Shown piece by piece: positions 1-64,000 of a DNA stretch of 64,000 nt; the first letter of the stretch is position 1, and every line of letters begins with the position of its first letter. The DNA lies in the IMG/VR virus record IMGVR_UViG_3300032829_000008, positions 2,579 through 66,578 of that record. One strand, given 5' to 3'. A program made the translations under genes and the position numbers. Source of the stretch: a virus. The notes beneath the pieces were generated by a model. That model saw only the letters and a program-made list of their open reading frames with translations, had not been told where the DNA came from and did not search any database.

Positions 1-1
1 C

Positions 2-1390
2 GATCGCAACAGCAACGGTGGCACCATCCTGGGCCACGTGTGGAAGATGTTCCAGGGTAAGCGGTTCGGCGGAGTGTGGGTGGCACGCGTGGCGGCTGCC
101 GCAGCGGTCAAGGCCAGCTTCACCCTGGAGACCGCGGCGGGTGGTGCCGGCACGCAGGTGGTCCGCGTGGACGCGTACGGCCCGGGCGCAGCGGGCAACG
201 ATATTCAGTTCAAGGTACTGGCGGCCACCGACGGCCAGGCGACCCACTGGAACCTGAGCATCAAGCTCTATGGACGCGTGTACCTGTACGAGAACCTCTG
301 CACCACCGGTGTGGACAACACCAACCAGGTCATCGGTTCGGATGACGCGGTCATCATCCGGTTGACCAAGCTGGCCGATGGACGTCCCGTCAACAACGCG
401 CCGTCCACGGATGGCGCCGATACCAACGGTTACACCAACCTGGGTCAGGTGGTGGCCAACTTCACCAGCGTGGCCGGCTCGGACGGCGCCATCGCGGATA
501 GCGACTACACCGCTACCGGTGGTCCGATGGAGATCATCAGCAACACGCGCGGCATCAACATCTGCTTGGTGGCGGGGCGCAGCAACGCGACCATCAAGAC
601 GAAGATCCAGGCACTCGCCGCAGTGGCGAGCCAGCGGGTGTGGTTTGCCTGTCCCGACAACGAGACGGTGACCGATACCAGCGCCGAGACGGAGCGCGCG
701 GCGTTCACGGTTACCGATCGTCTCTCGTACTGGTTCAACCACCCGTACATCATCGATTCGGTCACCAACGAGGAGATCGTCGACGAGCCGCACGGCCTGG
801 TGGCCAGCATCCTCAGTCAGACTGACCCGGACGTGCATCCCGGTGACCAGCGCAACGCCGCGTACACCAAGGGCGTCACCCGCGTGTACAACGAGCTGAG
901 CGACGCGCAGCGCGACGCGTTGGACGCCGCGGGTGTCAGCTATCTCAACGCGGACCTGGATACCAGCGGCAACCGCATCATCATCCCAGGCAACGCGCTC
1001 ACGTGCGACCTCAACAAGAACAACCGCGACCTGGACCAGCGCTACATGAAGGATTTCATCCTCTACGCGCTGGCGCTGTTGATGACGGGGGACCTGTTCC
1101 GCGGCAACACGCCGAGTGCGCGCGCCGCGCGTGCCGGTGCTGCCACCAGTTTCCTCACGGGCCTGGCCAACGCCGAGCGCTACGTGCTCAAGGACGACCA
1201 GGGCAACCCGATGTTCAGCTACAAGAACGACAACACCGTCAATAACCTGACGGACCAGGGCAACGGCGACCAGGTGGACCTGCTGCAGTGCCGGCTGATC
1301 GCCAAGAACAAGCGCATCCTGCTGAACGCGTTCATCGGACCAACCGTGGTAATCACGGAGACGCAGAACACCAGCACCGCGCAAGGCTAA
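2..1390 (+). CDS. Contractile tail sheath protein (5'-truncated by window edge)
   Basis: Frame open from position 2; sheath-like C-terminal half (L..AGVSYL, R..DFI); directly upstream of tube, chaperone and tape measure genes. Confidence 0.8.
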   Translation, partial: DRNSNGGTILGHVWKMFQGKRFGGVWVARVAAAAAVKASFTLETAAGGAGTQVVRVDAYGPGAAGNDIQFKVLAATDGQATHWNLSIKLYGRVYLYENLCTTGVDNTNQVIGSDDAVIIRLTKLADGRPVNNAPSTDGADTNGYTNLGQVVANFTSVAGSDGAIADSDYTATGGPMEIISNTRGINICLVAGRSNATIKTKIQALAAVASQRVWFACPDNETVTDTSAETERAAFTVTDRLSYWFNHPYIIDSVTNEEIVDEPHGLVASILSQTDPDVHPGDQRNAAYTKGVTRVYNELSDAQRDALDAAGVSYLNADLDTSGNRIIIPGNALTCDLNKNNRDLDQRYMKDFILYALALLMTGDLFRGNTPSARAARAGAATSFLTGLANAERYVLKDDQGNPMFSYKNDNTVNNLTDQGNGDQVDLLQCRLIAKNKRILLNAFIGPTVVITETQNTSTAQG

Positions 1391-1402
1391 CAGGAGCACA
1401 CC

Positions 1403-1852
1403 ATGGCCGGAGAAATCAGAGCAAAAGAGTGCCGGGCCGAGGTCACGGTGGCGGGCCTGGGGCGCCTCGGCGGCAGCTTCAGCACCATCCACGACATCGA
1501 CGTCAAGCCGGATTCCGAGATCAGCAAGAAGCGCTTCACGGGGCAGAAGCGCGCCCACGGCGACCTGGATGTCAAGGGGTGGGACGTCTCCTTTAAGACG
1601 GAGAAGACGGACCACATCTGGTCCCAGCTGTGGGATCTCATCCAGGCTGCCGAGCTGAACGGCAATCCACTGCCCGACATCACCCTCACGCTGACGTACA
1701 AGTACCGCGATGGCAGCGGCCTGCTGCGCACCGACAGCCTCTACGGCGACGCAGTACTCAAGATGGACAGCAACTCCATCCCCAGGGATGGCTACGAGTT
1801 GGTCAGCTGGAGCGGATTCTTCGCCTACAACACCGCCAGCCGCAGCGGCTAA
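1403..1852 (+). CDS. Tail tube protein
   Basis: 149 aa, RBS CAGGAG, position right after sheath, beta-rich pattern. Confidence 0.7.
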   Translation: MAGEIRAKECRAEVTVAGLGRLGGSFSTIHDIDVKPDSEISKKRFTGQKRAHGDLDVKGWDVSFKTEKTDHIWSQLWDLIQAAELNGNPLPDITLTLTYKYRDGSGLLRTDSLYGDAVLKMDSNSIPRDGYELVSWSGFFAYNTASRSG

Positions 1853-1875
1853 GCAACAACGAAAGGGATGCCACG

Positions 1876-2265
1876 ATGATGGAGCGAACGAAGACACTGG
1901 ACCTCAGCAAGTACCGGGACCTGGATATCAAGACTGTCACGGTGAAGGTGCTGCAGGGTCCCGATATCGTGCAGGCCGCCGAGCTGTGCGTCAAGCCCAA
2001 CGGCGATCTCATGGAGGGTGGGCAGTTCGGGCTGAACCTGCGACTGCAGTGCATCAGCCGCAGCATCGTCAAGGTCAACGGGCAGCCGGTCATCGGTACG
2101 TCGTGCAGCCAGTTCTTCGACTGGTCCAAGCGCACCCAGGATTTCTGCGGTAAGGTGTACGACCACCTGAATAGTCTCTCCACGGAGGAGTCCGACGATT
2201 TTCAGGCCAGGCTGGACGCCGCCGCGTACGACGCCGCCCAGCCGACGAGTTCTACGCAGGGTTGA
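1876..2265 (+). CDS. Tail assembly chaperone
   Basis: ATG at 1876 after GAAAGGG; lies between tube and tape measure genes. Confidence 0.7.
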   Translation: MMERTKTLDLSKYRDLDIKTVTVKVLQGPDIVQAAELCVKPNGDLMEGGQFGLNLRLQCISRSIVKVNGQPVIGTSCSQFFDWSKRTQDFCGKVYDHLNSLSTEESDDFQARLDAAAYDAAQPTSSTQG

Positions 2266-2411
2266 TCAAGGAGTGGGTCTGGGTCTGCTGGCACCTGGGG
2301 CAGCCTGACCTGCATACGTATCTAGCCTACGATAACTTCACGCGCGCCATCATCAGGCGCGAGCTGAATGCGCGTATCCGCGACCACAACGCGCCGCTGA
2401 CACATGGGTGA
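2197..2411 (+). CDS. Probable -1 frameshift extension of the tail assembly chaperone (gpGT-like)
   Basis: -1 frame open 2175-2411 (..LIKEWVWVCWHLGQPDL..), fills the gap to the tape measure gene; GAT TTT C at 2197-2203. Confidence 0.5.
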
Positions 2412-4257
2412 CACCACCACATACCGCGTAGAGACCATCTACGATGTCACGGACAAGGCGAGCAAGCAGCTCCAGGAGATTGCTGCGCACGCCAAGCAGG
2501 CTGCCCACCACAGTGAGACACTGAAGACGGTGCTGCTTGGGATGGGTGGCGCCGTCATTAGCAGCAGCATCGTGCATCAGGCCAAGCATGCGTTCATCGA
2601 CTTCAATAAGGAGGTCCAGAATGCCAAGATCAGCTTGAGCACGATGATTCAGGGCAACTACAACGCCAGTTTCGAACAAGCCAGCGGTGCTGCCAATCGC
2701 CTGTACAGCGAGTTCCAGAAGTTCAGCCAGCAGACGCCTGTCACCACGCAGGAGATGCTGGAGTTCAGCCGCGGCGTCGCAGTGGCCACGGCCCAGGCTG
2801 GTGGCAGCGTGCGCGATATCGCCACCATGACTGAGCGCGGCGTGGTGGCGGCCAAGGCCATGGGCCAGGAGAGCGGGTATGCGGCCAACGAGCTGGCGCA
2901 CATGCTGGCGGGCGTGGTCAATCGGCGCATGATCTTCGCACAGCAGATCCTCGGCATGGCGCACATGTCCGAGGAGGAGTTCAAGACCAAGAACGCCAGC
3001 CAGCGACTCAAGATCGTCGAGGGCGTGCTGGGCAGTGACGCCATGAAAGAGGCTGCCAAGCAATTCGGCGAGTCGTTCGCTGGTGTGACCAGCACCCTGG
3101 AGGACAAGCTCCAGATCCTCGGCGGTAAGGTTGGACTACCCCTGTTCAAGGCCATCACCGAAGAGGTGAAGAACTGGAATACGTGGCTGGACCGCAACGA
3201 GGCGCAGGTGGAGTATTGGGCGCACAAGGTCGGCGAGGCGCTGGTCAAGGGATTCGGCTACGCCAAGGACGCCGTGATGTTCATGGTGGACCATGCGTCC
3301 ACCCTCATCAAAATTGCGGAGGCGTGGGCGGCAGTGAAGGTGGCCAGCATGGTGGGCGGTGGCATTGCCGGGACCCTGCAGGGATTCGGTGCGTACGGTG
3401 GCAAGGTGAGCGCGGGCAGCGTCATGGGGAATGCTGGTTCGCTGGCAGGCGCCGCGGCGGGTGGCTACCTCCTGGGCAGGGAGCTATTCGCCAGTCTGAA
3501 TCATGATATCCACAATGCACTGCAGCCCCAGGAGGCTGCTCTGGAGAGGGCCACTGCTCGTCTGGACGAATTCGAGCTGGCGCTTGCCAAGGCCAAGGAC
3601 AAGCTCCGCGAGACCTACGGAGAGAATGACGCGCGGTCGGGCGCGCGGTACTCCGCGTTTACTGTGGAGCGTACCCGCATGGCGGATAAAGCCGACGCCC
3701 TCGCTGCACTCGCCGCGGCGGCCAATGCGGGTGGCAGCGGGTTGATCGACGCCACCGGCAACCTCAAGCTGCGCGCCGCGGGCTTCAATGATGCCGACGC
3801 CAACCGGTACATGGACATGTACCAGCGTGCCAGAGAGGGCCACGGGACCACCGACATCAACTTCGAGGCAGCCAACGCCAGTGCCCAGCTGAAGGAGGTA
3901 AGTCAGAACTACGCCAATGGCGTCGCCTTCAGCAACCTGATGGTGAACTCGGCGCTGGCCACCATGACCGAGGAGCAGCGGCAACACTTGGAGGTGAGCA
4001 AGGTGACCAACGCCTTGCTGGAAGAGTACCTCAAGGGCAACTACATGACCGTGGGCAAGGTCGTGCAGGAATTGCTTGGCACTGACCCCGACAGCAAGCT
4101 GAAGAGCACTGCCAAGGTCAATCAAAATGTCACCATCAACATCCAGCAGGTCAGCGCCAAGGATCCCGACCGCTGGCTCGCCGAGATGGACGACATGGTC
4201 GCGCGCCGGGTGCGTGCTCCGACCCGGGCCCGTAACGGATTGGCTAGAGGATTCTAA
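2404..4257 (+). CDS. Tape measure protein
   Basis: 617 aa, helical Ala-rich, TMP-like motifs (QQTP.T.QE, STL.D), synteny. Confidence 0.85.
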   Translation: MGDTTTYRVETIYDVTDKASKQLQEIAAHAKQAAHHSETLKTVLLGMGGAVISSSIVHQAKHAFIDFNKEVQNAKISLSTMIQGNYNASFEQASGAANRLYSEFQKFSQQTPVTTQEMLEFSRGVAVATAQAGGSVRDIATMTERGVVAAKAMGQESGYAANELAHMLAGVVNRRMIFAQQILGMAHMSEEEFKTKNASQRLKIVEGVLGSDAMKEAAKQFGESFAGVTSTLEDKLQILGGKVGLPLFKAITEEVKNWNTWLDRNEAQVEYWAHKVGEALVKGFGYAKDAVMFMVDHASTLIKIAEAWAAVKVASMVGGGIAGTLQGFGAYGGKVSAGSVMGNAGSLAGAAAGGYLLGRELFASLNHDIHNALQPQEAALERATARLDEFELALAKAKDKLRETYGENDARSGARYSAFTVERTRMADKADALAALAAAANAGGSGLIDATGNLKLRAAGFNDADANRYMDMYQRAREGHGTTDINFEAANASAQLKEVSQNYANGVAFSNLMVNSALATMTEEQRQHLEVSKVTNALLEEYLKGNYMTVGKVVQELLGTDPDSKLKSTAKVNQNVTINIQQVSAKDPDRWLAEMDDMVARRVRAPTRARNGLARGF

Positions 4258-5318
4258 TGCGCACGGCAACTAGGACCATTATCACGGAGTTGCGACGTAC
4301 CGGCGCAGCCGGTGTCGTTACTCCCGTGGTGTTCGATTGGTCTGCGGCCAGCCACGCCTCCATTCTGGACGACCTGGAATTCGAGCTGCGCGTCAAGACC
4401 AATCGGCGCGAGGTTCCCGGTGGCGACAACGTCGTGGAGCAGGTGATGGCCGCCACCTGGCAGCCATTCGAGTTTACCGGCGAGTGGGTGGACATGTGGG
4501 CTGGCGTGGGGTTCGCGTGGAACACGTACCTGGCGTTCTCGCAATTGGTGGGGCGCACCAACTTGGTGCGGCTCCAGCTGGACCAGCACAGCTTCGTGGG
4601 GCTGCTCACCAACCTGAAGATCAAGTACCGCACTGTCGATCGCATCAAGTACACCTGCACCATCAGTCCTCACCAGAACGAGGCCGTGGGGTCGTTCCGC
4701 GGCACGGTGCCAGTGCCGGTGGAGACCCGCAGCCCGGATCAATGGCAGCAGGACGTGGCGGAGCAAGCGCAGGATCTGAGCGACCAGCTGGAAAGCGCGC
4801 TGAACATTCCGGTGGGCACCGAGGACGTGCTGGACGCCCGGGCCACGCAACTGCAGATGGATCGCGAATTGACGGGTGTGGCTGCGCTCACCACCAACGC
4901 GAGTCTGCAGAGCAATGCCACGCAGCAACTGCTGCAGGCCGCCGGGGCGTTCCGGCGGGTGAGCGGCCAGGCGCTGACCATCGCGGCCAATGCCGGGCAG
5001 CTGCGCTCCGACTTGGCCGTGGCCTTCGCGGATGTGCTGCAGACGCTCAAGTATGACGCCTGGCGCTGCACGACGTACGTCTCTGCACTGCAGACGGCCG
5101 GTCTGGCGCGCAAGGCGGAGCTGGACATGCGCGCCCGAGCCGCCAAGCACCCCAAGGCGATCTACAGGCCGCAGGCAGGCGAGCCCTGGGAGCGCATCGC
5201 ACTCAAGTTCTACGGCACCGCGGATGCCTGGCGCACCATCTACGACGCCAATCCCACCGTAGCCAGCCTGGTACTGGACGGCACCGAAGTGCTCACCATC
5301 CCGGAGCGGCAGTCGTGA
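4257..5318 (+). CDS. Tail tube initiator / baseplate protein with C-terminal LysM-like domain
   Basis: C-term GEPWERIALKFYGTADAWRTIYDANP...GTEVLTIP is LysM/gpX-like. Confidence 0.7.
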   Translation: MRTATRTIITELRRTGAAGVVTPVVFDWSAASHASILDDLEFELRVKTNRREVPGGDNVVEQVMAATWQPFEFTGEWVDMWAGVGFAWNTYLAFSQLVGRTNLVRLQLDQHSFVGLLTNLKIKYRTVDRIKYTCTISPHQNEAVGSFRGTVPVPVETRSPDQWQQDVAEQAQDLSDQLESALNIPVGTEDVLDARATQLQMDRELTGVAALTTNASLQSNATQQLLQAAGAFRRVSGQALTIAANAGQLRSDLAVAFADVLQTLKYDAWRCTTYVSALQTAGLARKAELDMRARAAKHPKAIYRPQAGEPWERIALKFYGTADAWRTIYDANPTVASLVLDGTEVLTIPERQS

Positions 5319-6715
5319 CCACCAGCGTGTTTCGCCCGCGATGCAAGGCGCAGCTCAGCATCACGCTGGATGACCGCCGCGTGGACAACACCGATAAGGA
5401 CGCCGCGCAGCGCAAGGCTCGCCGCAGCGTGCTAGTGGAGGTGACACCCAAGAGCGCCAACGTCTCCCTCAACGGATACCACGAGGGGGCGACCTGGAAC
5501 ATGGAGTTCGACGCGCGCAGCCTGCCCTTCGATCCGGACCAAGTCACCAGCGTGGCCGCGTGGATCTACATGTGGGACAGCGGTGGGGACGATACCGTGG
5601 AGTGGGCCACCCCAGATAAGCTCATGCTGGAGGGCATCACGGACGACGCAGATGGCGTGCTGATCGGTGACAGCAACATGGTCAAGCTGGTGGGCCGTGA
5701 CTACACCAGCGTGCTGGACTTGGAGTGGAATCCCAAGGACAACGTCGAGGTTGGCGACGCTCTGGACGTAGTGGTGCAGCGTATCGCTGATAAGGCTGCG
5801 CCGGTGGGTACCCGCGCACGATTCACCGTGAAGTGGGAGGCCGACGAGGATCCACCGCGCAGTGGTGGCCTGCACCGCAGCACCAAGAAGAAGGGACTGT
5901 GGATCAAGCAAGGCAAGACGTACTGGGAAGTCATCTACGACCTGGTCACGCAGCACGGATTCATCGTGTATGTGCGCGGCAGAGACATCGTGGTGACCGA
6001 CCCCAAGACCCAGACCGCGCAGAGCTTGGCCACGGCGCCCCGGCTCGCATACGGCGTGCACCTCACGCGGCTGCGGGTCAAGCGTAAGTTTGCTCGCGAG
6101 CGCGTGCCCCAGGTGGTGCTGGTGGCGTGGGACCCCGACACGGGGCAAGAGATTCAGGTGGAGTATCCGGAAAAGCGCAACGTCATCGTGGATGGACTCG
6201 CCGTCAAGAAGGACGAGCGGATGTATTTCCCTGCACCCAAGGGGATCATCGACCGCGACACGCTCAAGCGATACGCGCGCATGCGGTTTTACCACCTGGG
6301 TCGTGGCGAGAGCACCTACGATATCGAGACCGCTATGCTCAGCGTGGAAGCGGGCGCACCCAGTAACGATCAGCTGGCAACCGCGAGCGCCACGGTAGAT
6401 CTTTTGCGACTGCGCACTGGCGATCCTATCGGTATCAAGTTTGATCCGTTCAATCGCGAGCACCTGCGCAAGCTGACCACGGAGATGCGCGTGGCGCACT
6501 TGGAGGCCTTGGGCTACGCGCCCAGCATCGCCGAGTTCGTGGCGGCCAACGTGGAGCAGTTGACCCAGTACACGCAACCGTACTACAGCAATAAGTTGAA
6601 ATTCGATTACGACGAGGACGAAGGCATCACCATCGCCGTGACGGCGGTCAACTTCGCCAGCCAGCTGCGCGAGATCCACTATGCAGACGCCTCCGACGCG
6701 GGGAGGCCACAATGA
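5315..6715 (+). CDS. Baseplate hub protein (gpD/gp27-like)
   Basis: Size and position between LysM protein and spike. Confidence 0.6.
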   Translation: MTTSVFRPRCKAQLSITLDDRRVDNTDKDAAQRKARRSVLVEVTPKSANVSLNGYHEGATWNMEFDARSLPFDPDQVTSVAAWIYMWDSGGDDTVEWATPDKLMLEGITDDADGVLIGDSNMVKLVGRDYTSVLDLEWNPKDNVEVGDALDVVVQRIADKAAPVGTRARFTVKWEADEDPPRSGGLHRSTKKKGLWIKQGKTYWEVIYDLVTQHGFIVYVRGRDIVVTDPKTQTAQSLATAPRLAYGVHLTRLRVKRKFARERVPQVVLVAWDPDTGQEIQVEYPEKRNVIVDGLAVKKDERMYFPAPKGIIDRDTLKRYARMRFYHLGRGESTYDIETAMLSVEAGAPSNDQLATASATVDLLRLRTGDPIGIKFDPFNREHLRKLTTEMRVAHLEALGYAPSIAEFVAANVEQLTQYTQPYYSNKLKFDYDEDEGITIAVTAVNFASQLREIHYADASDAGRPQ

Positions 6716-7272
6716 CGCTGCAGAGCCTGCGCGACCTGGTGAAAGACGACCAGGTGTTCACCTTTGCCGCGCGCGTGACGGTGGACCCCAAATCAGGCAC
6801 ACACTACCAGGTGAACGAGGAAGGCTACGTCATCATCAGCTGCACCACGCAGAGCGGGCACCGGTTGTGGGCCAACCTGAGCCTGGACGTCGACGAGAGT
6901 GGGCGCGGCGTGTGGAAACTACCGGCGGTCGGCACCGAAGTGCTGATTGGCACACACGAGGGTGATTTCGAGGGTGAGTGTTACTTGATCGGCAAGCACG
7001 CGCGTATCGCCTTGCCATCCGACGTGGACCCAAGTACAGTGGTGCTGCAGGGTGATCAAGTGGTGGCGCGCAGCGTAGGCGGCACTGCCAGCGCCCTGGC
7101 GACATTGGCCGATTTGCAAGCGCAGGTGGCCTACCTGCGCAAGCAGTTCGACAGCATCACCGGGCATACCCACGCCGGTCCCGGCTCACCACCCACGGAA
7201 TCAGCGGTGCCGCCTGCCGGTACCAGCAGCGTGCCTACGCCAGCAGGCACCACGGTACTACAAGGAGAGTGA
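6712..7272 (+). CDS. Baseplate central spike (gpV-like)
   Basis: LPAVGTEVLIG OB-fold motif and C-terminal HTH iron-binding motif (GHTHAG). Confidence 0.8.
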   Translation: MTLQSLRDLVKDDQVFTFAARVTVDPKSGTHYQVNEEGYVIISCTTQSGHRLWANLSLDVDESGRGVWKLPAVGTEVLIGTHEGDFEGECYLIGKHARIALPSDVDPSTVVLQGDQVVARSVGGTASALATLADLQAQVAYLRKQFDSITGHTHAGPGSPPTESAVPPAGTSSVPTPAGTTVLQGE

Positions 7273-7275
7273 GCG

Positions 7276-8253
7276 ATGTCCCTACCCACCGTCGCCAAAA
7301 ACTGGATCATCAGCCCCTGCAACCGCATCACCTTTGTGTCGCTCAACGACACGATGGCCGCGTACCTGTTCGGCGCCAAGGCGTTCCTCAAAACCAACCA
7401 CTGGGCCATCAAGGGCAGCTGCGATGGCACCACCGGAGCCATGGACGCTGTGGATCGGTGGGCCTCCAAGGCCAACGCCACCACGCGCGGAGCGGCAGCA
7501 GCCAACGCACAATCGTGGGTGGTGTTCACAGATGCCAACGGGTGCGACATCCTGTTCACGTATCAGGGTGCTAGCGACGACATCGCGCGCATCTCGTTCT
7601 CCCCCGGCGGCCTATTCGTGGCTGCAGGCACCCCCAACCAGCAGCCCACGGCTACGGACGAGCAGGTCATCTGCAGCGCCACCAGCCTCATCAATGCGAC
7701 TGCCAGTGCAGATCGCCTGTGGACCGGGTGGGCCACGGACGACCACAAGATGTTCAGGTTTGCCATCGCGCGCGGTGGCGTGTGGGTCGGTCTGGTATTC
7801 GGTGTGGAGGCGGTGTCCAGTACGGTGGTCACCGCGACATTCAGCCCCGCGGTGTGGGGGTTTTGCTGCACGCCCGCCAACCTCAACACCAACAGTTTTA
7901 TTGGAACGTTCTCGGCCAACGCTCGCGGAGGCCTGGCGCGCACGGTAGTGAGCAGCGTGCCGTTCAGCTGCCAGGTCCTATTCGGCTTGGAGCTGTACAA
8001 CGCCAGCGTGTTGACCTGGGGTAACGTCAAGACAGAATTGCAGGGTGCCGTGGGCTACCCGATATTCCCGGTGGGCATCGGCACCACCACCGCCGGCAGT
8101 CAGGGCAAGCTCGGCAACCTCATCGACTGGTGGTTGGCTCGCACCACTGCCACTGATGGCGACACCTACGGAGCACTGCAGTTCATCGTCGTGGGCACGA
8201 GCGGCGGTGTCATCTTCCCCTGGGATGGGGTCACTACCCCGGTGATGACGTAA
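7276..8253 (+). CDS. Putative virion structural protein
   Basis: 325 aa, Thr/Gly/Ala-rich, in baseplate cluster, good RBS. Confidence 0.5.
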   Translation: MSLPTVAKNWIISPCNRITFVSLNDTMAAYLFGAKAFLKTNHWAIKGSCDGTTGAMDAVDRWASKANATTRGAAAANAQSWVVFTDANGCDILFTYQGASDDIARISFSPGGLFVAAGTPNQQPTATDEQVICSATSLINATASADRLWTGWATDDHKMFRFAIARGGVWVGLVFGVEAVSSTVVTATFSPAVWGFCCTPANLNTNSFIGTFSANARGGLARTVVSSVPFSCQVLFGLELYNASVLTWGNVKTELQGAVGYPIFPVGIGTTTAGSQGKLGNLIDWWLARTTATDGDTYGALQFIVVGTSGGVIFPWDGVTTPVMT

Positions 8254-8254
8254 C

Positions 8255-8722
8255 ATGACGGTCCAGACTGGATACGCGTTCAACCCGCAGCCGATGTTCA
8301 ACTCATCGTCGCCTGTGGAGCCTGGCGCATTCTTTCTGCCGGTCGGCAGCTTCGCCTCGTTCAGTCTCACGTTTACCAGCGTGACGGCGCAGGGTGATCT
8401 GGCAGCTACTCCGGACCTGGCTCGATGGACGCCCGTGGTGGCATCGTTCGCATGCCCCGCCGGCTACAAGGTGTCGGTGGTCGCGCAGATTGGCACCGAC
8501 AGTGCGCTGTGGATGGTGGCCTACGACGAGTTGTTGGGTGGTGCCGTCCCGGGTCATCCGGAGTACGGCCTGTCTCCGCTGTTCGAGGATAAGTCCACCG
8601 TGACGGTGGCCGGTAGCGAGCTGGAGGGCCGCACGTTCACTTTTAGCATCCTACCCAACGGCGGATGGCAACGCCCCAACGTCAAGTTGGTGGTGTACTG
8701 CGCCCTGGAGGTCACGCCCTGA
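8255..8722 (+). CDS. Hypothetical structural protein
   Basis: Tightly packed ORF in baseplate operon. Confidence 0.5.
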   Translation: MTVQTGYAFNPQPMFNSSSPVEPGAFFLPVGSFASFSLTFTSVTAQGDLAATPDLARWTPVVASFACPAGYKVSVVAQIGTDSALWMVAYDELLGGAVPGHPEYGLSPLFEDKSTVTVAGSELEGRTFTFSILPNGGWQRPNVKLVVYCALEVTP

Positions 8723-9165
8723 TGCCGCTGGAATGGACCGTTCCGCAGGCCGCCGTGGTGCCACCCACGCTGACCACGCAGCAGGTGGCGGGCGAGGATA
8801 TCCGCTTGCGCAACGGTAGCGCGGACGTCGGGCCACACGGGGATCTGGCCACAGTGCGGGGCACGGATGCCGCGTCCCAATCCGTTGTGCGTGAGGCGGG
8901 TGCCAATCCCGGCAGCCTGGTGCGCCGTCCGGAGTGGGGTTGCGGCTTGCCCGGGCAAGTGCTGCAGGGCAACACTCCAAGCACGCGCGCCGCAGCAGTG
9001 GCCGCCGTTCGCGCGCGCCTGGCCGCCAATCCGAGGATCGCTGGTATCCAAGAGGTGAGTGCCGCGGATGGCGATGACGGCTACGTGCTGACGGTGCGCG
9101 CTTCCACGGCGGAGGGCAACCCGCTTGCCATGGACGTGCAGGTCACCCCCAGAGGAGTGAAGTAG
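8722..9165 (+). CDS. Baseplate wedge protein (gp25/gpW-like)
   Basis: GDLATV.G..., PG.L..RPEWG.GL, L.ANPRI motifs; ATG overlaps upstream stop. Confidence 0.75.
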   Translation: MPLEWTVPQAAVVPPTLTTQQVAGEDIRLRNGSADVGPHGDLATVRGTDAASQSVVREAGANPGSLVRRPEWGCGLPGQVLQGNTPSTRAAAVAAVRARLAANPRIAGIQEVSAADGDDGYVLTVRASTAEGNPLAMDVQVTPRGVK

Positions 9166-9166
9166 C

Positions 9167-10270
9167 ATGGCTACTCCCAGCCCCCAAGACATGTACGACC
9201 TGGGCGTGTACACGCTGCAGGCCCGACGCCCGAGCCTCATCGTGAATCCTGGCGATGTGACGGATGCGGTGGTCAACGGCTGCGTGAGCATGGCCACGGC
9301 AGTGATCGGTTACGGCGCCAATCGGTTCGCAGCGGCCACACTGGACGGTGCCGAAGGCGACGACCTCTCGCAGACCACGCACGATCGTGGCGTGGACCGC
9401 GACGAGGGCGAGGAAGCTAAGGCCACGCTGACGCTGGCGCGCCCCACGGCGCTGGCCGGTGCAGGCACCATCCCCACGGGATTCCGCGTGGGGACGCAGC
9501 CAGACGATACCGGCGCATTCGTCACGTTCACCATCGATAACGACGTGCCGTTTGCCATCGGGCAGCTGACCGCTACCGTCACGGCCACGTGTGCCGTGCA
9601 GGGCAAGGTGGGCAACGTGGTGGAGAACACCATCACCCGCCTCCTGGACACGCCGTTCGATACGACCCTAACGGCCACCAACGCCGCTCGCGCCGCTGGT
9701 GGCGACGAGGAGGAGAGCGATCCTGACCTCCGCGACCGCACGCGCGGCAACTTCTTGCAGCAGCGCCGCGGCACCGAGGACGCCCTGGTGCTCGCTGCCA
9801 AGACCCCCGGCACTGGCGTCAAGCGAGCATCCACGCTGGTGGACCCCACCACCGGCATCATCACGCTCTTCGTGAGCGACGCAGATGGTAACGCCAATGC
9901 CGCCATGGTGGCCGCGGTGCAAAAGATCATCGATGGCTCGCCGAGCGAGGGGATTCCGGCGTGGCGTGCAGCGGGTGACGTAGTCAACGTGGTGGGCGCG
10001 GTATTGTTGACGCAGGACATCACCGTGCAGCTGGTGGTGCGCGCAGGCGTGGACATCAACACGCTGGTCACTCGCGTCATTGCAGCGGTGACCACGGAGG
10101 TGGCGCGCCTTCAACCGGGCGACGTGCTCTACACGGAGAACATCAGCCGAGCGGCGCGCGGCGTGGATCAGTACAGTATCCTGCGGGCCGCATGCGTGAT
10201 ACCCGCGGTCAGCATCGCCCCGGGTACCAATCAAGTCATCCGGGCAGGCGTGGTCAGCGTCACGGGTTAA
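9167..10270 (+). CDS. Baseplate J-like protein
   Basis: GG.EEESD..LR.R motif; IP.GFRV; G..GNV. Confidence 0.9.
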   Translation: MATPSPQDMYDLGVYTLQARRPSLIVNPGDVTDAVVNGCVSMATAVIGYGANRFAAATLDGAEGDDLSQTTHDRGVDRDEGEEAKATLTLARPTALAGAGTIPTGFRVGTQPDDTGAFVTFTIDNDVPFAIGQLTATVTATCAVQGKVGNVVENTITRLLDTPFDTTLTATNAARAAGGDEEESDPDLRDRTRGNFLQQRRGTEDALVLAAKTPGTGVKRASTLVDPTTGIITLFVSDADGNANAAMVAAVQKIIDGSPSEGIPAWRAAGDVVNVVGAVLLTQDITVQLVVRAGVDINTLVTRVIAAVTTEVARLQPGDVLYTENISRAARGVDQYSILRAACVIPAVSIAPGTNQVIRAGVVSVTG

Positions 10271-10271
10271 C

Positions 10272-10823
10272 ATGCCTCTACTCTACACAGGATCGCCAGA
10301 CATCGTGGACGAGCTGCAGCGCGTCTATCAAGGCGCCGTGCCGCAGGACGTCGCACAGATGGACGAGCGCGTGGCGCTGGCGGAGGTCATGGCGCTGGCG
10401 GAGGGCGCCGTTGCCGGATGGGCGCGCGAGGTGCGTCCCAGCACCGCGCACGGCGCGTACCTGGAGTTCCTCGCCCTGGGCGAGGGTCTATTCCGTCAAG
10501 GTGACGAGGCCGATATCAGTTTGCGCACGCGCATGGCCACTCCACCGTTGGCCATCACCCCCACCGACATCCTGACCGCGCTGCAGCAGATTGTCGATGC
10601 CAACGGCGGAGGCACCGTGTACCTGCAGGAGCTGCCGCGCGACAGCCTCTATCTTAACCGGCAGCGTTGCCTCAACCGCGGTTGGCGGGTGGGCAGCGCG
10701 GGGCACGCGCACATGGTAATCGCCCTAATTCCGGCCAGCGCCGACTGCCGCACGGCGTGTCTGGACGCGCTGCGGACCAAGCGAGCCGCCGGTAAGAACT
10801 ACTCGGTGGAGGAGTACGCATGA
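10272..10823 (+). CDS. Baseplate wedge / tail protein I-like
   Basis: TA.G.YL..LA...GL.R..E.D..LR.R motif following baseplate J. Confidence 0.65.
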   Translation: MPLLYTGSPDIVDELQRVYQGAVPQDVAQMDERVALAEVMALAEGAVAGWAREVRPSTAHGAYLEFLALGEGLFRQGDEADISLRTRMATPPLAITPTDILTALQQIVDANGGGTVYLQELPRDSLYLNRQRCLNRGWRVGSAGHAHMVIALIPASADCRTACLDALRTKRAAGKNYSVEEYA

Positions 10824-12043
10824 CGACCGACATCTATCCGCGCGTGCTGTTCAACGATGGCGAGGAGGCCACACTACAGGACCTCAATGCGATCTCTGCG
10901 CGCACACTGGCCGATATCTACGACCGCATCGAGCGGGCCTGCATCCCAGTGACGACCGATGGCTCCCTGAGCGCGCAAAATCCGGCGTACTCCAATGCGT
11001 ACGACGCCACCATCAGTCCGTACGCGTTTGCTCTGACGCCCTCGGCCGCGCGTCCCATTCAAGGTAGCGCCAACAACAAAGTCAAGATCAGCAAGGGCAC
11101 GCTGCTGCAGGCGCTCGCCGCAGAGAGCGGAGCCGAGGCTCAGCTGGTACCATTCACCTTCACTGGGACGGACGAGGTCAGCATCGCCAACGGCGACCCA
11201 GCCAACCCTCGAATCGACATCGTGCAGATGGCGCTCTCCTATGTGGAGGACACACCCACCTCGGTCGCGTTCCAGGCGGTCGTGGGTGGTGTCGTCACGG
11301 CCACCAATTATAACAAGCGGCGTCGCATCCAGTGCACGCTCTCAGTCAAGCAGGGCACTCCAGCCGCCTCGCCCACGTATCCTCTGCCCGACGCAAGCAA
11401 CGTGATGATTTGCGGCGTGTTGGTGGGCACCAACTACGCCGCTGCCGCAGGCTTCAAGACCGAGGACACTGCCGGTGCGGTGGCCGTACTGCACGACCAG
11501 CGCGTGCCGGTGGGGTTCCTCGCACCGGTGGTGCAACCGCCCGACTTTGCCAGCACACTAGTCAACTGGACGGCCTTCACGGATCGCATCACTGCCACTG
11601 GCGCGGGTGCGGACATCTTCGTCAAGTACCCCTCGTTGGACATCGCGCGGCTGCTTGGTGTATCCGTGCTCATCAAGGACCCGGCGGCCCTGACCACGCG
11701 CATGGTCAAGTACAGCATTGGTGATAACGGTGCGGGCGCGGTACTGGTCGCGAGCACCGTACTCAACAACGCCAACGTGGGTGGCTCGGGTGCAGCCCAA
11801 CACGCCAATCGATTCAGTCCCATGAACGCCATGACCCACGTGCCAGCCGCGGGGCCCACGGTGACCACCAACGCCAAGGGAGTGACTGCGCCCATGTGGA
11901 GCAGTGGGCGCCGCGTGCCATTCGATATCATCGCCAATGGCGTATTCCCCCAGGCATTCGAGTCCCTCGCGTTCTTGTTGACCGGCGCGCCCAACAACAC
12001 GGCCATCGGCCCGGTTACCTTCTACATGGCGGGTGGTCTGTGA
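10820..12043 (+). CDS. Tail fibre / baseplate-attached protein
   Basis: ANPRIDIV and GTPAASPTYP motifs typical of fibre N-terminal anchor regions. Confidence 0.6.
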   Translation: MTTDIYPRVLFNDGEEATLQDLNAISARTLADIYDRIERACIPVTTDGSLSAQNPAYSNAYDATISPYAFALTPSAARPIQGSANNKVKISKGTLLQALAAESGAEAQLVPFTFTGTDEVSIANGDPANPRIDIVQMALSYVEDTPTSVAFQAVVGGVVTATNYNKRRRIQCTLSVKQGTPAASPTYPLPDASNVMICGVLVGTNYAAAAGFKTEDTAGAVAVLHDQRVPVGFLAPVVQPPDFASTLVNWTAFTDRITATGAGADIFVKYPSLDIARLLGVSVLIKDPAALTTRMVKYSIGDNGAGAVLVASTVLNNANVGGSGAAQHANRFSPMNAMTHVPAAGPTVTTNAKGVTAPMWSSGRRVPFDIIANGVFPQAFESLAFLLTGAPNNTAIGPVTFYMAGGL

Positions 12044-12312
12044 GCCTCGTCGGCGGTCTTCTTGGCGGGGAAGTCGGCGGCCTACTGGGAGGCCTGAGCA
12101 CACCCACGCCTCCACCGACATATCCGACGTATGTCGCTCCGCTGTACTGCACCGTGCAACGCGGGGGCCTGCAGGCCACCGTGGTGGCTCCCCAGATTGC
12201 ACCGCCGTACCGCAGCCAGGTGCAGGTCGTTCCACAGATGCGCGGTCTGGTGGTGGACATCCAGTACGGTGGGTACAGCGCCATTGTCGAAGTTCAGGAG
12301 GCAGGTCAATGA
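12040..12312 (+). CDS. Hypothetical protein
   Basis: GTG overlaps upstream stop; stop overlaps next ATG. Confidence 0.45.
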   Translation: MSLVGGLLGGEVGGLLGGLSTPTPPPTYPTYVAPLYCTVQRGGLQATVVAPQIAPPYRSQVQVVPQMRGLVVDIQYGGYSAIVEVQEAGQ

Positions 12313-12674
12313 TCACCACGATGGCACTAACGTGCGTGCGCGGGCAGACGCTACCACTGGTGGCGACCGTGCGCGACTACAAGAACCAGCTGGTGGATCT
12401 CACGGGCGCCACGTGCTACCTCACGGTGCGCACGGATGAGAAGGCGGCCGCAGCGCTCATTGCACTGCAGACGGGCAGTGGCATCGTGTTGGCCGACCAG
12501 ACCGGCGCGCTCAAGGGCCAGTTCACCGCGACCATTTTACCCACGCAGACCCTGAGTCTCGAGGTAGGCGACTACGTGTGGGACATGTGGGTGGTAGATG
12601 CCACCGGAAACAAGTATCCAGTGATCGCCACCAGCAGATTCACGCTGCTGCACCAGGTGACCACCCCGGCGTAA
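12309..12674 (+). CDS. BppU-like Ig-fold tail accessory protein
   Basis: RGQT, VDLTGAT, G.Y.WD motifs. Confidence 0.6.
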   Translation: MITTMALTCVRGQTLPLVATVRDYKNQLVDLTGATCYLTVRTDEKAAAALIALQTGSGIVLADQTGALKGQFTATILPTQTLSLEVGDYVWDMWVVDATGNKYPVIATSRFTLLHQVTTPA

Positions 12675-12684
12675 GGAGAAGAAT

Positions 12685-13077
12685 ATGAGGCAAGCACCTG
12701 GAACACAACTCACGCTGCCGGTGATCAACGTGCAGCCCGACATCAACACCGTTGGCCTGGACATGACCATGTTCTTAGCCGCCATGAAGGTGTGGAAATA
12801 CGCGCTATACGCGCAGCTCACTGGGGGCACCAGCTGCGAGCTGTGGCTGTATGTGCGCCGCGCCAACGACGACAAGTGGCACCTAGTGTGCGATGTCAAC
12901 AACGTTGGCAAGCTGGGCGGTGGTGTGTTGCCCACCGGTGAGAACTACGTCTTCGTGGTGGAGGAGCTGGGCATCTTCGACTCGGTCGTCGTGCGACGCG
13001 CCAACGATACTGGCGGGGTCACCGTGAACTGCCAGCTGCAGGAGTTTGTCGAGAACAACTTCGTCAAGGGGGACTGA
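12685..13077 (+). CDS. Hypothetical protein
   Basis: Strong RBS TAAGGAG, in operon. Confidence 0.55.
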   Translation: MRQAPGTQLTLPVINVQPDINTVGLDMTMFLAAMKVWKYALYAQLTGGTSCELWLYVRRANDDKWHLVCDVNNVGKLGGGVLPTGENYVFVVEELGIFDSVVVRRANDTGGVTVNCQLQEFVENNFVKGD

Positions 13078-13079
13078 GC

Positions 13080-14087
13080 ATGTTCACCAAGAAGCAATGG
13101 ATGCTCGCACTGCTGATGGCCACGGTCGCCGCGGCGTGGGCGATCCTGATCGCTAGGTGGCTGACACCAGAGCCTTCCATGCGCGGTGGTTTTCTTGGTG
13201 GGGGCGCGGTCATCGGCACGGGTGGAGGGGGTGGTGCCAGCATCACCCCCAACACGTGCACCAATGGTCAGGTACTGGGCGCCATCGCGGGCAACGGCAC
13301 CAGCACATGCGTGACGCAGAACGATAACAACTACGGCGGTACTCACTTCGAGTGGGTGGACGACTGGCTGATGAACTCCTGCAGCCTGGGCACCAACGGC
13401 ACGTGCGGCAGTGCCTACAACGCGGTGTTCGCCGGTACGGGTGCCACGGTGCTGAGCACCGGCACCACTGGGCGCCCCGGTATCCTGCAATTGCAGGTTG
13501 GCACCACGACCACTGGCGCAGCCGGATTCCAGACCTCGCCAACCGCGATCGATTTCGGCTCTGGGAGTTGGACGTTCGAGATCGTTATCGGCGCGGAGGC
13601 ACTCAGCAACGTTACCGACGAATACAGCCTCATCGCTGGATTTGGCGACACTGCTGGCGTCAACCAGGTGGATGGCTGCTACTTCCTTTATGACCGCGGC
13701 AACGTCGCCACCAGCGGACCAAACACCGGTAACGCGGACGTCTGGGAATGCTGGTGCGCGGCCAACAGCGCGCGCACCACGTTCCGGATGAACGGCAGCG
13801 ATGTCAGCAACGAGAGTTTCACCACGGTCAACCAGCCGGTGGCCGCGGTATCGCTGCCCAACACCAACATCTTTCATCTCAAGTTGGTGATGACCGGCAC
13901 CACGCGCGCCGAGTTCTTCGTCAACGGCACCAAGAGCTGCGATATCAACACCAACATCCCCAGCGGCGCGTCCCGCTTGACGGGCGTGCAGGTGCGCGCC
14001 ACTAAGAGTGCTGGCACCACCAGTCGCAACGTGGATATCGATTGGAGTAGGCTGGCAGTGGACCTGACGGGGGCCCGCTCGCCGTGA
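13080..14087 (+). CDS. Putative lectin-like/fibre protein with N-terminal hydrophobic signal or TM segment
   Basis: N-term KKQWMLALLMATVAAAWAILIA; beta-sandwich-like C-term (EFFVNG...NIP...DIDW). Confidence 0.5.
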   Translation: MFTKKQWMLALLMATVAAAWAILIARWLTPEPSMRGGFLGGGAVIGTGGGGGASITPNTCTNGQVLGAIAGNGTSTCVTQNDNNYGGTHFEWVDDWLMNSCSLGTNGTCGSAYNAVFAGTGATVLSTGTTGRPGILQLQVGTTTTGAAGFQTSPTAIDFGSGSWTFEIVIGAEALSNVTDEYSLIAGFGDTAGVNQVDGCYFLYDRGNVATSGPNTGNADVWECWCAANSARTTFRMNGSDVSNESFTTVNQPVAAVSLPNTNIFHLKLVMTGTTRAEFFVNGTKSCDINTNIPSGASRLTGVQVRATKSAGTTSRNVDIDWSRLAVDLTGARSP

Positions 14088-15538
14088 ACATCCTGACGCC
14101 AGACGAGCGCCGCACCAAGCTGGCCATCTACGGGCCCAGCCAGTCCAACGGCGTGGGTTTGCTGACCGCCGCCAATCAGGTGGTGTACCCGGCAAATCTC
14201 ACACAGGCGTTCCCAGCGGTGTTGTGGCAAGACCACGTCGCCTACGCCATCGGGGATCCCCCGGTGTACCACGACGAGGGTCCCCGCTCGCTGAGTCCCC
14301 GGAGCAGCGGCAGTGGCAGCTACACCGCGGGCATGGGAACCAGCGCGCTCACGGCGCTGCGCGAGTTGACGTTCCGCACGCGGTGGCGGTGGCGCGGCGG
14401 TCAGTTTGCGGTGGACGGCAGCGGCCTGGAGGATAACTGGCTGGCCAACTGGCCCAGCAACGGTCCGCCCTACGCCATGGCGCAGTTCATCGCGTACGTG
14501 CAGGGTCTCATGGCCACGTACGGCATCGCGCACTCGTCGGACGTGGTCTTCCTCATCCACAACGGCGAGCATGACAGCGGCCAGAGCCCCGACGCCGCGG
14601 ACATGCTCAATAACATGCTGAGCCTGGCATCAATCCTCACGGCAGCCTTCCCGGGGTGCTACTTCGTGGTGGGGCGCCTGCACTCGGGTTTCAGCAACAA
14701 CGCCACGGTGCGCGCTGCGCACGAGGCCTTCGTCGCGCTGACACCGCGCGCCGGCATCCTCTACATCGATCACCTACCCCTGCGCGACGGCACGCACCTC
14801 ACCGATGACGGATTTGCCTCGCGCGGCGTGCTGGAGGCCAACACCGTCATCAAATTGATGACCAACGTGCCACCCACCAATCCGTGGTACGTGGCGGCCA
14901 GTGCGCCGGTGGTGGGCACCAGCGCCCAGGGCGTGACCATCCTGATGCCTCCGCATCAGACCAACGACGTCATCGTCAGTGTGCTGAGCGCCCTGGGCAA
15001 CGTCAATTACCCGTTCAATCCGGCCAACAACTTCGTCGAGGTCAGCGGCAGCCCCCAGCACGACAGCAGCAGTACGCTCAACGCGCGGTTGCACGTGGGC
15101 CAGGTGCGCGCCACATCCAACAACATGCCCGCGATGACGTTCCAGGATGTCAGCGGAGACGACGCCAAGATCGGATTGGGCATCTGCTTCCGCGGCTGCC
15201 GCACCACCGGCAATCCCATCGAAGCCAGCGCGGGTGCCGTGGCCGCCAGCAGCACCAACGTCACGTTTCCCGCCGTGACCACGCTGACCGATAACGCCCT
15301 AGTGGTCAACATCCTGGCTGCGCGCATCGATAGCAATAGTCGCCAGGCCAGCGGATTCGTCAATCCCGACCTGACCGATCTCACGGAGCACGTCAACCAG
15401 TACACCAACGCCAGTTTAGGCTACGGCATCACCGTGTGCGTCGGCCGCAAAAAGACGCACGGCGCCGTGCGCGGCACCACCTGCACGCTGGCCACTGCCG
15501 GCACGCAGGCCATGTTGACGCTGGTGTTGGCCCCGTAG
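14084..15538 (+). CDS. SGNH/SASA-type carbohydrate esterase fused to a structural domain (tail-associated)
   Basis: GPSQSN (block I), HNGEHDS (QGESD-like), DGTHL (DxxH). Confidence 0.6.
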   Translation: MNILTPDERRTKLAIYGPSQSNGVGLLTAANQVVYPANLTQAFPAVLWQDHVAYAIGDPPVYHDEGPRSLSPRSSGSGSYTAGMGTSALTALRELTFRTRWRWRGGQFAVDGSGLEDNWLANWPSNGPPYAMAQFIAYVQGLMATYGIAHSSDVVFLIHNGEHDSGQSPDAADMLNNMLSLASILTAAFPGCYFVVGRLHSGFSNNATVRAAHEAFVALTPRAGILYIDHLPLRDGTHLTDDGFASRGVLEANTVIKLMTNVPPTNPWYVAASAPVVGTSAQGVTILMPPHQTNDVIVSVLSALGNVNYPFNPANNFVEVSGSPQHDSSSTLNARLHVGQVRATSNNMPAMTFQDVSGDDAKIGLGICFRGCRTTGNPIEASAGAVAASSTNVTFPAVTTLTDNALVVNILAARIDSNSRQASGFVNPDLTDLTEHVNQYTNASLGYGITVCVGRKKTHGAVRGTTCTLATAGTQAMLTLVLAP

Positions 15539-15547
15539 GAGAAGATC

Positions 15548-16126
15548 ATGCAAACCATCAAGCAGGGTGAGAACGTAGCAGGTCGCAAGCTGGTGTGGTT
15601 CACGCTGGTCGACACCGGCCTGGAGAATCGGCTGGATGCCAGCGGCTACACATTCACCGTGCGCGTCGTCAAGTCGGACGGAACCTCGGGCGCGGGTGGC
15701 GGCAGCGGAGGCATCGGCAACAGCGGCGTGTTCCAACCCGACGTGACCAACGCGCAGGGTCTGTGCTACTACGTACCGAGCGTCGGCGACCTCGACACCA
15801 TCGGCGCCATGGCCATTCGCATCAGCGCGGCGGGCGCGGCCACGGTGGAGGTCCGCGAGATCCCTCTGGAGGTCGTCCCATGGGATCCGTACGATCCTCA
15901 GCTGGGGGTGCTGAGCGCTATCATCGGAAAGAACCCCGTGGACACCGTCACCGACGTCACTCTATTGCAAGCGCTGCGCGTGCTGGTGGCAGCCATCACC
16001 TCCAAGGGTGTGCTGCCCCAGAGCGGCAACTTCAACGTGCGCGACGGCGCGGATACCAAGAATCGCCTGGCGGGCAGTATCGACGGTGCCGGCAACCGGA
16101 CCATCACCACGTTCGACGGAGGGTGA
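15548..16126 (+). CDS. Hypothetical virion protein
   Basis: C-term RD.ADTKNRL...D..GNRT motif of phage tail proteins. Confidence 0.5.
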   Translation: MQTIKQGENVAGRKLVWFTLVDTGLENRLDASGYTFTVRVVKSDGTSGAGGGSGGIGNSGVFQPDVTNAQGLCYYVPSVGDLDTIGAMAIRISAAGAATVEVREIPLEVVPWDPYDPQLGVLSAIIGKNPVDTVTDVTLLQALRVLVAAITSKGVLPQSGNFNVRDGADTKNRLAGSIDGAGNRTITTFDGG

Positions 16127-16127
16127 C

Positions 16128-16667
16128 ATGCCGCAAGACGACGATAAGAAGGTTTGGATGACCCAGGAGGAGCGTGACCTGCAGGCCCTGCAGCGCCAGC
16201 GAGACGCGCGCGTGCCACCGGAGCATGGTGACGAGATCACCATGCCCACCAACGTCCACGCGTTGGAGCGCTATCACAACGACCCGGCCTACCGCGAACT
16301 GTGGGACTACGCCCACGCCTGGAAACATGCCGCGCAGCACGGGCTGCACGTCATCGGTGACGCCGCGCTGGCCGCGCACGCTGCGCCGGCTGCCGAGCTG
16401 GAGGAGCGGGTGCGCAAGCTGGAGGACCAGGGCCACCACGACGCAGCCACACTCAGGCTGGTCAAGTGGGTGGGCAGCACGGTCGCCGTGATCTGCCTCA
16501 CCAGTGCCCTGGTCGTGGCCGGCAAGATCTTCAGCTGGGGCGTGAGCACCGGAGAGACCGAGGTCCGCCTGAATCGGCTGGAGCACGATGTGCAGCAGCT
16601 TTTCGATCGCCAGCAGAGCCATCCGATGTGGCCTGCGGCGCAACCACCAAAGGGAGCGACGCCATGA
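16128..16667 (+). CDS. Membrane protein with coiled coils (holin/spanin-like candidate)
   Basis: One TM (VGSTVAVICLTSALVVAG) flanked by heptad segments. Confidence 0.45.
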   Translation: MPQDDDKKVWMTQEERDLQALQRQRDARVPPEHGDEITMPTNVHALERYHNDPAYRELWDYAHAWKHAAQHGLHVIGDAALAAHAAPAAELEERVRKLEDQGHHDAATLRLVKWVGSTVAVICLTSALVVAGKIFSWGVSTGETEVRLNRLEHDVQQLFDRQQSHPMWPAAQPPKGATP

Positions 16668-17515
16668 CTCAGAAGACCAAGAAGATGTTCATCCACGCCG
16701 GACTGCTCGCGCTGGCGAGCGCAGCATTCGCACTACTGCTGTGGCTCATCGGCTACGTGGGACGCGCGCACGCTGCCACGGGGCTCAATCCCGACGATCC
16801 GGTGGGTGCGCTGACCGCGCTGTACACGTTCATCCGCACGGGCGCGGGCACCGCTGCCGTGGGCTGCGGGATGGTGGCGCTGGTGTGGGCACTGCGCAAC
16901 CTGCCCTTCGACGCGTGGAAGAAGTGGTCCACAACGCCGCTGGGCGGATACGTGTTGGCCTACGGCACGGCACTGCTGACGTATGTGGGCACGGCGCTGG
17001 GCAGTGGCAATCCGTTCACCGCCTCCATGCTGCTCAACGCCCTGGGCGCCGCGCTACTCGCTGCCGGCGGGTGGGAGCATCTGCGCGACATTCTCACCGC
17101 CGTCAAGAAGACGCCCCCACCGATGGCGGGTGCTGCGATCGTTCTACTGCTGTTCTCCTGCAGCGGCTGCCCGGGCGTCACGGACAGCAAACCGGCAGCG
17201 GACGTCATCGACTGCACCAAGGCGGACGAGGCCAAGCTGGAGCAGCTGGCCCTGCAGCTGGGCTGCACGTGGGTGGGCGGCAGCATCAGCGCATGCGATA
17301 GCTTCAAGGCGGACTGGGGCACCGTGGAAGCCGCCGCGGAGGCCGCTGGTGTGGAAATTGGTGGCTGCGTGTTGGCGTCCATTGTCCAGCAGTATCTCGC
17401 CAAGCCCCAGGCCAAGCCCGTAGATCAGACGTGGCTGGCGCACGACGCACTGGAACACTTCCGCACCGTCAAGGCCAAGGGAGCAACGTTCCACACCGCG
17501 CAGGGCGACCTGTGA
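16664..17515 (+). CDS. Multi-TM membrane protein (holin-like) with internal lipobox-like segment
   Basis: About 4 TM helices, then AAIVLLLFSCSGC and a soluble C-terminus. Confidence 0.5.
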   Translation: MTQKTKKMFIHAGLLALASAAFALLLWLIGYVGRAHAATGLNPDDPVGALTALYTFIRTGAGTAAVGCGMVALVWALRNLPFDAWKKWSTTPLGGYVLAYGTALLTYVGTALGSGNPFTASMLLNALGAALLAAGGWEHLRDILTAVKKTPPPMAGAAIVLLLFSCSGCPGVTDSKPAADVIDCTKADEAKLEQLALQLGCTWVGGSISACDSFKADWGTVEAAAEAAGVEIGGCVLASIVQQYLAKPQAKPVDQTWLAHDALEHFRTVKAKGATFHTAQGDL

Positions 17516-18252
17516 GGCTGGGCCGGCTACCCAGCAAGCCAGATGCGCGCACCGCGCGCATGGTGGACTTCGTCGCGCTCTCGACGCTGCCCGCCAGCCC
17601 ACCCGCGCGCGACTGGACCAATCGACTGCCTGCCGACCTGGGCATGATGCGCAATGATCAGGTAGGTGACTGCGCCTATGCCAGTGCTGCGCACATGGTG
17701 CAGGTGTGGTCAAGTCAGCGCGGACAGACGGTCACCATCCCCGATGACGATGTGGTGGCTGCCTACAGCGCCGGCACCGGATACGACCCGCGCGACCCTA
17801 GCACGGATAAGGGTGCCTCCATGCTGGACGTGTGCAAGCAGTGGCGCACCGCGGGCATCGGTGGACACCGCATCGGTGCGTTCGTCAAGGTGGACCCCCG
17901 GGACCAGGAGCACGTGCGCGCGGCGGTCAGCCTATTCGGCGCGGTGTACGTGGGATGCAACCTGCCCCTGCGTGCACAGGACCAGCGCGGGGCGCTGTGG
18001 GAGCCCCTAGGCACCGGTGGCTTCGATGCTGCCGGCAGCTGGGGTGGCCACGCCGTGGCCTGCGCTGCGTACGACCACCGAGGCCCGCAGCTGCTGACGT
18101 GGGGCGCTCGACAGGCCGCCACCTGGGATTGGTGGGCCGCCTACGTCGACGAGGCCTACGCGTGTCTGAGCGCCGAGTGGGTGACCGGTGCCGCACCCGC
18201 GCCCAGTGGCGTGGACGTGGCGGGGCTCCAGGATTACCTGGCTCGGCTGTAG
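17512..18252 (+). CDS. Papain-like (C1) cysteine peptidase
   Basis: NDQVGDCA (Gln/Cys), GGHAV (His), LLTWG. Confidence 0.75.
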   Translation: MRLGRLPSKPDARTARMVDFVALSTLPASPPARDWTNRLPADLGMMRNDQVGDCAYASAAHMVQVWSSQRGQTVTIPDDDVVAAYSAGTGYDPRDPSTDKGASMLDVCKQWRTAGIGGHRIGAFVKVDPRDQEHVRAAVSLFGAVYVGCNLPLRAQDQRGALWEPLGTGGFDAAGSWGGHAVACAAYDHRGPQLLTWGARQAATWDWWAAYVDEAYACLSAEWVTGAAPAPSGVDVAGLQDYLARL

Positions 18253-18302
18253 CAACCCCCAGGCCATACTCTACCTCCTCCATGAGATGCGGAGGTAAAG
18301 CG

Positions 18303-18477
18303 GCCGAATTCGCCAACCGCGGCGCGGGGTTGCTCTACATGCACCACTTACTCCCCGCTTTGCGCAGTTGCGCAGGCCCGCGGAGGTAGCTCCACCGGCA
18401 CCCCTAGTATCTATACCCCCTTATTTAGTAAAGGGGGTAGAGTAAGTCAAGCAAGCTGACGCAATGCCTACGGAATT
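18303..18477. repeat. Copy 1 of ~175-bp diverged direct repeat (non-coding, structured)
   Basis: Colinear with 52528-52701; identical blocks GCCGAATTCGC, GCGCGGGGTTGCT, AGGCCCGCGG, TTTAGTAAAGGGGGT, AGTAAGTCAAGCAA. Confidence 0.9.
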
Positions 18478-18597
18478 CGGTACTCCCCTTCTCCGTTGAC
18501 ATAGTGCGTCATTTGAGCAAGTAGTGCAAGGCTTGCGCCCCGACGCCCGGGCGTGGCACCTGTTAGTGCGGCACCCGCCTAGAAAGAGGAGGCACGC

Positions 18598-20256
18598 GTG
18601 AGGCACCCGCAGTACGAGCACCAGGCGCAGGATCTGGAGCGCAGCAGGGACGAGGCCGGCTGGGGATGGTGGTGGGAGATGGGATTGGGCAAGGCCAAGC
18701 AGTGCGTGGATACGGCCGAGTACCTGTTCCTTAAGGGCCGCATCGATGCTGTGCTGGTGCTGGCGCCCAACGGCGTGCACGCCAACTGGTGCGGCGTGGA
18801 GGTGCCCGAGCACGCCAGCGTGGAATGGCGGGGGCTGACCTGGTACACGGAGCGCGCCGACACCAAGCGGCAGCGCGAGGCCAGCGCCGACATCCTCCTG
18901 CGCAAGGAGCGGACGCAGTTGCGATGGCTGGCCATGAGCTACGACGCCATCAACACCGCGCACGGCATCAAGTTGGCGACCACGCTGCTCAAGAGCAGCC
19001 GCTGTCTGATCGCCGCGGACGAGAGCACGGCGATCAAGACCCCCAAGGCGCGCCGCAGCATGCGCGCTCTGGCGCTGGCCAAGATGGCGCCGTATCGCCG
19101 CGCCATGGATGGTACCGCCTGGACGGAGTCTCCGTTCGACATGTTCAACCAGGTGCGGTTCCTCTACAATGACTATTGGGACAGGATTGGCACCAGCACG
19201 TTCTTCGAGTTCAAGATGCGTTTCGGCGATCACGTGCTGGCCCGCGCCGGACAGGGCCACCAGTTCCAGAAGTTCATCCGGTACCGCGACCTGGACCGGC
19301 TGGGCGAGCATATCGCCAAGTGCAGCACGCGCTACTTGAAGAAGGATTGCCTGGACCTCCCCGAAAAGGTGTACAGCCGACTGGTGTTCGACATGACGCC
19401 GTACCAGCGCCGCCAGTACGATAATCTCAGGGACGAGTACGTGGCGCAGTTCGATAGCGGCGAGCGTTGCGAGGCGATGGAAGCTATGGTGCGCGCCACG
19501 CGACTGCAGCAGATCACGTGCGGCTACGTCGGTGTGGCCGCGCCCCAGTCGGTGCGCCCCGGTGATGAGGTGCTTGCCCTGGTGCCCACGCAGGCCGAGG
19601 ACGTGGAGGTGCTGGGCGTGCTGGAGCGCATGGAGGGCGACGTGGCCTACGTGCAGGGCACCAGCACTGAGAGTGAGACGTTCCCGGATGGGCGGCTGTG
19701 GCAGCTGCCCGCGGCGGAAGTGGAGGCGCGCTGCCGTCCCATCGGTAAGGCCCCCACGGTCATCAAGGAGATCGTCGAGCCCAAGGATAATCCGCGTCTG
19801 CAGCTGCTGCTGGCCACGCTGGAGAAAGCTGCAGCGGAGGGTGCCAAGACCATCGTGTGGTGCAGGTTCGTCCGCGACGTGGACATCATATGCGCCGCGT
19901 TGCCCGGGAAGCACGTGCGGTACGACGGCAGCGTGGGTACCCGCGAGCGCGCCGCGGCGCTGGTGGCGTTCCGCGAGTCGCCCGAATGCCCCGTGCTGGT
20001 GGCCAACGCGGCGGCCATCGCGCGCGGTGTCACGCTGGTGCAGGCCACGGTGGTGATTTACTACAGCAACAGCTTCAATATCATCCACAGGCTGCAGAGT
20101 GAGGACCGCGCACATCGCATCGGCCAGAAGAACGTGGTCCGCTATTACGATATCGTCGCGGCAGACAGCATCGACGAGCACATCAGCAAGGTACTGGCGC
20201 GCAAGCAGGACGTGGCAGGTCAGCTGGATGCTGCCACGCTCAGGGAGTGGCTATGA
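18598..20256 (+). CDS. SNF2-like (SF2) DNA helicase with inserted domain
   Basis: EMGLGKA (I), ADEST (II), ARGVTL (V), QSEDRAHRIGQ (VI). Confidence 0.9.
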   Translation: MRHPQYEHQAQDLERSRDEAGWGWWWEMGLGKAKQCVDTAEYLFLKGRIDAVLVLAPNGVHANWCGVEVPEHASVEWRGLTWYTERADTKRQREASADILLRKERTQLRWLAMSYDAINTAHGIKLATTLLKSSRCLIAADESTAIKTPKARRSMRALALAKMAPYRRAMDGTAWTESPFDMFNQVRFLYNDYWDRIGTSTFFEFKMRFGDHVLARAGQGHQFQKFIRYRDLDRLGEHIAKCSTRYLKKDCLDLPEKVYSRLVFDMTPYQRRQYDNLRDEYVAQFDSGERCEAMEAMVRATRLQQITCGYVGVAAPQSVRPGDEVLALVPTQAEDVEVLGVLERMEGDVAYVQGTSTESETFPDGRLWQLPAAEVEARCRPIGKAPTVIKEIVEPKDNPRLQLLLATLEKAAAEGAKTIVWCRFVRDVDIICAALPGKHVRYDGSVGTRERAAALVAFRESPECPVLVANAAAIARGVTLVQATVVIYYSNSFNIIHRLQSEDRAHRIGQKNVVRYYDIVAADSIDEHISKVLARKQDVAGQLDAATLREWL

Positions 20257-20468
20257 TTAAGCGACTGTGGTATCGCGTGCGGTGGTGGCGGCACGTCATC
20301 GCGCATTCCGTGAGGTGCGGACCGCACTTGGTCCGAGGGCACTGCAGCTGCGGGGGCACCGCACTGATAGAGCACTATCGGGGTCGTTACGCAGAGATCG
20401 TCGACGCCACGTGCCCCGCGGCGCTGGACTATGCGGCGAAGTTTGGCAGGAGATTGGCGCGGCCATGA
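20253..20468 (+). CDS. Hypothetical protein
   Basis: Start/stop overlaps on both sides. Confidence 0.45.
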   Translation: MIKRLWYRVRWWRHVIAHSVRCGPHLVRGHCSCGGTALIEHYRGRYAEIVDATCPAALDYAAKFGRRLARP

Positions 20469-20806
20469 GCGTGGTGTACGCCGTGCAGCGCAAGATCCGC
20501 TCCGACGGTAGCGACGAGTTCGACATGCGTCCGGCCCTGCGCTGGGGCGAGCTGCGCTACCTGCTGGGCCCCACCGCCAAACCGTGGGACCCAAGTGTCC
20601 TGGGCGAGCTGCGGTACAAGCTGGTCTCGTTTCGCTCGTTCGAGGATCACTTGTTGCTCGTCGGCAATCCGGTGCTCATCGGTCTGACGTGCGTGGTGGC
20701 CGCGCAGCGGGGCACGCGCCTGAGCATGCTACAATGGGATGGTGCGCGCCGCGAGTACCGGCAGGCGGTGTTCGGGAATAACGATTGGAGCAGCGCGTGG
20801 CGGTAG
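20465..20806 (+). CDS. Conserved phage hypothetical protein
   Basis: D.LLLVGNPVLIG...L.MLQWD motif recurrent beside phage helicases. Confidence 0.55.
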   Translation: MSVVYAVQRKIRSDGSDEFDMRPALRWGELRYLLGPTAKPWDPSVLGELRYKLVSFRSFEDHLLLVGNPVLIGLTCVVAAQRGTRLSMLQWDGARREYRQAVFGNNDWSSAWR

Positions 20807-21051
20807 ATGTCGGTAGTCGAGTCGCGTGGACCGGGTGGGAGCACTTCGGTACGCGAGCGGTGCGCTGCACCGGCGTGGTCGAGGTCGTCGGCTTGGGCGT
20901 GCCCCGCGCGTACCATTACAGCGCGGACGACGGCGAATTCCACGAGGTGCTTCCACGCAGGCGCGCGGCGCAGGTGAAGCGCGACAACTACGAGCTGCAC
21001 CCGTGCGAGAAACCCCTGGTCATTTCACTGGAAGACCTGGAAGAGTTGTAA
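20797..21051 (+). CDS. Hypothetical protein
   Basis: GTG after GGAG; fills gap. Confidence 0.4.
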   Translation: MAVDVGSRVAWTGWEHFGTRAVRCTGVVEVVGLGVPRAYHYSADDGEFHEVLPRRRAAQVKRDNYELHPCEKPLVISLEDLEEL

Positions 21052-21120
21052 GTCGCGCGGGGCCGTGCAATGGTTGCCACGTGGGTCAGCATTGTGCTGG
21101 CACCACAAAGGAGCGTGCGA

Positions 21121-21678
21121 ATGAGCGACTACGAGGAAGAGAAACCGAGCGAGCAGAAGCTGGTGCAGCTTCGCAACTTGGTGGCCCAACTGGCGCAGGC
21201 GGATGCCGAGGTGGAGTTCCTGGAGGAGCAGCTCAAGGCGGCTGCCGCCCGGGCGCGTCGCCTCCGTGAGAACGACGTCCCCGAGTTGATGGAGTCCGTG
21301 GGGCTCAAGGAGCTGAGCACCACGGATGACCTCCACGTGACGCTGCGCAAGGAGGTACGCGCCACGTGGCCCAAGGCGGGCACCTCCGCCCGGGCGGAGG
21401 CCGTCAAGTGGCTGGAGGCGCACAAGCACGGCGACTTGATCAAGCACATGGCCACCGTGCGGTTCGGGAAGACGCCCGAGGATCAAGAGCTGCATCAGAA
21501 ATACCTGGCGGTGCTGCGCAAGCACCTGCCCCGGGTGCACGCCCGTTTGGCGGAGGACGAGGTGGTGCATCCGCAGACGCTGTGCGCGTTCCTGCGCGAG
21601 CAGCTCGCGGAGGGCACCGCCACGGAGTTGATGGACATCGTCGGGGCGTTCGAGCAGAAGTACGCCCACATCAAGTGA
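21121..21678 (+). CDS. Conserved phage replication-module protein
   Basis: RBS AAGGAG; coiled coil, P.LM...G, WL...HGDLIK, VHPQTL.AF.RE motifs. Confidence 0.65.
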   Translation: MSDYEEEKPSEQKLVQLRNLVAQLAQADAEVEFLEEQLKAAAARARRLRENDVPELMESVGLKELSTTDDLHVTLRKEVRATWPKAGTSARAEAVKWLEAHKHGDLIKHMATVRFGKTPEDQELHQKYLAVLRKHLPRVHARLAEDEVVHPQTLCAFLREQLAEGTATELMDIVGAFEQKYAHIK

Positions 21679-21790
21679 CGGGGCCGGAGGCATCGCAGCC
21701 TGGCTGCGCACTAGCGCAGTCTCGGGGTCGCGCCCCGACTGGTCCACTGCCGCTGGCGAATCGCGTCAGCGAATAACAAGGAGCACGCGT

Positions 21791-22603
21791 ATGGCAAAGC
21801 ACGAGAAAGAGACTGCGATGACCAAGGCACCACCCGCTGCGGTGCAGACCTACGACTACGGTGATGATGCCGTGGAGCTGGGCAAGGGCCCCGCCAAGGG
21901 GTTCGAGAACCAGACCAACGCCGATGCGGCGATGCCGTTCCTCAAGATCGCGGAGTTCCTTACTCCGGAGGTCAAGGAGGGCAAGGCCAAGGCGGGGCAG
22001 ATCATCAACACCGTGACCGGCGAGGTATTGGACGAGGTGTTCCTCGTTATCGGCACCACGCGCCACAGCATCGCGCTGTTCACCCCGCGCGATAAGGGTG
22101 GTGGGTTCCAGGGCCAGCTGGAGATCGACGACCCCGCCTGGGCCAAGGCGCAGAAGGAGCAGAAGTTCGGCGAGTACGTGGACGCCAACGGTAGCGAGAT
22201 GGTGGAGACGTTCTACACGTTCGGTGTGGAGGTCGATGGCGAGACTCTGGCGGTCAAGTCGCCCGTGATGCGCGCGCACAACAGCACGCATATCAAGGTC
22301 TATAAGAACTGGATCAGCCAGATCCGCAGCTACACCCAGGACGTGGGTGGTCGCAAGGTGTGCCCGCCGCTGTACGCGCACCTGGTGAAGATGACCACCA
22401 AGCTGGTGGAGAAGAAGGGCAACAGCTGGCACATCCCGGTGTACACCCCAGCCAACGGCACGATTCCCAACAGCATGATCCCGCAGACCTCGGAGGCGTA
22501 TCGCGCTGCCAAGGTGTGCGGCATGCTGGTGGATAGCGGCCAAGCCAAGGTGGACTACGGGCAGCAGGAGCGAACTGCCGCTCCGACGACCGACGTGTTC
22601 TAG
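21791..22603 (+). CDS. Putative single-stranded DNA-binding protein
   Basis: GFEN, PFLKI...TPEV, G.IINTVTGE; C-terminal tail ending DVF; strong RBS. Confidence 0.5.
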   Translation: MAKHEKETAMTKAPPAAVQTYDYGDDAVELGKGPAKGFENQTNADAAMPFLKIAEFLTPEVKEGKAKAGQIINTVTGEVLDEVFLVIGTTRHSIALFTPRDKGGGFQGQLEIDDPAWAKAQKEQKFGEYVDANGSEMVETFYTFGVEVDGETLAVKSPVMRAHNSTHIKVYKNWISQIRSYTQDVGGRKVCPPLYAHLVKMTTKLVEKKGNSWHIPVYTPANGTIPNSMIPQTSEAYRAAKVCGMLVDSGQAKVDYGQQERTAAPTTDVF

Positions 22604-22605
22604 TA

Positions 22606-22634
22606 ACAGCCCTCGAGGCAAACTCGAGGGCTGT
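22606..22634 (+). terminator. Stem-loop (terminator or transcript stabiliser)
   Basis: ACAGCCCTCGAG-GCAAA-CTCGAGGGCTGT, 12-bp perfect stem just after stop; no U-tract. Confidence 0.6.
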
Positions 22635-22643
22635 GCCGAGGAC

Positions 22644-23036
22644 ATGTTCAAGACCGCGTATCACAACAGTCACCCGCTGTGGCGGGGAATCGAACTGCGC
22701 CTGCACGGTGAGTACGATGGCGCCGAACTGCGCGAGCGGTTCCTATACTTGGCTTCAATGCTGATGCAGGGCGCCGTGCTGGTGCCGCACATCGAAGTGG
22801 ATGTCGATGTGGTACGTGTGCCCGGGGCGCCTGGAATGATAAATGTGGAGCGCGGCCAGGTGAGCTGCTGGCGCGTCATCATGGTGATGCCGTCAGAGAT
22901 CAAGACGTACGTGCCAGGTGCCCAGGATCTGCAGGACAAGTACGAGACTGCGGAGCGCCTGGCGGTATACTGGATGGAGCAGGCGCAGGCGTACAAGCAG
23001 CAGATCGAAGGGCAGGCCAGAAAGGCGGGAATATGA
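22644..23036 (+). CDS. Hypothetical protein
   Basis: RBS GAGGA, overlap with next gene. Confidence 0.5.
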   Translation: MFKTAYHNSHPLWRGIELRLHGEYDGAELRERFLYLASMLMQGAVLVPHIEVDVDVVRVPGAPGMINVERGQVSCWRVIMVMPSEIKTYVPGAQDLQDKYETAERLAVYWMEQAQAYKQQIEGQARKAGI

Positions 23037-23413
23037 CGAGCCAATTCGAAGCGCTGGACCAGGTGATGACTGAATACGAGCGCAGTTCGGGCAGGGACCC
23101 GCGCGCTGGTCACACGCTGGTGGTGCATCCGTGGCGCGCTATCGCCATGCTGGCGGAGCTGACCATGGCACCGCCCGATTACTTGGTGGCCGCCGTCACC
23201 CGGGGTTCAGGGGACGATGCCATCCTCAACTGGCGCGGGGTGCCGGTGCGCATGCGCGAGGCCGTGGATCCAAACGCATGCTCCGTGTTCGAGGACGCCA
23301 ATCTCCCGCGCCGCACCTGCTGCGATAAGTTCTCTGAGGGCATGATCACGGCATGGCTGCACGCGCAGACACAGCTGCGACGTGAACTTCGCGCGGCCGA
23401 GGGGAGCAACTGA
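23033..23413 (+). CDS. Hypothetical protein
   Basis: Start/stop overlaps. Confidence 0.5.
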   Translation: MTSQFEALDQVMTEYERSSGRDPRAGHTLVVHPWRAIAMLAELTMAPPDYLVAAVTRGSGDDAILNWRGVPVRMREAVDPNACSVFEDANLPRRTCCDKFSEGMITAWLHAQTQLRRELRAAEGSN

Positions 23414-24639
23414 TGGAGTGGAGCGCAACGCAGGCACGGGTGCTGAAGGAAGTCGACGATTGGCTGCACGGTCATGGGGAGCAGGTCAAGCGTCTATTCG
23501 GCTTTGCCGGCACTGGCAAGACCACGCTGGCCAAGCACCTGGCGGCAAACGTCAAGGGCGAGGTCCTATACGGCGCGTTCACCGGGAAGGCCGCCTATGT
23601 CATGCGGCAAAAAGGCTGCATCGGGGCGCGCACGCTGCATAGCATGGTGTATCGCCCCGCCGGCGACGGCAAGAGCGCCGAGCTGGCGCTGGAGGAGCAG
23701 ATTGACAAGCTGGAGGCCGAGCCAGACGCGCACGAGCGTCTGGCGACGCTGCGTCGCCAGTTGCAGGAGCTGCGCGAGCAAAACCGCCGTCCGCGGTTCG
23801 CGCTGTGGGCGGAGAGCCCATTGCGCAATGCCGCGCTGCTGGTGGTGGACGAGTGCTCCATGGTGGACGGCGACCTGGGCCGGGACCTGGAGTCGTTCGG
23901 CGTGAAAATTCTCGTGCTGGGTGATCCGGCGCAGCTGCCACCGGTGGCGGCGGGCGGTTATTTCACCAGCCGCGAGCCGGACTGGATGCTGACCGAGGTG
24001 CACCGCCAGGCGCGCGAGAGTGGCATCCTGCGCCTGGCCACGGACGTGCGCGAGACGGGCGGCTACAGCCGACAGCCCGGGGCCTACGGCGCGGACTGCG
24101 AAGTGCTGACCAGGGCAGCACTCGGTGACGCCCTCCAGCGCCGCGTCCTCGACGCCGACCAGGTGCTGGTCGGTCGCAACGCCACGCGCCATGGCGCCAA
24201 CGCCCGCCACCGCGCGCTGCGCGGCATCACCAGCCCATTCCCCGTCCCGGGCGATAAGGTCGTGTGCCTGCGCAACAACCGCGAGCTGGGCCTACTCAAC
24301 GGTGGGCTGTGGCGCGTACACGAATCCGTCGCCGACGAGCAGGCGCTGGTGGTGGACATGACCGTGAGCAGCGAGGAGGATGGCGCCAGCGGCGTGAGCG
24401 TGGTGTGCCACGCGCATCACTTCCTGGGTAAGGAAGAGGAGCTGCGGAAGATGGGATGGCGTCGCCGCGACGCCGAGGAGTTCGATTACGGCTGCGCACT
24501 GACGGTACACAAGGCCCAGGGCAGCCAGTGGGACGACGTGGTGCTGTTCGACGAGTCGGGCGCGTTTCGCGCAGACGCCCGACGGTGGCTGTACACTGGC
24601 GTGACGCGCGCGGCGCAGCGCCTGCTGGTGGTGCCGTGA
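23413..24639 (+). CDS. RecD/Dda-like SF1B helicase
   Basis: GFAGTGKTT, DECSMV, LGDPAQLPPV, TVHKAQGSQW, YTGVTRA. Confidence 0.92.
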   Translation: MEWSATQARVLKEVDDWLHGHGEQVKRLFGFAGTGKTTLAKHLAANVKGEVLYGAFTGKAAYVMRQKGCIGARTLHSMVYRPAGDGKSAELALEEQIDKLEAEPDAHERLATLRRQLQELREQNRRPRFALWAESPLRNAALLVVDECSMVDGDLGRDLESFGVKILVLGDPAQLPPVAAGGYFTSREPDWMLTEVHRQARESGILRLATDVRETGGYSRQPGAYGADCEVLTRAALGDALQRRVLDADQVLVGRNATRHGANARHRALRGITSPFPVPGDKVVCLRNNRELGLLNGGLWRVHESVADEQALVVDMTVSSEEDGASGVSVVCHAHHFLGKEEELRKMGWRRRDAEEFDYGCALTVHKAQGSQWDDVVLFDESGAFRADARRWLYTGVTRAAQRLLVVP

Positions 24640-24818
24640 AGACCATACGCATTACTAAGAAGATGTTCGAACTGGGTTGGTTCCAGTACCAACCCGGTAA
24701 GGTTCCCAACCTTGTTAGGCGTGATTACGTGTTGGTGCGCACCGAGGGTGAATACTACGTAGTGGAATGGCCGCCGGAGACGCAGGGACCATCGCTTCCA
24801 CTACCTGAGGTCAAATGA
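24636..24818 (+). CDS. Hypothetical protein
   Basis: Overlapping start/stop; AT-richer codons. Confidence 0.45.
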   Translation: MKTIRITKKMFELGWFQYQPGKVPNLVRRDYVLVRTEGEYYVVEWPPETQGPSLPLPEVK

Positions 24819-25093
24819 CCGACGAGCGCCACCTGGACCCGCACCTCGCCGAGTGCGAGTGCGAGGAGGAACACAGCGTGACCAAGCTCGGCCACAGCCG
24901 GGACTGCCCGCACCACGGCAAGCACCCGCCGCAGATGCCCGTATGCCCGCTGAAGCCGGGTTGCCCGCCGGAGCACCTGGACGGCACGCCGCACGACTTC
25001 GAGTGGGCCACGTACGTCAGTGGCACGATCAGCACCGGCGTGTGCCGCTGCGGTCTGGAGCAGTGGAGCTACGACATGTGGAGGATGCCATGA
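24815..25093 (+). CDS. Small Cys/His-rich hypothetical protein
   Basis: Overlapping start/stop; CEC, CPHH, CRCG motifs. Confidence 0.5.
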   Translation: MTDERHLDPHLAECECEEEHSVTKLGHSRDCPHHGKHPPQMPVCPLKPGCPPEHLDGTPHDFEWATYVSGTISTGVCRCGLEQWSYDMWRMP

Positions 25094-25248
25094 GGGTGCA
25101 CGAGCTGATACGCAGGCTGCAGGAGCTGGTCGACGAGGGGTACGACAATGCCAAGATCCAATTGGCCGATGGGCTCAACTACGCGGCGCTCTCTAAGAAG
25201 GTGCGCGTGGAGGGCAAGTACGTGGTGCTGGAAAGGAGCTACCGATGA
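25090..25248 (+). CDS. Hypothetical protein
   Basis: M.V.ELI..LQ start typical of small phage proteins. Confidence 0.5.
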   Translation: MRVHELIRRLQELVDEGYDNAKIQLADGLNYAALSKKVRVEGKYVVLERSYR

Positions 25249-25442
25249 AGTTGACACCTAGTCTATTGGAAGCGGTGTGGGCCGCGACATACGTGCGCGT
25301 GCTTAGTGCGATACCGTGCTCGTCAACTGGGTTGATTCACGAGCTGGCCGAAGTACTCGGTGATCCAACGCAGGCCCGCGTGCACCACGCGCAGCGCGCC
25401 GCCAACCGAGCAGTGGACGCACTGCAGGAGATGTTCGAGTGA
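25245..25442 (+). CDS. Hypothetical protein
   Basis: RBS AAGGAG, overlaps. Confidence 0.45.
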   Translation: MKLTPSLLEAVWAATYVRVLSAIPCSSTGLIHELAEVLGDPTQARVHHAQRAANRAVDALQEMFE

Positions 25443-26368
25443 AGCTCGCAATCAAGTTCTGGGAGTTCATCCGCGAGCGCGAGGCCATCCGCCTGCGCCG
25501 CGCCGCCGGTCAGCCCGCGCCGTGGACGGAGGATAAGATCCTCCGCGCGTACAAGTTCACCAACGTCAAGCGCGAGCATGATCGCACCAGCGTTGCGCTC
25601 AAGGCGATATACGATCAGCACGTGTTGCGGGCCAGCGACAGAGTGGTGTGGCTCAACTGCGCGCTGTATAGGCTGTTCGGCACCGCGGAAATGGCTGCAG
25701 CTCTGGGCTGGGTCAGGGCGTGGGGTGACGAGTCACACCGCAGGTCGCAAGTGCTCAGGTTGGCAGCCACACGCCTGGCCACGGGGCAGCGAGTGTTCAC
25801 TGGCGCGTACATTGTTCCTAACTGCGGTCGCACACGCCCCAAGCATGAGGTGGTGTGTAGTATTGTGGATGGAGTATGGAAGGCAGCACCAGAGCTGTGT
25901 GACCGTGCCATGGACCGTTGGGAACTGGCGGTAGGCGTGCTCACGCAGCTGTGGGGCATCGGCAGCTTCATCGCCAAAGAGATCGTCCTGGATTACGTCA
26001 TGGCCACCGGCTGGCGTCCCAGCGACTGGCAGACCTGGACGCCCATTGGTCCCGGAGCGCGGCGCGGTGCCATGCGGGTGCTGGACGGTAAGCTGATCCA
26101 TCCACACGGTTTGAGCGAGCACTACGCGCTGAAGGTGTGCCGCGAGTTGTACACGCAGCGTCGTGATCAGTGGGAGGACTGGTGGTCCACTGCGAATCAC
26201 GCCGCGGTGTTCAGCGACGAGGTGCGACGTAGTCGGAACTACAACCAACTGCCACCCCACAGCCACCTGGACCTGACCGACATCCAATTCCAGCTGTGCG
26301 AGTTCGACAAGTACCAGCGCGCCCTGCGCGGCGAGGGCCGACCTCGCAGCCGGTTTACACCGACGTAA
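25439..26368 (+). CDS. aGPT-Pplase clade 1 amino acid/amine:DNA transferase (thymidine hypermodification)
   Basis: ERE.IR.RR..G.P.PWT.D.IL..YKFTNV.RE.DR, FTGAY, GPGA.RG, LCEFDKY signatures. Confidence 0.88.
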   Translation: MKLAIKFWEFIREREAIRLRRAAGQPAPWTEDKILRAYKFTNVKREHDRTSVALKAIYDQHVLRASDRVVWLNCALYRLFGTAEMAAALGWVRAWGDESHRRSQVLRLAATRLATGQRVFTGAYIVPNCGRTRPKHEVVCSIVDGVWKAAPELCDRAMDRWELAVGVLTQLWGIGSFIAKEIVLDYVMATGWRPSDWQTWTPIGPGARRGAMRVLDGKLIHPHGLSEHYALKVCRELYTQRRDQWEDWWSTANHAAVFSDEVRRSRNYNQLPPHSHLDLTDIQFQLCEFDKYQRALRGEGRPRSRFTPT

Positions 26369-26420
26369 ACGAGCGTGCACACCCGCTCGCCAAGTGACCG
26401 GAAGGACATTTCCCTTGCGT

Positions 26421-26436
26421 TGGCCCGCGGGGTGCA
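26421..26436 (+). promoter_or_regulatory. sigma54-type promoter P1 (also fits sigma70 TTGCGT-17-TACGTT)
   Basis: TGGCCC-GCGGG-GTGCA; GTTTAC/GTAAAC at 26353/26365; ATG 15 nt after the C. Confidence 0.65.
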
Positions 26437-26449
26437 CTACGTTTGGGGC

Positions 26450-27550
26450 ATGACGAAGCAGCCTCCCGCCCTCCCCGTTATCGCGCCGGACGAGTATCTG
26501 TTCCCGACCGTGCAGCAGCGCGCCGACCTGCTGGACTGGATGCAGTACCGCCGCACGGTGTACCTGTGGCCCGACAGCAGCATGGGGCACGTGGCCATCA
26601 GCGAGCGCCTGAACAACTACACGGTGGAGCATGCCACCAAGCGCCCGAGCGCCGAATTCGCGCAGAAGGTGCTGCACCCTCAGACGTACCCCGCGGGGAG
26701 CGGGTGCCGTGGGAGGCGCTACTACTGGGTGTACGATACGGACTACCCGTGCAACGGTTGCCCGGACTGCCACAATTGGTGCGCGGGGTTCCACATCGGC
26801 GCATTCGTGTGGGCTGCCGCCGTTGGCGGCGAGCATCGCGAGATTGCCGGTGCCGTTGCCGCCTACCAGTGCCTGGCCGCGGTGGGCGCCGTGTTTGCCC
26901 GCCTGCAGGAGTGTCTGGCTCGCATTGGGCGGTTCTTCGAGCGCGCGGAGCAGCGCTGGGAGGAGCTGCGCAAGGGCTGCCTCTACCGCGTGCAGGGACG
27001 CCGCGGCAATGCCAAAAACCACAACGGCGCGGTGGGCGAGTGCTGCTGGATTGGGCAGGACGATTGGGGGCGGCCCCGCGCGGGGCTGCGCTTCCCGGGC
27101 CAGGAGAAGCTGGCGTACTTCGGTACCGGCAGCCTTGTCCGCGTTCCGACTCCGCCGCACGTGCTGGCGCAGCAGGAGCTGGATGCTCGCGAGCGCGCCG
27201 CTGCCAAGTTGGCGCAGCAGGCGGCCAAGGAGAAACTCGCAGCAGCGCCCCGCTACTCCGGTGGGCGCGATGGCACCGCGTACGTACTGCGCGGCGAGCA
27301 CCGCGGTCAGTTCGGGAAGGTGTTCTGGATTGGTGAGGACAAGCGCCGCGGTGGCGTGCGGCTGGGCATTCGCCCGGGCGTGGTGAAGGGTACCAGAGGT
27401 GCCGGCAAGCGTCAGTCCAACGTGGAGCCCATTTGGGCCAACGCGGCCGATTGCTGCGACCAGAATGATGAGGTGGGCATGGTGGCGTGGGACGCCCTGC
27501 AGCGCGGCGATGAGGCCGCGCTGAACGAGGTGCTGGAGGCCAGAGTCTAA
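26450..27550 (+). CDS. Hypothetical protein with two SH3/KOW-like repeats
   Basis: Repeated G.C/VFWIG.D...R.G.R motif; no SD before ATGACGA. Confidence 0.55.
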   Translation: MTKQPPALPVIAPDEYLFPTVQQRADLLDWMQYRRTVYLWPDSSMGHVAISERLNNYTVEHATKRPSAEFAQKVLHPQTYPAGSGCRGRRYYWVYDTDYPCNGCPDCHNWCAGFHIGAFVWAAAVGGEHREIAGAVAAYQCLAAVGAVFARLQECLARIGRFFERAEQRWEELRKGCLYRVQGRRGNAKNHNGAVGECCWIGQDDWGRPRAGLRFPGQEKLAYFGTGSLVRVPTPPHVLAQQELDARERAAAKLAQQAAKEKLAAAPRYSGGRDGTAYVLRGEHRGQFGKVFWIGEDKRRGGVRLGIRPGVVKGTRGAGKRQSNVEPIWANAADCCDQNDEVGMVAWDALQRGDEAALNEVLEARV

Positions 27551-27590
27551 CGCGCTCGGGTCGGGTGGCCCGGCGCATGAAAGGAGCAGT

Positions 27591-28109
27591 ATGGTGATGA
27601 CAGCACAGCAGAACTACAGTCGGCGCGAGGGCATCAAGGCCCAGGCGGCAGCTCGCCGCGCCAAGAAGGAGGGCCCCGTGGCCAAGGAGCTGATGGCCGC
27701 TGCTTGGGCGGCCCTGGTGAAGATGGTGGCCGACGATGGCTTGGACGATCAGCCAGCGCACGAGTTGTGGGACGTGGTGCCCTGGTGCGGCAAGCTACTG
27801 GCCCTGCCCCGTGACCCGGCCATGGCCGACGACTGCCACATGGAGTGGTCCGCGGAGGGCTGGCTGCTGGTGGAGGGGGCCGCACCCGTGCGCTGCCACG
27901 ACGAGCAGTGGTGCCTGTGGTGGGAGCGGGTGTGCCGCACCGCGGCCCGCTACGGCGTGGACGTGCGCGACAAGGTGCCGCCCGAGGGTGCCCTACTGGC
28001 CTGGGAAAAGGGCCGCAGCGGCCTGTGGTACGCGCTCAACCAGCTGGAGGACCAGCTGGGGCTGCCGCACAAGGTGCGGCAGTGGTCCGACATCAAGTGG
28101 GACGACTGA
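27591..28109 (+). CDS. Hypothetical protein
   Basis: RBS AAAGGAG. Confidence 0.55.
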   Translation: MVMTAQQNYSRREGIKAQAAARRAKKEGPVAKELMAAAWAALVKMVADDGLDDQPAHELWDVVPWCGKLLALPRDPAMADDCHMEWSAEGWLLVEGAAPVRCHDEQWCLWWERVCRTAARYGVDVRDKVPPEGALLAWEKGRSGLWYALNQLEDQLGLPHKVRQWSDIKWDD

Positions 28110-28145
28110 TAACGGGCGGCCACACGGTGTGGCCGCCCGTTATCA
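28107..28145. repeat. Perfect 19-bp inverted repeat with 1-nt spacer
   Basis: TGATAACGGGCGGCCACAC-G-GTGTGGCCGCCCGTTATCA. Confidence 0.9.
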
Positions 28146-28183
28146 CTCCGGAAGCAAGTCGGCCAAATCATGTGGACTGAAGT

Positions 28184-28199
28184 CGGCACGCCGGTAGCA
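28184..28199 (+). promoter_or_regulatory. sigma54-type promoter P2
   Basis: CGGCAC-GCCGG-TAGCA (GG-N10-GC) about 40 bp downstream of the GATAAC/GTTATC palindrome. Confidence 0.5.
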
Positions 28200-28271
28200 A
28201 TAAACCCCTTGCACGAGTCAGGTGGCTCGTGCTAACAACCCTAGACGATACCCAATGGAAGGAAGCAGACC

Positions 28272-28793
28272 ATGGCAGTAGTCAGCAAGCGCACGTTCGG
28301 GCTGCACGGCCCACTCACCTACGACCAGCTCAACCAGCTGAGCACCCTGGAGCTCATCCAGCTGCACAACGCCAAGAGCGAGAAGCAGATCAAGGTGTTC
28401 CACACCAAGGCCAAGGGCATGAACAAGGTGTGGGAGCTGTATGCCGCCGAAGAGGTGGTCGAGAACAATCCCCCCGCCGAGACCGCCGATGGTGGCGCGA
28501 ACGGCATCGAAACGACAACGGAGGCAAGTGACATGGCGAAGAAGACGAAGGCACCCAAGGCACCCAAGGCGAAGAAGGCTGGCGGTGGCACCCGCATCCC
28601 GGCGGACGCGACCATCAAGGTCCTGGCCAAGGAGAACCCTTACAAGAAGGGCACCAAGGCGTACGCCACGTTCGAGCTGTTCGGCAAGAGCAAGACGGTG
28701 GCCGAGTTCCGCGAGAAGGCGAGCGACAAGGATCGCTTCGACCCGGGGTACATCAAGTACTCCAGCCGCGACGGCTATATCAAGATCGGGTAA
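28272..28793 (+). CDS. Lys-rich, probably DNA-binding (histone-like) protein
   Basis: KKTKAPKAPKAKKA linker; I.V..KENP.K.GTKA...F domain; strongly biased codons; possible internal start MAKK at 28533. Confidence 0.6.
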   Translation: MAVVSKRTFGLHGPLTYDQLNQLSTLELIQLHNAKSEKQIKVFHTKAKGMNKVWELYAAEEVVENNPPAETADGGANGIETTTEASDMAKKTKAPKAPKAKKAGGGTRIPADATIKVLAKENPYKKGTKAYATFELFGKSKTVAEFREKASDKDRFDPGYIKYSSRDGYIKIG

Positions 28794-28983
28794 CTGGGTC
28801 GCCAGGCGACCCAGTAGGGCAGGCCGACCTCGGCCGACCTTAGGCGCCTCCGCGGGTGGAGCGGGGCGCCTGCCCTGCGAGTAGGCACGCAGCACACGGC
28901 CACGAGCACCTTCAGTGGTGAACCGCGCAGCGAACCCTGGGGCGCGGGGTGGTGTCTTGGCTGCGTGCCTGCTCGGAGGGCAC

Positions 28984-29808
28984 GTGCAAACCATCTTCGA
29001 GTTCGGCGACGCTAAGCTGGCCGCCGTGGACCTGGACCCGTTGTACGTGGCCGCGGTGCGCATGCCGTGGGGTCACGTGGAGCGCTGCAGGTTCACGCTG
29101 GCCGAGGTCGCGTTCGACCTGGCCGGCAAGGCAGCGGAGGTGGTGGAACGGTGTGCCTCCGGTATGCCGTTCTGGGACTCCATGCGCGCCGCCGCGGCGG
29201 ACACCAAGCGCGGCGCACCGCGCCGCTACTTCCGTGGGCCCAAGTGCATGGACGCGTTGGAGGTCATGCGCGAGCTGTACCCCGATGCGCCCGAGGCCCT
29301 GGCCGCGCTGGCCGGCACGTTCGCGCACGCCGAGGAGGTGGTATGCGGCAGCTGGCCGCTGTGGGGCCCCACCGCCGCGTTCAAGATCGCCGACATGGCC
29401 GAGCGGGTGTGCCAAGTGCCCGTGGACTTCGGCGCCGTCGGCGAGACGGAGATCTGCAGCAACGCGCAGGTGCGCAAGGGTTGGGACAAGGCCCGGGACG
29501 TGTTGGCAGCCGCAGGCGACGCCCGCGCGCAGGACCTGGCGGCCAGTCTGCGCCAGCACATCTGGTGCACCAAGGCACCACCGCGGTGGGACCGCGAGTT
29601 GGGGCCACAGGAGTGGGAGACGCTCCTATGCTACTACAGCCACGACGACGAGCACAATCATCACTTGCCCGGCATGGACCGACTCGGCATCGCCGAGGAG
29701 CTGTACGATCATGGCGACGTGGCCGCGGAGCTGCTGGGACACTTGCCCTGGGCGACCGAGGCGGAGATGTACGAATGGCTGGACGCCAAGCATAGGAGAA
29801 CCAAATGA
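28984..29808 (+). CDS. aGPT-Pplase clade 2 amino acid:DNA transferase
   Basis: DLDPLY, RG..RRYFRG, GP..AFKIADM.ER, APP..DR....QE.ET.LC signatures; GTG after GGAGG. Confidence 0.82.
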   Translation: MQTIFEFGDAKLAAVDLDPLYVAAVRMPWGHVERCRFTLAEVAFDLAGKAAEVVERCASGMPFWDSMRAAAADTKRGAPRRYFRGPKCMDALEVMRELYPDAPEALAALAGTFAHAEEVVCGSWPLWGPTAAFKIADMAERVCQVPVDFGAVGETEICSNAQVRKGWDKARDVLAAAGDARAQDLAASLRQHIWCTKAPPRWDRELGPQEWETLLCYYSHDDEHNHHLPGMDRLGIAEELYDHGDVAAELLGHLPWATEAEMYEWLDAKHRRTK

Positions 29809-30011
29809 AGAGCAGGCACGAGTTTGTAGTAGTCAACCAGGATGGTAAGCGTGTGCAGTGGCTGCTGGAGTTCGAAAAGGACGGCGTCAACTTCACGTTG
29901 AGCCACCAGGGAGGTCAAGCAGTCAGCGCTTGGCTGCCGCCCGCCACCGCCGAGGACCTGCGCGAGCTGTTGGCGATGTACCAGAATAGTCGCAAGCGGA
30001 GCGGCGCGTGA
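29805..30011 (+). CDS. Hypothetical protein
   Basis: RBS AGGAG, overlaps. Confidence 0.5.
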   Translation: MKSRHEFVVVNQDGKRVQWLLEFEKDGVNFTLSHQGGQAVSAWLPPATAEDLRELLAMYQNSRKRSGA

Positions 30012-30610
30012 GCACGCTGCTGCACATCATCGGGGCCGGTGCCACCGGCAAGTCCACCCTCACGCGCGGTCTGCTGGGGGAAGGTGCCGTGGACGGCAAC
30101 GCCTCCATCAGCGAGGCAGTACCACGCGCCAAGTACGGCGCCTCGCGGGACTTGTGTAGGTACGTCGTCGGCAATCTGAAGAACGGCACGGATAGCGTGA
30201 GTGAAATGGTGACTGCGGCGGCGATCGCCAACTGGCTGTTGGGATTGCACAGGACCAGTCTGGTGATCGTGGATGGCGTCCGCAGCAGCGCCAAGTGGTG
30301 CGTGGACTGGGCGCACTCCCCGGAGTGCAGAGCGACGCACCTGGCGTACGCGTACCTGGACCTGTCTCTCGACGAGACGCTGGAGCGCCTGCGCGCGCGT
30401 CGCCGCGGCAACGGCGAGAGCGACGAGCTGAGCGAGAAGACTGTGGCCAACGTCCGCGCGTTTCAGCGCCGCGCCCACGGCGTGTGGCGGAAGGTGGTGC
30501 AGCGTGCCGACCACCCGGGCAAGCCCACGGCACTGCTGGTGCTGCGCGAGGGCACCGCCGCGGATTGGTTGGAGCGGGCCGAGCAGTTCTTAACGCACCG
30601 CGTTGCGTAG
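30008..30610 (+). CDS. P-loop kinase, candidate 5-hmdU DNA kinase
   Basis: IIGAGATGKSTL, G.DSV, IVDG, LERLRARR lid; between transferase and hydroxymethylase. Confidence 0.7.
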   Translation: MSTLLHIIGAGATGKSTLTRGLLGEGAVDGNASISEAVPRAKYGASRDLCRYVVGNLKNGTDSVSEMVTAAAIANWLLGLHRTSLVIVDGVRSSAKWCVDWAHSPECRATHLAYAYLDLSLDETLERLRARRRGNGESDELSEKTVANVRAFQRRAHGVWRKVVQRADHPGKPTALLVLREGTAADWLERAEQFLTHRVA

Positions 30611-30615
30611 AAAGC

Positions 30616-30645
30616 TTGCTTCACTTGGCCGCGTAGTTGTAAGGT
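30616..30645 (+). promoter_or_regulatory. Putative sigma70-type promoter
   Basis: TTGCTT-N18-TAAGGT in AT-rich intergenic gap. Confidence 0.35.
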
Positions 30646-30675
30646 GGCCGGCACATTTAATGAAGGGTGGCAGCC

Positions 30676-30897
30676 ATGTACAAGCCTGTGCCGTGGGAAG
30701 GGTTGCGCAAGCTCTTGCGTTACTCCTTTGCCGACCTGGGGAGTTACGATGATCTAACGGTGGAGGAGCAGGCTGCGCTGACCCGCGAGGAGTTCGAGGT
30801 GCTGGCGGCTTGGGCCAAGCGGGATGAACCGATGGCCGCCGAGTTCCGATGTGAACACTGCGGCACCAACCACGTGGCCGAGCTGAGGGTCGCGTGA
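30676..30897 (+). CDS. Hypothetical protein
   Basis: SYDDLT..EQ...TREEF motif, C-terminal CxxC. Confidence 0.5.
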   Translation: MYKPVPWEGLRKLLRYSFADLGSYDDLTVEEQAALTREEFEVLAAWAKRDEPMAAEFRCEHCGTNHVAELRVA

Positions 30898-31892
30898 GGG
30901 TCCTGCATGTCCGCAACGTGCACCGCGCGATACCCGCAGCGCTGGCTCACTTAGTGGAGCACGGCGAGCGGCGCGAGAGTCGCAATGGCCCGGTGCTGCA
31001 GCCTCCGCATCCCGTCACCACCGTGTACAGCCACCCATTGGAGCGGGTGGAGGCGTGGGTCGCGCGCAACAGCAACCCGTACCTGCACCTGTTCGAGAGC
31101 GCGTGGATGCTGGCGGGGCGCAACGACGTGGCGAGCCTGGTCCGCTACGCCAAGCGGTTCGCCGAATTTAGCGACGACGGTGAGACGTTCAACGCGCCGT
31201 ACGGTTACCGCTGGCGTCACGCGACCACGCAAAATGTCGATCAACTCGCAGTGATCGCAGATCAGCTGCGCGCCAATCCCAACACGCGCCAGGCGGTGCT
31301 GCAGATTTGGACCGTCAAGCACGACCTGCTGGCGGTCACCAAGGACCACGCCTGCAACCTGACGGCGACGTTCCAGGTGGGCAGCGACGGTCGGCTGCAC
31401 ATGTGCGTGTTCTGCCGGTCCAACGACATCGTCTGGGGCTGCTACGGCGCCAACGCGGTGCATTTCAGCTATCTGCTGGAGTATGTGGCCGCCCGGGCGG
31501 GTATCCCGGTGGGGACGTACACGCAGATCAGTGTCAACTGGCACGGATACCTGTCCACGGTGCAGCCCCTGGTGGCAGCTGGGCTGCACCAGCACGGCGA
31601 GCACCCCAGTTCGTACGAGACTGGCGCCTGGACGCCGTATCCCATCACCAGGGGCGGATTCGACGCCCACTGGTTCGACGTGGACCTTGCGGTCGCCACC
31701 AGTGACCAAGGTCGCGCGGTGGAGGCCAGCTATCACCACGCCTGGTTTCGCGAGGTGCTGCTGCCGGTCATGCGCAGCCACGACGCCTACAAGGCGGGTG
31801 ATCGATTCGGCGCGCTGCACCACATATCAGACTGCGCTGCCACGGACTGGCAGCAGGCGTGCCGGTGGTGGCTCGCCAGAAAGGCAAAGTGA
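30894..31892 (+). CDS. Thymidylate synthase-family dUMP hydroxymethylase
   Basis: SRNG, YG.RWR, TRQAVL, catalytic HACN, RSND..WG..GAN (Asn indicates dUMP specificity). Confidence 0.88.
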   Translation: MRVLHVRNVHRAIPAALAHLVEHGERRESRNGPVLQPPHPVTTVYSHPLERVEAWVARNSNPYLHLFESAWMLAGRNDVASLVRYAKRFAEFSDDGETFNAPYGYRWRHATTQNVDQLAVIADQLRANPNTRQAVLQIWTVKHDLLAVTKDHACNLTATFQVGSDGRLHMCVFCRSNDIVWGCYGANAVHFSYLLEYVAARAGIPVGTYTQISVNWHGYLSTVQPLVAAGLHQHGEHPSSYETGAWTPYPITRGGFDAHWFDVDLAVATSDQGRAVEASYHHAWFREVLLPVMRSHDAYKAGDRFGALHHISDCAATDWQQACRWWLARKAK

Positions 31893-32206
31893 ACGAGACT
31901 CCGGAGCAGTGGCGCGAGCGCCACAAGGACAACCCGCGCCTGCAATACTACCTGCGCATGGATCCCAACTACGGCGCGCACAGGCATCAGCGCGAGTTCG
32001 TGGATCGCCAGTGGTGGCTGCAGGCCAACTTCCCCTGTCCGGTGAACCACGAGGTGCACCCCGGCGCGCCGTGCGCCGGCAACAGGGACCACGCAACGGA
32101 CGATGCCAAGCGCCACCCCGGAGGGCTGCACGCGCCGTGTTGCTACAGCGGCGCAGCGCTGCAGGCAGCGTACGAGTGGCAGCTCGCCTCCAGGGGGCGA
32201 CCATGA
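31889..32206 (+). CDS. Cys/His-rich hypothetical protein
   Basis: Overlapping start/stop. Confidence 0.45.
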   Translation: MNETPEQWRERHKDNPRLQYYLRMDPNYGAHRHQREFVDRQWWLQANFPCPVNHEVHPGAPCAGNRDHATDDAKRHPGGLHAPCCYSGAALQAAYEWQLASRGRP

Positions 32207-32802
32207 TCCGCGCCGGCAGGCCGCCCAAGCCTCGCGTCGGCCTGGACGCGGACGGCGTCCTGAGGGACTTCCAATCGGCCATGGTGGAGGTGATCAACGC
32301 CGCGCTGGCGCGCGCCCACACCGTGGAAGAGTGGACCGAGTACGAGTTCGAGCACGCGTTCGCCCTGAGTCCCAGTGAGCGCAAGCTGGTGGTGAACGCC
32401 ATGCTGGCGGAGCGAGATTTCGTCCGCAACATGCCGGCGCTGCCTCACCTGGACGTGGAGATGTTGCGCAACACCGCCACGGTGTATTGCGTGACCGCTC
32501 CGTGGCCGCACCACCCCACCTGGGTGGCGGATACATACTGGTGGCTACGCGAGCACTTCGATTTCCACCACGACAACGTCCTGCCGGTCCACGACAAATG
32601 GCTGATCAACCTTGATTGGCTGGTGGACGACAAGGTCAAGAATCTGGAGCTGTGGCAGCAAGAGCACCCCAAGGGCCACGCCGTGCTGTGGGAGACCCGA
32701 TGGAACGCGCACGAGCGCTGGTCGGGTCGGCGCACCAACAGCACCATGGTACTGCAGGCATGGGTGGAGGAGCACGCCCTGGAACTGGCAGGTGCACGAT
32801 GA
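32203..32802 (+). CDS. HAD-family 5'(3')-deoxyribonucleotidase (NT5C-like)
   Basis: LDADGVL.DF, VTAP, WL..HF, K, LVDDK, WN. Confidence 0.85.
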   Translation: MIRAGRPPKPRVGLDADGVLRDFQSAMVEVINAALARAHTVEEWTEYEFEHAFALSPSERKLVVNAMLAERDFVRNMPALPHLDVEMLRNTATVYCVTAPWPHHPTWVADTYWWLREHFDFHHDNVLPVHDKWLINLDWLVDDKVKNLELWQQEHPKGHAVLWETRWNAHERWSGRRTNSTMVLQAWVEEHALELAGAR

Positions 32803-33521
32803 TGGTCGACTACATCGCGCAGCTGGACGCCGTGGCGGCCAGTTTCCAGGAGCAGGATCCGGCCGTGGCGCTGCAGGCGTGCTGGATGGAGTACGAGGGT
32901 GCGGCGCGCGCCGTCCACTGGGACGTGCTGGGTGAGAAGGCGAGACTCGGTAGCTGCCGCACCCTGGGCCGCGAGCTGATGTCGCTGCTGTACCGTGCGT
33001 GTCCCAACACCTCCGCCAAAGCAGATGCCGACCTCATCAAGCTCAAGGACCGCGACTATGGCGGCAGCTGGTGCAAGCGCGGCGGAGCCAACGCGTTCTT
33101 CATGCTGTGCCGAAAGTGGGATCGCCTGGAGCAGTTCCTGGCGCAGCACGGCGGCAACTGGTGGACCATGCTCCGGAAGGAGGCCGGTGGTATCGAGCCG
33201 ATACTGGATACGGCCATGGACCTGCGCTGCTACCTGATGCTGGTGGAGGCGTGGCACTGCGCCGCGGAAGTGCGCGCGCCACACTGCAACACCTGCGGCC
33301 AGAAGATGGCGCGCACCGTGGACGATACCGGTTGGTATTGCCCGAACACACACTCGGCGCGCACTGTCGTCGCAGGTGTTGACATTCCCTCTGGGGCCAC
33401 GCACTACGGCGCGCCACCTCTCGGTACTGCGGTCCAGCTGTGTGGTGACCTGCACGGTGGGAATTGCTCCTACCAACGCGGCCACCAGGGCAAGTGCTCC
33501 GATGACCAGGCGCATCCATAA
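32799..33521 (+). CDS. Nucleotide-modification-associated domain 1 (Nmad1, MazG-like) protein with C-terminal Zn-binding extension
   Basis: K..DYG.SW.KRGG..AFFML.RKWDRLE...DLR.YL.LVE. Confidence 0.7.
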   Translation: MMVDYIAQLDAVAASFQEQDPAVALQACWMEYEGAARAVHWDVLGEKARLGSCRTLGRELMSLLYRACPNTSAKADADLIKLKDRDYGGSWCKRGGANAFFMLCRKWDRLEQFLAQHGGNWWTMLRKEAGGIEPILDTAMDLRCYLMLVEAWHCAAEVRAPHCNTCGQKMARTVDDTGWYCPNTHSARTVVAGVDIPSGATHYGAPPLGTAVQLCGDLHGGNCSYQRGHQGKCSDDQAHP

Positions 33522-33522
33522 A

Positions 33523-33675
33523 ATGGAGGCCAAAGATTTCTACGAGACGTGGCGCCGCGCTGCCCGTAAGCATGGTGTGGAAGTGGATGAGAGGTGGGAG
33601 GACCTCACAGAGTGGGAACAAGCCGCCTGGGAGGCGGTGGTGAGCCGTGCCCTAGACCTCGCGTGGTCAAGGTAG
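33523..33675 (+). CDS. Hypothetical protein
   Basis: WEDL...EQAAWEAV motif. Confidence 0.5.
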   Translation: MEAKDFYETWRRAARKHGVEVDERWEDLTEWEQAAWEAVVSRALDLAWSR

Positions 33676-33678
33676 AAA

Positions 33679-35610
33679 ATGCAGCTGCCCCTCACATTCG
33701 TGCTGCCTCAGGCACCGTGGCGCCCAGTGCCGGTGAACCAGCTGCCAAGCTGGGAGGGCGCCAAGCGCGTGGCCGTGGACGTGGAGTGCCGGGACCCAGA
33801 CCTCAAGGAGTTGGGTCCCGGCACGTACCGCCCGGGCTGCCGCGTGGTCGGCATGTCCTTCGCTATCGAGGACGGCCCCGCGCACTACGTGCCGTGGGGC
33901 CACGAGGGCGGGGATAACGTCGACGAGGTGCACGCCAAGGCATATTTCCGGGATAACCTCGGCGCATTCGACGGCATCATCACCGGAGCGAACCTGGGGT
34001 ACGACCTGGGGTGGATTTGGAAGGACGTGTGCCGCACCCCCAAGGTGAGGGACTACCGCGACACCCAGGTGGCGGACGTCATGTGCTGCGAGCTGCACGA
34101 CCGCTACGGGTTGGATGCCATGGCCGCGCGCTGGGCACTGCCAGGCAAGAACCAGGAGCTGCTCAAGGCTGCCGCCGCCGCGCACAAGATTCATCCCAAG
34201 CGCGACCTGTGGCGGCTACCCGCCCGCTACGTGGGCCCCTATGGTGAGTGGGACGCGGCCCTGTGCCTCCAGCTGCTGCGCCGTCAAGAGAAGAAGATCG
34301 AGGAGGAAGAGGTCCAGATCATCTATACTCTGGAGTGCGCCGTGACGCCGATCTTGGTGGAGATGCGCGAGCGCGGCGTGCGGGTGAACATCCAAAAGGT
34401 GCTGGAGATCAAGCGGTGGGCCCTGGCGGAGGGTGCCCAGCGTCTGCACTTCGTCGCGCAGCGCACCGGTGTGCAGCTGGCCATGGAGAACGTGTGGAGC
34501 GCCGAGGCTATGGCCAAGCCACTGCAAGCGCTCGGTCTCAAGATTCCGCAGATGGCCAAGCCCACCAAGGCCGACCCCGGGCGCACGCTGCCCAGTATCA
34601 CTGGTGCTTTCCTGGACAGCTGCGGCGAGGTGGGCCAGGCCCTGGGTCGCGCACGAGACATGTCCAAGCTGACGCAGTTCGCCGATCGCGTGTTGCGCTA
34701 CCAGGTGAATGGTCGCGTGCACTGCACGTTCAATCAATTGCGCACCACCAAGGGCGAGGACGAGAACGAGGATAAGGGTGCACGCTTTGGTCGTCTGAGC
34801 AGCGATCACTACAACCTCCAACAGGAGCCGGGACGCGACGACGAGTTTGGCGAGCGGTGGCGCGACGTATACGAGCCAGAGGACGACGAGGAGTGGGTGA
34901 GCTGCGACTGGTCGCAGCAGGAGCCGCGCTGGGGCGTGCACTACGCCGAGCTGCTTGGGCTGCCCGGGGCCAAGGAGTTCGCCGACAAGTACCGCGCCAA
35001 CCCGGAACTCGACATCCACCAGGCACTGGCCGACATCAGCGGCATGCCCCGCAAGATCGTCAAGAATTTCGTCAACGGACGCCTGTACAACATGGGTGAC
35101 GTCAAGCTGTGCCGCAGCATCGGTTGCCCGGTGGTGTGGAAGATGGGACGCGATGGCGTGCAGCGCGAGGCCCCAGGACCAGAGGGCCAAGCGAAGATCG
35201 ACACGTTCAATCAATTCGCTCCCTGGCTGCGCGGCATCAACCGCGAAGCGCAGCGCCAAGCCGAGCGCAAGGGACACGTGTGGACCGTGCTCCGGCGCAA
35301 GTGCCGCTTCCCACGGGACGCGCAGGGTAACGTGGATTGGGGACAAAAGGCGTGGTCGCGCATCGGCCAAGGCAGCGCAGCGGACCAGGGTAAGGCCACG
35401 CTGGTGGCCGCGCACAAGGCGGGCATCCCTCTGCGCAGCATGGTGCACGACGAGTACAACTTCAGCACGCGCAGTCGAGTGCAGGCCCGCACCATGCGCG
35501 AGCTGATGATGAACACTGTGAAAGCCAGTGTGCCCATGCACGTCACGGTGAAGATCGGCCCCAGCTGGGGCAAGGGTAAGAAGATGAAACCCGAGGAGCT
35601 GGAATCGTGA
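33679..35610 (+). CDS. polA: Family A DNA polymerase with 3'-5' exonuclease
   Basis: DVE (ExoI), N..YD (ExoII), Y...D (ExoIII), GRLSS...NLQQ, DWSQQEPR (A), QGSAAD, VHDE (C). Confidence 0.93.
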   Translation: MQLPLTFVLPQAPWRPVPVNQLPSWEGAKRVAVDVECRDPDLKELGPGTYRPGCRVVGMSFAIEDGPAHYVPWGHEGGDNVDEVHAKAYFRDNLGAFDGIITGANLGYDLGWIWKDVCRTPKVRDYRDTQVADVMCCELHDRYGLDAMAARWALPGKNQELLKAAAAAHKIHPKRDLWRLPARYVGPYGEWDAALCLQLLRRQEKKIEEEEVQIIYTLECAVTPILVEMRERGVRVNIQKVLEIKRWALAEGAQRLHFVAQRTGVQLAMENVWSAEAMAKPLQALGLKIPQMAKPTKADPGRTLPSITGAFLDSCGEVGQALGRARDMSKLTQFADRVLRYQVNGRVHCTFNQLRTTKGEDENEDKGARFGRLSSDHYNLQQEPGRDDEFGERWRDVYEPEDDEEWVSCDWSQQEPRWGVHYAELLGLPGAKEFADKYRANPELDIHQALADISGMPRKIVKNFVNGRLYNMGDVKLCRSIGCPVVWKMGRDGVQREAPGPEGQAKIDTFNQFAPWLRGINREAQRQAERKGHVWTVLRRKCRFPRDAQGNVDWGQKAWSRIGQGSAADQGKATLVAAHKAGIPLRSMVHDEYNFSTRSRVQARTMRELMMNTVKASVPMHVTVKIGPSWGKGKKMKPEELES

Positions 35611-36437
35611 AGACCATCATCACCGTGGACACCGAGACCACCGGCCTGGACGTGCAGCGGGACCGCGTGGTGGAGTTGGCCTACAGCCTCGACGGGGTCG
35701 AGGCTGTAGTCCACCGCTTCAATCCTGGCATGCTCATGGAGCCGGAGGTGATTGCCAAGCATGGCATCACCAACGAGGAGCTGGCCAGCTGCCCACCCTT
35801 CAGCGCGTGGTGGCAGGACATGGTGGGTGACCTGGAGGGAGCGGGCGTGTGGGTGGGCTACAACCCGCAGTTCGACATCGAGATCCTCATGGCGGAGTTC
35901 GCGCGATGCGGCCACGTGTTCCGCCCACCGCGCATGGTGGTGGATCCCAAGCGACTGTGGGACATCAACGATCCGCGCCCGCCGCGCACCCTGGAGGCCG
36001 CGTACAAGACGTTCGTGGACCCGGCGGGGTTCGCCAACGCGCACTCCGCCAAAGCGGATATCTTAGCCACGCGCCGCGTGCTCGACGCCATGCTGGACAA
36101 GTGGCAGCTCCGCGGCAAGCCCTGGTCGGAATTGGACCCGGAGCGCGCCACCTGGTGGGGTCCCACCAAGCACATCGCCTGGCAGCCCTGGACCATCGGC
36201 CGAAGGGGTATCGGTAATGCAGACCCCATGTACAGCTTGGTAGCCAACTTCGGCAAGTACGAGGGACGCTGCGTCGTGGAGCAGGTGCCGCGCGACTACT
36301 GGCGGTGGCTATTAAGCCAGGACTTCCCCAGCCACGTCAAGCAGCTGGCCAGCGCGTTGCTGGATGACACCAAGCACCCCACCGCGGTGCTGCAGTGGGC
36401 GTGGAAACAGTGGCCGCCTATGAAGGGAGTAGTATGA
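35607..36437 (+). CDS. DEDDh 3'-5' exonuclease (DnaQ-like)
   Basis: DTETTGLD, HGIT, GYN..FD, AHSA.AD, FGKY.G. Confidence 0.9.
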   Translation: MKTIITVDTETTGLDVQRDRVVELAYSLDGVEAVVHRFNPGMLMEPEVIAKHGITNEELASCPPFSAWWQDMVGDLEGAGVWVGYNPQFDIEILMAEFARCGHVFRPPRMVVDPKRLWDINDPRPPRTLEAAYKTFVDPAGFANAHSAKADILATRRVLDAMLDKWQLRGKPWSELDPERATWWGPTKHIAWQPWTIGRRGIGNADPMYSLVANFGKYEGRCVVEQVPRDYWRWLLSQDFPSHVKQLASALLDDTKHPTAVLQWAWKQWPPMKGVV

Positions 36438-37039
36438 TCATCGAGCCGGTCGTCATGGAGTGTCCGGAATGCCACAAGCTGCACGTGGATGAGGGCGAAT
36501 TCGCCAAACGTCCGCACCACACGCACCGATGCGTGGACGATGCTGCCGGCACCGGCTGTGGCCACGAGTGGCGCTTGGAGCACTACGTGCGCGGCGTGGA
36601 GCGCGACGCCACGGCGTGGCACCAGCGCTTCATGGACATGGCGCTGCTGGTGTCGCACTGGTCCAAGGACCCCAGCACCAAGGCGGGCGCTGTCGTCGTG
36701 GACGAGCAGCGTCGCGTGCTGAGCCTGGGGTACAACGGATTTCCACGCGGCGTGGTGGACCATCCGGATCGCTACGCCAACCGCGCCGTCAAGTACAAGC
36801 TGGTCGTTCACGCGGAGGCCAACGCCATCCTCACCGCGTACGTCGGTGGTGCCACGCTGTACGCCACCAAGTGGCCATGCAGCGACTGCAGCAAGCTCAT
36901 CGCCCAGGCGGGCATCGCCCGGGTGGTTGCCCGGCGGCAAGGCGCCAACGCCAGCGACGTCGATCCACATTGGGCCGACGACCATCGGTGGGCGGAACTC
37001 ATCCTGCGCGAGGCGGGAGTGAAGGTGGTGGAGCTGTGA
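36434..37039 (+). CDS. dCMP deaminase with N-terminal Zn-binding domain
   Basis: SKDPSTK.GA, GYNG.PRG, HAE.NAI, PCxxC. Confidence 0.92.
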   Translation: MIIEPVVMECPECHKLHVDEGEFAKRPHHTHRCVDDAAGTGCGHEWRLEHYVRGVERDATAWHQRFMDMALLVSHWSKDPSTKAGAVVVDEQRRVLSLGYNGFPRGVVDHPDRYANRAVKYKLVVHAEANAILTAYVGGATLYATKWPCSDCSKLIAQAGIARVVARRQGANASDVDPHWADDHRWAELILREAGVKVVEL

Positions 37040-37377
37040 GGACCTGGCGCCACAACGGCGAGCGCTGGCACGAGAGCACGGAACCAACGTGGCGCCGCGT
37101 CTTGCGGTGGCTGGTGTGGCTGGGCGGGTGGGAGTCGACTCGACAGTTGCCGCTGCGGTTGCGCCTGAAGAACGTCACACCGGTATCCCTGCTGGGACAC
37201 CGGGTCACTTGGTACGGCTGGGGCGGTCAAATTCGCACGCCGGAGGGCTGGCTGGTGTGGGAACGCCGTAGTGGCCAGGTGTTCGTCAGCAAGGATGGCA
37301 CGCCCTCCGGCGCGCACCTGTGGCTGCGCAACCCGCCGCGCGAAGTGCTGGAGCAGAGCAGTCGGAGATACTCGTGA
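37036..37377 (+). CDS. Hypothetical Trp-rich protein
   Basis: Overlapping start/stop. Confidence 0.45.
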   Translation: MRTWRHNGERWHESTEPTWRRVLRWLVWLGGWESTRQLPLRLRLKNVTPVSLLGHRVTWYGWGGQIRTPEGWLVWERRSGQVFVSKDGTPSGAHLWLRNPPREVLEQSSRRYS

Positions 37378-37682
37378 GCGAGACGACCGAGACGATCGGC
37401 GAGTGGGCGGAGGGCACCTTCGGCCCCGTGAATCCCGTGGACGCTGCCCACCGCATCATGAAGGAGGCGGTGGAGTGCGCGGAGGCCACCAGCCAGCTGG
37501 TGCTGCACGGACTGGACGCCGAGGAGAAGGTGCGGTTGGAGCTAGCCGATATCATCATCACGTGCCGACGCCTGGCCTACACCTTGGGCCTGGACGTGGA
37601 CGATGCGGTGAACATCAAGATGGCCGTCAACCGTCAGCGCAAGTGGCGCCTGGATGGCCGCGGAGGAGGGCAACATGTCTAA
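37374..37682 (+). CDS. MazG-like (DUF550-type) dNTP pyrophosphohydrolase
   Basis: EWA..TFG, E..E, ELADIII, KM.VNR.RKW. Confidence 0.75.
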   Translation: MSETTETIGEWAEGTFGPVNPVDAAHRIMKEAVECAEATSQLVLHGLDAEEKVRLELADIIITCRRLAYTLGLDVDDAVNIKMAVNRQRKWRLDGRGGGQHV

Positions 37683-37872
37683 ACCGGGGCCCGTCGAGGA
37701 GGAAGTGTTGGAGGAGGTGAAGCACTGCATGACCGAGGTCGATATGAATGTGCTGAAGGTGCGCCCCCTGGCCCGCATCGTGGATCGATTGGACGCTCTC
37801 TACGATAACGACAACGATAACACTCGCCGTCTGAAGGCCACGCTTCGCGAGATGCTGGGAAATCCCATATGA
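37675..37872 (+). CDS. Hypothetical protein
   Basis: RBS GGAGG. Confidence 0.4.
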   Translation: MSKPGPVEEEVLEEVKHCMTEVDMNVLKVRPLARIVDRLDALYDNDNDNTRRLKATLREMLGNPI

Positions 37873-38297
37873 GCTTCGAGCACGGCATCCGCACCAAGGT
37901 GGTGGAGCTGCTGGCGGTGCTCCACGCGGTACCTGTGGAAAACAGCGTGCAGCAGGGCACGCCGGACGTCAACTGCAGCGTGGGGTGGATCGAGATCAAG
38001 TACGTGCCGCAGTGGCCAGCTCGCGGTGGACCCGTGCGTGTGGAGCACTTCACTACGCAGCAGCGCTGGTGGCTCAAGCAACGGCGGTTGGCCCGAGGCA
38101 GCTGTTGGTTGCTGCTGCGCGTGGCCAACGACTGGCTGCTGCTGCGCGGCTGCTGGGCTGCCGACCACCTGGGCACGGCCACCCGCGAGGAGCTGGAGAC
38201 TGGGGCGCGGTGCGTGTGGCGCGGGACCGCACCGCGTAACACCGAGCTGGTGGGTGCGCTGTTGCAGGACCACGGCCAGCAGAGGCAGGGCGCATGA
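37869..38297 (+). CDS. PD-(D/E)xK nuclease (VRR-NUC/Holliday junction resolvase-like)
   Basis: VEN....GTPDV....WIEIK...Q..WL. Confidence 0.8.
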   Translation: MSFEHGIRTKVVELLAVLHAVPVENSVQQGTPDVNCSVGWIEIKYVPQWPARGGPVRVEHFTTQQRWWLKQRRLARGSCWLLLRVANDWLLLRGCWAADHLGTATREELETGARCVWRGTAPRNTELVGALLQDHGQQRQGA

Positions 38298-38626
38298 GCG
38301 AACGCGAGAAGTTCCGGCAGGGCGTGTGGGACATGGTGCTGCGCCTGCAGACGGCGGCCCGGGACGATCATGTGACTCACGCGCAAATCGAGGCGATGTG
38401 GCACGGAGGACGCCAGTACGCTGAGCTGGGAGTCGAGCGCGTGGTGATTACTCTCAGTCGACCGCTTGGTCAGATTCCGGTACCCGCCGAGTACCAGGAC
38501 GATGGCTCCGTGGAGTTTGCGGAGAAGCGCGCCCTATTTTGGGCCAACGAGATGGATCAGCGGGAGAGGGAGCAGCAAGGGACTGAGCTGCAGCGCATCG
38601 AGAAGCAACTTAGGAGGACGCAGTGA
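38294..38626 (+). CDS. Hypothetical protein
   Basis: Overlapping start/stop. Confidence 0.45.
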   Translation: MSEREKFRQGVWDMVLRLQTAARDDHVTHAQIEAMWHGGRQYAELGVERVVITLSRPLGQIPVPAEYQDDGSVEFAEKRALFWANEMDQREREQQGTELQRIEKQLRRTQ

Positions 38627-38961
38627 AAAAGGAGGATCTGGGACTATTGCTGGGGGTCGCCGTGGGAGCAGCGCTCGAAGAGCTGCAGCGGCAGCTCGGC
38701 CCCATGGACAAGCAAATCCTACTCGAGGCGCTTCACCACGGCGTGCAGACGGGACTTGGCCACGTGCGGGGTCTGCGCGGTGCTAAGACCCGCGAGGAGC
38801 GGCGGATGGTCCCTGCCAAGGTGGCCATTGCCGCAGCGGCGGCCAAGCGCGCAGACGCGCGACGGCGCGAGGCGCTGCGCCAAGAGGAAGCCATGGCCAA
38901 CCCGTGCCGCCGCGAGGGCTGCACTATCATGGGCCTGCATCCGGCCCACGTGGAGTTGTAG
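38623..38961 (+). CDS. Hypothetical protein with C-terminal C2H2-like motif
   Basis: RBS AGGAGG; ends ANPCRREGCTIMGLHPAH. Confidence 0.5.
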   Translation: MKKEDLGLLLGVAVGAALEELQRQLGPMDKQILLEALHHGVQTGLGHVRGLRGAKTREERRMVPAKVAIAAAAAKRADARRREALRQEEAMANPCRREGCTIMGLHPAHVEL

Positions 38962-38962
38962 C

Positions 38963-39331
38963 GTGGGCGGCGATCGACGGTCCATCAGCGTCACAGGCGA
39001 GGCGCACCGCGCGCTGCAGGAGCTGGCGAAGCAGCGCAACAGGAGCATGTCCTCCATTGTCGAGGACTGGATCCGCGGCATGACAGGTCTTGCTCCTGCC
39101 GGTCACCGCGCGGTACCAGACTTGCGCGTCGAGGTGCGTGTTCTGGAGGACACCAAGCAAAGGATCGAAGAGCGCATTGAGCAGCGCCGCGCGGCCATCC
39201 GCGCGGCGCTGGACCAGCGCACGGCCGAGATAAAGATCCGAAACAGGGAGGAGGCCGAGCGCCGTGCGGAGGCTAACCCATGTCGCGATCCGAAGTGCCA
39301 TCGCACGGCGCTGCACGAGGCGCACAAGTGA
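38963..39331 (+). CDS. Ribbon-helix-helix DNA-binding protein with C-terminal C2H2-like motif
   Basis: RRSISVTGEAHRALQELAKQRNRSMSSIVEDWI is RHH-like. Confidence 0.6.
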   Translation: MGGDRRSISVTGEAHRALQELAKQRNRSMSSIVEDWIRGMTGLAPAGHRAVPDLRVEVRVLEDTKQRIEERIEQRRAAIRAALDQRTAEIKIRNREEAERRAEANPCRDPKCHRTALHEAHK

Positions 39332-41700
39332 GCGGCGGCCCCATCATGGAGGTGGCGCTGGGGTTCTTACGCTGGCTGCGGCCCGCGGGGCCTTGGATGC
39401 TGGTGGCCATCGCTCAGGAGAAGACCGGCATCAGGGCCCAGCACTTTACGGAGCTGGGGCGGGACATTGAGGAGTGGCTGTTGCGCCACCAGCAACACAA
39501 CATCTACTACCACGTCAATCCCACGCTGCGCCCCATGACCAAGAAAGCCGATCGTACGGACATTGCCGCCGTGGAACTGCTGCACGTTGATAGCGACCCG
39601 CGCGCTGGCGAGAACCTGCAGGACGAGCAGACGCGCATCCGCAAGTTGATGGACAACATGCCCCGCGGCGTACCCAAGCCCAGCGCCGTGGTCTTCAGCG
39701 GTGGCGGGTACAACGCGCTGTGGCGATTGCGCGAGCCCATTCCCCTGGGTGGTGACCTGGTCAAGGCGGAGGAGGCCAAGCGGTACAACCTGCAGTTGGA
39801 GATCCTGCTCGGCGGCGATAGTTGCCACAACGTGGACCGCATCCTGCGATTGCCCGGCACCGTCAATTGGCCCGACGAGAAGAAGCGCCGCAAGGGTCGG
39901 TTGCCGTGCACCGCGGACGTGGTGTGGCTGGAGGATACTACGTATCCCATCAGCGACTTCGTCGCCGCACCGCTGGTGCAGAGCCGCGCGGAGGGCGGCG
40001 GCCTGGCCCTGGGCGGCAGCATCCACGTGCAGATCAGCGGCAACGTGCCGCGGCTGCGCAGCGTTGACGAGCTTGGTGAGAAGGTTTCGCAACGCACAAA
40101 GATGCTCATCGTGCAGGGCATGGACCCCGACGAGCCGGGCAAGTGGTCCAGCCGCAGCGAGTTGCTGTTCCACGTGTGTGCAGAGTTGGTGCGCGCCGGC
40201 TGCACCGACGAGCAGATCTTCAGCGTTATCACCGACCCAGACTTTCTCATCAGCGCCAGCGTGCTGGACAAGGGTAGCGCCACGCGACGCTACGCCGAGC
40301 GGCAGATTCAACGTGCGCGGGAGGACGTCATCAACCCGCACCTGCGGGCGCTCAACGAACGGCACTGGGTAGTGGGCAACATCGGTGGCCGGTGCCGCGT
40401 GGTGGAGGAGGTAGTGGACCACGCGTTCGAGCGACCTCGCCTGACCATGCAGAGTTTCGAGGATATCCGCAACCGCTACATGAACGTGCGCGTGGAGATT
40501 GGCCGCGACGAGGACGGCCACGTGCGCACGGCACCGCTAGGCAAGTGGTGGCTGGAACACCCCAACCGACACCAGTATGAGAGGATCGTGTTTATGCCCA
40601 AGCGCGAGGCTCCGGGTTGCTACAACATGTGGCAGGGCTTTGCCTACGAGGCCAAGCCAGGCGACAAGCATCGAAAGTTCCTGGACCACGTGCGCACCGT
40701 GGTGTGCGGGGGTGTGTTGGAGTATTACGAGTACCTGGTGCGGTGGATGGCCCGAGGGATCCAGCAGCCCGATACGCCCGGGGAAGTGGCCGTGGTGCTC
40801 CGTGGTGACCAGGGCACCGGCAAGAGCACTGTCGCTCGCGAGTACGGCAGCCTGTGGGGCCGACATTACCTGGCGGTTAGCGACCCCAAGCACCTCGTGG
40901 GCAGCTTCAACGCGCACCTGCGGGACGCCGTGTTCGTGTTTGCCGACGAGGCCTTCTATGCCGGGGACAAGAAGCACGAGTCCATCCTCAAGACCATGAT
41001 CACCGAGGAACTGCTCACCATCGAGGCTAAGGGGCGCGATGTTGAGACGACCCGCAACTTCATCCACTTGATGATGGCTAGCAACGGTTCATGGGTGATC
41101 CCCGCCGGTCCCAACGAGCGGCGGTTCCTGGTACTGGACGTCAAGCGCCACCACATGGGCGATACCGCGTACTGGGAGGCGCTCAACGGCGACATGCGCA
41201 GCGGAGGCAGGGAGAATCTGCTCCACTACCTGCTGACGCTGGACCTGGCGGGGTTCGACGTGCGGCGCGTGCCCCGCACGGATGCGTTGCGCGACCAGAA
41301 GCTGCTGAGCTTCAGCAGCGAGCAGGAGTGGTGGTACCAAAAGCTGGAGGCGGGCCAGCTGCTGCGCAGCCACGTGGGATGGACCGCGCCAGTGTTCTGC
41401 GAAAGCCTGGTGGACGATTATCTCACGTACGCTCAACGGCTGGGCGGGACCAAGCGTGCCACGGCCACGGCCCTAGGTAGGTTCCTCCACGCCGCGCTGC
41501 CGGAGGGCTGGCCGCAGCGCAAGCAGATCAACCGCACATACGTGGACCCGCACACGCAAGCCCGCATGTCGGAGCGTGCGTACGCCTGGTTCATGCCACC
41601 GCTGGAGGAGTGCCGCGCCTGGTGGGACGCGCACTTTGGCGGACCGTACGCGTGGCCGCAGGACCACCACGAAGGACCAGAGACGCAGGAGGTGTTCTGA
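39328..41700 (+). CDS. Primase-helicase (RepB-like AEP primase plus SF3/DUF5906 helicase)
   Basis: HVDSD, FSGGGY, DRILRLPGTVN; GDQGTGKS, FADE, IEAKG, MASN, ERRF. Confidence 0.9.
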   Translation: MSGGPIMEVALGFLRWLRPAGPWMLVAIAQEKTGIRAQHFTELGRDIEEWLLRHQQHNIYYHVNPTLRPMTKKADRTDIAAVELLHVDSDPRAGENLQDEQTRIRKLMDNMPRGVPKPSAVVFSGGGYNALWRLREPIPLGGDLVKAEEAKRYNLQLEILLGGDSCHNVDRILRLPGTVNWPDEKKRRKGRLPCTADVVWLEDTTYPISDFVAAPLVQSRAEGGGLALGGSIHVQISGNVPRLRSVDELGEKVSQRTKMLIVQGMDPDEPGKWSSRSELLFHVCAELVRAGCTDEQIFSVITDPDFLISASVLDKGSATRRYAERQIQRAREDVINPHLRALNERHWVVGNIGGRCRVVEEVVDHAFERPRLTMQSFEDIRNRYMNVRVEIGRDEDGHVRTAPLGKWWLEHPNRHQYERIVFMPKREAPGCYNMWQGFAYEAKPGDKHRKFLDHVRTVVCGGVLEYYEYLVRWMARGIQQPDTPGEVAVVLRGDQGTGKSTVAREYGSLWGRHYLAVSDPKHLVGSFNAHLRDAVFVFADEAFYAGDKKHESILKTMITEELLTIEAKGRDVETTRNFIHLMMASNGSWVIPAGPNERRFLVLDVKRHHMGDTAYWEALNGDMRSGGRENLLHYLLTLDLAGFDVRRVPRTDALRDQKLLSFSSEQEWWYQKLEAGQLLRSHVGWTAPVFCESLVDDYLTYAQRLGGTKRATATALGRFLHAALPEGWPQRKQINRTYVDPHTQARMSERAYAWFMPPLEECRAWWDAHFGGPYAWPQDHHEGPETQEVF

Positions 41701-41891
41701 TGGAGACCAGACCGTTCGATAACATGATTGGCCGCCTCGACCGCATACTCAGCGAGTTCCTGGTGGTTGCCGAGCAGCCCATGGACGAGGCCGATAGGCA
41801 GACCATCAAGCACCATGCCGACGACTTGATCGGCGTGGGTAGTGCTGCCCTAAAGAGGATCGCCTCGGCGCGGCGAGAGGCGCAGAAATGA
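41700..41891 (+). CDS. Hypothetical protein
   Basis: TGATG overlap. Confidence 0.45.
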   Translation: METRPFDNMIGRLDRILSEFLVVAEQPMDEADRQTIKHHADDLIGVGSAALKRIASARREAQK

Positions 41892-41985
41892 ACGTGCCTA
41901 AGTGTGTCCACGGTGCGGAGTGGAACAAGTGCTGGTGTCATGCGCGCCGTGGGAGACGTGCGCCCACGGCGCATCGTCCTGAGCC

Positions 41986-42216
41986 TTGACCCCGGCGACG
42001 ATGGCCGGGGCGCATGGATGCTGGTGCTGCTGTGTACTGGTGGCACCTTCGTGGTGCTCGCCAGCGGCAACGACCCCGGCGGTCTCAGTTGCCCCGTCGG
42101 GGCGCGGTGTGCCATGGTTAGGCCCATGGGTGCCCGGGCAGTACAACGCGGAGAGATTCCGCGGGGCCGAACTGCTACCGGTCATTTATCAGCCTGGGCA
42201 CCCTACTTTCTCTTGA
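41986..42216 (+). CDS. Hypothetical protein
   Basis: Member of a chain of 4-nt start/stop overlaps (41888-41989, 41986-42216, 42213-42323). Confidence 0.3.
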   Translation: MTPATMAGAHGCWCCCVLVAPSWCSPAATTPAVSVAPSGRGVPWLGPWVPGQYNAERFRGAELLPVIYQPGHPTFS

Positions 42217-42323
42217 ACGGCTGTGCGGCGCTGGACGAGGGCGCGTGCTGGCCAATCGTGGCGCTGCTGATGTTGGGCAGCGTCCTCTCGCTGCTGGCCG
42301 CCCATTGGGCTAGGAAGGATTGA
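42213..42323 (+). CDS. Small single-TM protein (holin candidate)
   Basis: WPIVALLMLGSVLSLLAAHWARKD directly upstream of endolysin. Confidence 0.35.
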   Translation: MNGCAALDEGACWPIVALLMLGSVLSLLAAHWARKD

Positions 42324-43153
42324 CCATGCCCGGATTCGACGCTGCCGCCGTGGACGAGAACGGAGTCATCGATTGGAAGCGCGCTCGCGCGCAGGGCTGT
42401 ACCTTCGCGTACCTCAACGCGACACCAGGCAACAGCGTGTGGAACCAAGCACCAGCAGCCAGGGCTGCCGGCATGCGCGTGGGGCCGTACTGGTTCCCGG
42501 TGATCATGCGCGACTACCTCTCGCTGCCCACGCAGTGGGAGCGCGCGTACCGCACGGCGCAGGTCATCGCCGGCGACTTGCCCTGGGTGATGGACGTGGA
42601 GCTGCCGCACCAGCTCTCCGGCACCAAGATGAGCAGGGCAGAGGTGTGCGCCGCGTACCTGGCCGGCTACGACGCCATGGCGGGCGACCTGAAGTACGAC
42701 CCCGGCCTGTACGTCAGTCGTCGCGTGATGGACACGGACGACTCGGACACGCTCGCCGGTGGCCTGAATGGCCTGGCCAAGCGCGCGTGGCTGTGGCTGG
42801 CGTACTACCAGACGGGCGCTCCGCCGACGCCGCAGGCGTGGGGCGCCGACAACTGGTGGATTCACCAGGACCACGGCGACACGCACGGGTTGTTCGGCAT
42901 CCGCCAGGTGGACAGCGACCAGTGGCACTACCTGGTCACCGGCATGACCGGACCGCGCGTGGCACACCTGCAGTACAAACTGCAGGACATGGGGCTGGAC
43001 GGGGCGCACTCGCCGGACATCGTGCAGGGCGTGTACGATGCAGCCACCAAGGCTGCCGTGTGCGCGGCCCAGCGACACGCCGGTCTGGTCGAGGATGGCG
43101 TGGTGGGGCCAGACACGTTCGCCGTGATCTTCACCGCGCAGAGGACGGTATGA
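42320..43153 (+). CDS. Endolysin: GH25 muramidase with C-terminal peptidoglycan-binding domain
   Basis: IDW, G.Y.F, DVE, LWLA.Y, W.IHQ, VD.D; G.YD.AT..AV...Q...GL..DG.VGP.T. Confidence 0.88.
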   Translation: MTMPGFDAAAVDENGVIDWKRARAQGCTFAYLNATPGNSVWNQAPAARAAGMRVGPYWFPVIMRDYLSLPTQWERAYRTAQVIAGDLPWVMDVELPHQLSGTKMSRAEVCAAYLAGYDAMAGDLKYDPGLYVSRRVMDTDDSDTLAGGLNGLAKRAWLWLAYYQTGAPPTPQAWGADNWWIHQDHGDTHGLFGIRQVDSDQWHYLVTGMTGPRVAHLQYKLQDMGLDGAHSPDIVQGVYDAATKAAVCAAQRHAGLVEDGVVGPDTFAVIFTAQRTV

Positions 43154-43470
43154 TCCTCGTGCTGGTGGCGCTTGGTTGGACGGCCGCCTGCGCGGTGTGG
43201 CCACTGGTGATGGCCTACACGCTGGCCTTTACGCTGTACCTGCTGGCCGTGGCAACATTGGGATTGCTGCCGTGGCTGCTGGTGGAAAGCGCGCTGGGGC
43301 TGCTAGAGAGCTGGTCCATGCGACGATGGCAGCGCCGCATGGACAGGGAACCGCTCATTCCACCGGCAGTCGTGGTTGAAATCAAAGGTGGAAAACTCAA
43401 GCTGCTGGCGACCGCAACTGGCGACGCGGCAAGCGAGGCGACATGTCGGACACACTCGAACCTCAATTGA
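43150..43470 (+). CDS. Two-TM membrane protein (holin candidate)
   Basis: Long hydrophobic N-terminal half; directly after endolysin. Confidence 0.45.
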   Translation: MILVLVALGWTAACAVWPLVMAYTLAFTLYLLAVATLGLLPWLLVESALGLLESWSMRRWQRRMDREPLIPPAVVVEIKGGKLKLLATATGDAASEATCRTHSNLN

Positions 43471-43706
43471 TGGCCACGCTGCAGTGGCGCAAGCTGCGCA
43501 AGCTGCTGCTGGACGCCCTGCTGGATGTGGAGCTGCAGATCACCCACGAACTCGAGCTGGACGACGTCAACACGTTGCTGTCGTTTGTCGCCGAGCACTG
43601 GGGCCACGATGCACCCCGGCAGCTGGAGTACCACGATCTGGAGATGCGCATGCGCAAGCTGCAGGCCGAGCACGAGAAGCTCAAGGAGTACTGCCGTGAC
43701 CGATAA
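43443..43706 (+). CDS. Hypothetical coiled-coil protein
   Basis: RBS GAGG. Confidence 0.45.
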   Translation: MSDTLEPQLMATLQWRKLRKLLLDALLDVELQITHELELDDVNTLLSFVAEHWGHDAPRQLEYHDLEMRMRKLQAEHEKLKEYCRDR

Positions 43707-44235
43707 GCTGGTGAGGGAGGCCGCCGCTGGACGGGGCTTATGGATCGGCATCCCAGTACCGGTGGCGCAGTGGCGCGAGGAGAATCCGCTCCACCCACTG
43801 CTGCCGTGGCTGGGTGAGCGCGCGCACGTCACATTGCTACATATGGGCAAGCACCCGCAGACGGCTGCCATGCGCGTGGCGACGGCGCTGGCAGCAGCGC
43901 GCGCCGCGGCGGAGTGCTTGCCGGTGAAGTGCGCCGTCACCGGGCTGGGCTGGTTCAGCCGGCGCGCCGGACCGCCCACGCGCGTGGCCCTGGTCAACAG
44001 TCCATGGCTCACCAACCACCTGCGGCCCCGCGTATACCAGCGAGCCTCGCAGGAGTTGGCCCTGGACGACTGGTTCGGGTTTATCCCGCACGTGACGCTG
44101 ACCGAACCAGCGAACACCTCGTGGGAGGATCTGGAAGACACCATGGGAGGGTTCCTCGGGTGGCGCGCGGAGATCATCCAGGTGCACTGCGGCGAGGTCA
44201 CAGTGGACGTGGGCCTACCGGAGATGCCGTTTTGA
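43696..44235 (+). CDS. 2H phosphoesterase (2'-5' RNA ligase / Acb1-like)
   Basis: Two HxT motifs: AHVTLLHMG and FIPHVTL. Confidence 0.8.
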   Translation: MTDKLVREAAAGRGLWIGIPVPVAQWREENPLHPLLPWLGERAHVTLLHMGKHPQTAAMRVATALAAARAAAECLPVKCAVTGLGWFSRRAGPPTRVALVNSPWLTNHLRPRVYQRASQELALDDWFGFIPHVTLTEPANTSWEDLEDTMGGFLGWRAEIIQVHCGEVTVDVGLPEMPF

Positions 44236-44495
44236 GGCCCCGAAAACCCAGCTATGCTGTGATCGTGGCCAAGCTGCAGGCAGCAGAGAAGGAGATCCAG
44301 CAGCTGCGCCGCGCCGGAGGTGCCGATGTGCTGGCCGTGGCGCAAGCGCTGCTCCAGATCCTGGAGGCGGAGGAGGGTTACATGGCCCCGGAGCATCAGG
44401 CAACGGTGCGCACCGCGCGCGCCGTGCTGGACAACGTCACGCGACCTACGACGCCAAGAAGCGCGCCTCGCCGCACTGGGATTCGTACCCGCTAG
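44232..44495 (+). CDS. Hypothetical protein
   Basis: TTG overlapping upstream stop. Confidence 0.4.
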   Translation: MRPRKPSYAVIVAKLQAAEKEIQQLRRAGGADVLAVAQALLQILEAEEGYMAPEHQATVRTARAVLDNVTRPTTPRSAPRRTGIRTR

Positions 44496-44528
44496 GCAGT
44501 TTGTAACCCCCACTAAAGGAGCAATGTC

Positions 44529-44741
44529 ATGAAGAAGAAACTGTCTCTCCGTAAAGAGTCGATCCAGAAGCTTGGGAGCAGGGCGCTCTCTCAGGTGGTT
44601 GGTGGAGTCGACCAAACCGACACCTGCCTCGGCACTCAGTGCCTGTGTTACCCGACGTACGGGCCGGACTGCCACACCGTCGGTTTCACGCAGTGCCTGT
44701 GCTCGGCTGGTCACACCAACTGCGGCTGCGTGGGCGGGTGA
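44529..44741 (+). CDS. Lanthipeptide-like RiPP precursor peptide
   Basis: Leader MKKKLSLRKESIQKL...LSQVVGG and Cys/Thr-rich core; strong RBS TAAAGGAG. Confidence 0.72.
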   Translation: MKKKLSLRKESIQKLGSRALSQVVGGVDQTDTCLGTQCLCYPTYGPDCHTVGFTQCLCSAGHTNCGCVGG

Positions 44742-44905
44742 CGACAGTCCGCATCCAAGGTCCGGGCTGGGAGGTGGTGACCGAGGTCGCCTCGGTGTAC
44801 GGCGATGCCGCTGGCGTGGCCCGCCGGCTGCGCGCCGAGGGCCTGGCAGCGCAGAAGCGCGGCGCGGAGGTGCTGGTCAATGCGAACGCCGAGCGCCGCG
44901 CGTGA
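44738..44905 (+). CDS. Hypothetical protein
   Basis: GTGA overlap. Confidence 0.4.
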   Translation: MTTVRIQGPGWEVVTEVASVYGDAAGVARRLRAEGLAAQKRGAEVLVNANAERRA

Positions 44906-45188
44906 TCCGCGGTGCCTGTGGCCGAACCTGCGCCCCGGCGACTGGGTGTGGTTCAACGGCACGCGCCGGCTGTTGGTGGACCTGGGGCGCCGCGTGGTCA
45001 CCTTCTACAAGATCGGGCACAGCTGGACCGATCCCAACCCGCGCGCCACGTACGACGTGTACGCGGTGAAGCGGGCGGGTGGTCTGCGCCTGGCGCGCCA
45101 CGGCGGGATCGCCAGCAGGGCGAGGGCGAGGTGGGCAATCGAATGGGTGAAGCCATCCGTTAACGGCGGCAGTGTAAACGGACGTTAA
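44805..45188 (+). CDS. Hypothetical protein (true start uncertain, probably near 44900)
   Basis: LRPGDWV.FNG..R.V SH3-like segment. Confidence 0.35.
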   Translation: MPLAWPAGCAPRAWQRRSAARRCWSMRTPSAARDPRCLWPNLRPGDWVWFNGTRRLLVDLGRRVVTFYKIGHSWTDPNPRATYDVYAVKRAGGLRLARHGGIASRARARWAIEWVKPSVNGGSVNGR

Positions 45189-45238
45189 CGCACGCCCGAC
45201 GCGTCTAGGAAGAACACGCTCTTAGATGCGCTTGTGTT

Positions 45239-45254
45239 TGGCCCCCGGGTTGCT
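45239..45254 (+). promoter_or_regulatory. sigma54-type promoter P3 (also fits sigma70 TTGTGT-17-TATCAT)
   Basis: TGGCCC-CCGGG-TTGCT; GTTAAC/GTAAAC/GTTAAC at 45159/45174/45184; ATG 14 nt after the C. Confidence 0.7.
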
Positions 45255-45266
45255 TATCATTGGGGC

Positions 45267-45566
45267 ATGACGAACAGCAGCAAGAACCCCAAGTACCTCA
45301 CACTGGTGGCCGACGGCGCGGAGATGGTCCTCGCGGAGGGCGCCGATGTCGAGAAGTTCCTCAATGCCCAGGCGCGCGGTCCCGCCGGCAGCTGCCCGGG
45401 GCCGGTGATGACCCGCAAGTTCCAGACCAACATGCCGCGCACGTACGGCGCGCTGCTGGAGCAGCTGGCCGGCGAGCTGGGCACCGAGAGCGAGGCGGCC
45501 ACGCTGCGCGCGGTGGTGCAGGCGGGCCTGCGGGCGCTGGGCTGCGACCTTGACGACGAGGAGTAA
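45267..45566 (+). CDS. Hypothetical protein with RHH-like C-terminus (possible regulator)
   Basis: KFQTNMPRTYGALLEQLAGELGTESEAATLRAVV; no SD before ATG. Confidence 0.55.
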   Translation: MTNSSKNPKYLTLVADGAEMVLAEGADVEKFLNAQARGPAGSCPGPVMTRKFQTNMPRTYGALLEQLAGELGTESEAATLRAVVQAGLRALGCDLDDEE

Positions 45567-45603
45567 TGAGGACGGTGCTGGGGCGGAGGCGATGCAGAAG
45601 TAA

Positions 45604-45668
45604 GCCACCGGGCGGAGCTGGTGCCCGCCGGATGATAGCCCGCCGGGGTTCGATTCCCCGCGGTGGCA
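45604..45668 (+). ncRNA. Minimal tRNA-like RNA (non-canonical; GAT at the anticodon position)
   Basis: Acceptor GCCACCG/CGGTGGC+A, T-arm CGGGG-TTCGATT-CCCCG, D-like hairpin with TGG, no variable loop, no CCA. Confidence 0.6.
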
Positions 45669-45681
45669 CTGGAGGTTACCA

Positions 45682-45912
45682 ATGGACGACAAGCAGAAGG
45701 GCGTGCGCCGCCGCACCGAGATGTTCTTGAAGAACGAGCGTGGGAAGCCACACGAGTTCGACCGCCTGCACGCGGTGCTGTGCCTCACCCACGGTTGGGC
45801 CAACAACGAAGAGGACCTGCAGGCGAGCATCGCGCTGCGCGACATCGTGGACACCGAGTTGATCGCCGAGCGGTGCGACGAGCTGCTGATGAAGGGGCGC
45901 TCTCATGGATAG
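45682..45912 (+). CDS. Hypothetical protein
   Basis: RBS GGAGGT. Confidence 0.5.
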   Translation: MDDKQKGVRRRTEMFLKNERGKPHEFDRLHAVLCLTHGWANNEEDLQASIALRDIVDTELIAERCDELLMKGRSHG

Positions 45913-46087
45913 CGCGCCCCGGTGCAAGCACTGCGGCGCTCTGCTCAAGCGCCACAAGTTTGCCGGCGATCTGCCTGGTGTGGGTGGCGACGGCAAGTCG
46001 CGCGAGTACGGCTACCTGGGTGATAACACCTTTTGCAGCAAGGAGCACGGCTACCAGTACGGGCTGACCGAGGTGCGCCGTGGATAG
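45905..46087 (+). CDS. Small Zn-finger-like protein
   Basis: CKHCG ... GY.G...FCS..HG. Confidence 0.5.
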   Translation: MDSAPRCKHCGALLKRHKFAGDLPGVGGDGKSREYGYLGDNTFCSKEHGYQYGLTEVRRG

Positions 46088-46334
46088 CCACATCGTCGAG
46101 CTGACCGCCAGGGCCTTCGCGCCTGGCCTCGTGCGGGACCAGTGGGTGCGCCTGGCTCGATTCCACGACCTGTGCGTCGCCGCGCAGGATTGGCACGCGG
46201 TGCGCCTGGTGGGTGTTGCGCTGCGTCCCCACATGAACGGGTGGGTCCCCACGCTGGTGGAGGTGCAGGCGGCGATCAGGGCCATGGCGGTGCTGGCGGC
46301 GCGGGACGTGTACGAGCCGGATAGGGCACCGTGA
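46080..46334 (+). CDS. Hypothetical protein
   Basis: RBS GAGGT. Confidence 0.4.
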   Translation: MDSHIVELTARAFAPGLVRDQWVRLARFHDLCVAAQDWHAVRLVGVALRPHMNGWVPTLVEVQAAIRAMAVLAARDVYEPDRAP

Positions 46335-46416
46335 GGTACCATCACCGGTTTACACCCGACCGCGTACGGGTGTTAACACCGCGAGGCGAAGTACCCGGAA
46401 CCAGGCAGAAGAGGGG

Positions 46417-46432
46417 TGGCACCGGGGGTGCA
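46417..46432 (+). promoter_or_regulatory. sigma54-type promoter P4
   Basis: TGGCAC-CGGGG-GTGCA; GTTTAC 46348, GTTAAC 46372; ATG 14 nt after the C. Confidence 0.72.
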
Positions 46433-46444
46433 GTACCTCCAGAC

Positions 46445-46753
46445 ATGACGAACAACATCAAGGTCACGGTGACGCGCATCATCGGCACCAAGGTCACGGT
46501 GTACACGGCGTGGGAGCCGTACGCAGGCCACAGCACGTTCACGCACATCGACGGTGTCAGGTATGGCCAGGTCGGTACGGCGCCGCTCCCGGCGCAGCTG
46601 AACAAGCTGCCCGCCATGAGCGAGGAGCGCTACGTGCAGGTCAAGGCGTGGATCAATGCACAGTATCAGCGCGCCTACGCCATCATCAAGGTCGCGCATC
46701 CGGAGGCAGTGGACGGTCGGCCCGACATGGGACAGCTGGAGGTGGTGTCGTGA
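46445..46753 (+). CDS. Hypothetical protein
   Basis: ATGACGA start with no SD, after P4. Confidence 0.55.
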   Translation: MTNNIKVTVTRIIGTKVTVYTAWEPYAGHSTFTHIDGVRYGQVGTAPLPAQLNKLPAMSEERYVQVKAWINAQYQRAYAIIKVAHPEAVDGRPDMGQLEVVS

Positions 46754-47091
46754 GGCTCTGCTACGTGGAGGACGATGCGGGTGTGGCGCGCAGCGTGATG
46801 CGCGCGCTGGCGCGCCTGCGCCCCGGGTGGGACGTGCGGCACTGCACCACGGTGCAGCAGGCCATCGAGGAGATGGCGACCTGCCCGGGCTGGTACCACG
46901 TGCTGTGCGACGTGGACCTCAAGGCGGGCGGCTGGGGTCTCGACCTGCTGGCGTGGGCCAGGGAGTACGAGCCGACCCTGGCGGCGCGGTTCGTGTTCCT
47001 CAGCAGCCAGGGGGCGGGGTACGGCGTGCCCTACCTGGAGAAGCCCTGCAGCGCCGCGCAGGTGGTGGCCGCGCTGGAGGCGTTGCCGTGA
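46750..47091 (+). CDS. Single-domain response regulator (CheY-like receiver)
   Basis: VEDD acidic pocket, LCD phospho-Asp, G.GLDL, FLSS, KP. Confidence 0.85.
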   Translation: MRLCYVEDDAGVARSVMRALARLRPGWDVRHCTTVQQAIEEMATCPGWYHVLCDVDLKAGGWGLDLLAWAREYEPTLAARFVFLSSQGAGYGVPYLEKPCSAAQVVAALEALP

Positions 47092-47510
47092 GGACCATCG
47101 AGGTGGTGTGCACGGGCGTGTGTCCCGTCAAGGGCAAGAAGTCGGCTATGCCGATCATGGTGGGCATCAGCGACGGCAAGCTCACCGAGGAGCGCTGGGT
47201 GTGGCCGGTGCAGGCGCACGTGGGCAGCGTGTACAGCGCCGCCGTGAACGACGAGGGCGCGGTGGGCAACGTGACGCGCAACCGGCTGCCGTTCCTGCGC
47301 AAGTGGGAGGACGCGGCGCAGGTGCTGGCGTGGGAGGCCGAGAGCAAGGCCACCGAGGCGCTGATCAGGGCCCGCAACCTGGCGGCCACCCAGGATGCGG
47401 CCAGCCCGCTGGCGGGGCTCGTGGCGCAGCTGTGCGAGGTGTATCACCGCGTGCCATACAGCCATCGCGCGGCGTGGCTAGTATGGCTGAATAGGGAGCT
47501 GGAGCGATGA
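47088..47510 (+). CDS. Hypothetical protein
   Basis: Overlapping start/stop. Confidence 0.5.
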   Translation: MRTIEVVCTGVCPVKGKKSAMPIMVGISDGKLTEERWVWPVQAHVGSVYSAAVNDEGAVGNVTRNRLPFLRKWEDAAQVLAWEAESKATEALIRARNLAATQDAASPLAGLVAQLCEVYHRVPYSHRAAWLVWLNRELER

Positions 47511-47683
47511 GGAAGACCTTGATCCTGCTAGTGTTGGGTGCCTGCGCACCGTCCTATTACCCCGTGCTGCCCAACCCCAACGGACCGGTGGTGATCCCGC
47601 CGCCCCCGCACTGCACGCGGAACGATAAGCTGCAGGGCTGCGTGCCAACGCCCGCCGTTAACACCGATGTGCACCACGGTTAA
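47507..47683 (+). CDS. Small Pro-rich lipoprotein (58 aa, absent from ORF track)
   Basis: MRKTLILLVLGAC lipobox; ATGA overlap. Confidence 0.55.
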   Translation: MRKTLILLVLGACAPSYYPVLPNPNGPVVIPPPPHCTRNDKLQGCVPTPAVNTDVHHG

Positions 47684-47725
47684 CACTACGAGGAGAACTG
47701 TGCGGAAGATCATCGACGTCCTGCT

Positions 47726-47741
47726 CGGCACGCTCCAAGCA
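47726..47741 (+). promoter_or_regulatory. sigma54-type promoter P5
   Basis: CGGCAC-GCTCC-AAGCA; GTTAAC at 47657 and 47679; ATG (47754) 14 nt after the C. Confidence 0.55.
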
Positions 47742-47753
47742 TTGCTCGGGAGC

Positions 47754-47993
47754 ATGAAGCGCAGCCAACCCCGGGACAGCAAGGGTCGTTTCACCAAGGT
47801 CGCCACCACCGCGGCGCCCAGCTACATCTGCTGGGCGGTCGGCATGGACCGGGTGGTGGGCCTGGAGACGCCAGTGGCGGTGCACGCCACCCCGGTCGTC
47901 GCGAAGACGCGGCGCCCGCTGCCCTCGGGGGCGTGGAGCAGCTTCTTCATTTGGCTCGCGGTCATGGTGGCCGCATGCTACAAGGCTTTCTAG
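47754..47993 (+). CDS. Small membrane protein with RDSKGRF motif (alternative start GTG 47700)
   Basis: MKRSQPRDSKGRFTK, C-terminal TM. Confidence 0.5.
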   Translation: MKRSQPRDSKGRFTKVATTAAPSYICWAVGMDRVVGLETPVAVHATPVVAKTRRPLPSGAWSSFFIWLAVMVAACYKAF

Positions 47994-48004
47994 GGAGGCG
48001 AACG

Positions 48005-48148
48005 GTGACCAAGTCACGGCGCGACCCCGTGCCCAACCCCATCCTCGGCCTGCACTGCGCTGGTTGCCACGAATTTGTGGACTCGCTGCAGCAGGTGGCA
48101 CCGGGCCGATGGCGCTGCCCCAAATGCGCAGCCAAGGAGCGGACGTGA
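48005..48148 (+). CDS. Small Zn-ribbon protein
   Basis: CAGC...CPKC; RBS GGAGG. Confidence 0.45.
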   Translation: MTKSRRDPVPNPILGLHCAGCHEFVDSLQQVAPGRWRCPKCAAKERT

Positions 48149-48525
48149 AAGAGGGCACCATCTACTTGCTGCACTTCAAGCAGCCCTTCGGCCACGCGCG
48201 GCACTATCTGGGCTGGACCACGGACCTGATGGGGCGCATGGCGGACCACTGGGAGGGTGCTGGGGCGCGGCTGCTGCACCACGTGCGCAACGCGGGCATC
48301 GAGTGGGTGCTGGTGGCCACCTGGCGCGGCCCCCGCAGGGAGGAGCGCCGCATGAAGAACCGGGGCAGCAGCGTGCGCCACTGCCCCATTTGCCGCGGTG
48401 AGTACCTGCGTAAACGGAAATTGGCGAGGGCGTTAACGGCCGTTATCACCGTACCGATAACCGAGCAGGAACACGTGGTGGTAGGCGTGGCACCGGGGAT
48501 GCAGCCGACTACACCGAACTGCTGA
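48145..48525 (+). CDS. GIY-YIG nuclease
   Basis: GTIYLLHF...HYLGWT.DL..R...H..G.GARL, E.R.K. Confidence 0.8.
   Translation: MKEGTIYLLHFKQPFGHARHYLGWTTDLMGRMADHWEGAGARLLHHVRNAGIEWVLVATWRGPRREERRMKNRGSSVRHCPICRGEYLRKRKLARALTAVITVPITEQEHVVVGVAPGMQPTTPNC
48488..48503 (+). promoter_or_regulatory. sigma54-type promoter P6
   Basis: TGGCAC-CGGGG-ATGCA; GTAAAC 48410, GTTAAC 48432, GTTATC 48442, GATAAC 48456. Confidence 0.65.
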
Positions 48526-48532
48526 TGGCGCT

Positions 48533-48673
48533 ATGAAGATCCCACCGCCGAGCGATGGCCGCGATGTTGCCAAATGGCAGGCCGACATGGCCAGGCTGGA
48601 TGCCGATCCGCGCACTGCCAATGGCGCGAACCGGCCCCTGTGGTTGGTGCGCCGGGTGTTGGAGGGGAAGTAA
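48533..48673 (+). CDS. Hypothetical 46-aa protein
   Basis: MKIPPPSDG...RRVLEGK fills the space between P6 and P7. Confidence 0.3.
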   Translation: MKIPPPSDGRDVAKWQADMARLDADPRTANGANRPLWLVRRVLEGK

Positions 48674-48747
48674 CCCAGAGTTGGCGGCGGTGTTAACAGA
48701 CGGCCACACTGTGATCACAACCGCGCGGAAGCACGGAGTGTGAGTGT

Positions 48748-48763
48748 TGGCACCGCGAGTGCA
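48748..48763 (+). promoter_or_regulatory. sigma54-type promoter P7
   Basis: TGGCAC-CGCGA-GTGCA; GTTAAC 48692; ATG 14 nt after the C. Confidence 0.72.
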
Positions 48764-48775
48764 ATACCCAAGAGC

Positions 48776-48955
48776 ATGACGAACATGGTGATCCAGTCGA
48801 GCGAAGTGGTTGTTGGCGATACGCTGAACTACGGCAGCGAGCGATTGACGGTGGTGGCAATCACCAAGCGCACCGCCAAGCAGGTGGTGTGGACGATGTC
48901 GGACGGCAGCAGCTGGACGCGCCGCGCGGTGATGCTCACGCCGGTGACCCGGTAG
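48776..48955 (+). CDS. Small SH3-like protein
   Basis: V.VGD.L....V..I pattern; ATGACGA start. Confidence 0.5.
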   Translation: MTNMVIQSSEVVVGDTLNYGSERLTVVAITKRTAKQVVWTMSDGSSWTRRAVMLTPVTR

Positions 48956-48998
48956 CGGCGGGTTGGGTGGCGGTGTAGGCTTAGCAAAGGGAGCAGAG

Positions 48999-49574
48999 AT
49001 GAGTGACCGGAAGCAGCACCGCAGGAGCCGGCCAAGTGGCAGGCGCGACTACAAGCGCTGGAAGAGGGCAGCACCGGGCCGGTGGTTGCGCTGGCGCGAG
49101 CTGGCCAAGTGGTTGGCCCCCGGCACGCCCTACAAGCTCTCCAGTAATCCGCCTGTGCGCGACGCACGCGGCGAGCACGTGGACGTGTTGGCAATGATTA
49201 GGAGACGCGCCATGACGGTAGTGATCGTCTCCAGCATCGGCTGCGGCGGGTGGACCAAGCGCGATACCATCCTGGAGGCCGGCTGCCAGCTGGCCAACCT
49301 GGCCGACCAGCAGGAGACCTACCGCATCGGGCGCGCGGGCCTGGAGGCGAATCCCCTGTTCGGGCAGCACGGCGAGCGATTTTGGGTGGTGGCGCCCACG
49401 GTGCTGCTTGGGCACACCGCGGTCTCTCTCGCGTTGCCGCCCAAGTGGCGAACGCGGTGGCAGGTGGCCACGCTGGGCGTGGAGGGCCTGGTGCTGGCGC
49501 GGAACGCCTCCATGGGGTGGTGGCCGCTGGTTAACGACCCCGTAAACGAGAGTGCACGGTCGACGCAGAAGTAG
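48999..49574 (+). CDS. Hypothetical protein
   Basis: RBS AAGGGAG. Confidence 0.45.
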   Translation: MSDRKQHRRSRPSGRRDYKRWKRAAPGRWLRWRELAKWLAPGTPYKLSSNPPVRDARGEHVDVLAMIRRRAMTVVIVSSIGCGGWTKRDTILEAGCQLANLADQQETYRIGRAGLEANPLFGQHGERFWVVAPTVLLGHTAVSLALPPKWRTRWQVATLGVEGLVLARNASMGWWPLVNDPVNESARSTQK

Positions 49575-49597
49575 CCGAAATGGCTGTTCGAGCGGTT

Positions 49598-49613
49598 CGG
49601 CACGGGGATAGCA
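49598..49613 (+). promoter_or_regulatory. sigma54-type promoter P8
   Basis: CGGCAC-GGGGA-TAGCA; GTTAAC 49530, GTAAAC 49542; ATG 15 nt after the C. Confidence 0.6.
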
Positions 49614-49626
49614 ATGGAGTAGTGGC

Positions 49627-50109
49627 ATGACGACATTCAAAATCAAGGTTGGCACCCACACCCTCACCGCAACGCGTGACGTGGAACTGCCCCAGCAGTT
49701 TGCCGCGTGGCACCAGACCGTTCGCGTGGAGCCTGACACGTACCCCGTGTACGCCTACGTGGAGTGGGGCGATGGTCGCCTACACGTGCGCCAACTGAGC
49801 GCCGAGTGCGAAGGCGTCACGGTGAGCAGCAACTACCGCAGCCACCTGGCCGGTCATTGGGGCAAGGATGACCGCAACGTGAATGGGCAGGTGGTTACTT
49901 GCCACATTCAGCTGCCCACCTACGGCGTGCTGCGCGAGCAGCCGGCCGAGTACCAGGGTCTGCGAGTCGCCGTGTGGGACCCCAAGCAGTACTCCGCCAA
50001 GCCGCTGGTGGAGGGCACCATGTGGCGCTACGAGGTGGTCGAGGGACTGCGCGTGCGTGTGTTGCCAGAGAACGACTCTGGCTGCGCCAAGCGCGCGGAG
50101 CTGCACTGA
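49627..50109 (+). CDS. Hypothetical protein
   Basis: ATGACGA start after P8. Confidence 0.55.
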   Translation: MTTFKIKVGTHTLTATRDVELPQQFAAWHQTVRVEPDTYPVYAYVEWGDGRLHVRQLSAECEGVTVSSNYRSHLAGHWGKDDRNVNGQVVTCHIQLPTYGVLREQPAEYQGLRVAVWDPKQYSAKPLVEGTMWRYEVVEGLRVRVLPENDSGCAKRAELH

Positions 50110-50110
50110 C

Positions 50111-50266
50111 ATGACCAAACGAGAGTTTCAGAAATGCCTGCGCGCCCTGCGCGCCCAGCTGTTGGAGCGGGCCCGCCGCCTGCGCGCCGCCGAGCGTGGC
50201 GAGCTGGAGGTGACGGAGGTGACCGTGCAGGGCCACCGGGTACGCGCACACGAGGCATTGTGCTGA
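50111..50266 (+). CDS. Hypothetical protein
   Basis: Abuts upstream stop. Confidence 0.35.
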   Translation: MTKREFQKCLRALRAQLLERARRLRAAERGELEVTEVTVQGHRVRAHEALC

Positions 50267-50308
50267 AAGCGCCGCCGCGGTAAGCTCGGCGGAGAAAGAG
50301 GAGGCCAG

Positions 50309-50515
50309 ATGAGCTACGGAGCGAGCATGTGCACCTGCGGCCACGTGGGCGACGTGCCCAGCGATGCCACCGGCAAAGTGGTACTGCCCAACACCCACGC
50401 GGGTCTGCTGGGGCATGGCTACTGCAAGATGCCGGGGTGCGACTGCGGGAAGTTCACGTGGGAGCGGCGGCTGACCAAGGCCGACACAAGGAGGAAGAAG
50501 GAGCTGGTGCGATGA
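50309..50515 (+). CDS. Small Cys/His-rich protein
   Basis: CTCGH...H...G.C...GCDC.KF; RBS GAGGAGG. Confidence 0.55.
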   Translation: MSYGASMCTCGHVGDVPSDATGKVVLPNTHAGLLGHGYCKMPGCDCGKFTWERRLTKADTRRKKELVR

Positions 50516-50973
50516 GCTGGTTGGAGTGGCTGCGGCACCTGGCGCCCCTGCGCCCACCCGATAACAGGGTGCTGCGCTCCGTGTGGGAGCAGACGGTGCT
50601 GGTGCCGTTGGCGGAGGCACTGGAGCTGGCCGCGCCGCAGGGGCCCCGAGGATGCCCCATGCCGGAGGATCACGGCGCGGCGCGAGCTGCGGCTCGCCTG
50701 CTGGTGGACATGCTGCAGGCGGAACTGCGCAGCCTACGCGGGTCGGTACCACTGAAGATCGCGGAGATGACCGAGCACGGCGTGGAGCAGTTGCAGGCCG
50801 AGCTGGCCGCGCCGCTGGCGCTGGACCTGGCCGGGCAGCCGGTGCCCAGCTTGCTGGAGCTGCAGCAGCTGGCTCGGGTCAACACCGAGGTCAGTCCGCA
50901 GAGCGCCGGGGTCGCAGTGGCCCGGGCCCGCTACCCAAAGACGTGGGAGGTACTGGAATCATGGACGCGCTGA
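50512..50973 (+). CDS. Hypothetical protein
   Basis: ATGA overlap, RBS. Confidence 0.45.
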   Translation: MSWLEWLRHLAPLRPPDNRVLRSVWEQTVLVPLAEALELAAPQGPRGCPMPEDHGAARAAARLLVDMLQAELRSLRGSVPLKIAEMTEHGVEQLQAELAAPLALDLAGQPVPSLLELQQLARVNTEVSPQSAGVAVARARYPKTWEVLESWTR

Positions 50974-51332
50974 GAGAAGCGATACCGATGGTGATGTCAG
51001 CGATATCGGAGCCGTGCCCGGTGTGCCCTGCTCAACCAGGCTATCACTGCGTGTTTCAGTGCACCCCGAAGTGCTGCAGCGAGCAGCCGAGCTACCACGA
51101 GCGGCTCGACGACCATGGTAACATGACCGGCGAGATGCACTACGCGCGCATTGGGGAAGTGCGCGCGGAGCTGGCCGGCGCGCTGGCCGCATGGGACGAG
51201 CTGGTGGCAGAGATCGAGCCGATCATCGGAGAAAAGGGCGAGATGGCGGCGCTCTACTGGCTGCTGGGTAGTCGGCACAACGCGCTGGAGACGTTGCTGC
51301 ACCTGGTGCGCACGGCGAGGAGGGTGTTATGA
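50961..51332 (+). CDS. Hypothetical protein with Zn-finger-like motif
   Basis: CP.C.A.PG..C...H.AR. Confidence 0.45.
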   Translation: MDALREAIPMVMSAISEPCPVCPAQPGYHCVFQCTPKCCSEQPSYHERLDDHGNMTGEMHYARIGEVRAELAGALAAWDELVAEIEPIIGEKGEMAALYWLLGSRHNALETLLHLVRTARRVL

Positions 51333-51580
51333 AGGCACAAGTACGGTCAGAGACGCGCCTCGAGCTGCGCATCGTCAACCATTGCACGGTGTGCTGCCAG
51401 GGTGTGGACATGGTGTTCGAGGGCAGCAATGACGCTGGCGTGCTGGTGCTGGTGACCACGCTGGCTGGCAACCTGGTGAGCGAGCAGGTGGTGGCGGTCA
51501 GCACTGACGTCACTGCCTTCTTACGCCTGACCAACTACGCGCGCCAGGACGGTGGCCTGACGCTGGGGAGGGATCTGTGA
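51329..51580 (+). CDS. Hypothetical protein
   Basis: Overlapping start/stop. Confidence 0.45.
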   Translation: MKAQVRSETRLELRIVNHCTVCCQGVDMVFEGSNDAGVLVLVTTLAGNLVSEQVVAVSTDVTAFLRLTNYARQDGGLTLGRDL

Positions 51581-52206
51581 TCGGCGAGAACGTGCCGGTA
51601 CCACTGCCCGGGCTGCTGCGCAGCGCTCGGGCGCTCAGCAGCGAGCACCTGGGCTGGGTGGCAGGGGAGGCGGCCAGGTTGCACGACGCTAGCGATGCAG
51701 ATATGTTGTTTCCACGAGTACCACCCCGCTTGGATAATGTGCACCCCGCGTGGCGCGGCGCGCTGCCGGCGCTGGTGTGCTACGGACTTGCGGCGGCCCG
51801 GGAACAGCTGCACCGCGAAGAGAGCAGCGGCGACTACGAACACGGTAGATTCTACAAGGTGTACGAGGCCCACGCCGAGTCAGCTGCCCGGATGTTGAGA
51901 GCGCTGCAGGGGCCGACGGACTGCCTGGTGACAGTGCAGCCCGGGCGGAAAAACCAGGCGGTGCCCGCGATACATGCCCGGTGGTGGGACCCCTCGTGGA
52001 TGGGGATGCCGGAGGTGCACGCACGTCACCGGGCCAAGCTGCTGGAGCTGGACCCGGTGTGGTACCGGGCGCAGGGGTGGCGCGAGCAGCTGACGTGGGT
52101 GCAATGGCCCGACTTGGAGCTGCCGGCGAACAAGGGCCGGGGGCCGCGCTGGGCGCTGAACACAGAGCTGGACTGGCGGGTGGGGCGAAGGCACCGCAGG
52201 AAGTGA
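51577..52206 (+). CDS. Pyrimidine-dimer DNA glycosylase-like protein (MSMEG_6728/DenV-like family)
   Basis: HP.WRG...AL..YGLA; P.WMG...VH..HR..LL..DP.WY. Confidence 0.6.
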   Translation: MIGENVPVPLPGLLRSARALSSEHLGWVAGEAARLHDASDADMLFPRVPPRLDNVHPAWRGALPALVCYGLAAAREQLHREESSGDYEHGRFYKVYEAHAESAARMLRALQGPTDCLVTVQPGRKNQAVPAIHARWWDPSWMGMPEVHARHRAKLLELDPVWYRAQGWREQLTWVQWPDLELPANKGRGPRWALNTELDWRVGRRHRRK

Positions 52207-52484
52207 CGCTGCTGGAGCAGATAGCGGCGCTGGGCGACCTGGCGTTCGTCAAGTGGGATCAAGCGCAGGTGGACTTAAACGCGTGCCGCATGTGGGATAC
52301 GTGGCACACGCGCTGCGCATGTGTTCCCGGATTGTACGTGTGGGAGGGACTGCCCCACGTGATGCATCACGGTTGGTGGGTGGCCACGTGGACTGGTGCC
52401 GAGTGGCTTGTTCGCCACCATGCAAACGGTGTACCTGAGAACCAGCGCGGCTACCTAGCGAGAGTAAAGACAGCGGTACGATAG
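52203..52484 (+). CDS. Hypothetical protein
   Basis: GTGA overlap; AT-richer. Confidence 0.4.
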   Translation: MTLLEQIAALGDLAFVKWDQAQVDLNACRMWDTWHTRCACVPGLYVWEGLPHVMHHGWWVATWTGAEWLVRHHANGVPENQRGYLARVKTAVR

Positions 52485-52527
52485 ATGCAAGTGCTTTACT
52501 TGCACCGGGTAAAGCACGTGGGGAGTA

Positions 52528-52701
52528 GCCGAATTCGCTAGGAGCAGCGCGGGGTTGCTTTACAAGTGCTACATACTCCCCCCTTGGCGCAATTGCGTAG
52601 GCCCGCGGGGTTTGCTCTACCCGGCACCCTTTAATTCATACCCCCCTTTTTAGTAAAGGGGGTGAAGTAAGTCAAGCAACCTGGTGCAACGCTTAGGGAA
52701 T
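52528..52701. repeat. Copy 2 of ~175-bp diverged direct repeat
   Basis: Colinear with 18303-18477; preceded by perfect inverted repeat GTGCTTTAC...GTAAAGCAC (52491-52517). Confidence 0.9.
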
Positions 52702-52850
52702 ATCGCGCTTCACCTACATGTGGGTAGAATTGGGGAAGTGAGGAGGTAGTGCACCGCCCCGGGCCCGGACACCCGCCCGTCCATCTAAGGACATGTGGCC
52801 GATGGGTGGGCCTTGCGCGACCAGGGCACTGTGCCGTACGCCTGTAGTGG

Positions 52851-53375
52851 GTGTTCGGCACGCGGTTCCAGGCGATGCTCGAGAAGTGGACCGAGTACCT
52901 CGGCCACGCCGAGCACGCTTACGCCACGTACCTGGATCGCGACCTGGCCATCCTGCACCTGCAGAACCACCACGGCCTGGATCAGAGTGACGCCGCGTAC
53001 CTGGTGGACGAGATCCGACGCAGCTGGGCCCACCTGGGCAAGCTGGACACCGAGTCGCGCCGCGACCAGGCCCGCGGACGCCTGGAGCACCTGTACCGCA
53101 TCGCGCTGGCCGGCAAGCCCCTGCGCGACAGCGAGCACAAGCAGGTGGTGGACGCCGTCACTGGCAAGGCGATCGTGGAAATCGACGTGGACGCCTTGCG
53201 CCGACTGGTGCACGATCTACGAGAGCTGGATGCGTTGGATCGCCCCATGACGGTGGCATTGGACGCGAACATCAACCTCACCACCACCAGCACCAGGGAG
53301 CGCATCATGCAGCTCCTGGACAAGGTCCGAGGCCGCCTGCCCGAGCCGAAGAAGAGCGACGAGGAACTCTCGTGA
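52851..53375 (+). CDS. Putative terminase small subunit
   Basis: Helical 174-aa ORF one gene upstream of TerL; L..LD.P pattern. Confidence 0.55.
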   Translation: MFGTRFQAMLEKWTEYLGHAEHAYATYLDRDLAILHLQNHHGLDQSDAAYLVDEIRRSWAHLGKLDTESRRDQARGRLEHLYRIALAGKPLRDSEHKQVVDAVTGKAIVEIDVDALRRLVHDLRELDALDRPMTVALDANINLTTTSTRERIMQLLDKVRGRLPEPKKSDEELS

Positions 53376-53644
53376 GATTCCTGCTGGTCGTCATGTGCTT
53401 CGGCCACCCGTGGTCCACGGACGTGGTGGGGCGTGGCGTGGCCACCGCGCGCACCATGGGCTACGCCCGCAGCCTCGCGCTGACGGAGGCCAATGACGAT
53501 GGCGTGCGCCAGTGCCATGAGGCGGACGAGCAGAAGGCTTGCTGGCAGGGCGACTCCAACCTCAAGGATTTTTGCGTGGCGCTGCGCGGTGGCGATTGGG
53601 AGTGCCACCGCGAGGAGTGCGGTCACTGCAAGGCGTGCGAGTGA
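53372..53644 (+). CDS. Cys-rich hypothetical protein
   Basis: Overlapping start/stop. Confidence 0.4.
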   Translation: MRFLLVVMCFGHPWSTDVVGRGVATARTMGYARSLALTEANDDGVRQCHEADEQKACWQGDSNLKDFCVALRGGDWECHREECGHCKACE

Positions 53645-55122
53645 TCGACGCCGACCTGCTAGATCTGTTCGACATCGAGGCCGAGCAGCTGGAGCTGCTT
53701 ACTGAGGACGAGCAGAGGGAGTTGCTGGAGGGCCTGCAGGCACTGGTGGGCGGGGAGACGCCAGATCAATTTATCCGGCGGTTGTGGTACTGGGAGCCGC
53801 CACCCGAACACGTGCGTCCGCTGCTGGACGTCATGCAGCAGGCCCGACTGCGCCAGCTGCGCATCTGCCTGTCCATGCCACCTGGACACGCCAAGACCAC
53901 CATGCTGCTGCGTTGCCTGGTGTGGTGGCTGAGCCTGAGCCCCAGCGACCTGTGCGCGTATGTCAGCTACAACGAGCGCCAGGCGCTCAAGAAGAGTCGC
54001 GTGTGCCGCGCCATGGCGCTCAAGGCGGGGTTGATGGTCACGCGCGACAATAAGGCGATGAGTGAGTGGCACCTGCACCAGGGCGGTGGCCTGCTGGCGG
54101 GCGGCGCGCGCAGCGGTCTCACCGGCAACCGCGTGCCCGGGCTGCTGGTGTACGACGATCCGTACAAGGATCACAAGGACGCCAACAGTCCCACCATCCG
54201 CGAGACGGTGCAAGAGAATTTCAAGACCGTGGCCTTCACGCGGTTGCAGGGTGGATCTATCATCGTGCTGCACACGCGCTGGCACGAGGACGATCTCATT
54301 GGCTGGCTGCTGAAGGAGCACAAGTGGGACCATATCAACGTCCCGGCCATCAGCCAGGAGGGTATCAAGGACGCGCTCGGCCGACGCCCGGGCGTTCCCG
54401 CGTGGCCCGACAAGTACCCGATCGAGATCTGCACCAAGCCCTGCGGCCACGACGGCCACCTGGCCGAGATTCGCACCACCATCGGCGAGCACTGGTGGAA
54501 TGGGATGTACGAGGGCGTGCCACCGCGCATCGGCACCAGTGTCTTTCACGAGCCGGTCACCTATCGCAAAGCCACCGAGTTCCGGTGGGCCGGCAAGCGC
54601 GGGTGCATCTCCGTGGATCCCGCTGCCACGGCCAGCACCAAGGCCGATTGGAGCATCATCATGGTGCTGGCCATGGAGGGCTACGGCATCGATACCCGCA
54701 TGTGGATCTACGAGTGTATCCGCCTGCAGGTGGAGATCCCGCAGCTGGTGCGGCAGATTCGCAGCGTGCAGCAGCGGTACAACCTGCTGGTGGTGTGCGA
54801 GGCGGTGGCGGGGTTCAAGTCCGTGCCGCAGATGCTTCGCGACCAGGATCCCGAGTTGCGCGTGGTGGAGTGCGATCACGGTGGTAAGGACAAGTTTACA
54901 CGCAGCCAGCCGGTGGCCAGCGCGTGGAACGGAGGGCGCGTGTTGGTACCCAACGATCCGCAGTGCGCCGAGTGGGTCAATCCCATGGTGAGGGTGTTCC
55001 GCGCGTTCACTGGTCTCAACGACCTGCACGACGACGACGTGGACGCCGCGGCACATGGGTGGAACAAGATGTATCGCGCCAAGCCACCCCTGACCCAGGG
55101 CAGCTACGAGGCGGTAATGTGA
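53641..55122 (+). CDS. terL: Terminase large subunit
   Basis: MPPGHAKT, LTG, YDDPYK, HTRWHEDDLIG, VDPA, HDDDVDA. Confidence 0.95.
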   Translation: MIDADLLDLFDIEAEQLELLTEDEQRELLEGLQALVGGETPDQFIRRLWYWEPPPEHVRPLLDVMQQARLRQLRICLSMPPGHAKTTMLLRCLVWWLSLSPSDLCAYVSYNERQALKKSRVCRAMALKAGLMVTRDNKAMSEWHLHQGGGLLAGGARSGLTGNRVPGLLVYDDPYKDHKDANSPTIRETVQENFKTVAFTRLQGGSIIVLHTRWHEDDLIGWLLKEHKWDHINVPAISQEGIKDALGRRPGVPAWPDKYPIEICTKPCGHDGHLAEIRTTIGEHWWNGMYEGVPPRIGTSVFHEPVTYRKATEFRWAGKRGCISVDPAATASTKADWSIIMVLAMEGYGIDTRMWIYECIRLQVEIPQLVRQIRSVQQRYNLLVVCEAVAGFKSVPQMLRDQDPELRVVECDHGGKDKFTRSQPVASAWNGGRVLVPNDPQCAEWVNPMVRVFRAFTGLNDLHDDDVDAAAHGWNKMYRAKPPLTQGSYEAVM

Positions 55123-55250
55123 AATTTGTGATCCTACTTGCCCTTGTGCTAGGGTGCGGTCACCGCGGTGGTGGCACGTGCCCACAAGCGGTGGGTGTCA
55201 GCCACGGCCAATCGCCCTGCCAGGAGAATCCCAATGAGCGAAAACGGTAG
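55119..55250 (+). CDS. Small lipoprotein
   Basis: MKFVILLALVLGC lipobox. Confidence 0.45.
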   Translation: MKFVILLALVLGCGHRGGGTCPQAVGVSHGQSPCQENPNERKR

Positions 55251-55416
55251 CCCCCGCATCGAGCTGCACTTCGAGGAAGACACTACGGCGCAGCACGCGC
55301 TGAAGTGCGATCCCACCCGGGACATGGCGACCTGCCTCAAGTGCGGGAAGGCGTACACCATGATGGCGGTGTACGCTCGAGTTCTTCCTCCGTGCCCCGG
55401 CAAGGTGGCCGCGTGA
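55234..55416 (+). CDS. Small Cys-containing protein
   Basis: RBS AGGAG; CLKCG. Confidence 0.4.
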   Translation: MSENGSPRIELHFEEDTTAQHALKCDPTRDMATCLKCGKAYTMMAVYARVLPPCPGKVAA

Positions 55417-55574
55417 GGCGCGCCAAGCCGTTCGGCGTCGAGTGCCCCGCGTGCGGGGCACGCAAGGACAAGTTCTGCGAATTCTTTTATTCCGGTGACA
55501 TGCTCGTGGTGGACGAGCTGAGGCAGGCGTACCACCACCAGCAGCGCATCGACAAGGCGCAGAGGGAACTGTGA
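55413..55574 (+). CDS. Small Zn-finger-like protein
   Basis: CPACGA....C...H..R. Confidence 0.4.
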   Translation: MRRAKPFGVECPACGARKDKFCEFFYSGDMLVVDELRQAYHHQQRIDKAQREL

Positions 55575-56020
55575 GCACGCCTGGCCTTCGCCCCGATGGC
55601 CGCCCGATGGATCGGGTGGACCGCGAGCAACTCACCGTGGAGAAGAAGCTGGAGCTGCTGGCCCACGAGGCGCAGCAGCAGTATGGCTACGATCCGCGCG
55701 GTGGTGCGTGTTGCTTCGTCGGTCGGCCGCGCGTGCTGCTGCAGCTGCTGGTGGACGCTCCGGACGGACTGATCCGGTTGGAGCGCCCAGTCATCATCGG
55801 TACCACGGACGCTGACGTGGTGGGACGCTGGCGCGAGGTCAGCTGCCGCATCCGCACTAGCACGGTCGGCAACAACCTGGTGTGCATTCCGCTGGCCCAG
55901 CTGCCTCCCAGTAACCACTGGGATCGTCGCCTGGCCGGCGCGCTGCGGGTGGAGGCCTGGAAGGCCATCAACGCCAACCGCAAACTGACTGTGGACGACG
56001 CGACACTGGTTCTTCCCTAG
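55571..56020 (+). CDS. Hypothetical protein
   Basis: GTGA overlap. Confidence 0.45.
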   Translation: MSTPGLRPDGRPMDRVDREQLTVEKKLELLAHEAQQQYGYDPRGGACCFVGRPRVLLQLLVDAPDGLIRLERPVIIGTTDADVVGRWREVSCRIRTSTVGNNLVCIPLAQLPPSNHWDRRLAGALRVEAWKAINANRKLTVDDATLVLP

Positions 56021-56061
56021 CCCCTGCTAGGGTGACACATCCACACAAGGAGACAGAGGCA

Positions 56062-56811
56062 ATGAGGAAGAAGATCGCATTTTTGATGACACTGGCACTC
56101 GTGACGACCGCATGCGGACACGCCGAGCAGACCCGCGGAGCGGGCATCAACCTGGGGAAGCAGGCTGCCACCATCACGCTGACGTCAGGCAACAACAACG
56201 ACGTCAAGGTGGCCAACAACCAAGGCATGACGGGCATCGTCCGCATGGTGGCCAACGCCAGTGGCTCCACGCTCACCGGCCTGGACGCTTCCACAGCTGC
56301 GGATGGTGATCTGCTGTGGATCCGCAACGACGCTTCCAGCGGCAACATCACGCTCACTAGCGGCGACAGCAACAGCCTGGCGGCCAACCGGTTCACTACT
56401 CCCGGCAGCGTCAGCCAAGTGGTCGTGCCACACCAGAGCATCATGCTGGAGTACGATGCCACTGCCGGCTGGGTGACTGGTGGTAAGGGCACCGATACCT
56501 TCAACGGCAACCTGGTCGTCGCGAGCACCGGACACATGCTGGCCACCGGCAGCGCGCCCGCCCTCAGCAGCTGCGGAAGCACGCCGTCGCCGACCATCGT
56601 AGGCAGCGACGTCGCTGGCACCGTGACCACGGGTGGTACCGCCACCACGTGCACCATCACGTTTGCCACGACGTACGGCACGGCGCCGAGCTGCATCCTG
56701 CGCCCGCAGGGCACCGCGACTCAGCCGGTGTACACCACCAGTGCCACGGCAATCACCGTGACCACCGACATCGCGCAGACGGTGTACGACTACATCTGCG
56801 TGGGGCACTGA
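56062..56811 (+). CDS. Lipoprotein with tail-fibre-like domains
   Basis: MRKKIAFLMTLALVTTAC lipobox; SLAANRF domain and PALSSCG...GSD.AG...CTITF..TY.TAPSC domain. Confidence 0.6.
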   Translation: MRKKIAFLMTLALVTTACGHAEQTRGAGINLGKQAATITLTSGNNNDVKVANNQGMTGIVRMVANASGSTLTGLDASTAADGDLLWIRNDASSGNITLTSGDSNSLAANRFTTPGSVSQVVVPHQSIMLEYDATAGWVTGGKGTDTFNGNLVVASTGHMLATGSAPALSSCGSTPSPTIVGSDVAGTVTTGGTATTCTITFATTYGTAPSCILRPQGTATQPVYTTSATAITVTTDIAQTVYDYICVGH

Positions 56812-56815
56812 TCTC

Positions 56816-58417
56816 ATGACCGACGCGCCCGTCTTTCAGTACAAGCGGCTCAAGCAGTGCCACCCGCGCGTGGATCTGGGGAGCCTGCGCTGCTTGCACG
56901 CGCTGTACAGGGGCGGGCGCCATCTACTAAAGGACGACGTCGTGATGACGGAGGTGTTCCCACGGCACCTCCACGAGAAGCCGTCCACCTACGACGAGCG
57001 GCGTCGGCGCGCGTTCTACGAGAACCTATTCGCTCTGGTGATCAACCAGATCAGCGCGGGTCTGGCGCAGGACCCCATCCGCTTGGCCGCGCTCAACGAA
57101 GATGAGGCCGGTACGCGGGACGCCTACTGGACGGCACTGCTGGAGAATGCTGCGCCCCCAGGTCCGGAGAGCGAGCAGCGGCCACTGGATCAGGTGGTGC
57201 GCGCCTGGGCCGTGGAGGCGCTGGTGTGCGGCTGGGCGTGGCTGCAATGCGACATGCCCCCACCCGACACGGTCAGCAAGAGTCTGGGTGAGCAGGAGGC
57301 AGCTGGCAGCCTGCGGGCATATCCGTGCTTGTGGCCCACCGACTGCGTGGTGGACTGGTCCGAGCAGAACGGTCACCTTCAGTGGGTGCGCACCTACGAG
57401 TGCAAGATCCCGGACGACGACCCCACCAAGCCCCGCACCACGGAGGTGCGCTGCTGGACGCTGTGGACTGCGGACAAGTGGTACCGCTACGAGGTCACCA
57501 TCGACACCAGTCCGCAGAGCCAGCGCCGCGAGCCGCAGCCAGACGATTTCATCCCACCGGTGGATCAGGGCGACCACAGCTTCGGCGTCGTACCGTGGCT
57601 GAAGTTCGATCTGTGCCGCAACGGCGACACCTACCTGCACGTGGGCGACATGCTGGAGTCGCTGTGCAAGAACTACTTCAATCGCAGCAACGGCGAGTCG
57701 TTCCAGTGGATCGCCACGTACTACCAGCAACTGTATGAGTTCCTGGGGCAGGAGATGCCTGGCATCGACACGCCGGTGCCGGAGAATCAGACCAACCCCA
57801 ATCGCGCCCACGCAGTGCGAGGGCCCAACATCGTCCAAGTGCGCGGCAAGGACGACGACGCGCGGTACGTGGCACCCGACATGACTGGTGCCGAGGTCGG
57901 CCACAAGAGCCTGCAGCAGCAGCGCGACGCTATCATGCGCAGCACCGGCCACATGGCGCTCAGCCAAGACACCAGCGGCGCCATGCTCCGTCGCAGCGCT
58001 GATAGCAAGAAACAGGACAGCATCGCACAGGAGATCCTGCTCGGCGCCATCGGCAAGCGGTTGCTGGCCGCCGCGCAGCACGTCATGGTGATGCTGGCTG
58101 CTGGTCGCCGCAAGAGCGAGGAGGCCCCGCAGCTGCAGGGGTACGAACACTTCAGTATCCAAGACGTGGACAACATGATCCAACAGGTGGTGGAGCTGGA
58201 GCCGGTTGGCATCAAGTCCGCCACCGCGCTGGTGGAAATGCAGTGGCGCCTGCTGCGCACCCTACTTGGTGACGACACGCCGGAGGAGGTCATGACCAGG
58301 GTCCGCAAGGAACTGGAGATGGCCATCACCCAGGAGCAGCTCATGGCACCGCCGCCACCCGCACCACCGAAGTACGGCGAGGAGCCTCCTCCACCACCAG
58401 AGAAGGAGCCAGCATGA
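56816..58417 (+). CDS. Portal protein
   Basis: LY.GG, E....Y..R..RA.YEN, H.FG.VP, S..SK..D; size and position. Confidence 0.85.
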   Translation: MTDAPVFQYKRLKQCHPRVDLGSLRCLHALYRGGRHLLKDDVVMTEVFPRHLHEKPSTYDERRRRAFYENLFALVINQISAGLAQDPIRLAALNEDEAGTRDAYWTALLENAAPPGPESEQRPLDQVVRAWAVEALVCGWAWLQCDMPPPDTVSKSLGEQEAAGSLRAYPCLWPTDCVVDWSEQNGHLQWVRTYECKIPDDDPTKPRTTEVRCWTLWTADKWYRYEVTIDTSPQSQRREPQPDDFIPPVDQGDHSFGVVPWLKFDLCRNGDTYLHVGDMLESLCKNYFNRSNGESFQWIATYYQQLYEFLGQEMPGIDTPVPENQTNPNRAHAVRGPNIVQVRGKDDDARYVAPDMTGAEVGHKSLQQQRDAIMRSTGHMALSQDTSGAMLRRSADSKKQDSIAQEILLGAIGKRLLAAAQHVMVMLAAGRRKSEEAPQLQGYEHFSIQDVDNMIQQVVELEPVGIKSATALVEMQWRLLRTLLGDDTPEEVMTRVRKELEMAITQEQLMAPPPPAPPKYGEEPPPPPEKEPA

Positions 58418-58725
58418 GCTGCCCCCACGGTGCCAACAGTACGCCCGCCACGTGCAGCCAGTGTCTGGGTGTGATCCCACGCAAGGTCGCCATTCAGGAG
58501 ACACCCGATGGGGCCATCCTGACCATCGATGGTCAGCCCACCGGGCTGATGGCCGCCGTGTACAATCGCATGCCTCGCACTTCGCTCAGCGCGGCGTATC
58601 GCGGCAACGCGCCGCAGCCGCCGGACGAGCGCAATGCTCGCCATGATCGGCGTCCCGCCAAGTGCAGCCAGTGCGGCAGCACCAAGCACATGCGCCCCAA
58701 GTGCCCAGGAGCGATGTACAACTGA
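58414..58725 (+). CDS. Hypothetical protein with zinc knuckle
   Basis: CPHG....TCSQC; CSQCGSTKH....C. Confidence 0.5.
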   Translation: MSCPHGANSTPATCSQCLGVIPRKVAIQETPDGAILTIDGQPTGLMAAVYNRMPRTSLSAAYRGNAPQPPDERNARHDRRPAKCSQCGSTKHMRPKCPGAMYN

Positions 58726-58937
58726 TGCGCGATGTGTGGTGCAGCGTGGATGACCTGGAGGATGGCGACATCGTCCTGGGGTACAGCCGCGACGGCGTCT
58801 ACGCCGCGTGGCAGGGTCCACTGCACGTGCGCTACACGATGCTCGGCAAGCGATGGATGGACGATCAGGGACGCGACCAGGGGCGCATCCAAAGAACGCT
58901 GCTCATCGGATGCAGCATGCGGGTATTGCGGCCATGA
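58725..58937 (+). CDS. Hypothetical protein
   Basis: TGATG overlap. Confidence 0.4.
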   Translation: MRDVWCSVDDLEDGDIVLGYSRDGVYAAWQGPLHVRYTMLGKRWMDDQGRDQGRIQRTLLIGCSMRVLRP

Positions 58938-59215
58938 AGCGTCGGGTGACAGTGGAGGTGGTAAATCTGGAGGACACCGTCGCAGGTGTGGCCGCGGTGC
59001 TGCGCTACTACGCCAAGCATCCGGAGCGCTACACCGGTGTCATGGTGATTGCGACGATGCCTGGCGGTGCGTACGAAGTCAAGTACACCGGCACCAGCAA
59101 TGTGGCCGAACGCCTAGGACAACTGGAGCTGCTCAAGGATCAGATGCTGGACGATGCAGAGGAGCACCCTCAGGAGGGCGCGGAATGGTACGCGTACCTA
59201 CGGAGGCATCACTGA
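58934..59215 (+). CDS. Hypothetical protein
   Basis: ERLGQLELLK motif; overlaps. Confidence 0.45.
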   Translation: MKRRVTVEVVNLEDTVAGVAAVLRYYAKHPERYTGVMVIATMPGGAYEVKYTGTSNVAERLGQLELLKDQMLDDAEEHPQEGAEWYAYLRRHH

Positions 59216-59344
59216 TGCATCGGTTCCCGTGGATCTGCCGGTGGCTGGCTGACGCGCACCGCATGGGGAAAGAACTACTCGATTCTAGGCGCGAGCTGAT
59301 GCCCAGCGTGCGCGAATTTTTCTCGATCGACAAGGAGAACAGCG

Positions 59345-59665
59345 ATGAGCAGTGCGACCAAGACCCTGCAGGTGGGTGATACGATCCAGCAGCGCGTGAA
59401 GGTGTACGGCCAGGATCCCAACAACAACCCCAGCCAGGTGGAGGACATTTCCTCTCCACTGGTGCTGAGCGTGGGGAACTCGGCCGTGGTCAGCGCCAGC
59501 GTGGACCCTGGTGACAATCGCCTGGTGGTGCTGCATGGCGTGGGAGCCGGCACCACGGTGGTGGGCGTCGACACCAGCCCACCCATGCCGGCGGGCGGCA
59601 AGCTGACCATCAGCGTGTCGGTGACCGCACCCATGCCTGACGATCGGCACATCGAGCCGCTCTGA
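59345..59665 (+). CDS. Ig-like domain protein (possible head decoration)
   Basis: TLQVGDT, S..N.AV, V.G...GTT...V, ISVSVT. Confidence 0.55.
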   Translation: MSSATKTLQVGDTIQQRVKVYGQDPNNNPSQVEDISSPLVLSVGNSAVVSASVDPGDNRLVVLHGVGAGTTVVGVDTSPPMPAGGKLTISVSVTAPMPDDRHIEPL

Positions 59666-60576
59666 TGTCAGAACTGGGCGACGCAATTCGGGCAAATGCG
59701 CTGGCCGTGCAACGGCTGAGCGAACCCGATTTGCGCGCCATCCTTCCCGTGCTGAGGAGGGCCCGCGACGAGACTGCCGCGGGGCTGGTGGAGTTCTTAC
59801 AGCAGCGCGATGGTGGCGACACGTATACCGTGCACACCCACCGCGCGCTGCTGGCGCAGCTGGAGCCAGCAATCAGGACGATCGAGCACGAGCTGGCACC
59901 AGCGGCGCGGCGCGACGTGACCCGGGACGCGCAGCAGGCCAGCGGGTGGGCCGTCAAACACCTGCGCGCTGTGGCCGAGGCGGGCGAGAAGCATTTCGCG
60001 ATGGCGACACCGCCGCTGCGGTTCGATAGTGCCCTGGTAATCCGCGATGCCAATCATGTGCTGCACACGCGGTTCGCCAGCAGCGCGGCCCGCTACGCCG
60101 GTGCGGCCGGGGCGCGCATGCGCGACACATTGGCAGTCAGCCTGATCCGCGGGGAGACCATCGATCAGATGACTAGGCGGTTGTTGGCCGGGGGTGACGT
60201 GCGGCTGCGCACCCTGCAGCGCCGTGGTTCAGAGGCAGTGGCGGAGGGCGTGGCCGAGCGCCAGTTCTTTCGCAACTACGCCGATGCCGAGCGATTGGCG
60301 CGCACTGAGCTGGTCAACGCGTATGGTGAAATCCAGGTGCAGGGTCTGGAGGCCGCCAACCGCGAGGACCCCGGATGGCTCAAGCGGTGGGACGCGGCCA
60401 ATGATCGCAAGGTGTGCCCCTGGTGCTGGTCGCTCAACAACGTGACCGTCGCACCGGAGGAGCCGTTTCCGGAGGGCGTGGATCATCCACCCCTCCACCC
60501 CTGCTGCCGGTGCGCCGTGGTACCATGGCGCGTGGAGTGGCCAGCGTGGGAGCAGTTCTTCAAGCGAGCCGCCTAG
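59665..60576 (+). CDS. Minor head protein (MuF/SPP1 gp7-like)
   Basis: AERLARTE...AY, K.W.A..D..VC..C..L, PPLHP.CRC. Confidence 0.9.
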   Translation: MSELGDAIRANALAVQRLSEPDLRAILPVLRRARDETAAGLVEFLQQRDGGDTYTVHTHRALLAQLEPAIRTIEHELAPAARRDVTRDAQQASGWAVKHLRAVAEAGEKHFAMATPPLRFDSALVIRDANHVLHTRFASSAARYAGAAGARMRDTLAVSLIRGETIDQMTRRLLAGGDVRLRTLQRRGSEAVAEGVAERQFFRNYADAERLARTELVNAYGEIQVQGLEAANREDPGWLKRWDAANDRKVCPWCWSLNNVTVAPEEPFPEGVDHPPLHPCCRCAVVPWRVEWPAWEQFFKRAA

Positions 60577-60591
60577 ACCAACGGAGGATGT

Positions 60592-61269
60592 ATGGCAGAC
60601 GAAGACGACCCGGAGATCGACGAGAAGTTCACCAAGGCGTTCAACAAGTTGTTCCACGCTGGCATGGCCGAGCGCGACAAGCGCACTGCCAAGCAGATGC
60701 AGAAACTGGTGGAGGATGGTGTCGGCAACGCCATCAAGGGATTGACCGAGCAGCTGCCCGAGCTGCTCAAATCCCACCTGCCACCGCCCCCGGAACAGCC
60801 GAAGCAGCAACCCGGGCAGCTCAGCCCGGAGCTGGAGGCGCGGTTCGCCAAGACCGACAAGGAGCTGAAGGAGGCCCGGGCCGCAGCCGAGAAGTGGAAG
60901 ACTGCGGCCGAGGAGCAGCAGCGCGCTCGTGACCGCAGTGAGGAGCAGCAGTTGCTCCAGCAGCACCTGACGGGCAAGGTGAAGCCGGTGCTGCTGCCGG
61001 TGGCAGTGGCGCAGCTGCACGGCACCAACATCGTCCGCGACAAGGAAAGCGGCAAGGTCGTGTGGAGGGACGATGACGGCGAGTTCCTCCCCCTGGCGGA
61101 TGGCGTGGAGAAGTGGGCCAAGAGCGAGCTGGGCAAGGAGTTCGCGCCTCCGGTCAGCGCGGGTGGCAGTGGTAGCCGCGGTGGCAGCGGCAACAACAAC
61201 ACCGGCAGAAGCGGCAAGATCGAGAACAGCGAGCAGCTGGCCGACATTCTGTTTCCGGGGAAGCTGTGA
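60592..61269 (+). CDS. Capsid scaffolding protein
   Basis: Acidic N-term, coiled coil, GGSG-rich C-term, upstream of capsid. Confidence 0.75.
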   Translation: MADEDDPEIDEKFTKAFNKLFHAGMAERDKRTAKQMQKLVEDGVGNAIKGLTEQLPELLKSHLPPPPEQPKQQPGQLSPELEARFAKTDKELKEARAAAEKWKTAAEEQQRARDRSEEQQLLQQHLTGKVKPVLLPVAVAQLHGTNIVRDKESGKVVWRDDDGEFLPLADGVEKWAKSELGKEFAPPVSAGGSGSRGGSGNNNTGRSGKIENSEQLADILFPGKL

Positions 61270-61556
61270 CGGCCCAGCGCGGTTGGCCGGTGGTGCGTGT
61301 CCACGTGGAGGCCAAGAACGATGGCGTCCACGTGCTCATCGGTCGTGTCAACAGTGATGGCGAGCGCCACGAGACGAGCAGCGTCCACCCGCACATGCAG
61401 GCAGCGCTGCACTACGTGGACGAGCAGAACAAGATCGTCCACATGCGCATCCCGCGAAATACGATTACCTACAACGTGCAGGTGATCGTCAACGGCGTGG
61501 AATGCAAGGATCCGGACCGGTGGCTGAGGGAGATTTGCACTGCGCGTGAAACGTGA
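61266..61556 (+). CDS. Hypothetical protein
   Basis: Overlapping start/stop. Confidence 0.45.
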   Translation: MTAQRGWPVVRVHVEAKNDGVHVLIGRVNSDGERHETSSVHPHMQAALHYVDEQNKIVHMRIPRNTITYNVQVIVNGVECKDPDRWLREICTARET

Positions 61557-61990
61557 TCAGTCTCCTGCTGCTGTACTTGCGATTACAGGCGGCCACCGGC
61601 GCTCCACCCGCGCAGGTGGCCGCCGCTGTATTGGCCGGGGCCGTGTACCGCGTGCCCCCGGATCACCTGCTAGCCATCGCGTGGCACGAGTCCAGGTTTC
61701 AGACCTCCGTGGTCACCGCGGAACCTGGCGGACGAGTCAGCTGCGGCGCGATGACGCCCGTGCCGCACCACCCACCGTGCGCGGCGTGGGAGCTGACGGT
61801 CCCCGGCAGCTACCTGAGCGGGGCAGCACATTGGGCCACCTGGCGGACCATTTGCGGCGGCAGCGAGTGGTGCGCCGACTTGGCCTATGGTGGCGGCAGG
61901 GGCCTGGTGCGGTTCTGCACTGCCGGTGGTCGCCACCGGGGTTGCGATCTTCACGTGCAGTTCCGCCGATTTAGCGCCGCTGCGCGGTAG
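61553..61990 (+). CDS. Lytic transglycosylase (SLT)-like protein with N-terminal hydrophobic segment
   Basis: Y.VP...LLAIAWHESRF (catalytic Glu), SCG.M, GA..W, AY.GG. Confidence 0.6.
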   Translation: MISLLLLYLRLQAATGAPPAQVAAAVLAGAVYRVPPDHLLAIAWHESRFQTSVVTAEPGGRVSCGAMTPVPHHPPCAAWELTVPGSYLSGAAHWATWRTICGGSEWCADLAYGGGRGLVRFCTAGGRHRGCDLHVQFRRFSAAAR

Positions 61991-62135
61991 GCCCTTGCGC
62001 CGCGCGGGGCACCGTGCCACTTATTTACTCAACCACTCCTCTCCCATCTGGAGATCGCCGGCCCGGGGCTAGGGCAGTTCGCAAGCGGCGCCGCGTCAGT
62101 GCGCAGCAGCAACACCTGGCCACATTGGAGCCGCG

Positions 62136-63200
62136 ATGGCTGACAGTAATTTCAGCGCAGTCCAAGGGGCACTCGAGCAGTTCATCCGCGAGCGCATCGT
62201 TCCGCAGTACAACCGCTCGATCGTGACCTCCAACCTCATGCCCAAGATGCCGGGTATGGGTAAGAACCTCGCGTGGGACGTCACGGTCGGCACGGCCACG
62301 GGCCAGGTGTTCGACGACGGGCAGCTCGTCACCACGTTCAACGCCGATACCGAGATCCTCGCGACCCTGCCGTGGGCCGAGTACGGTGACGCGATCAAGA
62401 TCACCGGTCTGGCGGAGGACGCGGCGCAGTTCAGCCGCACCCAGCTCGGTGACTTGTTCCTGCTCAAGCTGACCCAGGCGCGCCAGCGTGCCGGCAAGCT
62501 CGTCAACGACGACTTCTGGGCTGGCGCTGGTACTGCTGGTCCCCAGCTGCTGTTCGGCGTCACACTGGCCGCCAACGGTCCGCTGGGTGGCACCGGCACG
62601 TACGCCAACATCAACCGGGCGCTGTTCCCGCAGTGGGCGGGCATCACGCTCGGCAACGGTGGCATCCCGCGCGCCGTCAACCTCAGCCTCATCGAGTACG
62701 GGCTGGAGCTGGTGTTCAACGCCAGTGGCAAGATCCCCACGTTCGGCATCACCACGTCGAACATCTGGCGCCTGCTGTGCGAGCTGGCTGGTGACAACCG
62801 CCGCGTCAACCAGGACGTCTACATCCGTGGCCAGAAGCTGAACATCAGCCTCGGCTTCCACTCGGTCGAGATCAACGGTATCCCGGTGTTCAAGGACATC
62901 AGCGTGCCGTCGGGCTACCTCGCCTTCTTCAGCGAGGACAGCATCGCGTTCGAGTATCTGCCGACCAGTCCCAACCGCATCGCTCGCGGCAAGATCGCGG
63001 CGCGCGTACCGCTGGCGGGCCTGCCGCAGGAGCAGGACATGACGGGGGCGGTCAACTTCGAGCCGCTCGTCGCCAACCTCATCAACCTGCCGGCCAACGG
63101 CAACTTCGAGGCGTTCCAGTTGGACTGCGCTCTGCAGACCAAGGTGATGCGTCCCAACGCGCACCTGCTCATCAAGGACATCGCGTTCCGCGCGGAGTGA
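62136..63200 (+). CDS. Major capsid protein (HK97 fold)
   Basis: 354 aa after scaffold, strongly biased codons, GF......GIPV..D...P.G, C-terminal RPNAH. Confidence 0.85.
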   Translation: MADSNFSAVQGALEQFIRERIVPQYNRSIVTSNLMPKMPGMGKNLAWDVTVGTATGQVFDDGQLVTTFNADTEILATLPWAEYGDAIKITGLAEDAAQFSRTQLGDLFLLKLTQARQRAGKLVNDDFWAGAGTAGPQLLFGVTLAANGPLGGTGTYANINRALFPQWAGITLGNGGIPRAVNLSLIEYGLELVFNASGKIPTFGITTSNIWRLLCELAGDNRRVNQDVYIRGQKLNISLGFHSVEINGIPVFKDISVPSGYLAFFSEDSIAFEYLPTSPNRIARGKIAARVPLAGLPQEQDMTGAVNFEPLVANLINLPANGNFEAFQLDCALQTKVMRPNAHLLIKDIAFRAE

Positions 63201-63210
63201 GCGAAGGACA

Positions 63211-63236
63211 ACGGGGTGCACTGGAGTGCACCCCGT
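63211..63236 (+). terminator. Stem-loop after capsid gene
   Basis: ACGGGGTGCAC-TGGA-GTGCACCCCGT. Confidence 0.55.
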
Positions 63237-63269
63237 GTATCAACCGCTCACTTTCAACGGGAGGATACC

Positions 63270-63551
63270 ATGGCCGACGACCTATTGGAGATCGACGACG
63301 ACTGCGAGGAGTGCATCAACATCAGCGATGCCCCCGCCAAGTTCCAACTCGACAACCACACCGTGACGCTCAAGCCCAAGCAGAAGGTGCGCGTCCCCAA
63401 GGCGTACACCACCAAGCGCGTGTTCAAGGAGGGCAACGATCCCATGCCCTCCGTCATCGAGCTGGAGACCGGCAAGCGCGTGCTGCCGGTCAGCGACCCC
63501 CGCGCAAAGGGTGCCGTGGCAACCGCGGCAGCGATGGCCAAGGCGAAGTAA
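63270..63551 (+). CDS. Hypothetical head-associated protein
   Basis: RBS GGAGG; follows capsid gene. Confidence 0.55.
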   Translation: MADDLLEIDDDCEECINISDAPAKFQLDNHTVTLKPKQKVRVPKAYTTKRVFKEGNDPMPSVIELETGKRVLPVSDPRAKGAVATAAAMAKAK

Positions 63552-63992
63552 GTGGCGTTCACACCCGCAGAGAAGGCCGCCATCCTCTTCTATCTCGGCT
63601 ACTCGGGGTTCGAGGACGATGGTCCTGCCATGCGGGCGGTGAACTCTCTGGACAGCAAGGAGTCCACCATGGGACCCTTCGTCCGAGATACGCTGGACAA
63701 GCTGCGCGTGATGGACGAAGAGATCTTCGCAACCCGGCCACTGGCCAAGGCCACGCAGGACGGTTCTATCCAGCTTCGCGTCCACTACACCATGGCGCAC
63801 CTGGTCAACATGGCCCGTCAATACGTGACGCGCCTCGCACGCTGGACCAAGATCGCCGTCCAGGGCGACGTGTTCGGTCAGGGTTCCGAGCGCCTCACTG
63901 GCGCCGAGTTCTACAGCGGCGACCCCAGCGAGCATCGCATCAACCCGGACGTGGGGGCACCCACGCTCGGCGATTTCCGCAAGCCCTATTGA
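63552..63992 (+). CDS. Putative head-tail adaptor
   Basis: AFT.AEK..I..YLGY start; position after capsid. Confidence 0.55.
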   Translation: MAFTPAEKAAILFYLGYSGFEDDGPAMRAVNSLDSKESTMGPFVRDTLDKLRVMDEEIFATRPLAKATQDGSIQLRVHYTMAHLVNMARQYVTRLARWTKIAVQGDVFGQGSERLTGAEFYSGDPSEHRINPDVGAPTLGDFRKPY

Positions 63993-64000
63993 TTTGGTGA

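Follow-up and report, generated by a model that had tools for sequence, protein, structure and literature searches.

The alpha-1,3-diaminopropanylthymine (dapT) pathway of Acinetobacter phage SH-Ab 15599 (15599 below) comprises genes for DctD, a dUMP hydroxymethylase, a polymerase, 5-HMUDK and Pplase2, plus a dTTPase/dUTPase (Li 2026, NAR, PMC13458397). Alpha-putrescinylthymine is made by Delftia phage ΦW-14 with the kinase gp37 and the putrescine:DNA transferase gp109, and 5-AcNmdU by Pseudomonas phage PaMx11 with the glycine transferase gp46, the FAD lyase gp47, the acetyltransferase gp48 and the kinase gp49 (Lee 2021, PMC8989533); structures of the PaMx11 enzymes have been published (Wen et al. 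2024, PMC11472151). The 5-NedU of Pseudomonas phages M6 and YuA involves the glycine transferase gp51, the PLP decarboxylase gp52, the radical SAM isomerase gp53 and the kinase gp54, and the 5-NeOmdU of Salmonella phage ViI involves the serine transferase gp247 and the PLP decarboxylase gp226.

The window analysed here covers 64 kb of a 66.6-kb phage genome (completeness 97%); its features are collected in Table 1. The module it carries may well encode a complete yet minimal pathway, in which a single transferase attaches a donor outside the known four and the direct adduct is the final base. The contractile tail reported by the first-pass annotation follows from the presence of a sheath gene: the full 529-aa ORF matches the solved tail sheath 9ezm (E 1.2e-8), and Baseplate_J, Phage_base_V and Phage_tail_X were detected in the genome, in which the Pfam sheath models PF04984 and PF17482 had no match. 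The contrast that had been drawn between this myovirus module and the siphoviral YuA and M6 falls away, given that ΦW-14, SP10 and ViI-like phages are Myoviridae in Table 1 of Lee 2018 (PMC5889632) and that 15599 is a member of the Ackermannviridae; thymidine hypermodification modules are common in myoviruses.

Table 1. Features of the window, with coordinates counted from its first nucleotide.
Feature	Position	Strand	Length (aa)	Basis or remark
Tail sheath gene	1..1390	+	529 in full	ORF start 199 nt before window (G000:C1:2379)
Tube-sized ORF	1403-1852		149	Next after sheath gene
Clade 1 'aGPT-Pplase' / HMUDK_hel protein	25439..26368	+	309	PF18723, phrog_2396
Orphan ORF, Cys cluster and two KOW-like repeats	26375..27550	+	391	Lineage-specific insert
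ORF	27591..28109	+	172	GC3 0.90
Protein conserved immediately upstream of transferase	28272..28793	+	173	
Clade 2 Pplase2 / amino acid:DNA transferase (Pplase2/AADT)	28984..29808	+	274	PF18724, phrog_6364, clade profile
ORF	29805..30011	+	68	No family match (Pfam, PHROG)
Divergent P-loop kinase, candidate 5-hmdU DNA kinase	30008..30610	+	200	phrog_800, custom profile
ORF	30667..30897	+	76	No family match (Pfam, PHROG)
TS-like enzyme, putative dUMP hydroxymethylase	30894..31892	+	332	PF00303 2.8e-21; phrog_5131 3.2e-104
ORF	31859..32206	+	115	No family match (Pfam, PHROG)
HAD 5'(3')-deoxyribonucleotidase (NT5C)	32203..32802	+	199	PF06941 3.2e-15; DADGV motif in translation
All-alpha protein, Cys-rich C-terminal tail	32799..33521	+	240	Probably the ORF called 'Nmad1'
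Family A DNA polymerase	33679..35610	+	643	PF00476 2.4e-26; 44% identity to PaMx11 gp55
RNase T/DnaQ-like exonuclease	35607..36437	+	276	PF00929 2.7e-11
dCMP deaminase	36434..37039	+	201	PF00383 7.5e-20; 49% identity to PaMx11 gp56
ORF	37036..37377	+	113	Frame-specific GC3 signal; no Pfam match
MazG-like nucleotide pyrophosphohydrolase	37320..37682	+	120	PF12643, PF04447, phrog_9147

The gene set bears out a 5-hmdU-based thymidine hypermodification module. The dCMP deaminase, TS-like enzyme, NT5C nucleotidase, MazG-like protein, kinase, clade 1 and clade 2 genes first listed are all present on the + strand, at or close to the positions given for them. The TS-like enzyme is 44% identical to PaMx11 gp51 and 27% to the dUMP hydroxymethylase of 15599 (E 1e-14), and the MazG-like protein passes PF12643 (27.8 bits, cutoff 27) and PF04447 (24.4 bits, cutoff 23) and matches phrog_9147 (3.4e-15). 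The P-loop kinase is matched by phrog_800 (8.9e-7), weakly by AAA_18/AAA_33 and, at E<=1, not by PF18748; a profile from five known or syntenic 5-hmdU DNA kinases matches this ORF alone in the six-frame set (E 6e-7), and pairwise comparisons with known 5-HMUDKs give E values of 0.002-0.07. One member of the original list, Nmad1, was not confirmed: the ORF so named, likely that of the 240-aa protein, has no Pfam match, and PF07659/DUF1599, which we take to be the Nmad1 family, found nothing in six frames at E<=1. None of the eight relatives of the 240-aa protein carries a useful Pfam label, and a Foldseek search with its AF2 model (pLDDT 64, pTM 0.63) found nothing. The best VIA-wide match is the dimeric dUTPase 5myd (Z 6.4, rmsd 3.8, 123 aligned), a similarity that says little for a helical bundle, and homologues lie between TS and PolA in two other loci (L010 and L013); it is possibly a dimeric-dUTPase/MazG-like NTP pyrophosphatase. 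The homology and structure search of the hypothetical ORFs proposed earlier left the 391- and 172-aa ORFs without assignment.

PaMx11 is the closest annotated genome. Its replication and nucleotide module is syntenic with that of the window at 37-50% identity (helicase, a Pam3 gp32-34-like trio, Dda, TS, PolA, dCMP deaminase and primase), the 173-aa ORF is similar to PaMx11 gp45, whose gene precedes that of the transferase, and gp46 is the best solved-structure match. However, PaMx11 is a siphovirus, homologues of gp47 and gp48 are absent here, where the 68-aa ORF fills the slot of the FAD lyase and acetyltransferase, the window transferase is only ~30% identical and has another pocket, and the clade 1 gene lies 3.6 kb upstream of the kinase gene, which it adjoins in PaMx11. 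M6 and YuA share the kinase, transferase and clade 1 families and the polymerase and deaminase context, yet their PLP and radical SAM enzymes are missing from this phage, and their pocket reads Y/E/W/K (glycine-type) against D/P/T/Y here. ViI, also a myovirus, has a Pplase2-family enzyme with the ET..C core, but gp247 is very divergent (terminal branch ~8-10 in the tree), carries Trp at Cys+1 and requires the PLP enzyme. The myovirus ΦW-14 puts an amine directly on phosphorylated 5-hmdU, without tailoring; in its gp109 the Cys+1 residue is Gly and the W146 position is occupied by Tyr, and the enzyme sits on a long branch outside the window's clade. Phage 15599 likewise lacks a tailoring enzyme and has a dCMP deaminase, dUMP hydroxymethylase, polymerase, 5-HMUDK, one Pplase2 and pool pyrophosphatase activity; it also encodes a clade 1 protein, adjoining its hydroxymethylase, and the catalytic D, E, T, C and D of the transferase are conserved. 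The two transferases nevertheless fall in separate clades, with pocket residues D45/P79/T130/Y217 here and Y54/A88/Y139/G227 plus D238 in 15599; no homologue of the dTTPase/dUTPase gp18 was found in the window phage, and 15599 is a 143-kb member of its family, as against 66.6 kb with a PaMx11-like replication module here.

The clade 2 transferase is matched by phrog_6364 (2.1e-29) and scores 22 bits against PF18724, below the cutoff of 26.2 (20.8 bits in the six-frame search); PF18724 is carried by 22/25 of its relatives, and a profile of its clade matches the solved PaMx11 gp46 (8z2m, 1.7e-29) and 25qc (1.5e-28). The catalytic core (D18, K134, E212, T213, C216 and D232) is kept, the codon of the catalytic Cys216 being 29629-29631; across the 25 clade members D18, K134, E212, C216 and D232 are invariant, and position 213 holds either Thr (23) or Ser (2). 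The phylogeny that had been called for places these 25 sequences in one clade (support 99/100, stem 1.96) that excludes all characterised enzymes, those of M6, PaMx11, ΦW-14 and ViI lying outside it. The ETLLCYY motif was correctly read, but it is the norm of this clade (E212, C216 and Y217 invariant in 25/25) rather than a catalytic irregularity: it retains Glu, Thr and Cys and departs from ETxLCK at the donor-specificity position after Cys, where our analysis indicates that the change is meaningful for donor choice.

According to Li 2026 (PMC13458397), the Cys+1 and Y257-equivalent positions determine donor choice, Lys after the Cys marking glycine and Gly a diamine, and a two-residue swap turned a diamine transferase into a glycine transferase; the same source states that two published glycine-bound structures differ over the binding mode. 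Throughout the window's clade the donor-contact residues are replaced (E→P79, W/Y→T130, K/G→Y217, Y→D45), as mapped by sequence alignment to enzymes ~30% identical. E92/96 has become Pro, K248 Tyr and Y51 Asp in 25/25 members each, the W146 position is Thr or Cys (13/12), and the Y257 position is L/M/W/N/F; the window enzyme also has L228 and the extra acidic residues D45, D221 and D222. Our translation of the 15599 enzyme agrees with the published residues at all 11 positions. The glycine-type signature occurs in 130 of 184 aligned family members, among which D/P/[TC]/Y is restricted to the window's clade (27 sequences and 2 fragments), and D/P/T/Y matches none of the four characterised signatures. 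Since no characterised enzyme shares these donor-contact residues, the donor is probably something other than glycine, serine, putrescine or 1,3-diaminopropane. So far as sequence can indicate, a cationic amine or a basic amino acid is mildly favoured, given that the carboxylate-binding Lys and Tyr are missing and that acidic residues have been gained.

A known donor (glycine, serine, putrescine, 1,3-diaminopropane or glutamate) used by the same minimal pathway would give a known base, or the intermediate N-alpha-GlyT retained as end product. The window enzyme has the same catalytic core as the known enzymes, and K134, kept in 25/25, corresponds to YuA K159, which forms a salt bridge with the carboxylate of glycine. 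Moreover, Li 2026 (PMC13458397) describes a broad donor range in vitro and an in vivo product that partly reflects host metabolite abundance, namely the host's most abundant polyamine, so the pocket residues alone may not fix the product. We nonetheless regard a known donor as unlikely: the whole clade has other residues at four donor-contact positions and at Y51, the residues needed for glycine (K248, Y257) and for diamines (G227, D238) in the experiments that Li 2026 describes are both absent, and in the tree the clade stands well apart.

That no tailoring enzyme is recognisable stands as far as HMMs reach in this 97%-complete genome. Six-frame HMM and ORF scans of the whole genome found no PLP, radical-SAM, FAD or acetyltransferase enzyme; PF04055, PF01266, PF00583 and PF00291 gave 0/1 genome at E<=1, with 14/14 control genomes positive each time. 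By tblastn, M6 gp52/gp53 and PaMx11 gp47/gp48 had nothing below E 0.3 in this genome, and Pfam scans of 83 ORF calls from it returned no tailoring family. The absence is not the peculiarity it was taken for, direct transfer being already used by ΦW-14 (putrescine) and 15599 (1,3-diaminopropane). Three related cassettes (L002, L003 and L004) share a gene order of u173-like gene, transferase, PF18748 kinase, clade 1, TS and HD nucleotidase, with no tailoring gene; these were the three clade contexts read, the contigs of P0005, P0007, P0014, P0015, P0018 and P0024 being left out. The three closest genomic relatives carry the same minimal cassette, one being a complete P22-like podovirus, and genomes G001-G003 have no radical SAM match. 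The complete relative G003 has no tailoring enzyme among its 47 ORFs, of which 45 were scanned by Pfam (24 families) and the remaining 2 encode a needle protein and a DNA ligase. In the K-type loci L006 and L009 an FAD-like ORF lies beside the transferase.

Eight ORFs of the module have no assignment (391, 172, 173, 68, 76, 115, 240 and 113 aa), and a tailoring enzyme of a new family might be among them, remodelling the first adduct. The best candidates, the 391- and 172-aa ORFs, lie inside the module between the clade 1 and transferase genes with a strong coding signal (GC3 0.85 and 0.90, respectively), and neither matches anything in Pfam or PHROG; the 391-aa ORF has no tblastn match, and its single relative (P0028, 33% identity) conserves the Cys cluster. 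Both, however, lack counterparts in L002-L004, which share the transferase clade, so any tailoring by them would be lineage-specific, and G003 has zero candidates. Nor is there a hint of a cofactor-binding fold, only a weak KOW/SH3-like repeat resemblance: the atlas model of the 391-aa protein is poor (pLDDT 0.54; AF2 pLDDT 40.5) with no neighbour above TM 0.3, and the 172-aa ORF has no atlas neighbour at TM >= 0.5. We consider such a hidden enzyme decidedly improbable. In the 173-aa protein a Lys/Ala/Pro-rich linker connects a short N-terminal domain with a C-terminal one of ~65 aa. Its N-terminus matches PaMx11 gp45 (E 1e-5); in L002, L003 and L004 the ORF that precedes the transferase shares 48-53% identity with the C-terminal domain, which recurs in two ORFs apiece in G002 and G003. 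It probably binds DNA.

The first-pass annotation counted two transferases, of which only clade 2 is a demonstrated one. The clade 1 protein matches PF18723 HMUDK_hel (E 1.8e-39, 136 bits) and phrog_2396 (4.8e-44), is 26-29% identical to PaMx11 gp50 and M6 gp55, and conserves the LCEFDKY..GEG motif with its invariant Cys. It could be a second transferase, leaving a second adduct in the DNA, or a converter that reduces leftover phosphorylated 5-hmdU to thymine. Much 5-hmdU becomes T in ΦW-14 and 15599, by a step whose enzyme goes unnamed where Lee 2021 (PMC8989533) and Li 2026 (PMC13458397) describe it, and SP10, with 0 PF18724 matches, still makes glutamyl-T, and its kinase carries a fused PPlase domain (Lee 2018, PMC5889632, Table 3). 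Against either role, M6 gp55 could be omitted from the reconstitution of adduct formation (Lee 2021, PMC8989533), and purified 5-HMUDK and Pplase2 alone formed dapT in vitro (Li 2026, PMC13458397). In addition, the essential clade 2 Glu is Gln in clade 1, here and in L002-L004, profile-profile similarity between the clades is negligible (probability 0.45%), and Pfam classes PF18723 as the helical domain of the kinase. Two products in the DNA therefore seem a slim prospect, and our analysis points to a putative accessory protein, not a second transferase. That the pathway ends at 5-hmdU, or that the module is decaying with an inactive kinase or transferase, is very improbable: the kinase falls short of PF18748 and the transferase scores under the Pfam cutoff, but the transferase catalytic residues are intact and kept across the 25-member clade, the kinase retains its Walker A motif (GATGKS) as well as Gly, Asp and Arg at the conserved positions, and all ORFs are open with high GC3.

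We thus return to direct transfer from a donor outside the known four, and retain the intact amine or amino-acid adduct proposed at the outset, possibly a new base, as the most likely product. By homology and published pathways, before replication the dCMP deaminase would supply dUMP, the TS-like enzyme would convert it to 5-hydroxymethyl-dUMP, and host kinases with the phage family A polymerase would place 5-hmdU in DNA, while the NT5C nucleotidase, the MazG-like protein and perhaps the 240-aa protein would deplete dTMP, dTTP and dUTP. After replication, the divergent P-loop kinase would phosphorylate the 5-hydroxymethyl group, and the clade 2 Pplase2/AADT would flip the base out, with Cys216 attacking C6 and E212/T213 holding the metal; the phosphate would leave, and a free small-molecule nucleophile would join the exocyclic methylene. 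Since no tailoring step would follow transfer, this adduct would be the final base. With a donor pocket unlike the four kinds studied so far, the DNA of this phage may carry an undescribed base.

The clade 2 enzyme (Pplase2/AADT) is probably the one transferase of the module; the clade 1 protein is probably not the second one that the first-pass annotation had proposed, since its counterpart was dispensable in the M6 reconstitution, it carries Gln at the position of the clade 2 Glu, and clade 1 has negligible profile similarity to clade 2. In that reconstitution M6 gp54 and gp51 were sufficient, and the adduct was still formed when the clade 1 protein gp55 was left out (Lee 2021, PMC8989533). 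Similarly, purified 5-HMUDK and Pplase2 yielded dapT in vitro, and no other post-replicative enzyme is named in the dapT pathway described for phage 15599 (Li 2026, PMC13458397); this phage nonetheless encodes a clade 1 protein. Clade 1 proteins share an invariant LCEFDKY..GEG motif; in the window and its closest relatives, Gln stands where clade 2 has its essential Glu. When small profiles of the two clades were compared by hhalign, the probability was 0.45%, with the motif alone aligned. In SP10 the kinase and a PPlase domain form one fused protein (Lee 2018, PMC5889632, Table 3), which suggests that clade 1 may work with the kinase; prediction of a complex of the two window proteins scored 0.00 and carries no weight for or against such pairing.

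Genes of the module with their positions, strand and supporting matches
Gene product	Position	Strand	Support
Clade 1 protein	25439-26368	+	PF18723 1.8e-39 (136.3 bits, cutoff 25), residues 6-296 of 309
Clade 2 transferase	28984-29808	+	phrog_6364, PF18724-carrying relatives, clade profile against solved structures
P-loop kinase candidate	30008-30610	+	custom 5-HMUDK profile, phrog_800
TS-like enzyme	30894-31892	+	PF00303 2.8e-21; phrog_5131 3e-104
NT5C nucleotidase	32203-32802	+	3.2e-15
PolA	33679-35610	+	
Exonuclease	35607-36437	+	
dCMP deaminase	36434-37039	+	7.5e-20
MazG-like protein	37320-37682	+	just above family cutoff

The transferase is, judged by sequence, a solid member of the Pplase2 family despite its sub-cutoff Pfam score (22 bits against a cutoff of 26.2 for PF18724 as a single sequence, 20.8 bits in a second scoring). 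It matches phrog_6364 at 2.1e-29 and PaMx11 gp46 by tblastn at 1e-20, PF18724 is present in 22 of its 25 relatives, and the clade profile matches two solved transferases, the PaMx11 gp46 glycinyltransferase (8z2m, 1.7e-29) and 25qc (1.5e-28). Downstream of the transferase come the kinase candidate, at a distance of 200 nt, and the TS-like gene, at 1.1 kb, and the loci of the closest genomic relatives (L002-L004) have the same neighbours. The related-loci search with the single transferase sequence returned no relatives, and neither did a search of genome contigs with the alignment A1 as profile; the same profile found 10 loci among metagenome contigs, none of which gave the clade a further long context (L023 is a duplicate of L004, and L024 measures 1.8 kb). 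Some family representatives, P0047 (692 aa), P0056 (557 aa) and P0091 (436 aa), are far longer than 270 aa, have the transferase domain at one end and probably arose by fusion to further enzymes of the pathway.

The maximum-likelihood tree of 36 sequences groups the window protein with its 24 relatives (support 99/100, stem length 1.96 substitutions per site). This clade, here called Y-type for the Tyr following the catalytic Cys (Y217), excludes the glycine enzymes M6 gp51 and PaMx11 gp46, the putrescine enzyme ΦW-14 gp109 and the serine enzyme ViI gp247, the last two of which sit on long branches. Functional residues were mapped by alignment from Wen 2024 (PMC11472151) and Li 2026 (PMC13458397); the 15599 enzyme was added to the alignment, and its translated sequence agrees with the latter paper at each of the 11 residues named there. 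The catalytic Cys and the metal-holding Glu and Thr (E243/T244/C247 in gp46, E222/T223/C226 in 15599), whose essentiality is reported by Lee 2021 (PMC8989533) and Li 2026 (PMC13458397), have their counterparts in the window protein, as do D24, K150/K159 and D262, the pocket residues common to all donor classes.

Functional residues of characterized transferases and their counterparts in the window transferase and its clade
Class	Reference residue	Window residue	State in clade
Catalytic core	D24	D18	25/25
Catalytic core	K150/K159	K134	25/25
Catalytic core	E243	E212	25/25
Catalytic core	T244	T213	Thr 23, Ser 2
Catalytic core	C247	C216	25/25
Catalytic core	D262	D232	25/25
Donor contact	E92/E96	P79	Pro 25/25
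Donor contact	W146 (Y139 in 15599)	T130	Thr 13, Cys 12
Donor contact	K248 (G227 in 15599)	Y217	Tyr 25/25
Donor contact	Y257	L228	L/M/W/N/F
Donor contact	Y51	D45	Asp 25/25

The motif ETLLCYY had been read as an oddity of the catalytic motif itself. That reading does not hold: the essential Glu and Cys are kept in all 25 sequences and T213 in the window protein, and the difference falls at the position after the Cys. With the core intact and the pocket residues, including Cys+1, changed throughout the clade, ETLLCYY therefore marks what is, from the alignment, a distinct donor pocket and not a motif defect. The donor is set by a handful of pocket residues in this family, many clusters of which are uncharacterized; the Cys+1 and Y257-equivalent positions choose between glycine and diamine, and two substitutions swap the donor (Li 2026, PMC13458397). 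The glycine-class pocket has E96, K248 and Y257 (YuA) with W146 (gp46), and the diamine class has G227, H230 and D238. P79, Y217, L228 and T130 of the window protein fit none of the signatures characterized for glycine, serine, putrescine and 1,3-diaminopropane; the sole residue in common with the diamine class is H220 (equivalent to H230), after which the window protein has two extra Asp residues. An exhaustive profile search returned 575 family representatives, and 147 retrieved sequences were aligned with 37 of our own. Among these 184, the glycine-type signature is seen in 130, and the D/P/[TC]/Y signature is restricted to the Y-type clade (27 sequences and 2 fragments). The adjoining lineages P0040 and P0043-P0046 also have Asp at the Y51 position, together with either Asn or Asp at Cys+1 and either Ser or Ala at the E92 position, and represent further uncharacterized pocket types.

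Four donors, glycine, serine, putrescine and 1,3-diaminopropane, have been characterized in the literature, and our search found none further. We regard it as the best-supported reading, and as about an even proposition, that the window encodes a minimal pathway whose single transferase would use a donor other than these four. The main competing explanation, that the enzyme takes one of the known donors after all, could draw on the shared core, and faces a pocket that matches none of the four signatures; we consider it unlikely. The Y-type clade is most likely one of the uncharacterized family clusters of Li 2026 (PMC13458397), whose supplementary sequence similarity network and Fig. S6B, on pocket diversity, may show it, as may the supplement of Lee 2021 (PMC8989533). 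A paper on Carin-5 concerns glycosylation of the SP-15 type and is unrelated. In Rhodococcus phage Tonitrus, a system of five genes has been annotated (PMC11955845).

The other main rival, a hidden tailoring enzyme specific to this lineage, is still less probable. The earlier claim that no tailoring enzyme is recognizable was borne out by every search made. Radical_SAM, DAO, Acetyltransf_1 and PALP gave no matches at E<=1 in six frames across the whole genome, in searches for which 14 of 14 control genomes matched every time; M6 gp52 and gp53 and PaMx11 gp47 and gp48 had no tblastn match in the genome below E 0.3; and Pfam scans of 83 ORF calls of the genome contained no tailoring family. Eight larger ORFs outside the Pfam scan are assigned by PHROG as helicase, Dda, primase, endolysin, terminase, portal, head morphogenesis and major head protein. 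PaMx11 has a FAD lyase and an acetyltransferase between transferase and kinase, whereas the window has a 68-aa ORF in that slot. The lack of tailoring enzymes is not in itself unusual, contrary to what had been thought, for direct transfer without tailoring is established for ΦW-14 and 15599.

An orphan ORF of 391 aa (26375-27550) contains a conserved DTDYPCxGCxxC cluster and two 'WIGxD...R.GL' KOW-like repeats, both kept in its single relative P0028 (33% identity). Its AF2 model is unusable (pLDDT 40.5), the atlas gave no usable match, a PDB sequence search returned nothing below E 0.3, and tblastn against phages found none. For a 172-aa ORF all atlas neighbours had TM <0.5, and neither ORF has a counterpart in L002-L004. 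By contrast with these two, the small protein encoded by the 173-aa ORF at 28272-28793, immediately upstream of the transferase gene, has counterparts at the same place in each of the three relatives of the clade (L002:4614-4973, L003:9210-9956, L004:3461-4252). It has a linker rich in Lys, Ala and Pro, followed by a C-terminal domain of about 65 aa that is conserved, and its N-terminus resembles PaMx11 gp45; L001:8431-8925 also belongs to this set of loci. The C-terminal domain occurs once in the window genome and in a second ORF of the relative genomes G002 and G003. From this architecture and recurrence, it is more probably a DNA-binding protein than an enzyme.

The gene list of the first-pass annotation stood in all but one entry, Nmad1, which we take to be Pfam DUF1599 (PF07659) and for which there were no matches in six frames at E<=1. 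The ORF probably meant (32799-33521, 240 aa) belongs to a small family outside Pfam coverage, with no Pfam match for it or its L013 homologue. Its model, compared as that of a possible NTP pyrophosphatase of the dimeric dUTPase or MazG-like kind, is an all-alpha bundle (pLDDT 64, pTM 0.63); against 48,161 chains VIA-wide, the top match was the dimeric dUTPase 5myd (Z 6.4, rmsd 3.8, 123 aligned), followed by lower scores for 1w2y (Z 5.2) and 2a3q (Z 4.7), all within the range below about 13 in which Z is not decisive for helical bundles. Foldseek against the PDB returned nothing at E<=0.001, and phmmer against the PDB nothing. Among all six-frame ORFs there was also no match to the dTTPase/dUTPase gp18 of 15599. 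For the TS-like gene, phrog_5131 lies far ahead of phrog_160 (4e-29), and its product is 44% identical to PaMx11 gp51 and matches the 15599 enzyme annotated as deoxyuridylate hydroxymethyltransferase at E 1e-14; from this context we infer that it hydroxymethylates, rather than methylates, dUMP. The weakest assignment of the module is the P-loop ORF. PF18748 gave no matches in six frames at E<=1, while the syntenic kinase of L002 does match it (1.9e-7). The ORF has the Walker A motif GATGKS and matches phrog_800 at 8.9e-7, and a profile of M6 gp54, PaMx11 gp49 and the L002-L004 kinases matches it alone (E 6e-7); the relation is weak, and the protein may work like a 5-HMUDK while not being filed under PF18748.

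The window runs from base 2579 to base 66578 of one virus contig, which has 66,578 bp and an estimated completeness of 97%, so that 2.6 kb lies outside; the window has 65% G+C, with all credible genes on the + strand, and no tRNA genes were found. Megablast against 50,697 phage records gave no near relative of the region. At the protein level it is syntenic with the PaMx11/M6 group of Pseudomonas siphoviruses (37-50% identity), with which it has in common a helicase, a Pam3 gp32/33/34-like trio, a Dda helicase, the TS-like enzyme, PolA, dCMP deaminase and primase. The helicase, Pam3-like and Dda genes form a block (18598-24639 in the window, L001:586-5367, L010:531-5111) whose order is that of PaMx11 gp38-gp42 and of a metagenomic contig; the three Pam3-like families are without known function. 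Just before this block, at 16008-18598, overlapping ORFs (219, 349 and 273 aa) with a weaker third-position GC signal and no Pfam match make the gene calls uncertain. A scan of 24000-39500 found no promoter-like sites and four terminator-like sites, below the 7.4 of the shuffles and all on the non-coding strand.

On the sheath match and the P2-type baseplate, the phage is classed as contractile-tailed (myovirus morphotype). A 529-aa ORF matches the solved sheath 9ezm in two stretches (E 1.2e-8), and the baseplate genes match Baseplate_J (1.3e-23), Phage_base_V (1.2e-4), Phage_tail_X (2e-4) and the phrog_6 baseplate wedge (4.8e-27). The Pfam sheath models PF04984 and PF17482 had no match, nor did the sheath fragment by tblastn against phages or a tube-sized 149-aa ORF among PDB sequences. 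A contractile tail had been singled out as unusual for such a module; it is not, because ΦW-14, SP10 and ViI-like phages are listed as Myoviridae (Lee 2018, PMC5889632, Table 1) and 15599 belongs to the Ackermannviridae.

Among the viral contigs searched, the Y-type clade is found on three, and a scan of viral contigs with the back-translated signature added no other. All three have the gene order SNF2 helicase, 173-aa-like protein, transferase, PF18748 kinase, clade 1, TS and HD 5'-deoxynucleotidase. In the relatives the HD enzyme directly follows the TS gene, unlike the 174-aa ORF of the window at 52851-53375, which adjoins the terminase genes and matches HD_3 weakly, with 21.8 bits where the cutoff is 22.5. 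One of the three, G003 (45,210 bp, L036-L038, 100% complete), is a P22-like podovirus (P22_portal 2e-162, P22 coat). No tailoring enzyme is recognizable among its 47 ORFs, 45 of which were Pfam-scanned (24 families); the other two, a needle protein and a DNA ligase, straddle locus ends. Queries with M6/PaMx11 tailoring enzymes found no match in G003, and radical SAM none in G001-G003. This differs from the glycine-type loci L006 and L009, where a FAD-like ORF adjoins the transferase. These ORFs (L006:10835-11650, L009:10782-11687), with the Rossmann motif GAGLFGS, come right after a transferase with K at Cys+1, as in PaMx11.

The same Y-type cassette thus occurs in a podovirus and in a contractile-tailed phage, and therefore moves between morphotypes. 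Of the interpretation first placed on the module, a hypermodification pathway without tailoring and possibly a new base has stood, and the second transferase and the features held to be unusual have not. We propose, tentatively and at somewhat less than even chances, that the Y-type clade represents a fifth donor specificity, defined by D45/P79/T130/Y217 and the acidic SHDD stretch, and that it would produce an undescribed thymidine adduct; plausible donors are a basic amino acid and an amine that is cationic or bulkier. Four genes, for hydroxymethylase, kinase, clade 1 protein and transferase, would make up the mobile cassette that produces the final base, and clade 1 may handle non-hypermodified 5-hmdU.

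The metagenome screen of Lee 2021 (PMC8989533) was kinase-based, with tblastn at E<=1e-5; screens of this type would overlook phages such as that of the window, whose kinase matches M6 gp54 at only E 0.009 by blastp. Hypermodified thymidines protect the DNA of phages against nucleases, restriction enzymes among them, and each new adduct could also be of use in labelling and sequencing DNA by enzymatic means. The window offers a testable case: a small, tight clade with a pocket unlike that of the studied enzymes, in a cassette without confounding chemistry.

Follow-up and report, generated by a model that had tools for sequence, protein, structure and literature searches.

A candidate class I lanthipeptide-type precursor gene in a phage genome without detectable maturation or export enzymes

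Introduction

RiPP precursors are usually viewed as parts of bacterial gene clusters, and the class I lanthipeptide enzymes LanB and LanC are guided by the leader of their substrate and tolerant of its core. The temperate phage SPbeta has genes of its own for the modification and export of sublancin and for immunity to it. The peptide in question, sublancin 168, is a modified antimicrobial peptide encoded on this Bacillus prophage (PMC6391423). For the class I precursors of Bacteroidetes, a leader motif LxLxKx5L...GG has been described, frequently accompanied by a cluster-encoded C39 protease, and family I-17 of that classification includes pinensin (Walker et al. 2020, PMC7268733). The same study reports that the genes of many prochlorosin-type precursors of cyanobacteria lie at a distance from that of their LanM (PMC7268733). 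Finally, the term 'lanthiphage' has been used for complete actinobacterial class I lanthipeptide clusters that defend the cell (bioRxiv 10.1101/2024.06.26.600839).

Here, we analyze a small gene for a candidate lanthipeptide precursor in the virus record IMGVR_UViG_3300032829_000008, which comprises 66,578 bases and is 97% complete by CheckV. The stretch under study, referred to as the window, is 64,000 nucleotides long and covers bases 2579-66578 of the record, leaving 2.6 kb outside. The encoded peptide resembles the bacterial L1a LanA precursors described by the model NF038153 in its leader, which scores above the cut-off of the model, contains LxLxKx5L and ends in Gly-Gly, as well as in its core rich in Cys and Thr/Ser and in its size within the range of 60-80 aa. 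In contrast to these precursors, which lie within 3.5 kb of LanC (3/3 genomes), the phage copy has no such enzymes in 66.6 kb; its TCLGTxCxCxPT core is distinct from every bacterial core compared, and its carrier is a phage with 65% GC.

The other described systems are more distant. By analogy with the prochlorosins (class II, ProcM), the phage precursor may act in trans with one leader-guided, core-tolerant enzyme; however, prochlorosins belong to the LanM class and have a Nif11-type leader, and their precursor and enzyme reside in one bacterial genome instead of being split between virus and host. As in the case of sublancin 168, the peptide is encoded by a phage genome, but sublancin is a glycocin, whereas here the precursor stands alone and no tyrosine integrase was found. 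The 'lanthiphage' clusters, likened here by description only, would share class I lanthipeptide chemistry in a phage-host conflict; they are complete and serve bacterial defence, while the present precursor is alone and on the side of the phage. In the literature covered, no publication was found that describes a lone lanthipeptide precursor carried by a phage; the precursor lists of PMC7268733 may include related cores.

Results

The peptide ORF is a real gene within an array of small phage genes

The features of the locus and its surroundings are listed in Table 1. The reading frame of the peptide ORF opens at position 44517, and its first start codon is the unique ATG at 44529. A 33-nt gap separates the ORF from the upstream 78-codon ORF, which ends at 44495, and this gap contains the AAGGAG sequence 7 nt before the ATG, in agreement with the first-pass annotation of the DNA, which had assigned the 70-aa ORF a strong ribosome-binding site of its own. 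The same annotation had called the 5′ part of the gene AT-richer, as is indeed the case: GC amounts to 0.53 in the leader versus 0.66 in the core, against 0.62-0.68 in 2-kb bins across the window, and GC3 is 0.65 in the leader, 0.84 in the core and 0.77 overall. The leader, MKKKLSLRKESIQKLGSRALSQVVGG, ends C-terminally in Gly-Gly, and the residue counts previously given for the 44-aa core (8 Cys, 8 Thr/Ser and two copies of TQCLC, at residues 36-40 and 54-58) were all correct.

Table 1. Coordinates of the peptide gene and of other features in the window (position 1 is the first letter of the window)
Feature	Position	Strand	Remarks
Pam3 gp34-like protein	21791..22603	+	PF23977, 122 bits
Thymidine hypermodification module	25439..31892	+	5-hmdU DNA kinase PF18723, 136 bits
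Primase	39280..41700		
GH25 endolysin with peptidoglycan-binding domain	42326..43153		
2H phosphoesterase, stand-alone, 179 aa	43696..44235	+	PF13563, 34 bits, cut-off 27
Shine-Dalgarno AAGGAG	44516..44521	+	Direct reading, ATG 7 nt further
Peptide ORF	44529..44741	+	70 codons, 213 bases, own Shine-Dalgarno
Leader, 26 codons, LxLxKx5L and terminal Gly-Gly	44529..44606	+	NF038153 match
Core, 44 codons, 8 Cys and 8 Thr/Ser, TQCLC twice	44607..44738	+	Family alignment
TGA stop	44739..44741	+	GTGA overlap with GTG (44738) of next small ORF
Downstream 55-codon ORF, start GTG 44738	44738..44905	+	GC3 0.86, overlaps peptide TGA
Stand-alone receiver-like protein, 113 aa	46750..47091	+	Response_reg 20.6 bits, below cut-off 30.2; GC3 0.96
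TerL	53539..55122		

A second wetland metagenome run contains a near-identical strain of the phage. Between positions 43400 and 46400, 22 of the 31 coding differences between the two strains are synonymous, and so are both differences in the peptide ORF (Y44 TAC>TAT and C67 TGC>TGT), where the comparison relies on one contig at a depth of 4.4 that covers 44627-44741 and leaves 44521-44626 uncovered. Given the unique start, the strong ribosome-binding site, the GC3 values and the synonymous strain differences, the 44529..44741 ORF is a real gene. The runs listed as holding the peptide stretch were two DNA runs, both wetland metagenomes, one of which may be the source of the record, and no RNA run was among them. 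A sequence scan of the 41500-48500 region found no sigma-70-like promoter and no terminator adjoining the peptide gene.

The gene lies behind the lysis cassette in a plus-strand array of tightly packed small genes, where it is preceded by the 2H phosphoesterase gene and then the 78-codon ORF and followed by the 55-codon ORF. The latter is translationally coupled to the peptide gene via the GTGA overlap; it matched no Pfam or PHROG family and showed one synonymous and one nonsynonymous difference in the second wetland strain.

The leader matches the class I lanthipeptide L1a model

The NF038153 model (lant_leader_L1a) matched residues 1-26 of the phage peptide with 26 bits (cut-off of 22, E value of 7.3e-6) and reached 27.8 bits in a six-frame search of the virus record, while none of the 14 control genomes contained a match. 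The motif residues, L5-S-L7-R-K9-ESIQK-L15 ... G25-G26, agree with the motif described for Bacteroidetes (Walker et al. 2020, PMC7268733). Related models scored below their cut-offs, namely NF038158 (class I leader L1b) with 15 bits (cut-off of 27) and TIGR04149 (GG_sam_targ_CFB, the leader of rSAM-modified RiPPs) with 10.6 bits (cut-off of 25). No Pfam-A family, bacteriocins included, matched the peptide at an E value of ≤10 in a Pfam set that apparently lacks PF28317 (Lant_leader_dom); this very domain is listed by the Atlas for a cluster resembling the phage peptide, although the Atlas look-alikes score under 0.9 and serve as leads only. A Sec signal peptide was ruled out by the charged and polar N-terminus. 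As judged from its leader, the assignment of the peptide as a class I lanthipeptide-type precursor, made in the first-pass annotation, is supported.

That annotation had also suggested looking for relatives of the leader beside lanB and lanC, and in bacteria they do occur there: in all three bacterial genomes examined (3/3), L1a-type precursors are located at most 3.5 kb from a LanC gene. A Bacteroidota cluster (L031) begins with four tandem L1a precursors and LanC, continues with a luciferase-like monooxygenase and a full LanB, and closes with a C39-ABC exporter followed by a second LanC-like gene. In another bacterial cluster, the precursor directly adjoins LanC and the N-terminal part of LanB, and in one genome of the Myxococcota phylum a relative of the leader adjoins LanC and LanB. 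It should be noted that in L031 (G590:C7:64000-83999) the luciferase-like monooxygenase sits between LanC and LanB.

The NF038153 cut-off was reached in 4 of 251 Bacteroidota genomes but in none of 251 Myxococcota and none of 251 Pseudomonadota genomes. Hence, of the two phyla searched among those to which this leader type had been ascribed, Bacteroidota stood, whereas Myxococcota did not at the cut-off, despite the one genome with a relative beside LanC and LanB. With 0/251 genomes reaching the cut-off, a link to Myxococcota is weak.

The core belongs to a small family with matched Ser/Thr and Cys conservation

When 1.84 billion representative proteins were searched with HMMER, 13 matched the phage peptide at an E value of ≤1e-3, and 11 of these are peptides of 68-82 aa that align across both leader and core with 41-60% identity. 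Three further strong family members emerged from a profile search, together with leader-only relatives bearing other cores. Family members are metagenomic singletons throughout. As judged from the alignment, the core defines a small family, TCLGTxCxCxPT, that is so far known from metagenomes only; the pattern itself is matched by 8 of the 12 aligned members.

In the core alignment of 12 sequences, a column was considered conserved when it was kept in at least 10 of them. The core of the family is conserved no less than the leader and contains 15 such columns, which comprise six Ser/Thr (30, 32, 36, 43, 54 and 59, with swaps only between Ser and Thr), six Cys (33, 38, 40, 48, 58 and 65) and three others (L34, G35 and P42). 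This 6:6 conservation corresponds to the one-to-one stoichiometry of Ser/Thr to Cys that thioether rings need and fits lanthionine chemistry; such a pattern is not predicted by a disulfide-only peptide. The distinct conserved core family and its 6:6 Ser/Thr-to-Cys conservation are what the present analysis adds. With the family alignment, which is shallow, AlphaFold2 gave no confident fold for the phage peptide (pLDDT of 47, pTM of 0.21), and the pLDDT of the Atlas model is 0.27.

Searches for family members with genomic context returned a single further locus. The family-alignment query A2 identified no locus among genome contigs or viral contigs and one (L002) in metagenome contigs; family members P0009 and P0004, used as single queries, returned nothing in viral contigs, and tblastn of the peptide against 50,697 phage records revealed no relative (best E value of 1). 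Among 401 genomes from each of three phyla, the family profile produced leader-level matches only (≤34 bits), namely in 2 from Myxococcota, 4 from Bacteroidota and 0 from Pseudomonadota. The exact TCLGTxCxCxPT pattern had three matches in a set representing 185,579 species by a single genome each and two in viral contigs, and all of them were dismissed as chance matches, being TCFGT or large repeat proteins.

L002, the only other family member with context, lies on a 2.85-kb metagenome contig with 65% GC and without LanB or LanC. The proteins that flank it match nothing in Pfam, PHROGs or the present phage, and the contig looks phage-like. Eight tRNA genes (Tyr, Phe, Lys, Gln, Lys, Pro, Gly and Gly) occur within 900 bases directly after the member gene (1966..2853 of L002).

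The first-pass annotation had further proposed a search for orphan precursors in other phages. One of two leader patterns run against viral contigs, a narrow one, gave eight matches, of which one was real (L032), while the other gave 17 matches, none of them real. L032 is an 89-kb virus record, 86% complete, and its 74-aa peptide shares the leader style of the phage peptide but has another core, likewise rich in Cys and Thr; neither LanC nor the LanB N-domain was found on this record. The leader of this peptide, however, scores 16.6 bits with NF038153, which is below the cut-off.

No maturation or export enzyme is encoded by the phage

The absence of visible maturation or export enzymes, previously claimed for the window, extends to the entire 66,578-base record. 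Six-frame searches of the whole 66.6-kb record with LANC_like, Lant_dehydr_N and Lant_dehydr_C gave no match at an E value of ≤1, and none was found with DUF4135 (the LanM dehydratase domain), Peptidase_C39 or Peptidase_S8. In a positive control with bacterial genomes that carry L1a-type precursors, the search for LanC recovered the gene in 3/3; Lant_dehydr_C and DUF4135 had no match in any control genome and thus constitute weaker negatives. Radical_SAM was absent from the whole record, while the same search was positive in 14/14 control genomes. The record also contains no ABC transporter, the ABC_tran hit being a sub-threshold P-loop match of 14.9 bits inside a helicase. A synthetase gene in the part of the genome beyond the window, named earlier as a finding that would speak against orphan status, was looked for in the remaining 2.6 kb and is absent. 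Pfam analysis of 20 large proteins and of the proteins near the ORF revealed nothing beyond functions in phage replication, DNA modification, lysis and the tail, along with small accessory ones. Lacking maturation and export enzymes of its own, the phage probably depends on the machinery of its host or interferes with it.

Predicted docking on a LanB N-domain and character of the phage

The structure of a LanB-leader complex has already been solved. We predicted the complex of the phage peptide with the LanB N-domain (residues 1-720) of a Bacteroidota cluster, used as a stand-in enzyme, and obtained a score of 0.57 versus 0.00 for the best control. Of 80 solved complexes, 58 pass the mark applied, as do 2 of 110 mismatched pairs; among those passing at 0.60 or under are 7 of the 80 solved complexes and both of the passing mismatches. 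Contact agreement between the runs was at least 26%, and the pLDDT of the partner was at least 35. Given the known LanB-leader complex, the pass may reflect likeness to it. The prediction lends weak support to docking of the peptide on the LanB N-domain of the stand-in enzyme.

Besides the features in Table 1, the phage record contains genes for baseplate J, two helicases and DNA polymerase A, and the thymidine hypermodification module also includes a thymidylate-synthase-like enzyme and a candidate amino acid:DNA transferase (22 bits, below cut-off). Since no tyrosine integrase was found and the phage has its own DNA polymerase, it looks lytic. There is no DNA match to cultured phages, and TerL is approximately 27% identical to its best match among phages; by these comparisons, it is at most distantly related to the phages in culture.

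Discussion

The reading that we favour, with moderate confidence, is that the phage expresses the ORF, that its product is a class I lanthipeptide-type precursor (LanA) bearing an L1a leader, and that host machinery matures this precursor. The gene would be transcribed together with the long plus-strand array behind the lysis cassette and translated from the strong ribosome-binding site seen in its sequence. The leader would then dock on the LanB dehydratase and the LanC cyclase of the host, which may dehydrate the conserved Thr/Ser residues and join them to the conserved Cys residues, forming up to six thioether rings. A C39 peptidase-ABC exporter of the host could cut after Gly-Gly, or the peptide may be freed by lysis. 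Under this scheme, the phage would contribute only the substrate, and the machinery would be that of the host; candidate roles of the product are the killing of competitors, signalling and counter-defence.

Several observations weigh against maturation by the host. L1a leaders are rare in the sampled genomes (4/251, 0/251 and 0/251), and the L1a-type bacterial loci with known GC are low in GC (0.35 for L010), in contrast to the 65% of the phage. Neither of the core-family members with genomic context adjoins LanB or LanC, and the phage copy has 8 Cys, exceeding the six conserved pairs. Moreover, as the phage looks lytic, the benefit that an exported antibiotic would bring to it is not obvious.

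Among the other explanations, it is unlikely that the product is an unmodified Gly-Gly-leader peptide, disulfide-rich or metal-binding, that is exported by a host C39 transporter or freed by lysis and forms no thioethers. The Gly-Gly leader and the 8 Cys would suit such a peptide, the six conserved Cys columns suffice for three disulfides, and a high-GC genome of the Myxococcota phylum does encode a leader-like Gly-Gly peptide at a distance of 4.8 kb from a C39-ABC exporter, on an 8.5-kb contig where neither LanB nor LanC was seen. However, the six Ser/Thr columns are as strict as the Cys columns, swapping only Ser for Thr and vice versa, the leader fits the lanthipeptide L1a model, and no Pfam bacteriocin family matches; the lack of a confidently predicted autonomous fold points the same way, although with a shallow alignment this is a weak point. 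The same Ser/Thr conservation, which suits lanthionine chemistry, also bears on the idea that the peptide is a substrate of another class of host RiPP enzymes, e.g., a radical SAM enzyme acting on the Gly-Gly-leader Cys-rich peptides of Bacteroidota. This idea draws on the faint match to TIGR04149 and on a report that Cys-rich C-termini blur the distinction between rSAM-modified peptides and lanthipeptides (PMC11118758); nevertheless, TIGR04149 stays far under its cut-off while NF038153 exceeds its own, and radical SAM is absent from the phage, which makes it very unlikely in our view.

The peptide could instead serve as a decoy or competitive inhibitor that occupies the host LanB/LanC or C39 exporter and thereby blocks the production of a host lanthipeptide, which may itself be directed against phages. 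An intact leader in a phage without enzymes of its own would suit this role, as would the location among small accessory genes near the 2H phosphoesterase and, weakly, the predicted docking on the LanB N-domain. Anti-phage class I lanthipeptide clusters are known in Streptomyces, but the published ones are actinobacterial, and no mention of the L1a leader type was found in the passages covered (bioRxiv 10.1101/2024.06.26.600839). Furthermore, a leader-only decoy would not need a conserved core, whereas 15 columns of the core pass the threshold of 10 in 12 sequences; because of this conservation we rank a pure leader decoy low. We consider the explanation as a whole distinctly unlikely. Scarcely credible, finally, is a passenger gene recently captured from a host and functionless for the phage. 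The lower GC3 of the leader and the rarity of the family, which consists of singletons, might be taken in its favour, but low GC is common in the first codons of genes. The gene is also equipped with a strong ribosome-binding site, the two strains differ in the covered part of the ORF by synonymous changes only, the family is conserved at 41-60% identity, and its second member sits on the phage-like contig L002.

Beyond the favoured reading of a phage-encoded precursor matured by host enzymes, it is possible, and we put this forward tentatively, that the TCLGTxCxCxPT peptides represent a virus-borne precursor lineage pirating host LanB and LanC, with a product that serves the phage as a polycyclic weapon against competing bacteria or phages or as a blocker of the lanthipeptide defence of the host. 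Consistent with such a lineage, the exact pattern revealed no true family member in the genomes of 185,579 species, both members with context lie on a phage or a phage-like contig, and the leader style recurs on a second virus record without LanB or LanC. If true, phages would reprogramme the peptide-modifying enzymes of their hosts by means of a gene of approximately 200 bases, which would constitute a new kind of auxiliary gene and a route for core peptides to diversify and pass between hosts, and chemical warfare or counter-defence by phages would become directly testable. Mining that drops viral contigs or demands a nearby enzyme misses such genes, and one RiPP mining study discarded viral contigs before analysis (PMC11118758).

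Some features of the neighbourhood and of the phage deserve mention in their own right. All eight strain differences in the 2H phosphoesterase gene (43696..44235) are synonymous (8/8), and the enzyme could be involved in RNA repair or in the degradation of a cyclic-nucleotide signal. ARAGORN predicted no tRNA anywhere in the window, the 45604..45668 region included. The primase is approximately 49% identical to those of PaMx11-like Pseudomonas phages and of Pseudanabaena phage Pam3, and this match, together with the gp34-like protein, hints at a module in common with phage Pam3.
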